IMG/VR virus record: IMGVR_UViG_3300037195_001698
Coordinates: 1 to 45,280 of that record
From: a virus
Taxonomy: Duplodnaviria; Caudoviricetes
Reading direction: 5' to 3' (one strand)
Length of the DNA stretch: 45,280 bases
Shown: one piece after another, positions 1 through 45,280 of the stretch
Layout: each line of letters starts with the position of its first letter
Position numbering within the stretch: position 1 is the stretch's first letter
The notes under the pieces: model-generated
What the model was told of the DNA's origin: nothing
The model's database searches: none
The model's input: the letters and a program-made list of their open reading frames with translations, nothing else
Program-made: the position numbers and the translations under genes

Positions 1-293
1 TGAAAATGAAGTGCGATGAGATGCCGCCTCAATGTCGTCTTTTGCTTTTCGATGGGGCTGTCAACCACGGCGTTGGATTGATGTCTTTGATTTTGCAGAG
101 GGCATTAGGGGTGACTGCTGACGGTGTGATCGGACCAGTGACGATTGGAGCTGCCAAGAATATATCAGCTGATCGATTGGCAATTCGGCTCGCGCAGGCC
201 CGGGCACAGATCTATCGTAAGAACAGAAACTTTTTTGTGTACGGTCGAGGCTGGCTCAACCGCCTGGTTGATGTCGTTTACAGGTCTCGCTAA
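1..293 (+). CDS. Endolysin GH108, 3' part with peptidoglycan-binding domain
   Basis: FDGAVNHG, LQRALGVTADGVIGPVT and GRGWLNR are typical GH108/PG_binding_3 motifs. Confidence 0.92.
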   Translation, partial: KMKCDEMPPQCRLLLFDGAVNHGVGLMSLILQRALGVTADGVIGPVTIGAAKNISADRLAIRLAQARAQIYRKNRNFFVYGRGWLNRLVDVVYRSR

Positions 294-655
294 AGCAAAT
301 TTTTAAAGCTAGTGTTCAAAGCCTTGGCAAGCTTTTGAGCTGAGATCTTTCCGATCGGCCGCTTTCCTCTTTCCATTTCAGAGATGTGACTTTGGTTGAC
401 CCCGGATTTTTCGGACAACTCGCTCTGACTCATCCCTTCACGAAGACGAAAGCCCTTTAAAGCCACCGCACTCTCAGAAGTCTCTTCGAGCTCATCCTTA
501 AGGACCTCACGCCAAGGAAGAGAATCATTGACCTCTTCATAGCCTTTGACAATCTTTAAGACCTGATCGGCCTTTGCTTTAGGGACACGAAACGATCGTC
601 CGTTGATCTCAATTTTTGCGCCCTTAGTAGGGCGCTTTTTCGCGGCTTCCGACAT
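290..655 (-). CDS. XRE-family HTH antitoxin (HigA-like)
   Basis: C-terminal HTH_3 (LKGFRLREGMSQSELSEKSGVNQSHISEMERGKRPIG); downstream of and overlapping a RelE-like gene. Confidence 0.85.
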   Translation of the reverse strand: MSEAAKKRPTKGAKIEINGRSFRVPKAKADQVLKIVKGYEEVNDSLPWREVLKDELEETSESAVALKGFRLREGMSQSELSEKSGVNQSHISEMERGKRPIGKISAQKLAKALNTSFKNLL

Positions 656-890
656 AATAAACCTCTATCTCAATTCCTTTTTTTGTTTCTCTCCAACATG
701 CGACCCAGCTGTATGATAGGTGGCAGTGGTAGTCGTCATTTTCTAGTGGGCTGTAGTTTGGCCACGCTGGCTGATAGGGGCCGCTATTTTCAAGATCTTT
801 GATTAGGGCCACAAGCTTGGCTTTCATTCCCTTTGGCAGGTTCTGAATCCCTTTTGTAGCCTTCTTTTTGATTACTACTGTCCACTTCAT
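624..890 (-). CDS. RelE/HigB-like type II toxin (mRNA interferase); likely start MKWTV at 890
   Basis: About 88 aa, basic; WPNYSPL..YHCHL and IEVYYVGSREKAPY; toxin-before-antitoxin order. Confidence 0.8.
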   Translation of the reverse strand: MKWTVVIKKKATKGIQNLPKGMKAKLVALIKDLENSGPYQPAWPNYSPLENDDYHCHLSYSWVACWRETKKGIEIEVYYVGSREKAPY

Positions 891-900
891 GATCTTATCA

Positions 901-951
901 TATCCCATAAATGGGATAAAGTAAATAATAAAATGGGATAAAAAGGGGATA
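901..951. promoter_or_regulatory. Probable toxin-antitoxin operator/promoter
   Basis: Palindrome TATCCCAT-AA-ATGGGATA at 901-918, plus half-sites ATGGGATA (933-940) and GGGGATA (945-951) just upstream of the toxin. Confidence 0.6.
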
Positions 952-970
952 TTCTCAAAGCGAGATATCG

Positions 971-1570
971 TTATTTTAGAGCTGAGGACGTTGGGTGATT
1001 TCTCCTAAATTTTTCTAGGTCGTCAGCAGCTTGTTTTGCAAGTTTTCGAAGTCCAGATCTCGGCATGGGGTATTTGGTCCCATCGACGTCGAAAGCATAA
1101 ACCTTCCTCCACGTCGAGATTTCATCCTTAATGGCTCGCAGAAAGTCCTCACTGTACACCTTGTCTCTAATCACGATATTTACGGCGTGACCGGGATCGA
1201 TTGGCTTGGCAGCGCCGTAGTCGGTGAGCAGGGCTCTGTGAACTTCATCGGACCCGAAGTATGAATGGGTCATCAGGTTCGGGTCTTTCCTAATTCTATT
1301 TTTGATTTGTGTCCACAGGGGGAGCTTGTATTCTGCGCCGACAGCCTGGATACATACTGCGCGCCGAGAAGTGTTCACTAGCCCAATCAGGTGCGCTAGC
1401 TCTGGACTGTTGGATTGCTGATCCAGCCTGTTGAGGCTCTTCAGTTCACCTCTGACGAACCAAAATTTTATAGACTTCTTGTCGCGAAAAATACTTACCA
1501 TCAAGGCAGTACCGCTGACAGCTAATGAAAACCCCGACAGCACTAGGGCTGCAATGTCTTTTAGATCCAT
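971..1570 (-). CDS. Membrane-anchored hypothetical protein (lysogenic conversion/moron)
   Basis: N-terminal hydrophobic helix IAALVLSGFSLAVSGTALMVSIF followed by RDKK; likely start MDLKD at 1570 (ORF open to 1609). Confidence 0.7.
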   Translation of the reverse strand: MDLKDIAALVLSGFSLAVSGTALMVSIFRDKKSIKFWFVRGELKSLNRLDQQSNSPELAHLIGLVNTSRRAVCIQAVGAEYKLPLWTQIKNRIRKDPNLMTHSYFGSDEVHRALLTDYGAAKPIDPGHAVNIVIRDKVYSEDFLRAIKDEISTWRKVYAFDVDGTKYPMPRSGLRKLAKQAADDLEKFRRNHPTSSALK

Positions 1571-1584
1571 GTCTGTTTTTACCC

Positions 1585-2145
1585 TTACTTGGCGTTCGAC
1601 TTCCACCACTTTTGATATTTTTCTGAATCTGAGCTCACGAGGACTTGGTTTGAACCATCTTTTGATTCGGCATTGTGGGCATATAAGAGGAACTCTTTAA
1701 CAGATGCAAACTTTGCTGGCTGAACAATTTTGTCATCTGCGCGTTGTTCGATCTTAGTTTGGTAGGCAGGCATCGTGAGAAGCTTTTCAAACCCACCGCT
1801 TGCGCAAGATTTGTTTTCAGCAATCGGCATGAGTCCGCTGTGGTCCCAGCCCCTAGCGCTATGAAGTCTTAGGTAGGTCCCGCGGGTCACGTCGAAATAG
1901 GCGAGTGTGCAGCCCTCGCGCTCATTGATTGTGCCCTCGCCAACCTTCATGTCCATCACACAAAGAACAGTGTTCTCGATCGTTCCTTGGTTTTTGAAAA
2001 AGTACGCGCCGACAGCTAAGTGACAGGCCTTCTTTGAACTCACGAATTTCTTCACGCGTTCTAGTTTAATCGGCGTTTGAGCGTTAGCTGTGGTCATCAG
2101 TGTGCTGGCGCAAACGAATGCGCCAATGAAAATCAGGTGTTTCAT
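1585..2145 (-). CDS. Secreted/periplasmic hypothetical protein
   Basis: GGGGGA Shine-Dalgarno before ATG 2145; signal peptide MKHLIFIGAFVCASTLMTTANA-Q with an A-N-A cleavage site; four Cys in the mature part. Confidence 0.75.
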   Translation of the reverse strand: MKHLIFIGAFVCASTLMTTANAQTPIKLERVKKFVSSKKACHLAVGAYFFKNQGTIENTVLCVMDMKVGEGTINEREGCTLAYFDVTRGTYLRLHSARGWDHSGLMPIAENKSCASGGFEKLLTMPAYQTKIEQRADDKIVQPAKFASVKEFLLYAHNAESKDGSNQVLVSSDSEKYQKWWKSNAK

Positions 2146-2192
2146 TTCATCCCCCTGGGGGAGTTTTCGGAATATACAGACATTGACTTTAG

Positions 2193-2825
2193 TTAAGACG
2201 CTAAGGTCGCGGCTCGACAAGCTTTTTCGGCATACTCTAAAATGTCCTGATAGTTGTCCCGAGCGGTGACAAGGTTTTCCAATACGAGTTCAAGCTCGGA
2301 CTCAGAAATCGAATCAACCAGTTCAAGTGCGCTTTCGATATGCTCTTGGTCCTCCTCTGAGTGCAGCTTTAAAAACGTCGTAGATTTTTCTCCATAATGT
2401 TTGACCTTATGGAGCAGTGTCGGGCCATGTTTACAGGCGAGGCCTTCTAAGAAAAGAATCCAGCCCATGAAGACCGCTGGACCGTGTACGTCTAAGATGT
2501 CGAATTGAAAACGATGAAACCGCCTTGCCTCATTGGATTCAACTCCTACCGAAAAGCCCATGTTTTTAAGGTCATTTTCTGCAAGCTTTTCGTGATTTGT
2601 TTCTTCGGCAACGTGAGCGATAAAGCGCTTGTGAAAATTCTCTTGATCTAATCTCGCTCTGCCAGCGGCAATAGACAGCAAACGGGTCGAGTGCTTTACA
2701 AAATGATAGGTTTGCGACAACCATCCTGCATACATTTCGGGGCGATCCCAGGGTCTGTTTAAAAACACTGGTTCAAATTCATCGATGATCTTTTCAAACT
2801 CGTTTCTAAATTCTTTTTTTGTCAT
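2193..2825 (-). CDS. Heme-oxygenase-like diiron oxidase (HDO; iron-containing redox enzyme, CADD/PqqC/UndA fold)
   Basis: Helical 210 aa with ligand pattern H71-x2-E74E75-x2-H78, E127 (FLEG) and H155-x3-D159-x2-H162. Confidence 0.85.
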   Translation of the reverse strand: MTKKEFRNEFEKIIDEFEPVFLNRPWDRPEMYAGWLSQTYHFVKHSTRLLSIAAGRARLDQENFHKRFIAHVAEETNHEKLAENDLKNMGFSVGVESNEARRFHRFQFDILDVHGPAVFMGWILFLEGLACKHGPTLLHKVKHYGEKSTTFLKLHSEEDQEHIESALELVDSISESELELVLENLVTARDNYQDILEYAEKACRAATLAS

Positions 2826-3502
2826 GCCGCAACCCCCATTCGTTCGCTTCGTTTTGTAAAATCAATTCGTGTGTTCCAGATCTCATCAGAAAGTCTCATG
2901 CTCGGCAGGTCATTGTATCTGGTAAGCTCGCTTGCAACGGCGTAGGTCAAATCAACGCTGACGCCGTATTTGTCTTTCTGCGATCCGGCTTTTTTAAATC
3001 CAATTTCTTCGACGAGATCTGTGGTTTTGGTCACGCGCCGTGGGTGTCCAAAAACCCCGTCCAAATCAAGCGAGCGCATGAGCTTGACCGAGCAATCCAT
3101 GATTGTCTTGTATAGGTGAGCATCGATCATTCTTGGTGAAAACTCTCGAGCAACCGATGTGTACTCAAGAGAAAGAACTTGGCGTAATCCTTCTGACTTC
3201 ATTTGCGCAAGCGGTTCACCTTGCCAGCATTCAAAAAATGGGTGATCAGGAATGATCAGCCGGTCTAGATCGTAGTGAGTTGCCATCGACTGTGCAGCAA
3301 TAACACCGTCATTTTCGATCTGGATCACATAATCTTGGCGAAAAAATCCCATTGCCGAGTATTGAGGCGGTCGATTAGGTCGATTGAATATCCGTTCCCA
3401 GGTGTTTTTAAAATAGGAATAGCCGCGGTCATGGGTTTGCTGGTGCTCGTCCCATGGATAAATCCGGCCAGGATAGATTGAGAGGCTGAAGTTACGTTCC
3501 AT
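2822..3502 (-). CDS. Putative GNAT-fold acyltransferase (LuxI/FeeM N-acyl amino acid synthase-like)
   Basis: GNAT-like order of elements: YVIQIENDGVIAAQ strands, VLSLEYTSVAREF central strand, IMDCSVKLMRSLDLDGVFG helix-strand, LVEEIGFKK; ATGA coupling to the HDO gene. Fold judged by eye. Confidence 0.55.
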   Translation of the reverse strand: MERNFSLSIYPGRIYPWDEHQQTHDRGYSYFKNTWERIFNRPNRPPQYSAMGFFRQDYVIQIENDGVIAAQSMATHYDLDRLIIPDHPFFECWQGEPLAQMKSEGLRQVLSLEYTSVAREFSPRMIDAHLYKTIMDCSVKLMRSLDLDGVFGHPRRVTKTTDLVEEIGFKKAGSQKDKYGVSVDLTYAVASELTRYNDLPSMRLSDEIWNTRIDFTKRSERMGVAA

Positions 3503-3636
3503 TTAAGCCCTTTCGTTAAGATATCTGATGCTAAAGTCACCAGCTTTATAGTTTTTAAGACCACAAGTCCTAAAATCGAGGAGATAACTTTACTGACTGT
3601 TCGGAACGGTGCTATGAATCTTTAGAGGTAATTAAG

Positions 3637-4056
3637 ATGCCAAGACTTCCGAACCCTAATCATTACGATCATTTTGGGATTTATCTAAGAGACGTTCGCC
3701 AGGCACTTAGGGACGATAGAGATCGTCGCCAACAAGCCGAGGCCCCTGGCTTTACGGCCAAAGGCGTGTTCACCCAGCGGGATGTTATCCGGCGGCTAAA
3801 CTATCTTGACGACCTGGGACAGCCTTCAGCGTCGATGGCTCAGTACCTTTCGAACATAGAGCGGGGGGTGGAGTGGCCATCGGTTGACTTCGCAACCGAA
3901 TTGGCTCAGTTGTATCGGATACACCCAAAAGTTGTTTATAAGTTTTTTATGAAAAAGAGATCGGTCGAATTGAGGGGGAGCATCGGCCTAACAGATGAGG
4001 ATATCGATGCCAGCTCTGAGGATCTGCAAATCAAATCGCCGAAACCCAATAGATGA
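3637..4056 (+). CDS. XRE-family HTH transcriptional regulator
   Basis: FGIYLRDVR...FTQRDV...AQYLSNIERGVEWPS..LAQLY; GAGGT Shine-Dalgarno; divergent from the acyltransferase/HDO operon. Confidence 0.8.
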   Translation: MPRLPNPNHYDHFGIYLRDVRQALRDDRDRRQQAEAPGFTAKGVFTQRDVIRRLNYLDDLGQPSASMAQYLSNIERGVEWPSVDFATELAQLYRIHPKVVYKFFMKKRSVELRGSIGLTDEDIDASSEDLQIKSPKPNR

Positions 4057-4687
4057 ATTTTTCATCGTTACAGCTTTGCTCGCACAGACTCTAAAATCCA
4101 AAGGGGTTCCACTGGAATCGGACCCCTATCTAATCTATGACGAATTTAAAGAGGCCGACCCGGGTCGCCAGCGGGACTTCTTAGATAAGTGTCGCTTCTA
4201 TATCCGAGCATCTGAAAAAGCGATCGAGCAAGAGATTGAGCTTTTGCACGATAAGCAATTCATTTGGAATACAGTCAAGGACATGGGCCTAGTTTTGCCG
4301 AGCGATGTGTTTGAGTTGATAACCGACCACGACGAGGTGGAGATTTACGACTCTCGTGGAATCCAGGTGTTTGCAAACTTCGAGTTTTTCCGGAAAGTTT
4401 CCTATACCCCAGAAGAAATGTACTGGAAAAGTTGGGCTGAGCTATTTGAACGAGACCAAAAACACTTCGACCAACTTATGCAAAATTTTGTCTATTCGAT
4501 CACCGAGGCGACCGGTCCGTTTAAGCCGTCGATCGATAAGCATTTGGCTTGGGAAATAGGTTCACGGCGGATGAAAAAAAACTTGGTTGAGTTCAAAATG
4601 TTCGCACCGATCCGCTCAAAGCTCACAAATGAAAAGTACATGATCGCATCAAGCCGAATGGACCTTGTTTCTGAACAGCCTGTTTAG
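3995..4687 (+). CDS. PAS-domain protein (stand-alone sensor, no output domain)
   Basis: DEVEIYDSRGIQVFANFEFFRKVSYTPEEMYWKSWAELF matches the PAS consensus (i.D..G.i...N..f.....y..eE); start 3995 or 4007 (GAGGA Shine-Dalgarno). Confidence 0.7.
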   Translation: MRISMPALRICKSNRRNPIDEFFIVTALLAQTLKSKGVPLESDPYLIYDEFKEADPGRQRDFLDKCRFYIRASEKAIEQEIELLHDKQFIWNTVKDMGLVLPSDVFELITDHDEVEIYDSRGIQVFANFEFFRKVSYTPEEMYWKSWAELFERDQKHFDQLMQNFVYSITEATGPFKPSIDKHLAWEIGSRRMKKNLVEFKMFAPIRSKLTNEKYMIASSRMDLVSEQPV

Positions 4688-4792
4688 TTCTTAAAGGTCC
4701 GCACTTTGTAGACCTTTTTCAAAATCAAAGAACAAAGGAGATCTCTTTATAGCTTTTTCGTTACAGTTCAGACAGTTTCTGTCAGGACTTTT

Positions 4793-5143
4793 ATGGGCGA
4801 AAAAGATTATCTTCTAGAACTTATCGAGGCTTACGATGCGCTAGCTATTCCGAGAGGGTATGCCCCGGCTGGAAGCTATGAGCGTATTCGAACAATGCCT
4901 GAACATAGGCTCAAGGGATTTTGCCTTTCCTTGGAGTATTACATTGAGTCTATGGGGGGAACGCCGCCAAGAGAAAAGGCTTTGCGGCCTGAATCCGCGC
5001 CAGTGCTGTCAATTTCTGAGCAGCTGGTTTTAACAGAAGAGCAGGTCGATAACCTGTTGGAACAAGTCAAAGCAACCTTTAAGGGGTTGCGCGACAGTGA
5101 ATCATCCAGCCATGTCTTTTTTGAACTCGGATATAACAAATGA
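4793..5143 (+). CDS. Hypothetical protein; apparent internally deleted paralog of the PAS protein
   Basis: AGGA Shine-Dalgarno; three collinear segments resemble 3995..4687. Confidence 0.6.
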   Translation: MGEKDYLLELIEAYDALAIPRGYAPAGSYERIRTMPEHRLKGFCLSLEYYIESMGGTPPREKALRPESAPVLSISEQLVLTEEQVDNLLEQVKATFKGLRDSESSSHVFFELGYNK

Positions 5144-5539
5144 GAGCCGATCTTCGGGTACTTTTAGAACGGCCAGCGCGAAAGCGATCGCAGCTTGGGT
5201 TCCGACATCTTCCCACTTCGCTTTATAATTGTCGCGTTCAGCCTGGAGCTTCTCGATTTCGCCCTTTAGGGCAGCGTTCTCGTTTACAAGTTTTGCCATT
5301 GCATCAACGGTCGGACTCGGCTCATTCGAGGATTCTAAAAAATACGACTCATCTATTTTCAGGACTTCGAGAAGATTCTTATAGTGCTCAGGCGACGGTC
5401 GGTACTTGCCGGATTCCCAGCGGCCAACCTGCGATGTAGCAACTCCGAGTAATTCGGCTAGCGCAGCCTGGGTCTTTATTCCCAGTTCGAGGCGGCGACT
5501 CTTAATTTTTTGCCCAATAGCTTGATTATAAACCTTCAA
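5102..5539 (-). CDS. CI-like immunity repressor (XRE HTH plus coiled coil, no S24 peptidase)
   Basis: IGQKIKSRRLELGIKTQAALAELLGVATSQVGRWESGKYRP; divergent from the cro-like gene; TTG start at 5539 with AAGGA Shine-Dalgarno (ORF open to 5617). Confidence 0.8.
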   Translation of the reverse strand: MKVYNQAIGQKIKSRRLELGIKTQAALAELLGVATSQVGRWESGKYRPSPEHYKNLLEVLKIDESYFLESSNEPSPTVDAMAKLVNENAALKGEIEKLQAERDNYKAKWEDVGTQAAIAFALAVLKVPEDRLSFVISEFKKDMAG

Positions 5540-5609
5540 TGATTTCAATCCTTTATGACAGTATACGCCTAAAGACCCGCTTTTAAATGCCTCTATCCTG
5601 CAAAAAGTA

Positions 5610-5648
5610 TTGGACAATGTGCATGATAGTGTTATTATAAGTGCATGA
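5610..5648 (+). promoter_or_regulatory. Rightward early (PR-like) sigma70 promoter with candidate operator repeats
   Basis: TTGGAC (5610-5615)-17 bp-TATTAT (5633-5638); GTGCATGA repeated at 5619 and 5641. Confidence 0.6.
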
Positions 5649-5884
5649 AGCAGCTAAGATGGAATAATGAAGCGATTAAAACATGGGCGGATCAATATGG
5701 TACGGAGTCGGCCACAGATATGATCAAGGCCAAACTCAAGTGTTCCCGCCATACGGCATACGCGCTTGCTAGGGGGGCCTATCGAAGTAACCCGGACCCA
5801 CTAAAGCAGGTGGCGATGTCAGAGCTTACGGGGATTTCTCAAGAGGATCTGATGGTTCCAGACCCTGACGAGAAGGCCTCGTAA
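5645..5884 (+). CDS. Cro-like small DNA-binding protein
   Basis: 79 aa, first gene divergent from the repressor; HTH-like IKAKLKCSRHTAYALARG. Confidence 0.6.
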   Translation: MKQLRWNNEAIKTWADQYGTESATDMIKAKLKCSRHTAYALARGAYRSNPDPLKQVAMSELTGISQEDLMVPDPDEKAS

Positions 5885-5998
5885 GCTAGATTGTCCATCA
5901 CAATGTTAATTATTTAATGCCTGAAATACAGGCAAATGGATTCGTGCGAAAAAAATCAATGGCGTTGTCAAAAAGTTGGCCGCTGTTTGGAGGGAAAA

Positions 5999-6781
5999 AT
6001 GTCGGAAGCGAAATTATACCAGGAAGAAACTGTGCCCGAGTATCACCAGAGTGGACTCGGAATGTATTTGAAGTGCCAGCTTCAATTTTATTTCAGATAT
6101 CTGCAAGGAATTGTGATCCCGCCATCGGCTGCGCTCACGCTTGGGAAGTCGGTCGATGAAGGTGTGACCCATAACTTAATCCAAAAGACAGAGTCACGGC
6201 AGGACCTACCTTTGGGTGACGTGTTAGATGCGTACTCGTCGAAGTTTGACGCTGAAACTCCGGGAACTGATTGGAAAGGTGAGGGGGCTGGAAAAACCAA
6301 GGATGTCGGAATTGCCTTAATCAAACTGCATCACACTAAGGTAGCTCCAAATATACAGCCTGTGACTGTTCAGGAAGAGTTCAATATTGAAACCGATGAG
6401 GGGTATTCGATTGGTGGAACATTCGATCTGACAGATGAAAATGGATTCATTCGAGATACGAAAACGTCAAAGACAAAATACTCAGACGACGCCGTTGAGA
6501 CTTCTATTCAAGCTGCGGTCTATGACTTTGCTCACGAGGTTAAGAAAGGCCAAAAGGCGAAAGGGTTTGTCTTCGACGTGCTCAAGAAAACGAAGGTTCC
6601 AGACTATCAAGAAGTTGTCGGCCAGGTATCCCGGCATCAGCAAGACATGGTTCTTGGCGCCTTCACAGATATGCACAAGAACATCCAGACGGGTCGATTC
6701 ATGCCTGCGCCAGAAGGTGCATGGTGGTGTTCTAAAAGTTGGTGTGGCTACTGGTCACAGTGCAAAGGAAAAAAGTCATGA
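5999..6781 (+). CDS. PD-(D/E)xK exonuclease, RecB/Cas4-like with Fe-S cysteines
   Basis: YLKCQ, GTFDL, IRDTKTS, QAAVY and WWCSKSWCGYWSQC; GGAGG Shine-Dalgarno before ATG 5999. Confidence 0.85.
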   Translation: MSEAKLYQEETVPEYHQSGLGMYLKCQLQFYFRYLQGIVIPPSAALTLGKSVDEGVTHNLIQKTESRQDLPLGDVLDAYSSKFDAETPGTDWKGEGAGKTKDVGIALIKLHHTKVAPNIQPVTVQEEFNIETDEGYSIGGTFDLTDENGFIRDTKTSKTKYSDDAVETSIQAAVYDFAHEVKKGQKAKGFVFDVLKKTKVPDYQEVVGQVSRHQQDMVLGAFTDMHKNIQTGRFMPAPEGAWWCSKSWCGYWSQCKGKKS

Positions 6782-7590
6782 GTAATACTGCAAAAAAGAA
6801 CGAAATTGTGGTGGTTCCTGATACGTCGTCACTTCCACTAGATAGTCAGGCTGTTGAATCACTAAAGAATCGACGAGCACTATTGAAAGAATTTGTAAGT
6901 TCTCAGCTTGTTAAGGGATCCGATTACGGAACTATTCCAGGGGTGCCAAAGCCGCTCTTGCTGAAGCCTGGTGCTGAAAAACTTGGGATGCTCTTTAACT
7001 TGAGGTCTGAGACGTCGTGCATTCAAAGAGACTTTGATCTTCATTCGAACTTTTGCATGTACACATACAAGACTCAGCTTTTCCATATCCCTACTGGGAA
7101 CCTGATTGCTGAGCTAGAAGGTTCATGCAACTCGCAAGAAAAGAAATACAGAACACGCAGCATCTACGAGTGGGTTTTTGATCAGCGGGAAAACAAACGA
7201 AAGAAAAAACTTGTTCGAGAAGAGCCGACACAGATTGCTGACATCAGCAATACGCTTATGAAGATGGCACAAAAAAGAGCTTTCGTTGGGGCGATGATTA
7301 TTGCTACGGGTGCGTCCGATTTCTTTACTCATGATTTAGATGACCGGCAAGACTCTTGGGGGGATGAAATGGCTTCTAAGGGGGCAACCAGGTCGAAGCG
7401 ACCAGGCGTCAAAAATGTTTCATCTCAGGTGCAAAATCCTCACGAAGAGCGAGATGTTTCGAAACCATCTTGTAAGGTGTGCGGATCAAACCTGATTCAA
7501 TCGAAATTTGAAGATGCCCTCTACTGCCCGAATTATAAAGATCGGTCGAACGGTGAGCACACGAAAATTCCAGCAGGAGGCAAGTCATGA
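6778..7590 (+). CDS. Putative single-strand annealing protein (Rad52/ERF-like recombinase) with C-terminal Zn ribbon
   Basis: DYGTIPGVPKPLLLKPGAEK and NTLMKMAQKRAFVGA...SDFFTHD; CKVC...YCP..H; lies between the exonuclease and SSB. Confidence 0.65.
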   Translation: MSNTAKKNEIVVVPDTSSLPLDSQAVESLKNRRALLKEFVSSQLVKGSDYGTIPGVPKPLLLKPGAEKLGMLFNLRSETSCIQRDFDLHSNFCMYTYKTQLFHIPTGNLIAELEGSCNSQEKKYRTRSIYEWVFDQRENKRKKKLVREEPTQIADISNTLMKMAQKRAFVGAMIIATGASDFFTHDLDDRQDSWGDEMASKGATRSKRPGVKNVSSQVQNPHEERDVSKPSCKVCGSNLIQSKFEDALYCPNYKDRSNGEHTKIPAGGKS

Positions 7591-8558
7591 GTACTGCAAT
7601 ATCATTTCTTAAAGATATAACGCCAGAAGTTGTCTTCACTGAGGATGGCGCAGATCGCATCATTGCAGAGGTACGAAGGCAGGCCTTGGCGTTTGCGCCG
7701 GATGTATCAACTGAAGCCGGAAGAAAAGAGATCGCCTCAATGGCTTATGGTGTAGCTCGGTCAAAGACTGTTGTGGATGAAGTTGGAAAACAAGTTGTAG
7801 TCGAGTGGAAAAGAAAGGCGAGCAAAATCGATGCGATACGCAAAAGAATTCGTGATGAACTAGATTGCCTCAAACTTGAAGTGCGCAGGCCTTTAACGGA
7901 TTGGGAGAACGCAGAGAAGGATCGGGTTAACAAACTCGAAAAATTGCTGTCTGAGATAGAGGTCCAGGGAATCGACCTCGAAGGCCTTGGGTCGGATCAG
8001 CTGGTTGTGCGCCTTGCTGCTCTTGAAAACCTGGTCGTGGATGAAGCATTTCAGGAATACCAAGAGCAGGCCCAGTTGGCTCGCTACAAATCAATGGAGT
8101 TAGTTCGGAGAGCATACGACAAAGCTGTTGTCGATGAAAAGGTTGAGGCCGAACGAATCAAATCTGAAAGAAAGCGGGCCGAGCAAGAGCAAAAAGATCG
8201 AGAAGAGGCTATCCGCAAAGAGGCTGAAGCAAAGGCAAAAGCTGAGGCTGAGCAAAAAGCAGAGCAAGAAAGAAAACAACAGCAAGAGGAGTTACAGCGT
8301 GCAAAAGAAGCTGAAGCAAAAGCAAAAGCGGATGCAGAAAAAGCAAGACAGGATGAGCGCGATCGCATCGAAGCCGAAGCGAAGGCCCGAAAGGCATTAC
8401 AAGATAAAAGAGAAGCGGACGATGAATACCGAAGAGTTGTTATTTCTGCTGCCTCTGCTTCGCTATGCGAAAAGATTTCGCTGAACCAAGATGTTGCTAT
8501 GGCGATTGTTAAGGCGATCGCGGACGGCGAAATCAAACACTTAAAGGTTGAGTTCTAA
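7587..8558 (+). CDS. Coiled-coil phage protein of recombination modules (DUF1351/TolA-annotated type)
   Basis: PDVSTEAGRKEIASMAYGVARSKT and VRRPLTDWE; long E/K/A coiled coil; C-terminal IADGEIKHLKVEF. Confidence 0.65.
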   Translation: MSTAISFLKDITPEVVFTEDGADRIIAEVRRQALAFAPDVSTEAGRKEIASMAYGVARSKTVVDEVGKQVVVEWKRKASKIDAIRKRIRDELDCLKLEVRRPLTDWENAEKDRVNKLEKLLSEIEVQGIDLEGLGSDQLVVRLAALENLVVDEAFQEYQEQAQLARYKSMELVRRAYDKAVVDEKVEAERIKSERKRAEQEQKDREEAIRKEAEAKAKAEAEQKAEQERKQQQEELQRAKEAEAKAKADAEKARQDERDRIEAEAKARKALQDKREADDEYRRVVISAASASLCEKISLNQDVAMAIVKAIADGEIKHLKVEF

Positions 8559-8565
8559 GGGGGAT

Positions 8566-8982
8566 ATGGTGGGTACATTAAACAAAGCAATGATCATTGG
8601 GTATCTTGGCGGCGACCCAGAGCTCAAGCGTCTTGATAGTGGAAAAGTTGTGGCCACTTTCAGTCTCGCTACAAGTTCTAATTGGGTCGATGACAATGGT
8701 GAAATCCACGAAAACACTGAGTGGCATCGGGTTGTTGTCTGGGGCAAGAAAGCTGAGAACTGTGGGAAGTACTTGGCTAAAGGTCGTCGAGTGTATGTCG
8801 AGGGCCGACTACAGACCCGAACATGGGAAGACCAACAGGGAATCAAACGATACACAACTGAGATCACGGCAAGCGTTGTCACATTTTTGTCACCGAATAC
8901 GACGACAGATTATGGTCATGAGTCGCCTGGCTACGACGATGAGGCTGAGCACTTTTCATCAAACAGTAAGATTCCGTTTTAG
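8566..8982 (+). CDS. ssb: Single-stranded DNA-binding protein
   Basis: LNKAMIIGYLGGDPE, TEWHRVV, YVEGRLQTR and C-terminal IPF. Confidence 0.95.
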   Translation: MVGTLNKAMIIGYLGGDPELKRLDSGKVVATFSLATSSNWVDDNGEIHENTEWHRVVVWGKKAENCGKYLAKGRRVYVEGRLQTRTWEDQQGIKRYTTEITASVVTFLSPNTTTDYGHESPGYDDEAEHFSSNSKIPF

Positions 8983-8990
8983 GAGATGCA

Positions 8991-9206
8991 ATGAAGCTAG
9001 TAGTTGTACTAACAAACAGAGAGACAGGCGAGATCTTTGACGTGGTTGATAAGACAAGGTTGGTTCCTGCCATTAGAGAGTGTAACAAAATCCATGCAAC
9101 AATGGGCAAGCACTGTAGGGTTAGAGTCTTGAGTCTAGACTCAGAAACCGAACAACCAAAAGTTGAGTATGATCCCGAAGAGAACATGTTGCAGGTGGCC
9201 CAATGA
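8991..9206 (+). CDS. Hypothetical protein
   Basis: AGGAG Shine-Dalgarno; packed in the operon. Confidence 0.6.
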   Translation: MKLVVVLTNRETGEIFDVVDKTRLVPAIRECNKIHATMGKHCRVRVLSLDSETEQPKVEYDPEENMLQVAQ

Positions 9207-9616
9207 GTGCTCGCAAGGTTAATTGGATTCAACGCCCCGAGGCTTCGATGAAGTCTTTCGATGATGATCTAAAAGTTTTCGTTGAGAGCTCAGACTTTAA
9301 TGCCGAGCTATTCGAGATCTTGAATACCTACGTTGCAGGATATTCCGATGGTGTGGATGTCGTTGTTGATAAAATGATATTGGAGATAAAGCCAAGGTCA
9401 GCTGTTGCTTTAAGCATTAGGCTTGAGGATGGGCAAAGCTTGTCTGTTATCGCCGAGAATAAAACCTATGAAGTCGATGTCTCGGACTGGTTCTCTAATC
9501 CCGATAGCGAACAAAAGAAGCGGTTCAAAGAAGATATCGAGCTCGAAATTGCAGAGCGGATGGCCGAGCGAATTCAAGCTGGTTTTTACGATCAAGAGGA
9601 GTGGCCATGTTTGTAG
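9203..9616 (+). CDS. Hypothetical protein
   Basis: ATGA overlap with the previous gene; acidic 137 aa. Confidence 0.6.
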   Translation: MSARKVNWIQRPEASMKSFDDDLKVFVESSDFNAELFEILNTYVAGYSDGVDVVVDKMILEIKPRSAVALSIRLEDGQSLSVIAENKTYEVDVSDWFSNPDSEQKKRFKEDIELEIAERMAERIQAGFYDQEEWPCL

Positions 9617-9858
9617 CATCATTAATGCGTGAGAAACGAAAAGCGCTTGGGCTTACTCAGAAAAAGCTGGCAGTAAATATCGGCGCATTCTCGGATCAGT
9701 TTGTGTCGAACCTTGAGCGTGGAGCTGATCCCTTTCCGCCCAAATATTTGAGGTCGGTAGGCGATGCTCTCAAGATTGATAAGTCCGAAATGCTTGAGGC
9801 TTACCTAAGCGATGAGCGCGAAAAGTTTGATCGAGCATGGGGCGAACCTGAATTTTAG
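9607..9858 (+). CDS. XRE-family HTH protein
   Basis: MREKRKALGLTQKKLA...QFVSNLERG. Confidence 0.85.
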   Translation: MFVASLMREKRKALGLTQKKLAVNIGAFSDQFVSNLERGADPFPPKYLRSVGDALKIDKSEMLEAYLSDEREKFDRAWGEPEF

Positions 9859-9906
9859 AAACCATCCCAAACGGGATTATTGAAATAGGAAAAAGGTGGG
9901 GGAAAG

Positions 9907-10239
9907 ATGGAAACAGAAGTCACAAGATTATTTGAAGAGAGCGTTGATCGTTTATCTAAAGACGAATTCACGTTTGTTCAGTATGAGATGGGTCGAGCTA
10001 TCGCAAAAGTTTTAAAGCAGCACGATATCGATCCAATGTCTTTCGATGGTGCTGAGTTTGAATTTTCGTATCGTCGAGAATACCTGGGCACGAAGCTGAT
10101 GGACAGTGCATTTCTCGACGTTCGAGATGGTTCAGATACTGAGGATCGGTTGAGAAAGGTTCGCAAGTATCGTTTTCAAGCTCGCTTTGAGCAGGCCATC
10201 ATCAGCAAAGATCGAAAAAGAATTCCGAATTTTATTTGA
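9907..10239 (+). CDS. Hypothetical protein
   Basis: GGGGG Shine-Dalgarno; 110 aa in operon orientation. Confidence 0.6.
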   Translation: METEVTRLFEESVDRLSKDEFTFVQYEMGRAIAKVLKQHDIDPMSFDGAEFEFSYRREYLGTKLMDSAFLDVRDGSDTEDRLRKVRKYRFQARFEQAIISKDRKRIPNFI

Positions 10240-10245
10240 ATTGGT

Positions 10246-10311
10246 TTCCGGTGCGCTTCTGTTCTGAAAGGCAGATTCCCTTCGGCCTGATTTCTCAGGA
10301 GTGCATCGGGA
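10246..10311 (+). ncRNA. Candidate structured RNA element (16-bp stem with G-U pairs)
   Basis: TTCCGGTGCGCTTCTG (10246-10261) pairs fully with CAGGAGTGCATCGGGA (10296-10311) using four G-U wobbles. Confidence 0.45.
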
Positions 10312-10337
10312 TTTTAACTCTCTCCCAGAGTCGGTTT

Positions 10338-10363
10338 GCCCCGTCCGAAAAACGGGGTTTTTT
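10338..10363 (+). terminator. Intrinsic terminator upstream of xis/int
   Basis: GCCCCGT-CCGAAAA-ACGGGGT followed by TTTTT. Confidence 0.8.
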
Positions 10364-10425
10364 AAGTGGGGACAAGCATGAACAAACTGAGTTCCAGAAG
10401 ACCTAAGAAGATCAGAGGTTGAGCG

Positions 10426-10752
10426 ATGGGCGCTAGGCTAACGGTTTACATAGATGGTATCGGTGAGCTTCCCAGGTTCATGACGCCGGACGAGCTAGCT
10501 ACATTACTTGTTGATGAGGATAAAGTCTCAGCGATGCGGCACAAGCTTTATAGGCAGATTCGTGATCAAAAAATAAGCATAGCGCCACATGATAAACCAT
10601 ACTTAATTGACGTGAAGTCGTATTTTGAGCAAAAAAAAGAGCAGACACCTTGCCGGGTTGACCGCTCTTTGAAAAGTAAATCACTTGCAAGATCATCTTC
10701 GTCACGACGACTCCGAAAATCGAAAGGAGACATGTCGTGTCTAATAAAATGA
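10426..10752 (+). CDS. Excisionase-like DNA-binding protein
   Basis: FMTPDELATLL...LYRQIRDQKI...YLID, a winged-HTH/HTH_17-like pattern; directly upstream of and overlapping the integrase. Confidence 0.55.
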   Translation: MGARLTVYIDGIGELPRFMTPDELATLLVDEDKVSAMRHKLYRQIRDQKISIAPHDKPYLIDVKSYFEQKKEQTPCRVDRSLKSKSLARSSSSRRLRKSKGDMSCLIK

Positions 10753-11792
10753 TCCAAAAAGATCCGACGATACGGAAAGACAAATCCCGTGATCGTTGGC
10801 TCTTAAACTACTATGAAAACGGTCAAAGAAGAAAGCGTTATTTCAAGACCAAAGAGCTCGCTGAGCGAGAGAGAAAAACGGTCTTGGCTCAGCGTAACGC
10901 TGTCCACTTTGATTGCGCAACGATCGTTGACGCTATCAACGAGTACCGAAAACTTGTCAGCGTAAAAAAGGCGGCGGGGAAACTCGAGCGAAAATACTTC
11001 ATTGATTTGGCCCAGTTTCTTCATGACGAGTGCGGGCGAGAGTTGATGGATGAGATCAAGCCAACCGACCTAATTGGTTATCGGAACTATCGGCTTGAGA
11101 CTGTTGGCGCATCTATGGTCAATCGAGAGTTCAGCACGTTTAAGCATTTTTTTAAAAAAGCCAAAGCGTGGGGGCTTTCTTCGGTGAACCCCGCAGAGTC
11201 TATCGAGCGTATGCCTGAGTCTGAGAACCCACATCAGGGCTGGACGTACAGGGAGCTTGAAATAATTGTGGCAGCTGTTAGTCCGCAAATGGGGCGGCTA
11301 ATCCGCTTTATTGCAGCGACCGGTTGCCGACCTTCAGAAGCCAAGAAGATTAAGTGGAAGGATGTTGACCTCACTAAAATGACCGTCACCTTCAGATCTC
11401 TGAAGGGTGGAAAGGGTGAGCTGGTCGACACAATACCACTGGTTGACGAAGGGGCTGATCCGATCATCGAGATCGCAGAACTTGAGCGCACTCGCTTTAA
11501 GCGAAAGCCAGATGATTATGTGTTCTTAAATGAAGAGGGATATCCCTTTTCAAGGTGCGCGTTATCAAAGGCGGTGCAGAGAGCGTGTGACAGGCAGAAG
11601 CTTAGAGCTTTAGTTCCTTACGGTCTTCGTCACATGGTTGGTGAGATCTATGGCGCTGAGAATATCGAACTAGCTCGACGGGTACTTCGGCACAGAAGCA
11701 TCCGAACGACTCAGCGGTATACCAATTTAAAGTTAGAAACGCTTCGAGAGAAGATGACCAATGTAACACAGCAACGGGAGGGACTGGGATAA
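10737..11792 (+). CDS. int: Tyrosine integrase
   Basis: TGCRPSEA (R), YGLRH (xxxR), LRH and TTQRY (catalytic Y); N-terminal arm-binding beta domain; AAGGAG Shine-Dalgarno before GTG. Confidence 0.93.
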   Translation: MSNKMIQKDPTIRKDKSRDRWLLNYYENGQRRKRYFKTKELAERERKTVLAQRNAVHFDCATIVDAINEYRKLVSVKKAAGKLERKYFIDLAQFLHDECGRELMDEIKPTDLIGYRNYRLETVGASMVNREFSTFKHFFKKAKAWGLSSVNPAESIERMPESENPHQGWTYRELEIIVAAVSPQMGRLIRFIAATGCRPSEAKKIKWKDVDLTKMTVTFRSLKGGKGELVDTIPLVDEGADPIIEIAELERTRFKRKPDDYVFLNEEGYPFSRCALSKAVQRACDRQKLRALVPYGLRHMVGEIYGAENIELARRVLRHRSIRTTQRYTNLKLETLREKMTNVTQQREGLG

Positions 11793-11811
11793 CCGGGCCC
11801 TAACCGGGCCC
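11780..11811 (+). repeat. attP left arm-type sites
   Basis: GGGACTGGGATA (11780-11791) overlapping tandem TAACCGGGCCC x2 (11790-11811). Confidence 0.75.
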
Positions 11812-11881
11812 ACCGAAAAACAGTGCTCAACCTTTTGGGCCCTGTGACTTCGGTAAGATTGGAAAATTACTAGGGAAAATT

Positions 11882-11930
11882 TGGAGCGGCAGACCGGGCT
11901 CGAACCGGCGACCTCAACCTTGGCAAGGTT
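11882..11930 (-). other. attP core: 3' 49 nt of tRNA-Gly(GCC), from the anticodon arm to CCA; not a complete tRNA
   Basis: Minus strand reads AACCTTGCCAAGGTTGAGGTCGCCGGTTCGAGCCCGGTCTGCCGCTCCA; D-arm and 5' acceptor strand absent; 90 bp after int. Confidence 0.92.
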
Positions 11931-11962
11931 AAACTAGGTCGTTTGTGGCGTAGTTGATTTTG

Positions 11963-11975
11963 TAAGTCATTGAAA
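11963..11975 (-). promoter_or_regulatory. IHF-like binding site in attP
   Basis: Minus strand TTTCAATGACTTA, one mismatch to WATCAANNNNTTR. Confidence 0.45.
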
Positions 11976-12027
11976 TCACATAACCCTCTATTCGCATAAT
12001 TTGCATTATTTCCTGGTGTTCCGAGAC

Positions 12028-12059
12028 ACCGGGCCCTAACCGGGCCCTATCCCAGTCCC
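12028..12059 (+). repeat. attP right arm-type sites
   Basis: ACCGGGCCCTAACCGGGCCC is a direct copy of the left arm; TATCCCAGTCCC (12048-12059) is an inverted copy of 11780-11791. Confidence 0.75.
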
Positions 12060-12076
12060 CCTTAGATGGGGGAAAA

Positions 12077-12964
12077 GTGGCAAGAATAAATTTAGACGAC
12101 GAGTTCTTTGAGGACCCTCGGTTGGATATTTTGGTTGGCCTTGTCGGCCAGCCGATGGCAATTGGGTTAGTCGTTAAGCTTTGGCGTTTAGGGATGCCAT
12201 ATTGGAAACGTGACCGATCATTGATTCCAAAGAAGCTCTTCAGGCTAGTCGAGCACGCGGACAAGCTGTTGGCGTCCGGTTGGGCTGAGGAACATGAAAA
12301 CGGGATCTATTGTGTTGGCGCACGCGAGCGTTGGGACTTTCTGTTGGTTCGTTCGAACAATGGAAAGAAGCGAGCTGAAAACGGTGCGCGTGATGGTGGG
12401 GGGCGTTTTGCTCCAGCAAATGACCAGCAAGGCACCAGCAAGCAACCAACAAACACCCAGCAAGAAGGCTGTGACGGTCCAGCAAAAACCAGCGGGATCC
12501 AGCCCTCTTCCTCTTCCTCTCCCTCTTCCTCTCCCTCTTCCTCTCCCTCTTCCTCTGGATCTTCTTCTTCCAAGATCCCCCCAAAGCCCCCCGAGGGGTA
12601 TTCGGAGCACTTCGAAAAGTTCTGGCTGGCTTACCCGCCTGAGGGGCGCTTGAACAAGGCGCAAGTCTGGAAGAGGTACCAGGCTCAGGTCACGTCAGAA
12701 AAACTGCGTGATGACCTGGATACGGCCCTTAAAAACTACATCGAGCATCTGCGTGTGACAGGCTATTCGTGCAAGCACGCTTCAAGCTTTCTTGGAACGA
12801 CGGGGAAGCGGTCTCAGGGCAACCCTTGGATCGACTTCGTGGCAAGCGCCAACCTTCCAAAGCAAAAGACTGGCCCACCTTCGTTCGCCCAACAGCGATC
12901 TAACAGCAACCTTAACTTACTAAACAAACTTCGCGAGACGAGGCGGGCAAATGAATCCAGATGA
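12077..12964 (+). CDS. Replication initiator (lambda O-like)
   Basis: N-terminal domain, internal iterons, low-complexity Ser linker and C-terminal FEKFWLAYP..K...KHASSFL domain. Confidence 0.8.
   Translation: MARINLDDEFFEDPRLDILVGLVGQPMAIGLVVKLWRLGMPYWKRDRSLIPKKLFRLVEHADKLLASGWAEEHENGIYCVGARERWDFLLVRSNNGKKRAENGARDGGGRFAPANDQQGTSKQPTNTQQEGCDGPAKTSGIQPSSSSSPSSSPSSSPSSSGSSSSKIPPKPPEGYSEHFEKFWLAYPPEGRLNKAQVWKRYQAQVTSEKLRDDLDTALKNYIEHLRVTGYSCKHASSFLGTTGKRSQGNPWIDFVASANLPKQKTGPPSFAQQRSNSNLNLLNKLRETRRANESR
12413..12485 (+). repeat. Iterons / putative replication origin inside the initiator gene
   Basis: CCA(G/A)CAA at 12413, 12424, 12435, 12446, 12457 and 12479, in exact 11-bp phase. Confidence 0.75.
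12503..12556 (+). repeat. Pyrimidine-only tandem repeat (CCCTCTTCCTCT)n encoding a PSSS linker
   Basis: 54 nt of only C and T; three exact 12-bp units at 12521-12556. Confidence 0.9.
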
Positions 12965-13553
12965 GCAAACAATTTTGAACAGTCTCAAACCGTTTGAAAG
13001 CATAGCGGAGGTCATTGTCGCTGTGGCCGAGCTGTTCCAATTCGAAATGACGGAAACAAGCTGTGCGATGTATGTCGCAGTGATTGGAAGAGTTCCACTA
13101 GATGAATTTAAACTTGGTGTCATTCGAGCTTGCCGAGCAAAAGGGGTCACTAGATTTCCGGCGCCTAGCGTGATCTTAGATCAGATCAGGCCCCAACAAA
13201 CTCGCGACGACGAGGCCAAGGACGCAGCATCCAGAATCTTTGCAGCGATTAGGAAGTTTGGATGGTCAAACCGCGAGAGTGCACGGGCGTTTATCGGCGA
13301 GCTCGGCTGGGAAGTTGTCGAAAGGCAAGGTGGCTGGGGGCATGTGTGCGAAACAATGCGAGACCGGGACATCCCGATCTATCAAGCTCAGTTCCGAGAG
13401 CTCGCAAAGACAGTGCAGGTCAGAGCTTTAAACAACAACTTGGATCAAGCGCCGCAGCTGCCGAAGCCGACAGCGCAAAGGCCGATGCTTGCGGCTGTCG
13501 TGAGCGAGCTTGCGGATGCGAAACAACTTAAAAAAGGATCCGGGGGTGCTTAA
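12951..13553 (+). CDS. Replication accessory protein (helicase loader/inhibitor-like, DUF6475-type)
   Basis: Follows the initiator; FPAPSVI, AIRKFGW and VERQGGWGHVC. Confidence 0.6.
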   Translation: MNPDEQTILNSLKPFESIAEVIVAVAELFQFEMTETSCAMYVAVIGRVPLDEFKLGVIRACRAKGVTRFPAPSVILDQIRPQQTRDDEAKDAASRIFAAIRKFGWSNRESARAFIGELGWEVVERQGGWGHVCETMRDRDIPIYQAQFRELAKTVQVRALNNNLDQAPQLPKPTAQRPMLAAVVSELADAKQLKKGSGGA

Positions 13554-14349
13554 TGGCTTGGATCTGTTTACAGGAATTGGTGGCATCACGATCGCGCTTG
13601 AAGGTTACGTTGAGCCAATTGCCTATTGCGAGCGCGACCTGTACTGCATCGGACTTCTTTTGGAGCGAATGCGAGATGAAAGAATCCCACAGGCCCCGAT
13701 ATGCACAGATGTTCGATCGCTTCGGGGTTCTGATTTTCGAGACGTTGACATTATTTACGGCGGATTCCCATGCCAGGACATCAGCAGTGCAGGCAATGGA
13801 ATCGGCCTGGGCGGAAAGCGAAGCGGATTATATTGGGAAATACATCGACTCGCTAAAGAAACGAAAGCCCCGTTTATTTTCTTGGAAAACGTGCCTGCAA
13901 TACGGACCAGAGGCCTTATCGAAGTGGTCCGATCACTTACCGATCTCGGCTATGACTGTCGCTGGACTTCTAACACAGCCGCCTCAGTTGGCGCGCCACA
14001 TAAAAGGGAAAGGTGGTTTCTGCTTGCCCACGCCAACAGCGACGGACCACAGGCGGGACTACCAACTCCAGCCCCGTACGAAAACAAAAGTCTACAGCCT
14101 ATCCGGCCTATTCGAACATCGACTTTTACCAACGCCGATGGCGAGAGATTGGCGGGGTTCAACAGGGAAAAACCGGCATACACAGAACCTTCCAAATCTA
14201 TATCAAAAAAATGGGAAACAACTAAACCCAGCCTTTGTCGAGGCCATCATGGGCTACGACATCGGGTGGACAGACTTAAAGGCCTTGGAAACGCGGTTGT
14301 CCCGCAGCAAGCCCGGGCCGCGTTTGAGCAATTGATGGGGATAAAATGA
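13546..14349 (+). CDS. C5 cytosine DNA methyltransferase, alpha polypeptide (motifs I-VIII and X)
   Basis: LDLFTGIGG, GGFPCQDIS, FLENV, HKRERWF and RLKGLGNAVVP; GTG start 13546 (ORF open from 13510). Confidence 0.92.
   Translation: MLNGLDLFTGIGGITIALEGYVEPIAYCERDLYCIGLLLERMRDERIPQAPICTDVRSLRGSDFRDVDIIYGGFPCQDISSAGNGIGLGGKRSGLYWEIHRLAKETKAPFIFLENVPAIRTRGLIEVVRSLTDLGYDCRWTSNTAASVGAPHKRERWFLLAHANSDGPQAGLPTPAPYENKSLQPIRPIRTSTFTNADGERLAGFNREKPAYTEPSKSISKKWETTKPSLCRGHHGLRHRVDRLKGLGNAVVPQQARAAFEQLMGIK
13553..14335 (+). CDS. Overlapping +1-frame polypeptide carrying C5-MTase motif IX (beta-subunit-like)
   Basis: 260 open codons; two LPTPxAxD repeats; QLNPAFVEAIMGYDIGWT; ATG overlaps the upstream stop (TAATG). 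Confidence 0.7.
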   Translation: MAWICLQELVASRSRLKVTLSQLPIASATCTASDFFWSECEMKESHRPRYAQMFDRFGVLIFETLTLFTADSHARTSAVQAMESAWAESEADYIGKYIDSLKKRKPRLFSWKTCLQYGPEALSKWSDHLPISAMTVAGLLTQPPQLARHIKGKGGFCLPTPTATDHRRDYQLQPRTKTKVYSLSGLFEHRLLPTPMARDWRGSTGKNRHTQNLPNLYQKNGKQLNPAFVEAIMGYDIGWTDLKALETRLSRSKPGPRLSN

Positions 14350-14603
14350 AAGATCAAACATACAAAGCCACAGCTGCCAGCGAAAAGCAGATCAGATCAC
14401 TTTTCTGCGAAAAAGATTTTGAGCCGAGTGGCGACCTAAGGTTCCACGCAAAATCAATCGAAATGGATCTGCATTCCGAAACGTGCAGCGAGCGAGCATA
14501 TCAGAAGTCCTGCGAGCGATATTTAAAACAACTTAAAAAAGAACTTAAAGACCATAAGAAAAAACGTGAGCGCGAAATTGAGCGCGCATTTGGAGGCATG
14601 TGA
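14346..14603 (+). CDS. Hypothetical protein
   Basis: ATGA coupling; GGGGA Shine-Dalgarno. Confidence 0.6.
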   Translation: MKDQTYKATAASEKQIRSLFCEKDFEPSGDLRFHAKSIEMDLHSETCSERAYQKSCERYLKQLKKELKDHKKKREREIERAFGGM

Positions 14604-14785
14604 TGAAAATTGTGTGGGCATTAATTTTGGCGGCGACATTTTGCGGATGTGTTGAAAAAGCGATTAGGCGACAACCCGAATGTTGGTTTGAAGACGGTGG
14701 GGATTTTAGGTCAAAGATCGATTACCTAAAGCCCGTCTACACACTTACCAATGACCGAGTGTGGGTCTGTCGGGGCAAATCATGA
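14600..14785 (+). CDS. Small putative lipoprotein
   Basis: MKIVWALILAATFCG-C lipobox-like; GGAGG Shine-Dalgarno. Confidence 0.55.
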   Translation: MMKIVWALILAATFCGCVEKAIRRQPECWFEDGGDFRSKIDYLKPVYTLTNDRVWVCRGKS

Positions 14786-14958
14786 TCTTGATTTTTTTAA
14801 TGGCTGGGATTGTGGCGATGTCTTTGCCGGACAAAATCGAATCTGAAAGAGCCTTAAAGCTAAAAGAAGACCGGGCGCGGGTTGCGAAATTTATTAAACG
14901 AGAGGTGAGCAGTGAGAAAAGAACTAAGCGAACAGCAGCTAAACGAACTTGCAAATAG
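14782..14958 (+). CDS. Small membrane protein
   Basis: Hydrophobic N-terminus MILIFLMAGIVAM; ATGA overlap. Confidence 0.45.
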   Translation: MILIFLMAGIVAMSLPDKIESERALKLKEDRARVAKFIKREVSSEKRTKRTAAKRTCK

Positions 14959-15163
14959 CGTGATTGTTTATGGTCAAGTTAAAGGTGAAATAAAGGCAGA
15001 GATCGAGCACTACGCTAAGACTCAATATCAGAAAGGTCTGTTGCATGGATCTCTTTGGGGGATTGGAGTCGGCCTGCTGATCTCGATGATTGCTGTGAGG
15101 CGAGTTCGGTGTGGATTTTCTAGATGGGTGGTGGCGCGTGGGGCGCTGGCGAACTCGGAATGA
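14912..15163 (+). CDS. Hypothetical membrane protein
   Basis: GAGGTG Shine-Dalgarno; transmembrane segment GSLWGIGVGLLISMIAV. Confidence 0.5.
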   Translation: MRKELSEQQLNELANSVIVYGQVKGEIKAEIEHYAKTQYQKGLLHGSLWGIGVGLLISMIAVRRVRCGFSRWVVARGALANSE

Positions 15164-15521
15164 AGCTTACAAAGAACGAAAAAGAGAGAAGCAGCGTAAA
15201 GCATATAAAGAGGACTTAGAGGAGAGCAGAAGGTATGAACGAGAGAAGAAGCAGCGGCAATATGCTGCCAACCGGGAGGCAATTAATGAGCGCAAACGCG
15301 AGTACTATAGGAGAAACAAAGAGCGGCTCAGAAAAAAAATCTATGCAAACCGAATCAAAAGGGATCCAAGTATTGGACTCAAAACCGCCGTTGAAAAGTT
15401 TGAGCGAGGAGAACTCAGCTTCGCTGAGCTTGATCGACTCTACAGCGATCGACTTGCAATCTTACATGCGGGGGATGTTTGCGAATCAACCAGAGCCGGA
15501 AATAAGGAGTCATCAAGTTGA
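15111..15521 (+). CDS. Basic helical-repeat protein (K/R-Y repeats like HNH/terminase-associated N-termini)
   Basis: RKAYKE, QRQYAANRE and REYYRRNKE repeats. Confidence 0.5.
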   Translation: MDFLDGWWRVGRWRTRNEAYKERKREKQRKAYKEDLEESRRYEREKKQRQYAANREAINERKREYYRRNKERLRKKIYANRIKRDPSIGLKTAVEKFERGELSFAELDRLYSDRLAILHAGDVCESTRAGNKESSS

Positions 15522-15627
15522 CAAGGTGATGGCCGCTGCTGCGATCGGACGAACAATCAATGAGCTGATAAAAACTAAAGTTGAAGTCGTCAAGGTAGGG
15601 CAGACCCTGTCCGAGCTCGAAAAATAA
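15235..15627 (+). CDS. Hypothetical protein overlapping the previous ORF in another frame
   Basis: GGAG..AAGGT before ATG; amphipathic C-terminal helices; fills the gap up to 15644. Confidence 0.45.
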   Translation: MNERRSSGNMLPTGRQLMSANASTIGETKSGSEKKSMQTESKGIQVLDSKPPLKSLSEENSASLSLIDSTAIDLQSYMRGMFANQPEPEIRSHQVDKVMAAAAIGRTINELIKTKVEVVKVGQTLSELEK

Positions 15628-15643
15628 AATAATCTTTTAAGAT

Positions 15644-15880
15644 TTGCTTAGGCAAACAAACAGTGAAGGAGCAGTGGTGAAGGATAAATTAAATCATGGG
15701 TTTCAAAATCTAATTAGGCTTGGAAGTCTAATGTTCCTTGGCCCAGTAATGATCGGGATATGGCTTGTGTTCGCGATAGTATTTCCATTTAGAAAGAGAT
15801 TTTGGGACGGGTCACTTCAGTTTGAGTGGGGATGGGAAGCGATGGCAGATCAATTCAGGTATATGAAAGAAAATCTTTAA
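15644..15880 (+). CDS. Small membrane protein
   Basis: Transmembrane segment LGSLMFLGPVMIGIWLVFAIVFPF; AAGGAG Shine-Dalgarno before an internal GTG. Confidence 0.55.
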   Translation: MLRQTNSEGAVVKDKLNHGFQNLIRLGSLMFLGPVMIGIWLVFAIVFPFRKRFWDGSLQFEWGWEAMADQFRYMKENL

Positions 15881-15890
15881 GGGGGTTGGC

Positions 15891-15959
15891 GTGACGTTTT
15901 GGCGTGATGAGCTTCAGGGATTACTAGATCAGTTTGAGGAAAATGAGGGGGAAGGGTGA
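15891..15959 (+). CDS. Possible 22-aa micro-ORF (MTFWRDELQGLLDQFEENEGEG)
   Basis: AAGGGGG Shine-Dalgarno; GTGA overlap with the next gene. Confidence 0.35.
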   Translation: MTFWRDELQGLLDQFEENEGEG

Positions 15960-16168
15960 AGCCGGTTCGTTACAGTAAGCAGGTTTTCAAATTTTGCTAT
16001 GGACATCGCCCTTACAAATTGACGCTCTGGAATCGGGTTCGTCTATATTTTAGGCCTATGCAGGTTTCAATTGATTTCGGTTATCGACGTTGTGACCCCA
16101 GTGTGGCTGTTTATTTCAAGGAGATGGATGGAAAGATTTATATGTTGGGTGAGAGGGGTAGGTTGTGA
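15956..16168 (+). CDS. Hypothetical protein
   Basis: GAGGGGG Shine-Dalgarno; GTGA overlap with the next gene. Confidence 0.55.
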   Translation: MKPVRYSKQVFKFCYGHRPYKLTLWNRVRLYFRPMQVSIDFGYRRCDPSVAVYFKEMDGKIYMLGERGRL

Positions 16169-16629
16169 CAAAAGTAGATAGTGAGAAGTTACGGGAAACC
16201 CAAGTTTTCACGCCTGCGTGGGTCACTAACGCCATGCTGGATATGTTGGATCAAGATGTCTTTACTTCGCAAGAATCGTACTTTTTTGAGCCGAGCTGCG
16301 GAGATGGGCAGATGCTTGTTGTTTTGCTCGATCGAATTTTTGAAGCATTGTTTAAGAAATATGACAGCGACCCTGATAAAGCCCTCGCGGATACCCTTCA
16401 TAAGTTTTTTGCGATCGAACTAGATGAAACTCTCGTGGCTAAAGCACGGATGAGAGTTTACGAGTGGGCTGTTGCAAAACTCGATCGATCTCCGACTGAG
16501 TTAGAAGCCTACTTGATTGCTCGCGCGATTCAGCAAAATCTAGAGTGCGAGGATTTTTTTAACATATTCGGGAAGCCTGAGAGGCAGCCGATTAAGCGAA
16601 AGCTGATGAAAGGGTCTGAGGGAAAGTGA
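16165..16629 (+). CDS. Truncated amino-methyltransferase-like protein (SAM-binding half only)
   Basis: QVFTP (motif X), FEPSCGDG (motif I), AIELD (motif II) and EDFF; no NPPY/DPPY. Confidence 0.7.
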   Translation: MTKVDSEKLRETQVFTPAWVTNAMLDMLDQDVFTSQESYFFEPSCGDGQMLVVLLDRIFEALFKKYDSDPDKALADTLHKFFAIELDETLVAKARMRVYEWAVAKLDRSPTELEAYLIARAIQQNLECEDFFNIFGKPERQPIKRKLMKGSEGK

Positions 16630-16910
16630 CAGATTTAGAATCCGCAAACGAAACCATGAAAGAGTACGCTGAGAATTGCCCGACCGTCGATATAGGCAAT
16701 ATGTTTTTTGCAGCAAGTGTGTTCCGTGCTGAGCTTGGGCGGAAACAAAAACAGGCTGATGAGCTTCTGGATGCTTTGGTTTGCATGTCTATTCGCTATG
16801 AATTTCTAGGCCTCGAATCGAGCTCGCGTATTTTTAATCGGACAGCTTTCAAGCCTATACCTTCTAGTGTGCTTGAGGTGCTCAGGAAACACAAGGTGGT
16901 GAAATCATGA
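16626..16910 (+). CDS. Hypothetical protein
   Basis: GTGA and ATGA coupling on both sides. Confidence 0.6.
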   Translation: MTDLESANETMKEYAENCPTVDIGNMFFAASVFRAELGRKQKQADELLDALVCMSIRYEFLGLESSSRIFNRTAFKPIPSSVLEVLRKHKVVKS

Positions 16911-17266
16911 CCGAAAAAGAACTAGAAGAAATTGATGCGATGGCAAAGGGTGCTACTGAGGGGCCTTATCATTTGGTAAGGCATTTTAACGGGCCAGTAG
17001 CAAAAGACGGTGAAGGATTTTTTCAGATTTGTGAGTTTAATCGGAATATGCCGAACTGGGTTAAGGATGAGCAGTTTTATATGCAGTCACGCACATACGT
17101 ACCCAAGCTTGTCGCTGAGGTGAGGCGGTTGCGTGGTTTTGTTCATTACGTAAATGATCGAATGAAATTTAGAAAGCCTGGAACTACTGAACTTGTGGGT
17201 CCGAAAGAGCTGGATGAATTGCTAGATAACTGGGAGCCGGAAAACAAAAAGAACCCGAGTTTTTGA
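16907..17266 (+). CDS. Ead/Ea22-like protein
   Basis: ELEEIDAMAKGATEGPY...SRTYVPKLVAEVRRLR pattern. Confidence 0.6.
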   Translation: MTEKELEEIDAMAKGATEGPYHLVRHFNGPVAKDGEGFFQICEFNRNMPNWVKDEQFYMQSRTYVPKLVAEVRRLRGFVHYVNDRMKFRKPGTTELVGPKELDELLDNWEPENKKNPSF

Positions 17267-17301
17267 GAGTTTAAAACTGTAAGTGATTGAAAGGATTGAA
17301 A

Positions 17302-18117
17302 ATGATCAACGCTGACGGACTCACAACAGACGAACGCGGAAACCTAATGCAATTGCAACGGGGCAAGCTCGAAGGCGGTGACTCTTTGAATTGGACCGGC
17401 CATAAGTGCTTTTATGAGTGGTTCTTGGGGGTCGGTGGAAGTACGCTAGCGACGGTTAGGTTTTTTATCAAGGAGGGTGGCTTTGTTCGGTATCCAGATC
17501 CGGCGATGACCAACAACGGCTTTGGCGCGTTCTTTGAGAATATCTTTAACGGGTGTATTTCAAAAGACCAGTTAACAGGTAAGTATCTAATGCATATTGC
17601 CCTGCTGCCCACGGGGGACTCTGAATTTGAAAAAGAGGTTATCGAAATATATAAGCAGGCTTGTTATTGGGACCATGGTCAAAGAAGTTTCCGCCACGCA
17701 AACAACGTAATCCACAATGGCCAAGACCCATACAAAGATAAAACGAGAAAACTACCAGACCCAACGGGCCGAGATATTTCAGCACTGTTGACCCGAGTCG
17801 TTGGCGGCAAGAAAACATTTTTCGGGCTTGTGCTTTTGAACATCGCTGACACCCAAATGTTTTGGAATACTGTACTTCTGTACACTTTCAGACGGGATGA
17901 AAATGATCTTGTATCCTACACCGGGAAACTCATTGCATCGATGGCAGTCAGTCCGACGCTTGTGTCGAAGCTTACTTGGTGGATTGCACCAAAGCAGCGT
18001 CTAAAAGATGCGGCCCAGATCTACTGGGACAACCCGGATAAAGACAAAACACAAAGGTATCAGCCTGGCATGGTTAGATTAACATGTGCTGCGATTGATA
18101 AAGTGGAAAGGGGGTGA
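17302..18117 (+). CDS. Hypothetical protein (about 270 aa)
   Basis: AAGGA Shine-Dalgarno; long ORF with EGGDS, FVRYPD and ISKDQL. Confidence 0.7.
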   Translation: MINADGLTTDERGNLMQLQRGKLEGGDSLNWTGHKCFYEWFLGVGGSTLATVRFFIKEGGFVRYPDPAMTNNGFGAFFENIFNGCISKDQLTGKYLMHIALLPTGDSEFEKEVIEIYKQACYWDHGQRSFRHANNVIHNGQDPYKDKTRKLPDPTGRDISALLTRVVGGKKTFFGLVLLNIADTQMFWNTVLLYTFRRDENDLVSYTGKLIASMAVSPTLVSKLTWWIAPKQRLKDAAQIYWDNPDKDKTQRYQPGMVRLTCAAIDKVERG

Positions 18118-18118
18118 A

Positions 18119-18637
18119 ATGAAAGAATCATATTATGAATTGAAAGCGAAAGTTCTCAACCTAGAACTCGAGATCGATGGGGCATATAGAAAGGTTCTAG
18201 CGGAGGCGTCACAGAAGGTGTTTGATAAGCATCCTGGCCTTAGTTCGTTTTCTTGGCTCCAGCGTACTCCATTTTTCTATGGAGATGAGCCATGCGAATT
18301 GAGCAGCTACGACATACGCCACGTCGTTTATTGGGGTGAGGACTTTCTGGGTGGATGCGTATATTTTGATATGTGTGACTGTAAGGAAGACTGCGAATGT
18401 GATGGTTTCTTATCAGAATATGAGCGCCACAAATATCAAGTGGTGTTAGACTGCCATCGATCACTTTGCAGCCTAGATGTATTTGACCCAATGGTGCGTG
18501 CAATGTTTGATAAATACTTTTTCACGTTGAGTCGAGAAGGGCTGAGTTATTGGCATACAGCAGACCCGGATGAGCCGAACTCGCGTTTGGATTTGGAAGA
18601 TGAAAGTGAGGACTCAGATGAAGATACTGGGAATTGA
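18119..18637 (+). CDS. Hypothetical protein, Cys-rich and acidic
   Basis: GGGGG Shine-Dalgarno; FSWLQRTPFFYGDEPC. Confidence 0.65.
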   Translation: MKESYYELKAKVLNLELEIDGAYRKVLAEASQKVFDKHPGLSSFSWLQRTPFFYGDEPCELSSYDIRHVVYWGEDFLGGCVYFDMCDCKEDCECDGFLSEYERHKYQVVLDCHRSLCSLDVFDPMVRAMFDKYFFTLSREGLSYWHTADPDEPNSRLDLEDESEDSDEDTGN

Positions 18638-19352
18638 TTTTGAAACAACTGGGCTCGACCGCGAGCGCGATCAGATCATCGAGGTTGGTGCTGTGCTTTG
18701 GGACGTTGAGGCGTCGCAGCCTGTAAAGATTTTGAGTGAGATGATAAAGCCTGAGGGCGTAACCGAACTGAGCCCCGAGGTGGAGAGTATCACGGGCCTA
18801 AAGATGTCGATGCTTGAGCGATATGGCACATCATACCGAGAGGTGTGGACGAGAGCTCTGGGTGAGATGGCAAAGTGTGCCGATGTTTTTATGGCTCACA
18901 ACGCACCCTTTGATCGGGCGTTCTATGAGCGGGCCATAAGGGACAACGGGCTTGACCCCGGTGAGAAAAAGATCTGGATCAACTCGGAAACCGATCTTCC
19001 AAACAGGGCCTATGAAAAAGGCAGGTCTCGGTCTTTGAGTTATCTGGCGGCCGACCATGGCTTTTTAAATCCGTTTCCTCACCGAGCTGTTACTGACGTG
19101 CTGACCATGTTCAAGGTGTTTGAGCCCTACAGTAACGAGATGGACTTGATCATCGAGCAAGCGATGTCTCCAAGGTTGCTGGTTATTGCTCAGGTCAGCT
19201 TTGAGGACAAGGACTTGGCTAAAAACGCTGGGTTCAAGTGGAATGCTGATCAGAAAACTTGGGAGATGCTGAAACGAAAGTGTGACATGTGGGAAAGGAA
19301 CCCGTTTGAATTCCCCATTAAGGTCATCGAGCAAGGGGGACCGAATGACTAA
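18618..19352 (+). CDS. DEDDh 3'-5' exonuclease (DnaQ-like)
   Basis: GIDFETTG, AHNAPFD and HRAVTDV; C-terminal FEDKDLAKNAGFKW domain. Confidence 0.92.
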   Translation: MKILGIDFETTGLDRERDQIIEVGAVLWDVEASQPVKILSEMIKPEGVTELSPEVESITGLKMSMLERYGTSYREVWTRALGEMAKCADVFMAHNAPFDRAFYERAIRDNGLDPGEKKIWINSETDLPNRAYEKGRSRSLSYLAADHGFLNPFPHRAVTDVLTMFKVFEPYSNEMDLIIEQAMSPRLLVIAQVSFEDKDLAKNAGFKWNADQKTWEMLKRKCDMWERNPFEFPIKVIEQGGPND

Positions 19353-19569
19353 AGCTGGTAGGACCATTGAGGAGTGCGCATTAGAACTTGTTAATCTCCT
19401 TGTGTTTCATGATGGGGTCGGACTTCCTGAAGCGCTCGCCAGTGTTGAGAAGATCCTGATTGAAAAGGCTTTAGAGGTGACTGACGGGAATAAGTCAGGA
19501 GCTGCCAAATTATTGAACCTTAAGCGAAGCACCTTTATAGAGAAGGTTAAGCGATTGGAGATTCAATGA
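19345..19569 (+). CDS. Stand-alone Fis-family HTH protein
   Basis: EKILIEKALEVTDGNKSGAAKLLNLKRSTFIEKVKRL (HTH_8). Confidence 0.85.
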   Translation: MTKAGRTIEECALELVNLLVFHDGVGLPEALASVEKILIEKALEVTDGNKSGAAKLLNLKRSTFIEKVKRLEIQ

Positions 19570-19853
19570 AGTGCCCTGTGACCGGCAAAGAGTGCAGCTC
19601 TGAGGAGACCTTTGAGGTCAAGATCATTCTTGGGAATGAGAAGGGGGTGTTCGGTGAGGGGCGCCTCACTTCGCCAACCACGGGTGAGCCTGTCACGGTT
19701 TGCCCTGAGTGCAAGGATGAATGCACGATCAGCACCTTTGTTAACGATCTTGAGTGGGAAGCCAATAACAAGGTCCACCGAGAACACAAAGCGCCAGAGG
19801 CTTTAAAGGGAAAGAGCCATCTGGAATTCAAACCATCCAAAAAGCGAAAATAA
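19566..19853 (+). CDS. Cys-rich hypothetical protein (Zn-binding)
   Basis: CPVTGKEC and VCPECKDEC. Confidence 0.6.
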   Translation: MKCPVTGKECSSEETFEVKIILGNEKGVFGEGRLTSPTTGEPVTVCPECKDECTISTFVNDLEWEANNKVHREHKAPEALKGKSHLEFKPSKKRK

Positions 19854-19860
19854 TGACGCC

Positions 19861-19887
19861 TTACGTTTAAATGTAGGGCCTCGATAA
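19861..19887 (+). promoter_or_regulatory. Putative phage-sigma promoter 1
   Basis: TTACG-N16-CGATAA in an intergenic gap; same motif and spacing at 22869 and 27161. Confidence 0.65.
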
Positions 19888-19905
19888 AGTCCAGCAACCG
19901 GCAAA

Positions 19906-20289
19906 GTGGGGGCCGAACTGGACGAAATTAAGTTTGTTATCAACGATATACCAAAGCCGCTGAACAAGACATTGCGGATGAACCGCTATGAACGCTCGCA
20001 CTACTACCATCGTTGGTACAATCTCGTCAGACTGCATGTAATCAAGATGCGACCCGCAAAACCCTGGGAGAGGGTGAAATTACAAATCTATGTCTACCTT
20101 CCTAAAAGGAGGTTCCGTGATTATGACGGGCTGGTGGGCTCTGCCAAACCTTTGGCGGATGGGCTTACCCGCGCTGGCATCATCAAGGATGACAATTACG
20201 TTGTGACGGGGCAGTGGGATGTGCAGCAGTTTTCCGAGCCAGACAAGGCAAAGACTCGGGTCGAAGTTAAAATCCAACGAGTTGAATGA
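19906..20289 (+). CDS. RusA-like Holliday junction resolvase
   Basis: PKPLN and RDYDGLVGSAKPLADGLTRAGIIKDDN. Confidence 0.75.
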   Translation: MGAELDEIKFVINDIPKPLNKTLRMNRYERSHYYHRWYNLVRLHVIKMRPAKPWERVKLQIYVYLPKRRFRDYDGLVGSAKPLADGLTRAGIIKDDNYVVTGQWDVQQFSEPDKAKTRVEVKIQRVE

Positions 20290-20509
20290 GGGCGCAAGGA
20301 TCGAGTGTCCTTACTGTTTCAGAGTCTTGGGACGACTAACCCGCAAGATCCGGCGCGGGGACACGATCAAGGCTGCGGACATTGGTGGGGGAATCGAATT
20401 TAAAAAAGGCTCGAACACCGTTTGTCCAACCTGTCGAAGGCACTTTCTTTTTCAAAATCCAGAGCGCGGGATCCTTTGTTTCATTGAGGGTGAATGGAGA
20501 CGCCTGTGA
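20282..20509 (+). CDS. Zn-ribbon protein
   Basis: CPYC...CPTC; likely TTG start at 20282. Confidence 0.6.
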   Translation: MNEGARIECPYCFRVLGRLTRKIRRGDTIKAADIGGGIEFKKGSNTVCPTCRRHFLFQNPERGILCFIEGEWRRL

Positions 20510-21327
20510 GGTTCGCTCTGTTTCCCCCTAGCAAGGGTGAGCCTATGGATGAGAAAAACAATGTTCCTTTGGACGAGCTGCTTTCGTACTTGGACGCCCA
20601 GGTCCGGCGCAACCTCAACATCTATGCGAGCACTCTGCCCTTCGAGCAGAAAGATGAGATCATCCAAGATGCCAGGTTGCGTATCATAAGATATTCGAAA
20701 AAGTACGACATCGAAAAAGACAAGGGCTGGAAAGCTTTGATTCAAAAGAAAAGCCGGGGCTATGTGCTCGACTATATCCGTGGGCGCAAAGGTTTTATGG
20801 AGTCAAAACTTGGCTCGGATGAGCAAAAATCTGATGAGCAAGATGGTCAAACCCCAAAACCATACACAAAACGAGTAAGCACCACTGGCGTGGGACCCGA
20901 TGGGGAGGATATCCTTGAGCGTGTTATTGATTCAAAACATCATTGCGACCTTAAGTCTAACCTGGATCAAGCAAACTGGGATCTAATTTCACGCATGGCA
21001 TTCCATGATCCATTGATCCACATCGTAGCAAAGCGGATCCTGGGATTTTCACAAGATGAGCTTGCTACAATCTTCCGCGTCAGCCGTGAGAGGATCTCTC
21101 AGTGCGAACGTGAGTTCAGGGAAAAGCTTGATTCCCCGGACTACATCAAGAGTCGTTGGGTTGCACAAACCATCTATGCCTTTGGGCTTTCTGATCAGTA
21201 TCACCAAAACACCGGGGACCTGGGCATTGGATACGAGTATGAACCTGTTGATCTGATGTCGGACAGCGACAACTATCTTGAGCAGATTAGCCCTCAGCTC
21301 TCATTTGACCTTGGTGAAGCGCATTAG
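20494..21327 (+). CDS. Phage sigma70-family factor (probable late-gene sigma)
   Basis: Region 2 DEIIQDARLRI...RGYVLDYIR; region 4 FSQDELATIFRVSRERISQ; directly before terS; start may be 20545. Confidence 0.8.
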   Translation: METPVRFALFPPSKGEPMDEKNNVPLDELLSYLDAQVRRNLNIYASTLPFEQKDEIIQDARLRIIRYSKKYDIEKDKGWKALIQKKSRGYVLDYIRGRKGFMESKLGSDEQKSDEQDGQTPKPYTKRVSTTGVGPDGEDILERVIDSKHHCDLKSNLDQANWDLISRMAFHDPLIHIVAKRILGFSQDELATIFRVSRERISQCEREFREKLDSPDYIKSRWVAQTIYAFGLSDQYHQNTGDLGIGYEYEPVDLMSDSDNYLEQISPQLSFDLGEAH

Positions 21328-21329
21328 TC

Positions 21330-22103
21330 ATGGCCACATCGAAAAAGAAGACCACAACAAAGAAGAGCTCGGCCAAGAAGAGATCAACCAAGACCGCATC
21401 AAACAAGTTTGAGACCTCAATCTCAGCGTCGATCGAGCGGATTGAAAGCGGCGAGGCGAACACCCGAAAGAAGTACACAAAAGAGTGTGTCGAGATAGCG
21501 CATCGAATGATGAGCCAGGGGTTTTCGCTGCGGCTTTTGGCATTGGAACTTGGCGTCAACAGGGCGACTGTGCTGCTTTGGAGAAAACAACACGCCCCAT
21601 TTTCTGACGCCATTAGGCAGGGAAAGGAAAAGTTTTTGCTCGGGCTGCCTCGAAGGGCCATCGAGTGGCTCTCAAACGGGCGGACGCTTACGAGCTTTGC
21701 TGGCCAGTGCAATATGTCTAAAGAGACGCTTTATCAGATCATCAACATGTGGCCAGAGCTGAAAGAGGCCGTTGAGATCGGCCGAGCCAAGGGGCAAGAA
21801 TTCTGGGAAGACCTTGCGATCAAGCAAGCAAAGGGTGAGCTCACAGTCCACCTGGGCGACATTCCAGTCATCGCCTATGGGAGTATCGTCAAAGACGATG
21901 ATGGCAACATCATCAAAAACCCCAATATCCAGCAGGCCAGATACTCTGATCGCGCTCTGATTTTCGTTATGCAAAACCAGTACGATGACTATAAGCCTCA
22001 AAAAGACGTCAGTGACGATGACAGCGACTCGCTCAAAGAGGCGATCGAGGACTTCGACAGGCTAGTCAGTGAGGGCAAAATCCAGCTGCCTTTTAAAAGC
22101 TAA
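21330..22103 (+). CDS. Terminase small subunit with tandem HTH domains
   Basis: KKYTKEC, two HTH blocks, GQEFWED and LIFVMQN; upstream of terL. Confidence 0.75.
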   Translation: MATSKKKTTTKKSSAKKRSTKTASNKFETSISASIERIESGEANTRKKYTKECVEIAHRMMSQGFSLRLLALELGVNRATVLLWRKQHAPFSDAIRQGKEKFLLGLPRRAIEWLSNGRTLTSFAGQCNMSKETLYQIINMWPELKEAVEIGRAKGQEFWEDLAIKQAKGELTVHLGDIPVIAYGSIVKDDDGNIIKNPNIQQARYSDRALIFVMQNQYDDYKPQKDVSDDDSDSLKEAIEDFDRLVSEGKIQLPFKS

Positions 22104-22189
22104 GGCCTATAGATCTTTCTCGGTCTTGGTTTTTTGTTTACATCATCCGCTGTTTTGATGTTTAAAAGTGGCTCAATCTAGGAGCTGGT

Positions 22190-22867
22190 TTGGTATCGCT
22201 TTTTTTCTATGAGTTCATTTTGGCCACAGCCAAGGATCTGCTTTTGGTCCTTGCGAACAATGCCTTGGAGCTATCGGCTGTTGTGATCTCATACTCGGCT
22301 TACCGGGATAGTGTTGAGAGCAGGCGATTAAGCCAGGAGTCCGAAAAAAGAGCTCAAGAGCTTGCTGCGAGAACCTCTGAGCGAGATCAATATGACCGCA
22401 AGCTTGAGAGGTTTAATGCCAGGGTGCGAGAGTGGATTGAGGACTTACTCACAGAGCGCGAAGACCGCATAGAGCACTTGCATTATGCTCTCAGGATTTA
22501 CAAAGTCTATGGGTATTGGAAGCATCTTAAAATATCAAAAGAGGATGCTCTTGCCGAGATCGAGCTGAACACTCCAACCTCTATAACGACATCAAGAAAA
22601 AACAGCCCGCTTTCATGCTTTGAAGATGCCTTTGAATTCATTCGAATATTAGAGGAGTGGATATCAAACGAGAGTTTTCCTCGCGAACTTCACATTGCAC
22701 GTGAACAGGTTAGAGACCTGATGTTTAGAGAGAATACAAAAGAGCTTCTAAACCACGGCGCAATCACGAAAAAAGAGTATGAGCGACGACTCAAGGAAGA
22801 TCTACCCTCTGTGGTCGGTGAAGACTATGTGCCCCCTAGCGTAAGTTTTAAGCCTCTTAAGACGTAG
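22190..22867 (+). CDS. Membrane-anchored moron protein between terS and terL
   Basis: AGGAG Shine-Dalgarno; hydrophobic N-terminus followed by a coiled coil. Confidence 0.65.
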   Translation: MVSLFFYEFILATAKDLLLVLANNALELSAVVISYSAYRDSVESRRLSQESEKRAQELAARTSERDQYDRKLERFNARVREWIEDLLTEREDRIEHLHYALRIYKVYGYWKHLKISKEDALAEIELNTPTSITTSRKNSPLSCFEDAFEFIRILEEWISNESFPRELHIAREQVRDLMFRENTKELLNHGAITKKEYERRLKEDLPSVVGEDYVPPSVSFKPLKT

Positions 22868-22868
22868 G

Positions 22869-22896
22869 TTCCGAAGCCGCCTCTCCTTTCGATAAG
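22869..22896 (+). promoter_or_regulatory. Putative phage-sigma promoter 2 (terL)
   Basis: TTCCG-N16-CGATAAG ending 5 nt before the terL GTG. Confidence 0.65.
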
Positions 22897-22901
22897 AAAG
22901 T

Positions 22902-24395
22902 GTGGCGGTACCTAAAAAAAAACTAGCTGAACTCACCATCCAAGCACTGATCGATCCTGAGTGGGAAGCTCGGGTCATCCATAAGCTGCCCTTGAGGGGG
23001 CGGCAAGTCGAGGTTATCCAAAGAGTCGAAGCCCACGTCAGAGCCCATAACGGCGGGGTGATGACGGTAAAGCTTCCCCGGCAAACAGGTAAGAATCAAG
23101 TATCTGCCATCTTACAAAGACGACACCTCATGCATCGGCGCTTTAGCCCGAGCTATCAGTGTTGGATAAGAACGGCCCCCACACACAAGCCTCAGATCGT
23201 GAACTCAAAAAAGAGACTTCGAGAGGTCTTAGCGGTCGGTGATAAAAACCTGATCAAATACCCTTTAATGAAAAACGAAAAGCTCATCAAGGAAGAGGGC
23301 TATATCTGGCGGGTCGGCAATGCTGCCATAGAGTTTTTATCCTCAGGCCCTGAGGCAAACGTCGTTGGAGCTACAGCCTCAACAGCGCTTGATATGGATG
23401 AGGCCCATAAGGTTGATAAAGATAAGTTCGATGAGGACTTCATGCCGTTTACGGCCAACACGAACGCCGCCACTATTCTTTGGGGTGTCGGAGGAAACGG
23501 CCTTGATACTCTTCAACACTACAGTGATTTAAATAAGGCCTCAGGAAACGAGCATCTAAATATCTGTATCCCTTGTGATTATTGGATGGAAACTCACGAG
23601 CCTTACAGGAAGCACGTTGAGTCTCGGGTCAATGCGCTTGGTTGGGATCACCCGATCATCAGGACGCAGTACAAACTTGAATCCATTGCAGCCCTTGGAT
23701 CGTTTTTAAATCAAATGCATATCAACACTCTGTTCTCAGGCACCCATGAAAGGCACCGCTCGCCCAGGGACGGTGTTCATTATGAGATGCTTGTTGATAT
23801 CGCAGCGGGAAACGAGGAATTCAACCCCGACGACATCCTACAAGGGGTTGAAGATGTGGCCACGGACTCAAGCGCGATCTGGATATATGAGGTCACAAAC
23901 CTCGTTGCGAGCAATGGTCTGTTTCCCATCATTTTGATCAGAGATGTCATTTGGTTGACAGGCAATTCGCTTGCCTCAACTGAGGCGATCATAAAGAGCA
24001 CGATAGAATCCTGGAACATTCAAAAGGCCACGATCGATTCTGTTGGAGTTGGAAGACAAATTGGCGAATCGATCAAGAAGCTTTTCGGGGAAAACGTAGT
24101 CAATGCCTATGTGGCAAGCGACACCACGGTGTCAGAAGATTGTTACGGATTGCTTGCTAGATTGAACAGCGCTTCCGTTTTCATGTTTGCAAACGACAAT
24201 TCAAAGGAGTTTGAAGAGATCGAGCGCCAGGCCGGGTGGACCCAATATCAAGCCTCAAAAGGCAAGATGAAACTACGAAAACCTAAGGCTGATAAGCATA
24301 TCGATTTAATCAAGGCGCTGACCTACATCAATCAAAATAACCCCACGGCCGGGGTCGGTCAGCTGTTTTTCAATGAGGGAGATTATGGGATCTAA
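22902..24395 (+). CDS. Terminase large subunit
   Basis: Walker A PRQTGKN; Walker B LDMDEAH; nuclease motifs LVDIA, IDSVGVG and HID. Confidence 0.88.
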   Translation: MAVPKKKLAELTIQALIDPEWEARVIHKLPLRGRQVEVIQRVEAHVRAHNGGVMTVKLPRQTGKNQVSAILQRRHLMHRRFSPSYQCWIRTAPTHKPQIVNSKKRLREVLAVGDKNLIKYPLMKNEKLIKEEGYIWRVGNAAIEFLSSGPEANVVGATASTALDMDEAHKVDKDKFDEDFMPFTANTNAATILWGVGGNGLDTLQHYSDLNKASGNEHLNICIPCDYWMETHEPYRKHVESRVNALGWDHPIIRTQYKLESIAALGSFLNQMHINTLFSGTHERHRSPRDGVHYEMLVDIAAGNEEFNPDDILQGVEDVATDSSAIWIYEVTNLVASNGLFPIILIRDVIWLTGNSLASTEAIIKSTIESWNIQKATIDSVGVGRQIGESIKKLFGENVVNAYVASDTTVSEDCYGLLARLNSASVFMFANDNSKEFEEIERQAGWTQYQASKGKMKLRKPKADKHIDLIKALTYINQNNPTAGVGQLFFNEGDYGI

Positions 24396-26271
24396 GTATC
24401 TACAGGCAAAAAAGAAAAGTGCCATCAACGTGATAAATGCACGGCTCAAGGTCTTAGAAAAAGAGCAGAAGCTAATTCAAGAGATCGAACAGGATCAGCG
24501 AGGGACCGAGATCCCTAGATCATTCAGTGGCTCTCAAGTGAACTTTATTATTGACCCTTCAAACATTGGCACAGGCATCCTTGACCGGATGATCAAAACT
24601 GACGACACGATCAACTCGGCCGTGCAGTTTAAAATCATGATGATCCTTTCAAAGATCGGTGAGTATGAGCATTCAGATCCGGTGATAAAAGACTTTGTTC
24701 AGGGCTTTTTAAACGGCATGAGCGAGCCCACATGGGAATCAACAATGGAATCGATGCTCTCATATCATGGCTATCGATTCAGCGTGAGTGAGGTTGTCTT
24801 TGGTGTTGATACCGACTTACGAAAAGTGCCGATGAAAATTGTCACCTACCATCCATCAACTATTGCATTTGAAGTGGATGAGGTTGGTGAGATTACGCCC
24901 GATGGGATCATTCAATACACAAACCAAAGAAGCCAGTTTGCAAATCTCAACTGGCGCTTTCAGGCTATCCGGCACGGATTTAAAGTTAACAACCCCTTTG
25001 AAACCCCAGTGGACAGACTCTTCCCACATAGGGTGATGTCGATCTCTGATTTTGCGATCGTTCGAATTCCAAGGGATAAGTGCATACACCTTAAAGGACA
25101 GGAGTGGCACGCCTTTGGATCGCCTTATGGAAACTCAGGAGTGAGGACTGCTCACTTATTGTGGCAGCTAAAGGTGTTTTTATTTAAGCAAATGGGGATT
25201 GCCTCTAAAAGAAAGGGAACCCCTAAGATTTGGGCCACAGCCCCCAAGGGCGCAAACAAAGTCCGAGTGGCGCTTCCCAATGGAGAAACTAAAGAGCTGA
25301 ACCCGCAAGAGGCCGTCTCTGCGATGCTTAAAAATATTGAGAACTATGATTCCTTTGTGACGGGTGCAGAGAGTGAGGGCTATAAACTTACGGTCTTAGA
25401 TGACACATCAGATCTCTCTCAGTTTACAGCTGTGATCGATGCTCTTGATGTGAGAATTTTTCGCTGCTTTTTATTGCCTTCTCTTGTGATGACAGATGGC
25501 TCGGCTGGATCAAGATCGCTTGGTGACAAACACTTTGAGATCGTTGATCAGATCGCAGAGGCTGATGCTGATAAATTCACAAAGAATTTCATAAAGCAAA
25601 TCCTAGAGCGAGTCATCGCTGAAAACTTCGGTGAGCAAGATGACTATGGACAGTTCAATCGGCGGCCTCAGACCTCTGAGGAGCGAGAGCGTCTGGCAAG
25701 AATGTTTGGCCAGCTTGCAAATGACGGCTGGATGAGCCCTCTCTTTAAACAGGATATGGATTACGTCAGAGATTCTTTGAAGCTGTCACCTCTTGATGGG
25801 GATCTACTTAACGATGAATCTGAGGAGGATGATGTAAATTCAAACATCATACCGGGCGAGACAATTGAGATCCCAGCCAAGGAAGAAAAACCTGAGCCGG
25901 TCCCGACAGAAGACGTTGAAGAGGATCATGCCGGTACAGCGTTTAACGGTGCTCAAGTGACATCGCTTGTTGATCTAGTGAAGCAGGTTGCAGCCGGTGA
26001 TCTTCCAGCTGAAGCCGCCATTGAAATCTTGCAGGTAGCTTTCCAGATGAGTGAGGAAAAAGCAAAAGCGATCATTTCATCTGCGACAGATTTTGAGCCC
26101 AAGTCCCAAAGGCCCCAGGCTGATGATGAAAATCCAGAGCTCTCAAAACCTCAATGGGTGATCGAAGATGACAAGTGGAAAAAGGCCTTAGCCTTTGCTG
26201 GGGATAAAGGACCAGCAATGGCAGCTTGGTATTACTTGAACACGCTAAAGGGTAAGAAGGCTAAGTCCTAA
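24385..26271 (+). CDS. Portal protein (Mu gp29/DUF935-like) with acidic C-terminal extension
   Basis: Follows terL; SPYGNS and GSRSLGDKH; GAGGGAG Shine-Dalgarno. Confidence 0.85.
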   Translation: MGSKYLQAKKKSAINVINARLKVLEKEQKLIQEIEQDQRGTEIPRSFSGSQVNFIIDPSNIGTGILDRMIKTDDTINSAVQFKIMMILSKIGEYEHSDPVIKDFVQGFLNGMSEPTWESTMESMLSYHGYRFSVSEVVFGVDTDLRKVPMKIVTYHPSTIAFEVDEVGEITPDGIIQYTNQRSQFANLNWRFQAIRHGFKVNNPFETPVDRLFPHRVMSISDFAIVRIPRDKCIHLKGQEWHAFGSPYGNSGVRTAHLLWQLKVFLFKQMGIASKRKGTPKIWATAPKGANKVRVALPNGETKELNPQEAVSAMLKNIENYDSFVTGAESEGYKLTVLDDTSDLSQFTAVIDALDVRIFRCFLLPSLVMTDGSAGSRSLGDKHFEIVDQIAEADADKFTKNFIKQILERVIAENFGEQDDYGQFNRRPQTSEERERLARMFGQLANDGWMSPLFKQDMDYVRDSLKLSPLDGDLLNDESEEDDVNSNIIPGETIEIPAKEEKPEPVPTEDVEEDHAGTAFNGAQVTSLVDLVKQVAAGDLPAEAAIEILQVAFQMSEEKAKAIISSATDFEPKSQRPQADDENPELSKPQWVIEDDKWKKALAFAGDKGPAMAAWYYLNTLKGKKAKS

Positions 26272-27152
26272 TGGCCAACTATGCAGTTCAAAAAAGAGCC
26301 ACGCTTGACCGCGTGACGGCGAGATCTGTCCAGGCAGCAAGGAATATATTTTTAAGCGACCTCGAATCAAAGGCAGACAAGATCTTTAGTGATCTCAACC
26401 GTGGCATTGATTCGATTAAAAAGGCTGACATCAGACAAATCAAATCAAGCGTTGATACGGTTGTTGATCGTCATCTTTATCATGCGGTCAAATCAGCAGT
26501 CAGCGATGGGATGCAAGAGGTGACGCCAGAAAATGAGCTTGGTCTCTGGAAGCTCTTACCTGACACACATGATCCGATCCTTACGCTTGCAGAGCTGAGG
26601 CCCGCTCTGGCTGATAAGCGAGACAAGCTTTTAGATAAGATCCTAAAAGAGGTCAAAAAATCAAGCTCCTATTCCACGGATGAGCTTACGAATCTTTTAT
26701 CGGGAAATTATTTGAAGGCCTTTCAGAGCTCATACCGAGAGCTTGCAAAGAAGTGGGTCAAGGGTGAGAGCACGGTCAATGAAGTGAAGGCAATGATTAC
26801 AACCACTGTCGGTCTTACCACTTCTCATTCAACGATGGTTTTTCGGACTGAGACGACCAACTATTTCAACCGGGCTCGAGCTGATTACTTCAAAGAAAAT
26901 ACCTCAATGGATTACATGCAGATATTCAGTATCACCGATGGTCGGCGATCAAAGATTTGTGAGGATCGTCACGGGTGGACCTTCCCATTGAGTGAGGCAA
27001 CCCAAAAATCAAAATGCCCAGCCTTTCACCCTCATTGCAGGACCGTTCAAAGGCCACTTACCACGAGGATTGGCAGCCACAACAGGCAGATCGAAAAGGG
27101 TATTGCCATGAACGAATCAAGATTTGAGCCGCTTCCTAAGGGTTGGGAATGA
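26271..27152 (+). CDS. Minor head morphogenesis protein (Mu gpF/SPP1 gp7)
   Basis: FRTETTNYFN, DGRRSKIC and PAFHPHCRT. Confidence 0.88.
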   Translation: MANYAVQKRATLDRVTARSVQAARNIFLSDLESKADKIFSDLNRGIDSIKKADIRQIKSSVDTVVDRHLYHAVKSAVSDGMQEVTPENELGLWKLLPDTHDPILTLAELRPALADKRDKLLDKILKEVKKSSSYSTDELTNLLSGNYLKAFQSSYRELAKKWVKGESTVNEVKAMITTTVGLTTSHSTMVFRTETTNYFNRARADYFKENTSMDYMQIFSITDGRRSKICEDRHGWTFPLSEATQKSKCPAFHPHCRTVQRPLTTRIGSHNRQIEKGIAMNESRFEPLPKGWE

Positions 27153-27160
27153 TCTCTTAC

Positions 27161-27188
27161 TTACGGAATTTAAACTCAAAGCGATAAG
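27161..27188 (+). promoter_or_regulatory. Putative phage-sigma promoter 3 (head protease/capsid operon)
   Basis: TTACG-N16-CGATAAG in an intergenic gap. Confidence 0.65.
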
Positions 27189-27211
27189 CATAGGAAGAAA
27201 CTGGGGGACGT

Positions 27212-28429
27212 GTGCGTCAAACGATTAAACAACTCAATATCGCATCCTACGGGCATTCGAATATCCACAAGCTATCCGAGGGATCAGGTGGCTCTCTTAT
27301 TAAAAGAGCGCTTCTGGTTTTTGAAGGCACTCACAATGGGATGTATGGAAAAGTCACGCTCAGCAGGGAGTTTCTGACAGTAATGGTTGAGCGCTTTAAT
27401 CGTGAGTATGCCAACCCCATGAATGAAAACGACTTTCCGCCTGTATCTAAGGATCACGATACCTGTGCTGATAACACCTTAGGGCGAATCATTGGGCCAC
27501 TTGAGGCTGTTGATTTTAAGCATCCACGCACAGGCCTTGAGGTCTTGGGTGTTTTTGGTGACATCCGAATTGATGACCTTGACGCGATCAAGAACGTCAA
27601 TAGTGGGAAGTACTCGCATCTATCTATCAGTTTCGATGATGATGCGGACAATTTAGGTGAACTATATGAGGTCTCGTTTGTAGGCGTTGAGGCTGCAAGA
27701 GGATCTCAAGTTTTAAGCAAAGGAGACAAAATGAATATCGAACAAAAGTTCGAGAGCCTTAATGCCAAATACCTTGGGCTAAAAAAGCTGTCCAAAAGTA
27801 AAAGCTTGGCGATCAAGGCTGGTGTCAAAAGTCTGAAGGCGAATCTTGATGGCATTCAAACCGACACAGAGAAGCTTGCTTCAGGTGTTAAAGAGGGTGT
27901 CAAGGAGATCAAGCTTGGGCTTTTGAAAGCGAAGTTTAAAGACTTCGTTCGCGAGGGGCGCCTTTCAAAGGCAGAGCTTGATGGAATCAAGTTTGAGGAC
28001 CTGGTTGATATGGATCAGAAATCTCTATCGATCGTCCTTACCTCTTATAAATCACGGCCAGTTTCGTCTGACGTTGCACAGTTTGGCATCAAGGGTGCTG
28101 AACCACGCAGCAAGGAGCTGACAACAGCAGAGATCAGACGGCTTCGAGCAGAGCAACGTGCGGGTAAAACTGGCAGTTCTCTTTCTCTTGAAGATGAGGA
28201 AAAAGCAGAAGAGCTATCTGGTGACGTTGCTGGGCAAACTGATGAGACACGAGAAGTCAGTGGGACAAGCATCGAAGAGGTTGAAGCGGCTCTTAAAAAG
28301 CTTGAGGGCTTTGGCGAGTTACGTGATCGCCTTGAAGAGGCGACTAAGCGTATGGAAGAGACGCTTAGTAAGCTGATGGCAGATAGTGAAGGTAACGACA
28401 ACTCAGACGACGAAGAGGGGGATGAGTAA
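27212..28429 (+). CDS. Prohead protease/scaffold (Mu gpI-like)
   Basis: PVSKDH, GKYSHLSISF and LYEVSFV; coiled-coil acidic C-terminus. Confidence 0.8.
   Translation: MRQTIKQLNIASYGHSNIHKLSEGSGGSLIKRALLVFEGTHNGMYGKVTLSREFLTVMVERFNREYANPMNENDFPPVSKDHDTCADNTLGRIIGPLEAVDFKHPRTGLEVLGVFGDIRIDDLDAIKNVNSGKYSHLSISFDDDADNLGELYEVSFVGVEAARGSQVLSKGDKMNIEQKFESLNAKYLGLKKLSKSKSLAIKAGVKSLKANLDGIQTDTEKLASGVKEGVKEIKLGLLKAKFKDFVREGRLSKAELDGIKFEDLVDMDQKSLSIVLTSYKSRPVSSDVAQFGIKGAEPRSKELTTAEIRRLRAEQRAGKTGSSLSLEDEEKAEELSGDVAGQTDETREVSGTSIEEVEAALKKLEGFGELRDRLEEATKRMEETLSKLMADSEGNDNSDDEEGDE
27731..28429 (+). CDS. Probable nested in-frame scaffold protein (Mu gpZ-like)
   Basis: AAGGAG Shine-Dalgarno before an in-frame ATG (MNIEQK) right after the protease domain. 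Confidence 0.55.
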   Translation: MNIEQKFESLNAKYLGLKKLSKSKSLAIKAGVKSLKANLDGIQTDTEKLASGVKEGVKEIKLGLLKAKFKDFVREGRLSKAELDGIKFEDLVDMDQKSLSIVLTSYKSRPVSSDVAQFGIKGAEPRSKELTTAEIRRLRAEQRAGKTGSSLSLEDEEKAEELSGDVAGQTDETREVSGTSIEEVEAALKKLEGFGELRDRLEEATKRMEETLSKLMADSEGNDNSDDEEGDE

Positions 28430-29022
28430 TGGGAAGAGTATTAGGAAACATCACGCAGCCAGTGATTTTGTCCCGCAGGGCAGAATTGGCGGTTGCAGAT
28501 TCGGCCGTGATCGATGGCTCGATCCACGAGGATGAGTTGTTGCTTGCAGGTCAAGTGTTGGGAAAAACAGCTGGCGGAAAATACCGTGCGTATGCCGAAG
28601 CAGTTGTTGCCACTGGCGGAGCGTTTTCGGCTTCAGCAGCTGGCTTTACGGTCGAAAATGCTGAGGGTGAAGATGCGATGAAATACATCCGCGTTGGCGA
28701 TGTCATTGAGTCGGTTGCTGGGGATGCTCTTGGAACGGTTGCTACATTTGATCCTGTCACAGGGGTTGGGACACTGACTGGAAACTCAGCCAATGCTTTG
28801 GCAGCTGGTCAGCGTGTTCGCGTTGCAGCAGCGGGCCTTAGTGTCGCAGCAGGCGATGTCCGAATCCTAACAAGCGAAACCAGCGTTGATGGGGATGCTG
28901 ATGTTCCAGCGGCCGGTTATTTCGAAGGCTTCTTTTCAAAAACGATCCGTGGTGCGACGGCCGCAGCGTTGACTGCAATGGGCGCCAAGGACATTTCATC
29001 AGACGAATTCCGATTGGTCTAA
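28429..29022 (+). CDS. Head decoration protein
   Basis: LLAGQVLGK...GKYRAY; between scaffold and capsid genes; Ala/Gly-rich insert. Confidence 0.7.
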   Translation: MGRVLGNITQPVILSRRAELAVADSAVIDGSIHEDELLLAGQVLGKTAGGKYRAYAEAVVATGGAFSASAAGFTVENAEGEDAMKYIRVGDVIESVAGDALGTVATFDPVTGVGTLTGNSANALAAGQRVRVAAAGLSVAAGDVRILTSETSVDGDADVPAAGYFEGFFSKTIRGATAAALTAMGAKDISSDEFRLV

Positions 29023-29034
29023 GGAGGACTTATC

Positions 29035-30123
29035 ATGAAACATATTTTATCAGGAATCCTAGGGGATCGACATCGGCGTATCATCCATTCAGTTGTCGAA
29101 GAAATTTCGGTCTCGCCATCTGAGGACTCAATCATTGACCAGCTTATGCCAATAACTGACGTGCCAGCGGGAGTTCTTGAGCACGAGACTATTTCTGGCT
29201 CTGGTGGCATGACTCAAGAGCGTGCTCTTGATGCTGAGGGGAAAGAAATTCCTGGGCAAAGTTCCACTAGCGTTCTTTACAAGCCAGGATCATACCAAGA
29301 AAGCATCATCTATCGTGAGTCCGATCTTTTGAAGCTTCGAAAGTATGGAACTCTTGGAGAGCGAGGCGCGACTGGTTTGACAGGTGGCGAGTTGGACCAC
29401 ATGGAACGCGGCGGGAAAAAGCTTAGCGTTCGATTGAAAAACCGTGCTCACTATCTTCGATGGGAAGCTATCTTCAACGACCGTTTTGTGTGGCAAGGTG
29501 TGACCAAAACCTTTGGTCGACCGTCAGCAAACGTCATCACAGCGGCAACCGATTGGTCTGTTGCTAATACTGGTAAGCCGTTTGAAGATTTGATCACGAT
29601 CCTTAACACCAACCCTGTGGTTCGAAAGTACCGCAAAATGATCAAGGCTCTTGTGATCAACCCAAAAACTGAAGCCGATATCATGAAGCGGGCTCTTGAA
29701 TCTGGTTACATCACCAACGCCAATATTCAATCGGCTGGTATTAACAAGGTTCGTGAGTTTGCGGCTCCTGGGCTTCCGCCTTTTGAAGTTGTGGCTGATG
29801 CTTACCAGTCAGAGACTTATGACCCAGAGACTCAACTCATCACTCTTGGTGATGCTGAATACCTGGTCCCAGACAATAAAATATTGTTGGTGATCGATTT
29901 CAATCAGAGCGGTGCTCTATACTCGCAGTATGGTGAATTGCAGTTGACTGAGAACATGAACGATCCGTCAGCGACAATTCAGAGCCCAGCAGTTGGGATG
30001 TATACGTTTATCGACGAAAAAGGTCTTGAGCGTCGAAAGAATCCGTTTGTTGAGCTTGTTGCAGGATTCAACGGTGGGCCAAACCTAATGCGCCCAGATG
30101 ATGTCATCGTCATTAGTTACTAA
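29035..30123 (+). CDS. Major capsid protein (lambda gpE-like family)
   Basis: 362 aa; AAGGAGG Shine-Dalgarno; position after the decoration gene; followed by a hairpin. Confidence 0.85.
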   Translation: MKHILSGILGDRHRRIIHSVVEEISVSPSEDSIIDQLMPITDVPAGVLEHETISGSGGMTQERALDAEGKEIPGQSSTSVLYKPGSYQESIIYRESDLLKLRKYGTLGERGATGLTGGELDHMERGGKKLSVRLKNRAHYLRWEAIFNDRFVWQGVTKTFGRPSANVITAATDWSVANTGKPFEDLITILNTNPVVRKYRKMIKALVINPKTEADIMKRALESGYITNANIQSAGINKVREFAAPGLPPFEVVADAYQSETYDPETQLITLGDAEYLVPDNKILLVIDFNQSGALYSQYGELQLTENMNDPSATIQSPAVGMYTFIDEKGLERRKNPFVELVAGFNGGPNLMRPDDVIVISY

Positions 30124-30137
30124 CTTTAAATCGGAAC

Positions 30138-30169
30138 AGCCGCAGGGGATTCCCTCTGCGGCTTAACTA
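30138..30169 (+). terminator. Hairpin after the capsid gene (weak terminator or mRNA stabiliser)
   Basis: AGCCGCAG-GGG-ATT-CCC-T-CTGCGGCT with a poor U-tract. Confidence 0.55.
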
Positions 30170-30184
30170 TGGAGAATTTTAAAA

Positions 30185-30475
30185 GTGGGAAACGATAAGA
30201 ATAAAAACGAGCAACCTGAAGCTACTACACAAGGTAAGGTTGACGCTTCAAAAGCGAGCGAAAAGTCTAAGGCAGACAAGCCAGCAGCTAACAATATGGC
30301 AAAACCGAAGGCGAAAAACACAAGCGCAAGCGGCCGCGTGAAGGTTGTCGGAAAAGTTTACTGCTCGCTTCACGATGGAACGTATTTAAAGCCCGGTGAA
30401 GAGGCGATGATTTCTAAGCTTGAGTACGACGCATTAAAGGAATCTGGTCGCGATAAAGTTTTATTTGAGGGGTAA
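30185..30475 (+). CDS. Hypothetical virion-associated protein
   Basis: GGAG Shine-Dalgarno; typical small gene after the capsid gene. Confidence 0.6.
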   Translation: MGNDKNKNEQPEATTQGKVDASKASEKSKADKPAANNMAKPKAKNTSASGRVKVVGKVYCSLHDGTYLKPGEEAMISKLEYDALKESGRDKVLFEG

Positions 30476-30477
30476 AC

Positions 30478-30984
30478 ATGTCTAATCCAAGTCGTTGGTT
30501 CTACATTACTGAGGCGCAATTTGCGCAAGTCCTTACGGACCTCAATGTCAATACAACCGAGGCTGACGGCTATGGAGTAACGCAACAAGAAGATCTGATT
30601 GACCGTGCTGTTGGCGATCTTGAATCAGATCTTGTGAAGCGTTTTGTTGTTCCTCTTGTGGCAACGAACGGAGCTGAGTTTTCAACCTCGGCTCCTTACT
30701 ACACAAGACAGAAAGTTCTCAACGCTATCAAGGCAAAGATTCGTCAGATCCTCGGGTCGGACAATCAAAAAAACATTGTGATCGATTCATCAGAGCGTTA
30801 CATCGATCTTAAAAAGGCTGAGTACACAGGGCACATAAAAGACCTACTGGATCACGAACGAGAGTTCGGTCTAAGGCTTCAAAGTTATGCGAGCGATGGT
30901 GCGAAAACTCCTGTTCAGTCTGTTGCGATATCTCGTCCTGATGACTCGATGACTGTTGATCCTAGCAGTGATTATTATTGGTGA
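30478..30984 (+). CDS. Head-tail adaptor (Mu gp36-like)
   Basis: FYITEAQ and IDRAVGDLESDL..RFVVPL; position. Confidence 0.65.
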   Translation: MSNPSRWFYITEAQFAQVLTDLNVNTTEADGYGVTQQEDLIDRAVGDLESDLVKRFVVPLVATNGAEFSTSAPYYTRQKVLNAIKAKIRQILGSDNQKNIVIDSSERYIDLKKAEYTGHIKDLLDHEREFGLRLQSYASDGAKTPVQSVAISRPDDSMTVDPSSDYYW

Positions 30985-30989
30985 TCTAG

Positions 30990-31520
30990 ATGGCAAGGCT
31001 TTTTGCGACCGAGCTCAAACTGCCAGTCATGAGAAACGCCTTTAGCCCTCAAAACTATCTGCGTCTTAAAAATGACATTTTGGCATTGATGTTTACTCAG
31101 ATGCTAAACCGTTTTGATCTTGAACAAGACTCAGACGGGAAGCCTTGGGAACCACTCAAGTCACAGCAGTTTGAACGGCGAAACAAAAAAATCAAAGACA
31201 AGTCCCGAAAAGGGAATATCAAAATCCTTCAAGATGATGGGACGCTTAGAAAGAGTTTCACCATTGAAGGCGCAGAAGGAAACGAAACGTCAGTCTCTGG
31301 TGATGAGGTTTATTTGGCAACGACTGTCCCTTATGCAGCCGCCCATAACGATGGCTTGAGAATCAAACACCCAGGAACCTCCGACGGCTTTGGAAGAGGG
31401 ATCAAAATAGATCCATATTTCATTCAACTTCCAGAGCGCCGAATGACTGGGTTTAGTGATGATGACGTGAATGAGATCAGAGAGCTGATAGCTGGTCACA
31501 TGTCAGAGGAGGGGTTTTAA
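30990..31520 (+). CDS. Virion morphogenesis / tail completion protein (Mu gpG-like)
   Basis: RFDLEQDSDGKPWEPL, ILQDDGTLRKS, YAAAHNDG and LPERRMTG. Confidence 0.85.
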   Translation: MARLFATELKLPVMRNAFSPQNYLRLKNDILALMFTQMLNRFDLEQDSDGKPWEPLKSQQFERRNKKIKDKSRKGNIKILQDDGTLRKSFTIEGAEGNETSVSGDEVYLATTVPYAAAHNDGLRIKHPGTSDGFGRGIKIDPYFIQLPERRMTGFSDDDVNEIRELIAGHMSEEGF

Positions 31521-32156
31521 GTGGGGAAGACAGAAACCAGGGTTAAACAAGGTGTTAATGATGTCCTAGGGCACATCTTTGGCGACTCAATGCTTGATAC
31601 TCTAAAGAGCGCCTTAGTAATTCAAGAGCCTTTTAAAACGATGTTCGGCGAAAACGGTGAGAGGATCTTTGTTGAGGACTTCCCTGCAATCAATGAGTCC
31701 ATCTTGCCAGCATGGCAATTCCAGTTTGAAAGCGACACAATCCAGGGGCAGGATCTTTATCACCGAGGCTTTGTTAGTTCTCGGATCATCTTTCCAACGA
31801 AGATGCGCGGGGCCTTTGGGCTTTACCGAAAAGTGGCCATGGTCATTGCCAGGTATTTTCAGTCAGATAAATGCGTGAGCGACTTTATTAAAAACGTGCC
31901 AGGGCTTACCGAATTTGGTGAAGATCTTACGTTTAATTATGGTCAAGTCTATCGACTGAGCGGCGTTGATGTTCCGGTCCTTACCATGCGCTTTGCTTTT
32001 CAGTTTGATCTAAGAAAGGTCAAACTTCATTTTTCAGACACTGATTTTAATGACGATCTTCATGCGGAGCTCTTGGGGGCCTTCGCTAACTATATTGAGA
32101 TTACTAACGACAAAGAAGAGATCCTTGTTGAAACCGCAGAAGTCGAGGGGGGCTAG
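31521..32156 (+). CDS. Probable tail terminator protein
   Basis: Size and position between the gpG-like and sheath genes. Confidence 0.5.
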   Translation: MGKTETRVKQGVNDVLGHIFGDSMLDTLKSALVIQEPFKTMFGENGERIFVEDFPAINESILPAWQFQFESDTIQGQDLYHRGFVSSRIIFPTKMRGAFGLYRKVAMVIARYFQSDKCVSDFIKNVPGLTEFGEDLTFNYGQVYRLSGVDVPVLTMRFAFQFDLRKVKLHFSDTDFNDDLHAELLGAFANYIEITNDKEEILVETAEVEGG

Positions 32157-32363
32157 GTGAAACTTAAAGGTATATTAGCAATCAAGGCAGCCAAGGGAAA
32201 GATTCTGCCTCTGATGGTGGGCTCAAACCTTGTTCGGATTGAGGAAAAGCCCATCGAAATTGACAGCGATCAGCTCAGTTATTCAGCAAAGCTGATTTTA
32301 AAACGGGCAATCAAGGATATGGACGTTGAGCTTGTTCAGAAGTCTCAAGGGGGTAACAAGTGA
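32157..32363 (+). CDS. Small protein before the sheath gene (Mu gp38 position)
   Basis: RAIKDMDVEL; position. Confidence 0.5.
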   Translation: MKLKGILAIKAAKGKILPLMVGSNLVRIEEKPIEIDSDQLSYSAKLILKRAIKDMDVELVQKSQGGNK

Positions 32364-33556
32364 GCTTTGATGTAAACTTCTCTTTTTCTCGCGAACCAAG
32401 CACGAAGATAAGCACTCAGATTGCTGTCTCGGGCCTCGTTCCTGCGGACAATGATGTTGTATTGATTGGCCAGATGGCCGCAAGTGGTGCAAGTGCTACG
32501 GCCAATGTACCGGTCACAATTGAAAATTTCGGAGATTTAGACGCGCTCCAAACTGAAGTCGATGGACTTTTCGGCTCCGGGGCAAAGGTCGGCGAGATGG
32601 TTATGGCAGCAGCTAGGGCTGTTCAGTTTTCCGATCTTGACCCCGTGGCTCTGCCAACGGTTCGGGTGATTCCCATGCCAAACAGCTTACCAGACTTGGC
32701 TGCAACGTTGGCAGCTAACGATACGTTACCTATGCCGTTTGTTGCGACTGATTATAAGGCAACCGACGCTGATGACCTGAGTGATTTTAAAGATCACCTG
32801 GTTGCGATCTCAAAGTCTGATAGAGGTCCTAATGCTCAGTTCGGGTCTTTCGGGTTTATAGCAGATGATGAGTCGCTAGCAACGATGACCCCGATCGCTG
32901 AGGGTGTGGCACGGCCTGAGGTTGTGATCCCATGGCTTCGTGATCAGAACGCAAGCGTTGCTCAGGATCCCCATGAAGTGGCAGCAGCGGTGTGTGCGCT
33001 TTGTGCTGCAAACCCATTCCCATTTAATCCACTGAACGGTATCAAAGTCGGCGGCCTGGTTCCACCAACTGATCGTTCTGACTATCACACGGTTGGTGAT
33101 TCCGGGACTGTTGCAACAGGTCTTGAGGCAGGTCTTTTGCCTTTGACGGTTGATAACGGATCCAATGTGCGAATCTCTCGATCTGTTACGGCCTCACGTC
33201 GAGTCACAGGGATTGCAGATTCATCTTATTTTGATTTACAAGACTGGCAGACAATCTATTTGATCCGTAAGAACATCTATAACCTTGCTCAACAGCCTCG
33301 ATACAAGCAGGCAAAGGCAAGTGACGAGAAAGCTCAAGCGTTTAGATCAGAGGTTATTTCAAGTATCTTGAAACCGCTGGACGGGACTGTCTTGCAGAAA
33401 GTGGATGAGCTTGCAGATCTGTTTGTGTATCGCCGAGCTGAAGACAACCGATCAGCGTTCATTTTCACAATTCCATTGAACGTGATCCCTGGTTTCCACA
33501 ACAAGGGCGTTGGGCTAATCGGAACTGATCTATTTGACGTTACCGTCATTTTATAA
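32360..33556 (+). CDS. Tail sheath protein (Mu gpL-like)
   Basis: VVLIGQM, LFGSGA, GLLPLTV..VRISRSVT and IPLNVIPGFH. Confidence 0.85.
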   Translation: MSFDVNFSFSREPSTKISTQIAVSGLVPADNDVVLIGQMAASGASATANVPVTIENFGDLDALQTEVDGLFGSGAKVGEMVMAAARAVQFSDLDPVALPTVRVIPMPNSLPDLAATLAANDTLPMPFVATDYKATDADDLSDFKDHLVAISKSDRGPNAQFGSFGFIADDESLATMTPIAEGVARPEVVIPWLRDQNASVAQDPHEVAAAVCALCAANPFPFNPLNGIKVGGLVPPTDRSDYHTVGDSGTVATGLEAGLLPLTVDNGSNVRISRSVTASRRVTGIADSSYFDLQDWQTIYLIRKNIYNLAQQPRYKQAKASDEKAQAFRSEVISSILKPLDGTVLQKVDELADLFVYRRAEDNRSAFIFTIPLNVIPGFHNKGVGLIGTDLFDVTVIL

Positions 33557-33567
33557 GGGGCTTTATT

Positions 33568-33978
33568 ATGGGAAAAATTTATGCCGATCGAGCGTTTATT
33601 GAGATCAACGGTACCGAGCTTGCTGGTGCTGAGAATGTAGATTTAAACGTGAACGAGAATCTAACTCGTGTTGATACGATGACGAGAACTAAGCGAGCGG
33701 CCGGGTATCGTAAAGGAAACTTAGTCGTAAACGGTAGCTTTACGTTGGCTGTCGAGTCTGACAGGCCTCAAGTAAACCTTGCTCTAAAAGATCCATCATT
33801 GACGGCAAACCTTGCATTTATTATGGGAGGTGAACGCTTCTCTGTGATCGACGTTGAGCAGGCTGAGATGAGTCACTCGGGGACGGTCGGTAACGCTACG
33901 AAAACAATTCGCTTTGAGGCTCTTGATATTGTTGACGAGACTGGTCGCTCTCGCGCAAGTGAATTCGGATTGTCTTAA
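33568..33978 (+). CDS. Tail tube protein
   Basis: 136 aa, beta-rich, directly after the sheath gene. Confidence 0.75.
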   Translation: MGKIYADRAFIEINGTELAGAENVDLNVNENLTRVDTMTRTKRAAGYRKGNLVVNGSFTLAVESDRPQVNLALKDPSLTANLAFIMGGERFSVIDVEQAEMSHSGTVGNATKTIRFEALDIVDETGRSRASEFGLS

Positions 33979-34484
33979 TGTCTGAGCAAGTACCTCAAAT
34001 TGATCTTATCCGACAAGGGTACAAAGCCAAACTTGAACTTGAGTTCGGTGGCTTTAAGTGCCCCTGTCGAATCTTGCCAGCCGATACCGAGGCGAAAATC
34101 ATTGCTACGGCGAGAGCTAGTGCCAACAAAATTCCAGATGATGTCAAGAGGGACGGGAAGTACGTTGAGGCCGCTCAGAGTATTCAAATTCAAAAGGATA
34201 TATTGTTTGCAGCCTGTACTGTCGGACCTACGAGTTACTTGGGAAAAGAAACGCTGGATGCGCTATCAGCTTCCGAGCTCGATATGTTGTACGACAAATA
34301 TAGAGCAGTCATAAAAACGGCCGACCCTCACTTTGAGGACCTGCCAATTGAAGACATCGAGAAGATGATTGCTGATGTAAAAAAAAAGAAAACTACACCG
34401 AGAGATTACTATATCTCGGATCTCGCGGCTCTGGGCAGATACTTTTTGGCCCAGATATCTCAGAAGGCCAACGGACCTGGTTAA
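33978..34484 (+). CDS. Tail assembly chaperone (short form)
   Basis: Between tube and tape measure genes; contains a slippery A9G run. Confidence 0.75.
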   Translation: MSEQVPQIDLIRQGYKAKLELEFGGFKCPCRILPADTEAKIIATARASANKIPDDVKRDGKYVEAAQSIQIQKDILFAACTVGPTSYLGKETLDALSASELDMLYDKYRAVIKTADPHFEDLPIEDIEKMIADVKKKKTTPRDYYISDLAALGRYFLAQISQKANGPG

Positions 34485-34546
34485 TTATCCTCGGCTTAGC
34501 GTTTGGGCATGAGCTTCATGCCGACCTATTTTCGTGCGAGGTATAA
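34379..34546 (+). other. Programmed -1 frameshift site and extended chaperone frame
   Basis: GTA AAA AAA AAG (A AAA AAG); the -1 frame reads ENYTERLLYLG...ISEGQRTWLIILG...EV to TAA 34544-34546, abutting the tape measure start. Confidence 0.8.
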
Positions 34547-35974
34547 GTGTCAAAGGTTGAGCAAAAAGTCGGACTAGATGCCTCTGAGTATACCAAAGGG
34601 ACTCGCGATCTTGCTAAGTCCACCCAACAAGAATTAAAGCGCGTAAACAACGAGTTTAACCAAGCAGGCAATGGCGTGTCTGATTTCAGTGAGCGATCGA
34701 AACGCTCGATCATGGATCTAACGGGTTCATTGAGTGGTCTGGCTCAAGGCTTTGCCTCTGGCTTCAAGGGGATCGGCGCACTTGGGCTCGGCGTTGGTGC
34801 TGCGGCCGGGGCGAAGGACATTGCCTCTCATGTCTTATCTTTTAGCGGAACCATTAACAAGATGGGCGCTCGGCAAGGCTTGAACGACTTTCAGCGAAGC
34901 GAGCTGAGAAACCAGCTGCTAGATGTTTCGTCAGAACGTGGAATTGCTGATGAGGAGGTTGCGGCCGCAGCTGATATCGCAAACCAGTACGGGGCATCAA
35001 CTCGTGAATCAGTGAAGTTTGCCGACGTGGTAGCGACGGCCGCCGGAACTTCTGATCAGCTCAATGCTGCCTCACTTGCTGAGGATGTCGCTAAAGACCT
35101 GAGGGCTCGCGGCGAAGAGGTAACAGCCGAGACGGCTAAAAAATCAATTGATGCATTGTTGACGGGGGCAAGGGCTGGGTTCGGAGATATTGGAAAGTCG
35201 CTGGCTGAAACTATGCAGGTTGACGGCGCTGTCCAGAAGCGTGCCGGGCTATCCCAGCGTGAGCTTGTAAACATCCTTGCAGGTACAAGGTTAGGTGCAA
35301 GAGGGGCTCCTGAGGAGTCATCGGCCGCAGTAAGAGAACTAATAAGCATCACGGACAAGCTTGAGGGCGAGGCCCTTCAAGGAGTTCTAGGAAGTTTCCG
35401 AGGGGAAGTTGGTCCGGGCGGTGGACGTGAGTTCATGTTTGGGGCAAAGCAGCTCGATGAGGCATCAAAGCGCTTAGCGTCTGTAGGTGATGACCGAGTT
35501 CAACGTCAGCTCCTAACGGACCTTGGATTTTCCTCTGAGGGATCAGAGGGGCTTTTATCAATCCTTAGGGATCGAAACCAGGTGAGAAATCAAATCAATC
35601 GGGTGTCGGCTGATAGTCCAAATCTTGAGGGGACTTTTGAATCAGCTAACTCAAGCTTTCTTGATCAAGCATCACGAGGTTGGAACTCGTTTAAGAACTT
35701 CTTTTCTAGGGATTCAAGTGTTGAGGTCAATGAGGCGATCGATGCCAGGACTGGAATGCCCAAAGGGCTAACGGAAAAGCAGGCCGCTCAACGCCGATCT
35801 CAATTAAGTGATCTGGCCTTCCCGTCAGCTGCGCCGGAATCATTGCCGAGTGCTGCGGTAGAAAAAGCAAGGGAGCAAAGGGTTAAGGTGGACATCAGTG
35901 TCGAGTCGGCCGATCCAGGCTTTCGCGCGATCCCTAAAACCACAGATCTCAACCGAGATGCGAGGGGGATCTAA
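34547..35974 (+). CDS. Tape measure protein
   Basis: Ala/Gly-rich helical protein; follows the chaperones; 475 aa. Confidence 0.8.
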   Translation: MSKVEQKVGLDASEYTKGTRDLAKSTQQELKRVNNEFNQAGNGVSDFSERSKRSIMDLTGSLSGLAQGFASGFKGIGALGLGVGAAAGAKDIASHVLSFSGTINKMGARQGLNDFQRSELRNQLLDVSSERGIADEEVAAAADIANQYGASTRESVKFADVVATAAGTSDQLNAASLAEDVAKDLRARGEEVTAETAKKSIDALLTGARAGFGDIGKSLAETMQVDGAVQKRAGLSQRELVNILAGTRLGARGAPEESSAAVRELISITDKLEGEALQGVLGSFRGEVGPGGGREFMFGAKQLDEASKRLASVGDDRVQRQLLTDLGFSSEGSEGLLSILRDRNQVRNQINRVSADSPNLEGTFESANSSFLDQASRGWNSFKNFFSRDSSVEVNEAIDARTGMPKGLTEKQAAQRRSQLSDLAFPSAAPESLPSAAVEKAREQRVKVDISVESADPGFRAIPKTTDLNRDARGI

Positions 35975-37159
35975 GTGGCTAGTGAGTGGAAAGAAATCAC
36001 AGACGGGCTTTATAAAGGGTATCGATTCCATATTTCAAATCCGATTAAGGGTGGTCAAGTCCATGGGGTCAGCTCTATTCAGCAAAAAGTCGGCCGCCGG
36101 ATCCAGCAAATCCAGAGGCCTTTTGTCGATGGTGGGCGCGTTAAGGACCTTGCTCGTGAGCAGGGAATCTATACGGTCAGCATAATCTTTTTCGGAGATA
36201 ACTATCTGCGCGAGCTTGAAAGCTTTGAGGCTATTTTAAACGAAGGAACATCAGGGACTTTAATCCTTCCAGATGAGCCAAGAGCTATTCAAGCAAGCTT
36301 TAAGTCCATGGATAAATCCTCTGGGGTCGGTGAGTCTGGTTCAAAGACCATCCAAGTTACTTGGGTTGAGGACTCCTTTGATGCATTCCAGGCAAGGGGT
36401 GCGGCTCAAGGCTATATCCCCAAATCAATCACTGAGGCCGCAAGCAGCCTGACTAAATTTGTCGCAAGAGCAAAGGACGTGATCAACAACAACCAGGTGA
36501 TAGGGACTATTCGCCAGATCGAATCGATTACTGGGGATGCCTCAAACGCATTTATCAGCGCGGTCGGTTTGACAGATCAGGTTCGCGGACGGGCGTTGAC
36601 CACTGTTGCAAACTTAACGGGTGCTCTTGATGGTGCGATCGATGCGCAGGAAAGGCTCTTGGAACTCTTTGGTGTATCCGACGAACCAGCCTCGGGGTTT
36701 TCTGGCACGGCCGTTGATCCTGAATCAGGCAATCCTGTCTCTGATGGTTTGGCCGATGATGATGTGGCCACTTTTGAGGATCCAATTGATGAGCCAGATG
36801 TTGAGCCCGATCAAAGTGTTGACATCACATCGCTTGAAACCAGAGACGGGCTAAACGCATTTCAAGCCTCAGTCATTGGGCTTTTAGATAAGAGCACAGA
36901 GACTCTTTCGGTTGATACCAAGGGGCGAGTCGATGACATCAAGCGCTCACTTGTTCCAGTTAAAAACGCCATAAGAGATCTTGTTCGGGCAGCAAACCCA
37001 AATGAGGCGAGACGCGTTCAGACCCCGAGTGATCTAAGTCTAGCTGAGATTCTGTTTTTTAATGATGTTGGTCTTGAGAACCTTGAGGATGTCTATGAGA
37101 GAAATCAGTCCATTGATGACATCTTACTGGTTCCAAAGGGGACAGTGGTTGAGTTATGA
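35975..37159 (+). CDS. DNA circularisation / tail tube initiator protein (Mu gpN-like)
   Basis: YKGYRF, GRR....RPFVDGGRVKDL, GTLILP and C-terminal LLVPKGT. Confidence 0.8.
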   Translation: MASEWKEITDGLYKGYRFHISNPIKGGQVHGVSSIQQKVGRRIQQIQRPFVDGGRVKDLAREQGIYTVSIIFFGDNYLRELESFEAILNEGTSGTLILPDEPRAIQASFKSMDKSSGVGESGSKTIQVTWVEDSFDAFQARGAAQGYIPKSITEAASSLTKFVARAKDVINNNQVIGTIRQIESITGDASNAFISAVGLTDQVRGRALTTVANLTGALDGAIDAQERLLELFGVSDEPASGFSGTAVDPESGNPVSDGLADDDVATFEDPIDEPDVEPDQSVDITSLETRDGLNAFQASVIGLLDKSTETLSVDTKGRVDDIKRSLVPVKNAIRDLVRAANPNEARRVQTPSDLSLAEILFFNDVGLENLEDVYERNQSIDDILLVPKGTVVEL

Positions 37160-38424
37160 GTTCAAGAATCTTGACCACATTTATCAACCGACAAACCGGG
37201 ACGGTCTATGGCCAGTCGGGCCTCTCTGATGATCCGGGTGGGGTGCTATCTGATCGCACGCGAACAGCCTTGCAAGCGAATTCATCGGGGAAGACGCCGA
37301 GACTAAGTGTCCCACCGCCCACTTCGTTGGTCTACAATACAGATATAAATACATTCACCGATGTGTTTTCTCTTGAGATTGATCTTGCGCCGGATGACCT
37401 GTTTGATATCCAGTCCCATGATTTTGTCGAGTTTTATTTTGAGCTCGATAACCCAGCCCCAGGTTATCAAAAGCGACATCAGATCGGCGTGGGCTTTCTA
37501 GAAAAATTCCACAGAGACAGCAGCCCGACCAGAGTCAAAATCATGGCAAACGGTCGGGATCTATTCGGTGAAAATATGTTTGCGCCTTTTGTTGTCCCGG
37601 TCAGGCAAAACCTCACGCTTAAAGATTTTCTTACGAGCAAGGTTATTAAGGGGTCATACCTTGAGGCCTATCATTCTATTCGTGGCCAGGGGCGATCGAC
37701 ATTAGTTGACCGAGGTGCATTTGGCACGCAGATGTTTTTTCGATCTGATCTTGAGCAAAAAAAGGGTGCGTTGATTCAAAACTACGCAGGCCTTGCGATC
37801 AATGTTGTCTTTATGAACCGACTTGGGCAGGTTGAAATACTTGGGCGCCCTGGGACGTTGGGTTCTACTGCGCCGAGCGTTTCAAGTTCGCCATTGGGGA
37901 TCCTGAAGAAAGGCTCAAATGTTGATCGGCTAATAGTTAAGCAAGACTATACGAACGTCTTCAGTGACTTCACTGTGTTTTGGACATCGGCCCAGGCCGA
38001 GCAAAGCAAGAACACGCTCGCATCAAACACTTTTAAAAACTCTGATCCGAGGGTGTTCCATATTTCTAAGCCTGGGTTTTTGACACTCAATACGTCTGAT
38101 CTTGCGAGTCTTGGGGGTGAGGTAAGTGCCAGTCAAAGGATCTCAGATCTCGCAAAGTCTAACATCAGAAAGTCGAATCAGAACTTGAATTCGGCCGTTG
38201 TCATGACCTCTGATCCTTTTTTTACAAAAGACGACGGGACTCAAATTCCTTTTATTCAAGGCCAAGTTTGGCGCCTTCAAAGCAATGAGCCCGAGTTTAA
38301 AACCAGAGCACAGCCCACAGGGACTGACAGCGTGGATATGCTGTTGAGTGGTATTAATTATAACGAGAGCCTCTCAGGTCAGGAGTTCCAGCTCAACTTT
38401 ATTGAAGGGGACACGCTGATATGA
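37156..38424 (+). CDS. Baseplate hub (Mu gp44/gpP-like)
   Basis: DVFSL and ANGRD; position. Confidence 0.7.
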   Translation: MSSRILTTFINRQTGTVYGQSGLSDDPGGVLSDRTRTALQANSSGKTPRLSVPPPTSLVYNTDINTFTDVFSLEIDLAPDDLFDIQSHDFVEFYFELDNPAPGYQKRHQIGVGFLEKFHRDSSPTRVKIMANGRDLFGENMFAPFVVPVRQNLTLKDFLTSKVIKGSYLEAYHSIRGQGRSTLVDRGAFGTQMFFRSDLEQKKGALIQNYAGLAINVVFMNRLGQVEILGRPGTLGSTAPSVSSSPLGILKKGSNVDRLIVKQDYTNVFSDFTVFWTSAQAEQSKNTLASNTFKNSDPRVFHISKPGFLTLNTSDLASLGGEVSASQRISDLAKSNIRKSNQNLNSAVVMTSDPFFTKDDGTQIPFIQGQVWRLQSNEPEFKTRAQPTGTDSVDMLLSGINYNESLSGQEFQLNFIEGDTLI

Positions 38425-38999
38425 GATTGCCTTTTTCTGAACTCAGACGAGCCATCCTTGAGGTTGTTCAGCCGCTGGCTGTTGGACGGTTTTCAAAAAA
38501 AGATCAACAGCAATCTCAGCTTTCAGATATTCCGCAGTTTGACGGTGCTGATAAGTTCACGGATGCAGGTACACCTTTTGGTTTCTCATCGACTCCAACA
38601 AAAAACACCCTTGCGTATTATCTAAATGCCGGGGGTTCAGCGCTATCTCAAATCATTGTCGGCCATAAACACCTGGCCAGGCCACTTGGAGCTGAGGGGT
38701 CTTCGATTCAATACTCGACCGATGCGAGTGGTGAGAACACCAAGGCAAAGGTCACCTGCTTTCCAGATGGCAGCGTTGAGATTGAGGGAATTGATTCTGG
38801 AATCAAAATCAAAGTGTCGAGCGACGGCAAGATTTACCTTGGGTCGAATTCCAGCGATGAACCATTGGTCTTAGGGAACGCATTTAAAACCTTATACAAC
38901 GCGCACGTTCACATTGGAAACCTTGGAGTCCCAACGGGTGTACCCCAAGTCCCAATGGACGCAACCCAATTGAGCGCTAAATCATTCACGGAGCTGTGA
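38421..38999 (+). CDS. Baseplate central spike (Mu gp45/gpV-like)
   Basis: PFGFSSTP; C-terminal iron-binding HxH (NAHVHIG). Confidence 0.8.
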   Translation: MRLPFSELRRAILEVVQPLAVGRFSKKDQQQSQLSDIPQFDGADKFTDAGTPFGFSSTPTKNTLAYYLNAGGSALSQIIVGHKHLARPLGAEGSSIQYSTDASGENTKAKVTCFPDGSVEIEGIDSGIKIKVSSDGKIYLGSNSSDEPLVLGNAFKTLYNAHVHIGNLGVPTGVPQVPMDATQLSAKSFTEL

Positions 39000-39391
39000 T
39001 GGCAATTCGGCAAAAACAATATTGCGATATATGTGAGCAAATCCACGGTGAGGAAAGTCCACTTGCCGAGATAAATGTTGAGGAGGGGCGGCCAGCATTC
39101 CCTCAATTGACTTGGGTTTTTCACCGCCTTTCAAATGTTGGTTTTAAAAAAGCTGACGGCGAACCTTACATGGATAAGGTCTGGAAGGGCGGGGCGTTTC
39201 GACGAGAGTTTTGTGATGAACACGCTCGTGAAATGAATGTTTTGTTAAAGGCGTACTTTGCTCAAGATTCCGATTTGATGGAATTGATCGACAAACTAAA
39301 AGAGACCGATCAAGCATCTTGGGACGAGTCCCAGGAGGCTGTGCGCCAGGAAGTTATTAAGGAGTTTTCGAAGTATGCTAAGCGGAACTGA
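38996..39391 (+). CDS. Hypothetical protein, possible Zn-binding
   Basis: CDIC...CDEH; GTGA overlap. Confidence 0.55.
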   Translation: MMAIRQKQYCDICEQIHGEESPLAEINVEEGRPAFPQLTWVFHRLSNVGFKKADGEPYMDKVWKGGAFRREFCDEHAREMNVLLKAYFAQDSDLMELIDKLKETDQASWDESQEAVRQEVIKEFSKYAKRN

Positions 39392-39602
39392 GAACACGCT
39401 TGCAGCTCTTATCCAGTCAGAGCTTGAGTCAAAGATTCAGGCTCGTTTCGGGTATCCGCCGCAGACTCCAAATGTTTTGCCGGAACTGTGCCAGGCAATT
39501 TCTGAGTCAGTGATTCCTCACTTTGTTTCAAATACACAGGTACTGCCTGGGTCGTTTTCGACAAGCTCCGGCCCGGTGTCTGGTGCGGGGTCACTTTTAT
39601 GA
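39375..39602 (+). CDS. Small baseplate-associated protein
   Basis: AAGGAG Shine-Dalgarno; C-terminal GPVSGAG. Confidence 0.55.
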   Translation: MLSGTENTLAALIQSELESKIQARFGYPPQTPNVLPELCQAISESVIPHFVSNTQVLPGSFSTSSGPVSGAGSLL

Positions 39603-39907
39603 TTGTGATCGGTACTAACGGCCAATATGAAGTGCAAGAAAACACGAAGACTCTTCGGTCCTCGGATCATCCTGTCTATCAGGCGCAGATCGAGATCAAC
39701 CTTGCTCGTGGTTCTTGGATCGGTGCGCCGGACAAGGGTCACAATATTGCTCCGAGGGTGCGGCAATCAGAAGCCGCTCTTGAGGAGTTTCGAAAAGAAG
39801 TTCGGACCTATTTATCAAAGTATGATCCAGAGACTCAAGAGATGGCAATCAAACGCTCTGAGGCGACGCTGCCAGTTCTAATTCCTAGGGAGTCTAGCAA
39901 TGCCTGA
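39599..39907 (+). CDS. Baseplate wedge / sheath initiator (Mu gp46-like)
   Basis: RGSWIGAPDKGH; directly before baseplate J. Confidence 0.6.
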   Translation: MIVIGTNGQYEVQENTKTLRSSDHPVYQAQIEINLARGSWIGAPDKGHNIAPRVRQSEAALEEFRKEVRTYLSKYDPETQEMAIKRSEATLPVLIPRESSNA

Positions 39908-41048
39908 CATTTTTAAAACGCCGTCGCAAATCACCCAAGAGCTCTTGGACGAATATAAAGACATCACAGCCATTGAGCTATCGCCTAATGATCTTGGTCG
40001 AGAAGAGGTGATAAAGTTCCGTTCTTTATCAGTTGTGATTTCAGGTCTTCGAGCAGAGCTTCAACGAATTGAAGATGACACTTTTCCTCAATCAGCTAGC
40101 GAGCAGGCCCTTGAGCGTCACCTGGCAGCAAGGCTTCTCTCTGCTCGGGCTGCGCCACAAAGGTCAAACGGGGTTTGTACATTCGAAGTGACGGCGGTCC
40201 CGGTTAGTATTCCGGCCCAAACTGTTTTTGCCAGGGACCTCGACGGAAAACTGTTTCGAACGATTGAGGCTTTTTCTTCTAGTAGCTCTGATGCAATCGG
40301 TAGCGTAAACCTTCAATGCGAATCGGTTGACGTAGGTCAAGCCACAAATATCGAAGTGGAAAGTGGTGTTCAGTTTACCCTTTCCTCGTCTGTCCCCAAT
40401 GTTGCAGCGGCTGTTTTGAGTGCGACCCAATTCCGAGATGGACGAGATCAAGAGTCTCCGTCCGAGATGCTTTCACGGATTCAGATTTTTGATCGTCGGC
40501 GCGATACTGGTGGAAACCTTGTGGCCTATGAACGCTTTGCAAGAGAGGCTAGCTCACAGGTTGTTACAGCAAAAGCCATTGATGAGCCTCGTGGCCCGAA
40601 TACCGTTGATGTTGTGATCACCTCTGGGACTTCTAATATTAGGCAAGCAGTCGAAAACGGAGAGGCCATCACAAGGCTTCCGAGCTCAGCGCTTGTGAGT
40701 ACGGTTCAAGATTACGTTCGGGAGATGTGTCCAACGACAGATGATGCTGAAGTGGTGATGCCGACAGAGTCTGAGTTTGACATCACTGTTTCCTATGAGC
40801 TTTACGACGAATCACTGAGGGCGGCTGTCGATGTCGAAATTAAAAAAGAAGTTGAAATCTATATATATTCCGCCAAGGCTGGTGACACTCTTTATCCTAC
40901 TGAGCTTGAGCGTCTTATCGACGCCAGGGTTGGTCATCTTATTCGTTCTCGTCGAGTTGCTGATTTTGGTGAGTCATCTTTGACCTTTACTGTTCCTAAC
41001 GGTGAAATCTTGATCCCTGGGACAACAACCATCCAAGGTTTTAGCTAA
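39900..41048 (+). CDS. Baseplate J-like protein (Mu gp47)
   Basis: FPQSA, GRDQES, GGNLVAYERFA and PRGPNTVDV. Confidence 0.9.
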   Translation: MPDIFKTPSQITQELLDEYKDITAIELSPNDLGREEVIKFRSLSVVISGLRAELQRIEDDTFPQSASEQALERHLAARLLSARAAPQRSNGVCTFEVTAVPVSIPAQTVFARDLDGKLFRTIEAFSSSSSDAIGSVNLQCESVDVGQATNIEVESGVQFTLSSSVPNVAAAVLSATQFRDGRDQESPSEMLSRIQIFDRRRDTGGNLVAYERFAREASSQVVTAKAIDEPRGPNTVDVVITSGTSNIRQAVENGEAITRLPSSALVSTVQDYVREMCPTTDDAEVVMPTESEFDITVSYELYDESLRAAVDVEIKKEVEIYIYSAKAGDTLYPTELERLIDARVGHLIRSRRVADFGESSLTFTVPNGEILIPGTTTIQGFS

Positions 41049-41692
41049 TGAGTCTTGAGCAGTCTTACTTAGATATGCTTATGCGGATTGATCACCCGGT
41101 GTTTGATCGAACCCTAAAGGCTGTTGAAGATATCGACGCCGACACGCCTTTTAATGTCATTTTCAATTATCTGGTTGCAAAGCAGCTTGTTTCATTCCGT
41201 GAAGCTCAACAAGAGGTTGTCAACAATTTGCACCCTCATACGGTCACTGAGAGTGGAATCGATCGCTGGGAAGAAACTTACTTCGGATTTACTAAGCCTC
41301 AGAGGTCTTTTGAAAATCGAAAAGCTGAATTGATTGAGCGCTATACAGAGCAGATCTCGATGTCCAAAAGCGATGCTATCAAGGTGGCAGAACAGATAAC
41401 GGGGCAAACCCCTGGGATCGTTTTCAGCGCATTCTTTTCTGGTTGGACACTCGATGATCCCGAACTCTCGGTCTTAGATAAATCAACCGTCCTCGCTGGT
41501 GAGAACCAAGCTGAGGATTCAAATTTATATATTGTGGTATTCTCGGATCCTGTGGATTCCGCTTTGCTTAAAAGACTCGACGAAGAGTTGACGGCGATTG
41601 AGAAAGCTGGATCACGGCACTCGATTCAAGCGCCGACTGCTTTCTGGATTCTTGATTCCAGTACGTTGGGCTTAGACACGGTTTTGGGGTAG
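41048..41692 (+). CDS. Baseplate wedge protein (Mu gp48/YmfQ-like)
   Basis: PHTVTESGIDRWEE...ENRKAEL. Confidence 0.7.
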   Translation: MSLEQSYLDMLMRIDHPVFDRTLKAVEDIDADTPFNVIFNYLVAKQLVSFREAQQEVVNNLHPHTVTESGIDRWEETYFGFTKPQRSFENRKAELIERYTEQISMSKSDAIKVAEQITGQTPGIVFSAFFSGWTLDDPELSVLDKSTVLAGENQAEDSNLYIVVFSDPVDSALLKRLDEELTAIEKAGSRHSIQAPTAFWILDSSTLGLDTVLG

Positions 41693-41694
41693 GT

Positions 41695-42588
41695 ATGGCG
41701 AAACTTGGTTTTATAAACTTCACGGATCTTTCACTGGTGTTGTGGCGCTCGGCTAGTCACTTTCTGCCAATGCAAAACTACATCCTCGGATATATCAAAG
41801 CGGTCTATCAGGCTTTGTTTTCCACTGGGGTGATATCGGGTTGCAAAATTGAAGTTTTATCAGGGCTTACGATTAGGGTCACAGAGGGCCTTGTTTTGTT
41901 CCCAAACGGGGAGCTGGCAATTGTTTTACAGCAAGACATCACGTTAAGTGCTGCCGATGCGACTAACCCGAGGGTTGATAGAATTGAGCTTGTTTACTCA
42001 CTTGAGAACAATGCGACGGTCATCGATACGGTGAACGCCACAAAGCAATTTGACAAAGTTGTCACAGCTACAGTGACCCCGAGTGTGGGGACACCTGCCT
42101 CAAGTCCATCAACGCCAGCGGCTAACGCAAGCAACATCTCCCTTGGAACTGTCGCAGTAGCAGCAAACCAGACAAGCCTTGCAAGTACAGACGTCATTCA
42201 ATCCGAGTCCGTTCGGATTGATTCCAGAAACCCACTTGATCCAAAAGAGATCAGCGTCCCGACAAGCACCACTGGCTTTGAGGCTATTCAAGATCTTGTT
42301 GCGAGCAAAGATCGGTTTAAAGAGGTTCGCTTTCACTATTTGCTTAACCGAAAAACCGACACAGCCAGTAGCGGCAAAGTTGTTTCAGGCACAATTTTTT
42401 GCATGAAAAATCCTGAGACGGGTGATTGGGATTATTCGGATCAACGAGCTGGCAATGACTCTGTGGATATTGGTGTCACGTTTCAGGTGGATGCGTCCTC
42501 TGGGCAGGTTGAATGGGAAGTCGATGCCATCTCTGGCTCGAACCATATTGGTGAATTGATTGTCCGCCCTGAGTATGTGGCGGCGTAA
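41695..42588 (+). CDS. Tail fibre / receptor-binding-related protein
   Basis: GVISGC..., ADATNPRVDRI and ISLGTVAVAANQTSL, typical of proximal tail-fibre domains. Confidence 0.65.
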   Translation: MAKLGFINFTDLSLVLWRSASHFLPMQNYILGYIKAVYQALFSTGVISGCKIEVLSGLTIRVTEGLVLFPNGELAIVLQQDITLSAADATNPRVDRIELVYSLENNATVIDTVNATKQFDKVVTATVTPSVGTPASSPSTPAANASNISLGTVAVAANQTSLASTDVIQSESVRIDSRNPLDPKEISVPTSTTGFEAIQDLVASKDRFKEVRFHYLLNRKTDTASSGKVVSGTIFCMKNPETGDWDYSDQRAGNDSVDIGVTFQVDASSGQVEWEVDAISGSNHIGELIVRPEYVAA

Positions 42589-42596
42589 GGAGAGGA

Positions 42597-43370
42597 ATGA
42601 TGAGACTTTTATTTGTTGCTTTAGCGTTGCTGGTTAGCCTTATCGCTTTTGCGGCCGGAACTGGCGACAACTCTTTTATAGTTGGAAACAACAGTTCCAC
42701 CGCTGAGAAAAAAATCTATCTTGGTAAGACTAATATAATTAGAGTCCCAGCTAGTGGCGGAAACCTACAATACTCAAATGACTCGGGCTCAACTTATGAA
42801 AATATCGGATCAGGTGGTGGCCTTGAGATTTACACTGCAAGAATAACGGGCGCAAGCATCAGCACGGGCAGCTCGGCGCAATCAACGCTGGCTCAGCTTA
42901 CGAATGCCTCTCTCAGTTTAACCAGGTATATTGGTTCACTTGATATCGCTTGTACAGGCTCGGAGACTCCATCTGACACGACTTGTACTTCTAGCGCTGA
43001 ATCAGTTGGAGTCTCGTGGACGGCCGACTCTGGTACAATCTGGAAGACATGCGTTCAATTTACAAGGTTCCACGATCAAGCAGCGTCGAGTCAGCCGGTG
43101 CAATACTATCGCGTTGTCGAAACTGAGAATACGAGCGCTACAATATTGCAGGACGTTGGTGAGGTAATAGGCACAGGTGGTGCCGTTCCATCCGCTCAAA
43201 ACAGTTTTTCCCCAATGAGAGTTTGTTCTAACTTTGAGTTTAGTTCTGGTGGAAGAAAGACTGTTCGGCTGATGTACACGCAGACTGTCTCTGGGACCGT
43301 AACTACAGCTGTGAACGCTGATGGAACTTATGGCCGAAGCATCTATTGGACTGTTCAGCGATTGAAATAA
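42597..43370 (+). CDS. Ser/Thr-rich beta protein with N-terminal signal peptide, in tail-fibre position
   Basis: MMRLLFVALALLVSLIAFA-A; LQYSNDSGST; AAGGAGAGG Shine-Dalgarno. Confidence 0.7.
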   Translation: MMRLLFVALALLVSLIAFAAGTGDNSFIVGNNSSTAEKKIYLGKTNIIRVPASGGNLQYSNDSGSTYENIGSGGGLEIYTARITGASISTGSSAQSTLAQLTNASLSLTRYIGSLDIACTGSETPSDTTCTSSAESVGVSWTADSGTIWKTCVQFTRFHDQAASSQPVQYYRVVETENTSATILQDVGEVIGTGGAVPSAQNSFSPMRVCSNFEFSSGGRKTVRLMYTQTVSGTVTTAVNADGTYGRSIYWTVQRLK

Positions 43371-43382
43371 GGCGAAGTTAAA

Positions 43383-43685
43383 ATGCAGTTGATCACGGAA
43401 AAAACAAAGATCGCTCTGCCCATCGGGTTGATAGTCACCTTCCTAGGTGGTGGAACATGGATGACCTCTTCTCATTTGTCCGATAGGGCTGTTGCGCGGA
43501 CGCTTGGTGATCTTCAATCAAAGGTCTTAGAGATTCAAGTCAAGCAAACAGAACTCCAAGATGCTCAAGCTGGCAGTGCTGTTGAGAACATGAGAGAGCT
43601 TAAGTCTCTCCAAAAACAGACTTACGAATTAGTTCTAAACATCGAAAAAAGACTTTCGAAGCTTGAGGGAAAACTGTCCCTCTAA
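43383..43685 (+). CDS. Membrane protein with coiled coil (holin/hemolysin-like candidate)
   Basis: Single N-terminal hydrophobic segment; IEKRLSKLEGK; lysis region. Confidence 0.5.
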   Translation: MQLITEKTKIALPIGLIVTFLGGGTWMTSSHLSDRAVARTLGDLQSKVLEIQVKQTELQDAQAGSAVENMRELKSLQKQTYELVLNIEKRLSKLEGKLSL

Positions 43686-43712
43686 GACTAACCAAACGAA
43701 AGGACAACCCAA

Positions 43713-44054
43713 GTGGAAGAACAAAACAAATATGGAATTGAGAACCTTAAAAAGCTAATGCACTTGCCTTTAAGTCTTCATATGGCTTACGAGGCGGCTA
43801 GCGCTGATGGCAAAATCGACATCACCGACGCAGGTCACTTGATGACACCAGTTGGAGCTTTAGTGCCCGCTGTTATGTCAGCAGAAGATGCCGAGCGTGA
43901 GTCTCGCGATCTTACCGACGAAGAGAAGCAAGAGTTAATTGACTGGGCAAAAGGCACTTACAAGATTCCGAATGAGAAGCTTGAAGCAAAGGTCGAAGGT
44001 GCTTTGGCTCTGGCTATTCAGGTTTTGGATTTTGTTCACGACGTACAAGCTTAA
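43713..44054 (+). CDS. Hypothetical protein (lysis region)
   Basis: AAGGA Shine-Dalgarno; ADGKIDITD and DLTDEEKQEL. Confidence 0.65.
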   Translation: MEEQNKYGIENLKKLMHLPLSLHMAYEAASADGKIDITDAGHLMTPVGALVPAVMSAEDAERESRDLTDEEKQELIDWAKGTYKIPNEKLEAKVEGALALAIQVLDFVHDVQA

Positions 44055-44068
44055 TTTAGAGGGCCGCC

Positions 44069-44812
44069 TTGTCATCTTCGATTTTTCCTCTTAGACACCC
44101 ACCAAAGACGTTGATCATTGTTTGCTTGGCGGCCCTCACCTTATTTAGTTCATGCGGTCTATTTGATTATTTTGAGAGTTTTGATACTGAAAAATACTAT
44201 AAAAAATCTTTGAAGTTGAAAGTGGACGGCCAATGGGTTGTCGGTATGGCTGCGGTTCAATCCAAAAGTTCCTATGAACTTGAGTTCAAATCCCCCGGAA
44301 AGATTTCGAATATCTCATTGAGGACGTGTTCAGATGATGAGGTCCTCACCCCTGACACTAGTTTTTGGCAGATCTTTAAAGACAAGAAGCGTTTCGAATA
44401 CACTTACAAAAGAACACCTCTTGATTCTGAGAAGTGTAGTGGGCTGGATATCGGAACCTACGAAAAGGGCACAAAGGCTCGTCATTCTTTTGGTTCGATC
44501 TACATTGCCGAAAGTGATGAGGTTATGCCTGCAAGACTTGAATGTGGAAAGTCTATCGTAAAAACAACGGGGATAAGTGTCTGCCAGAATGCGGCTGGGC
44601 TGATTCAAAGAATAAATTTCGATCGCAATGTCCATACGCTCACGAACAAACGCTCTGAGTGTTTCCTCAAGTCCAGAGATCAAAAGTCATTTGAAGTTTT
44701 TCTCGCGCCAGGTGAGTGCAATTTCTATTTCATCGACAAGTCATCGGGCGAGCTTCATAGGTTCGTTACCTATGGATATACCGAAGTGTTCCAGGAGATT
44801 CATCTTGAATAA
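44069..44812 (+). CDS. Cys-rich lipoprotein
   Basis: Hydrophobic stretch ending in the lipobox LFSS-C; six further Cys. Confidence 0.7.
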   Translation: MSSSIFPLRHPPKTLIIVCLAALTLFSSCGLFDYFESFDTEKYYKKSLKLKVDGQWVVGMAAVQSKSSYELEFKSPGKISNISLRTCSDDEVLTPDTSFWQIFKDKKRFEYTYKRTPLDSEKCSGLDIGTYEKGTKARHSFGSIYIAESDEVMPARLECGKSIVKTTGISVCQNAAGLIQRINFDRNVHTLTNKRSECFLKSRDQKSFEVFLAPGECNFYFIDKSSGELHRFVTYGYTEVFQEIHLE

Positions 44813-45017
44813 CTTTATTTTGTTTTTTCTAAAGGTCGTCTATCCAGTTACTCGATTTTTGACAGGTGCTTATATTAAACGTGCGAAGTCAGATGAGGAC
44901 CTGGATAAACTTTTCGAAGTAACTAGAGGGAAGCATGTCAGCCTGACAATGCAACGCCTGGAAGATCGAGAACAAAAAGAGCAGCTTAAGGAGCTTTGGA
45001 AAAATGGAATTCAATAA
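44805..45017 (+). CDS. Small membrane protein directly upstream of the endolysin (holin candidate)
   Basis: AGGAG Shine-Dalgarno before TTG 44805; hydrophobic N-terminus and charged C-terminus; overlaps the endolysin start. Confidence 0.5.
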   Translation: MNNFILFFLKVVYPVTRFLTGAYIKRAKSDEDLDKLFEVTRGKHVSLTMQRLEDREQKEQLKELWKNGIQ

Positions 45018-45280
45018 CGCTGTAAACATCGTTTTAAAGCACGAAGGCGGCCATGTTAACGATGATAGAGATCCAGGCGGTGAGACTAAGTTTGGAATTT
45101 CTAAACGCTCCTATCCTAATGAAGATATCAAAAATTTAACTAAGGCACGGGCTCGCGAGATTTACTTCGACGATTATTGGGTGAAAATGAAGTGCGATGA
45201 GATGCCGCCTCAATGTCGTCTTTTGCTTTTCGATGGGGCTGTCAACCACGGCGTTGGATTGATGTCTTTGATTTTGCAGA
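45004..45280 (+). CDS. Endolysin, glycoside hydrolase family 108, 5' part (continues at 1..293; about 156 aa in total)
   Basis: MEFNNAVNIVLKHEGGHVNDDRDPGGETKFGIS carries the GH108 EGG..N...D.GG.T.fGI motif; in frame with ORF 6..293. Confidence 0.92.
   Translation, partial: MEFNNAVNIVLKHEGGHVNDDRDPGGETKFGISKRSYPNEDIKNLTKARAREIYFDDYWVKMKCDEMPPQCRLLLFDGAVNHGVGLMSLILQ
45182..45280 (+). repeat. 99-bp terminal direct repeat of bases 1-99 (circular assembly overlap)
   Basis: tgaaaatgaagtgcgatgag...attttgcaga is identical at both ends and lies inside an ORF that is continuous across the junction. Confidence 0.97.

Follow-up and report, generated by a model that had tools for sequence, protein, structure and literature searches.

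In arbitrium, a temperate phage makes a peptide signal and senses it with a TPR receptor. Arbitrium is described in the introduction of a preprint that reports prophage xre-luxR-luxI modules in Phaeobacter inhibens T5T and other roseobacters (Bunsick et al., bioRxiv 2026, PMC13345283). According to this preprint, the Phaeobacter prophages have their own non-peptide signal synthase and receptor, and the self-made signal promotes lysogeny; on this account, the concept of a phage that makes and senses its own small-molecule signal is already known. A second study (Silpe et al., Nature 2023, PMC10432266) describes TF-smORF modules, among them the XRE-LuxR-smORF type in Aeromonas phages and the VqmA-Qtip pair of VP882. 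Our literature search, which covered main texts and few subscription journals, returned no description of the gene set or cassette analysed here. An earlier note on this DNA knew of no described system with this gene set; our search agrees as to the gene set, and the concept is known from the Phaeobacter modules.

We analysed a window of 45,280 nucleotides, which is a complete 45-kb temperate phage genome. The four genes for an oxidase, a synthase, a regulator and a sensor (2193-4687) form the cassette; the gene positions given earlier are correct. The features relevant to the argument are the following:

2193..2825, minus strand: heme-oxygenase-like diiron oxidase (HDO), 210 aa (PF14518, E 4.3e-11)
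2822..3502, minus strand: LuxI/FeeM-fold acyltransferase (GNAT), 226 aa, predicted signal synthase (AF2 model, fold searches, Atlas)
3503..3636, no strand: region between the divergent genes; its candidate operator is an imperfect inverted repeat at about 3553-3575 (palindrome scan without chance control)
3637..4056, plus strand: cassette-type XRE regulator, 139 aa, with two insertions (profile search, XRE tree)
3995..4687, plus strand: stand-alone sensor with an N-terminal helical part and a C-terminal PAS fold (fold searches; likely start 4007)
4793..5143, plus strand: orphan 116-aa ORF, candidate antirepressor or decoy (same strand as XRE-PAS and downstream of it)
5102..5539, minus strand: cI-like repressor (HTH and predicted coiled coil), 145 aa (profile searches)
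5645..5884, plus strand: cro-like small gene at the head of the early operon (by position only)
9601..9858, plus strand: another XRE of cassette type, encoded in the early operon and of a lineage separate from 3637-4056
10737..11792, plus strand: tyrosine integrase (PF00589, E 4e-18; phrog_1, E 9e-48)
11877..11930, minus strand: likely attP core, 3' part of a tRNA gene (from sequence; Gly, GCC anticodon by eye)

The AF2 model of 2822-3502 has a LuxI-type GNAT fold, and its top structural matches in Foldseek and VIA are BjaI and RpaI, which are CoA-dependent AHL synthases, and the N-acyl amino acid synthase FeeM, as the earlier note had proposed for the fold. Identity to these three is 8–12%, and other GNATs are nearly tied with LuxI/FeeM, arylalkylamine and other small-molecule GNATs scoring equal to FeeM. 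Unlike these best structural matches, the phage synthase had no match in Pfam or NCBIfam at E<=1, the autoinducer synthase family included, and the profile of its family found no LuxI in the PDB at E<=10. The family comprises 520 clusters at 50% identity, and we predict that 2822-3502 is the signal synthase of a Bdellovibrionota family that has no name.

The neighbouring gene 2193-2825 matches PF14518 with 43.4 bits (curated cut-off 28.9), and its closest solved relative is 3dde (E 1e-13). Residues H71, E74/E75, H78, E127, H155, D159 and H162 are invariant across 31 sequences; going by HDO structures, we take them to be the diiron ligands, and the proposal of an HDO with a full ligand set is borne out. 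The HDO is fused to the GNAT in two relatives (P0042 and P0049) and a desaturase is fused to the GNAT in a third (P0180), while a membrane fatty-acid desaturase replaces or accompanies the HDO in other relatives. The enzyme 2193-2825 likely tailors the acyl signal or its precursor by desaturation or oxidation. A distant HDO relative lies within a 'thermostable hemolysin'-AMP-binding-HDO-SDR biosynthetic operon.

On the other side of the divergent region, the XRE and PAS assignments were also upheld. The PAS fold spans residues about 110–225 of 3995-4687, the top matches listed being PAS/LOV-type proteins, and no LuxR match was found in the cassette proteins with Pfam, NCBIfam and a fold search of the PAS protein. 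The ORF 4793-5143, by contrast with the description of it as a PAS-less paralog, is an orphan: we rejected paralogy, for which the sequence comparisons gave no statistical support, and the searches run, PHROGs and the chromosomal cassette loci included, found no family and no homolog outside the phage's own variants. It is convergent with cI and overlaps its 3' end by 42 nt. After the cassette come a cI-like repressor and a cro-like gene that are separate from it, the former with no S24 autocleavage domain detected and the latter (5645-5884) with no family match in Pfam or PHROGs and a promoter-like site ahead of it (5611-5638). Among 28 other phage proteins scanned, none belongs to an antirepressor family.

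Scans for repeats and promoters gave no more than expected by chance, and the cassette intergenic regions share no sequence above chance with the cI/cro region (as high a score arose in 120 and 183 of 300 shuffles). The alignment of 3503-3636 with 4688-4792 beats 293 of 300 shuffles; we do not count this likeness as a shared operator, because 45 pairs of AT-rich sequences were compared and 10 of them fell under 0.05. RNA-library contigs end at 3581 and 3583 (two runs, one study). The GNAT gene is partly covered by such contigs in all three RNA runs compared, which come from one study and where DNA carry-over is possible, and the interval 3739-4806 has no contig in two runs and almost none in the third, contig gaps of this kind carrying no meaning.

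Within the phage, the cassette sits between lysin and cI together with a likely toxin-antitoxin pair and two genes without known function. All its frames are intact, its GC and GC3 equal those of the rest of the phage, and variants at 83–95% identity keep the frames and the HDO ligands. The only metagenome locus, L001, shows 99.99% identity to the window and does not count as independent. A variant of GNAT and PAS (87–89%) lies on a 443,984-bp contig that is not listed for 18 other phage proteins looked up, where each look-up returns the longest contig only. For the same reason we dropped the reading that a sister prophage on a 165,552-bp contig lacks the cassette. A contig of 175,972 bp likewise bears proteins of the phage. 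In the contig comparison, other contigs match the phage over just 11877-11930 and then continue; this tRNA part has an 81–94% match in 130 of 401 Bdellovibrionota genomes and an exact match in none of the 401 (best 94%). The phage capsid was likewise found in none of them. Solely from the relatives of the cassette, the phage host is likely a marine predatory bacterium.

These relatives are chromosomal. Members of the synthase family are present in 144 of 401 Bdellovibrionota genomes, as a rule accompanied by an HDO and/or a fatty-acid desaturase, a PAS protein and an XRE, amid host genes and in 1–4 copies per genome; cultured Bdellovibrio have the cassette (L023, L036, L068), as does one Bdellovibrio plasmid. 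Within 2.5 kb of 68 GNAT-anchored genes we found an HDO in 51 cases, a desaturase in 19, either or both in 60, PAS in 54, XRE in 35 and all four roles in 33. Synthase, tailoring enzyme, ligand-binding fold and regulator are a recurring unit that is compact, shuffled and multi-copy. Many GNAT-HDO pairs lack a neighbouring PAS or XRE (40 of 146, with the HDO only), some of them at loci labelled Myxococcota or Bacteriovorax. In two loci (L076, L093), AMP-binding-like genes stand immediately upstream of the GNAT, with a weak Pfam match below cut-off.

The nearest chromosomal cassettes, L174 and L175 (Bdellovibrionales), have the same four genes as the phage. The phage GNAT, PAS and XRE group with them with support of 0.97–0.99 (0.97 for PAS and XRE), the HDO tree being poorly resolved (0.51); identities are 42–43% for GNAT, 38–40% for HDO, 31–36% for PAS and 30% for XRE. 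In L174/L175 the four genes are co-directional amid housekeeping genes, whereas in the phage XRE-PAS and GNAT-HDO diverge, and XRE-PAS is followed by the orphan ORF overlapping cI, which has no counterpart at the chromosomal cassettes searched. None of the 144 relatives' loci resembles a prophage, and 54 phage proteins match only XREs there. The 350 representative flanking genes contained no family of repressors, terminases or capsids; the sole finds of this sort were one integrase cluster, a single transposase and domains of wall hydrolases. The circuit had been put forward as one of the phage, with a lack of linkage between homologous cassettes and phage immunity regions named as evidence against this; the gene-neighbourhood check found exactly such unlinked, chromosomal cassettes at the 144 loci.

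Beyond this lineage, the cassette was not found in phages. Queries of IMG/VR with GNAT, HDO or capsid gave no second phage lineage, HDO tblastn against INPHARED (50,697 phage records) gave none, and none of the five genes belongs to a PHROGs family; very near records may be missed by these searches. The phage-borne copy of the cassette is new.

We tentatively propose that the cassette produces a small acylated signal, detects it and thereby biases the lysis-lysogeny switch; in the same guarded sense, it would be a captured host signalling cassette feeding the cI switch. The acyl donor of the LuxI/FeeM-fold enzyme would be acyl-CoA or acyl-ACP, and its acceptor an amine, either SAM or an amino acid. 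The presence of a membrane fatty-acid desaturase in place of, or next to, the HDO in relatives suggests that the HDO would then modify the acyl chain. The product would bind the PAS domain and change XRE activity at the divergent promoter, with feedback on synthesis. In the weakest step, the same regulator would control 4793-5143, whose product could act as an antirepressor, or whose convergent transcription could act against a cI without self-cleavage domain. If it behaves like arbitrium phages and the Phaeobacter prophages, the phage would lean towards lysogeny when its own signal is abundant. Of the signal circuit for lysis-lysogeny that the earlier note had inferred, the folds and the logic of synthase, oxidase, sensor and regulator hold, backed by the fusions and the interchange of HDO and desaturase; a switch role is suggested by position in one phage lineage.

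A link to the switch is supported by the 42-nt overlap with cI, by the lack of a homolog of the ORF at the chromosomal loci searched, by the missing S24 domain and by the lack of an antirepressor family among the other phage proteins scanned, as well as by the xre-luxR-luxI and XRE-LuxR-smORF precedents (PMC13345283, PMC10432266). Against it stand the lack of a prophage-like locus among the 144 relatives and of a second lineage in IMG/VR, INPHARED and PHROGs, the retained cI/cro pair, unlike the Phaeobacter modules, and, for the chemistry, the near tie among GNATs and the HDO tree support of 0.51. The toxin-antitoxin pair and the two further genes in the lysin-cI slot are typical of moron slots, and it is possible, if somewhat less probable than the switch link, that in the lysogen the cassette, making and sensing an acyl signal as on the chromosome, only joins, supplements or jams the host cassette or cassettes and alters host behaviour while leaving the switch alone, its position being that of a cargo slot. 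Its occurrence without a phage at 144 loci, its copy number, the plasmid copy, the GNAT-PAS variant on the 443,984-bp contig and the lack of an operator shared with cI/cro fit this well. The orphan ORF that the phage has added, overlapping a cI without S24 and absent from the chromosomal cassettes searched, does not, nor do the published XRE-bearing phage quorum modules, which act on the switch (PMC13345283, PMC10432266).

Both of these readings assume a signal. The product of the two enzymes could instead be a metabolite that stays in the cell or serves defence, or an acylated protein or lipid, with PAS and XRE only sensing a substrate, redox state or lipid pool so as to regulate them. The HDO-only pairs, the equal scores of arylalkylamine and other small-molecule GNATs, the lack of a LuxI sequence match and the hemolysin-operon relative of the HDO agree with this; we consider it unlikely, as AHL synthases and FeeM head the Foldseek and VIA matches, the compact unit of synthase, tailoring enzyme, ligand-binding fold and regulator recurs, and PADLOC defence profiles gave only weak matches (E>=0.003), none meaningful. 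That the cassette is a recently captured, decaying passenger with no current role in the phage agrees with its single lineage and the unusual XRE insertions, but is very improbable given the intact frames and HDO ligands, their retention in the 83–95% variants and the phage-like GC and GC3. The proposed self-made signal feeding the cI switch stays our preferred reading. In its fullest form, Bdellovibrionota would have an undescribed quorum-sensing system (LuxI-fold synthase, HDO or desaturase as tailoring enzyme, PAS receptor working via an XRE), and a captured copy wired to a new antirepressor would let a self-made, oxidatively tailored acyl signal decide between lysis and lysogeny in a predator. 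This is possible, though less likely than not; if true, it would be a third chemical language of phage communication after peptides and AHLs.

Since temperate phages are known to recruit host quorum modules, finding the cassette on a phage independently lends circumstantial support to a signalling role. A genome survey reported no predicted acyl-HSL synthase in Bdellovibrionota (bioRxiv 2020.11.01.364414); the cassette is a concrete candidate for a self-made signal in these predators. The phage may use the predicted lipid-like signal to choose between dormancy and host killing, and if the link to the switch is true, it would bring new signal chemistry and a receptor design of PAS plus XRE to phage decisions. 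The five genes and cI/cro are a compact set that can be rebuilt as reporters in E. coli.

Compared with known systems, the locus shares with arbitrium a self-made signal and receptor, here predicted ones, on a temperate phage, but arbitrium uses a peptide and a TPR receptor without homology to this cassette. With the Phaeobacter modules (PMC13345283), it shares a phage LuxI-fold synthase, a ligand receptor (putative here), an XRE, compactness and divergent promoters, and the Phaeobacter host has a related system of its own, like the chromosomal cassette in Bdellovibrionota. Their receptor is a LuxR, whereas the putative receptor here is a PAS protein that stands alone and has no DNA-binding domain; our phage adds an HDO and a synthase without LuxI sequence match, and it keeps a separate cI/cro-like pair where those modules are the switch itself. 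They occur in dozens of phage lineages, this cassette was found in one. With the TF-smORF modules (PMC10432266), the locus shares an XRE with a ligand receptor and a small homolog-less ORF near cI that could inactivate cI by a route other than proteolysis. In those phages the signals sensed are made by the host and the smORF is divergent from the regulator genes, whereas here the orphan ORF is larger (116 aa), downstream and co-directional, and the phage has a synthase.

The gene set reported in the earlier note is real and largely as described there: a cassette of acyltransferase, oxidase, PAS sensor and XRE regulator genes lies beside the cI-like repressor.

290–908, minus: likely toxin-antitoxin pair, a small gene (phrog_32175) then an HTH_3 gene; upstream TATCCCAT inverted repeat at about 901–918
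971–2136, minus: two genes between this pair and the HDO gene, one with an N-terminal hydrophobic segment, one like a secreted Cys-containing protein
2193–2825, minus: HDO, heme-oxygenase-like diiron oxidase
2822–3502, minus: GNAT, LuxI/FeeM-fold acyltransferase
3637–4056, plus: cassette XRE
3995–4687, plus: PAS sensor
4793–5143, plus: orphan ORF
5102–5539, minus: cI-like repressor
5645–5884, plus: cro-like gene
9601–9858, plus: second cassette-family XRE, ahead of the integrase within the early operon
10737–11792, plus: integrase
11793–12076: attP-like region, CCGGGCCC-containing repeats at about 11793–11811 and 12029–12048 flanking the tRNA part
11877–11930: 3' part of a tRNA gene after the integrase, from sequence reading
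19282–19569, plus: Fis-type HTH_8 protein, ahead of the packaging genes
20494–21327, plus: sigma-factor-like protein, also ahead of them

The window is a single 45,280-base contig with a terminal repeat of 99 bases, and is therefore taken as a complete circular genome; a glycosyl hydrolase 108 lysin gene spans its ends. PHROGs matches include an integrase, repressor, replication initiator, capsid and tail sheath, and a terminase-like gene matches a Bacillus phage terminase at 28%. Outside contigs match the window at 11877–11930 alone and then continue beyond the match; we read this tRNA-gene part as the putative attP. For the capsid, portal, integrase, cI, cro, 4793–5143, XRE, PAS, GNAT and HDO alike, the longest contig with a protein within 90% measures 175,972 bp, from which we infer one lysogen contig carrying the whole phage. 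Positions 1–10,000 are present, whole or in part, in 16 runs from six studies, all marine metagenomes, of which six may be the source itself.

The distribution of the cassette centers on Bdellovibrionota, which form the majority in the Atlas clusters of both unnamed cassette proteins. An HDO search of GTDB genomes gave 79 loci, drawn from the best 80 of 84 matches; most carry a Bdellovibrionota label and some a Myxococcota one. The GNAT profile matched 144 of 401 Bdellovibrionota genomes, many of them incomplete, one to four times per genome. Eighty regions were fetched around 150 listed GNAT places of 185, with preference for high scores and long contigs; de-duplication left 146 GNAT genes in 144 loci, 78 found via the HDO and 68 GNAT-anchored. 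Within 2.5 kb of the 146 genes, 78 of them HDO-found, we counted HDO 129 times, desaturase 22, PAS 96 and XRE 62; for the 68 GNAT-anchored genes the figures are 51, 19, 54 and 35, with one or both of HDO and desaturase near 60, all four roles near 33 and none of these partners near four. Strand and gene order vary freely, and GNAT-HDO and desaturase-GNAT fusions occur. One synthase is therefore partnered by the HDO, by the membrane desaturase or by both, and this interchange would point to tailoring of an acyl chain.

Some loci (L103, L109, L019) have two tandem PAS genes next to a single synthase, and in L137, L139, L140 and L143 the synthase has none of its usual partners (HDO, desaturase, PAS, XRE) close by. 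Two loci (L076, 1349–9971; L093, 5398–14228) hold tandemly duplicated cassettes with an AMP-binding-like gene before each and a transporter between, which hints at the acyl donor and at a route of export. A Gammaproteobacterial operon (L180, 2823–6974), annotated as thermostable hemolysin, AMP-binding protein, iron-containing redox enzyme and SDR, includes a distant HDO relative and is possibly a cousin biosynthetic system.

In the earlier note, homologous cassettes lacking a link to phage immunity regions would count against its reading, and this is what the data show: the relatives' 144 loci bear no sign of carriage on phages. We read the phage cassette as host-derived. The 54 window phage proteins searched against these loci matched XRE genes only. 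Among 560 flanking ORFs (nearest two per side), 350 cluster representatives were compared over their first 330 residues with PHROGs at E<=1e-10; matches comprised one integrase cluster (L110, L156), one transposase, four wall-hydrolase domains, two methyltransferases and host-type enzymes, with no repressor, terminase or capsid. A dozen Bdellovibrio loci share the same host neighbors, by eye thioredoxin, a response regulator and RodA. The nearest relatives among 384 Bdellovibrionales genomes, three of which pass a GNAT E of 1e-20, are G325 and G552 (GNAT 42–43%), where XRE-PAS-GNAT-HDO run co-directionally amid genes reading as housekeeping. Phage GNAT, PAS and XRE group with theirs at supports of 0.99, 0.97 and 0.97, and the HDO poorly at 0.51 (FastTree, midpoint root). 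The trees being midpoint-rooted, the direction, host to phage, is inferred from distribution. Plasmid pBdHM1 (AP029175, 161 kb) of Bdellovibrio sp. HM001 also bears all four genes (L179, 84–2483: XRE, GNAT-HDO, PAS), with a further cassette-type XRE at 13915–14244.

Added up over clusters within 90%, contigs number 34–45 for cI, cro and the genes of the cassette, and, for thirteen other phage genes, 51–78 in ten and 27–31 in three. An 87–89% identical variant (P0002, P0204) has its GNAT on 50 contigs and its PAS on 38; its longest contig (443,984 bp) is listed for none of the 18 other phage proteins compared. These counts are compatible with sister phages of diverged cassette and immunity region, or with a host copy.

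The GNAT gene is partly covered by contigs in all three RNA-library runs, which belong to one study. Contigs stop upstream of this gene, at 3581 and 3583, and on the two flanks of the cI/cro gap, at 5599 and 5647. This may reflect transcripts from divergent promoters, but such cover from one study could also stem from carried-over DNA and shows neither strand nor level. Contigs of one run span 23–2129.

A link to the switch is favored by published phage modules that pair an XRE with a ligand receptor, one acting via a small orphan antirepressor (available text of PMC10432266). The orphan ORF 4793–5143 overlaps the cI 3' end head-on by 42 nt and has no homolog at the chromosomal cassette loci searched; also counted in favor, no S24 domain was detected in cI and no antirepressor family matched among 28 phage proteins scanned. 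Against the link, many repressors without S24 are under other forms of control, the same slot holds the likely toxin-antitoxin pair and two genes of no known function, and no operator is common to the cassette intergenic regions and cI/cro. Moreover, the arrangement beside cI is known from one phage lineage, a second not being found in IMG/VR viral contigs, 50,697 phage records (tblastn, HDO) or PHROGs. By BLAST the 9601–9858 XRE is nearer than 3637–4056 to the chromosomal cassette XREs, but the tree gives it a lineage of its own; it could serve the PAS sensor as a second output or as a decoy.

In the mechanism we propose, the GNAT would perform a putative acyl transfer, as its fold suggests, and the HDO a diiron tailoring, judging from desaturase interchange and fusions; PAS would sense the product and XRE give the output, in keeping with their co-occurrence, and 4793–5143 may control cI, given its position and precedent. 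We consider it quite likely that the cassette is a signal system at all; that its signal reaches the lysis–lysogeny switch has little more than half that likelihood.

The earlier note knew of no described system with this gene set, and the set did not appear in the largely open-access literature searched. The note's concept of a phage with its own non-peptide signal synthase and receptor is already in print. In work by Bunsick et al. 2026 (PMC13345283, available text), two Phaeobacter prophages produce their own AHLs via xre-luxR-luxI modules, favoring lysogeny, and 53 of the 93 roseobacter prophages predicted there carry luxI systems; the word Bdellovibrio is absent from its main text. In a survey of Bdellovibrionota, no acyl-HSL synthase was predicted (bioRxiv 2020.11.01.364414, available text), and the accessible portions of PMC8461301 and PMC3189940 describe no self-made Bdellovibrio signal. 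The phage cassette would be a phage-borne signal module built from a predator cassette. In contrast to the Phaeobacter modules, the phage cassette has no LuxR and no LuxI sequence match and keeps a separate cI/cro, and is therefore not a member of the xre-luxR-luxI family.
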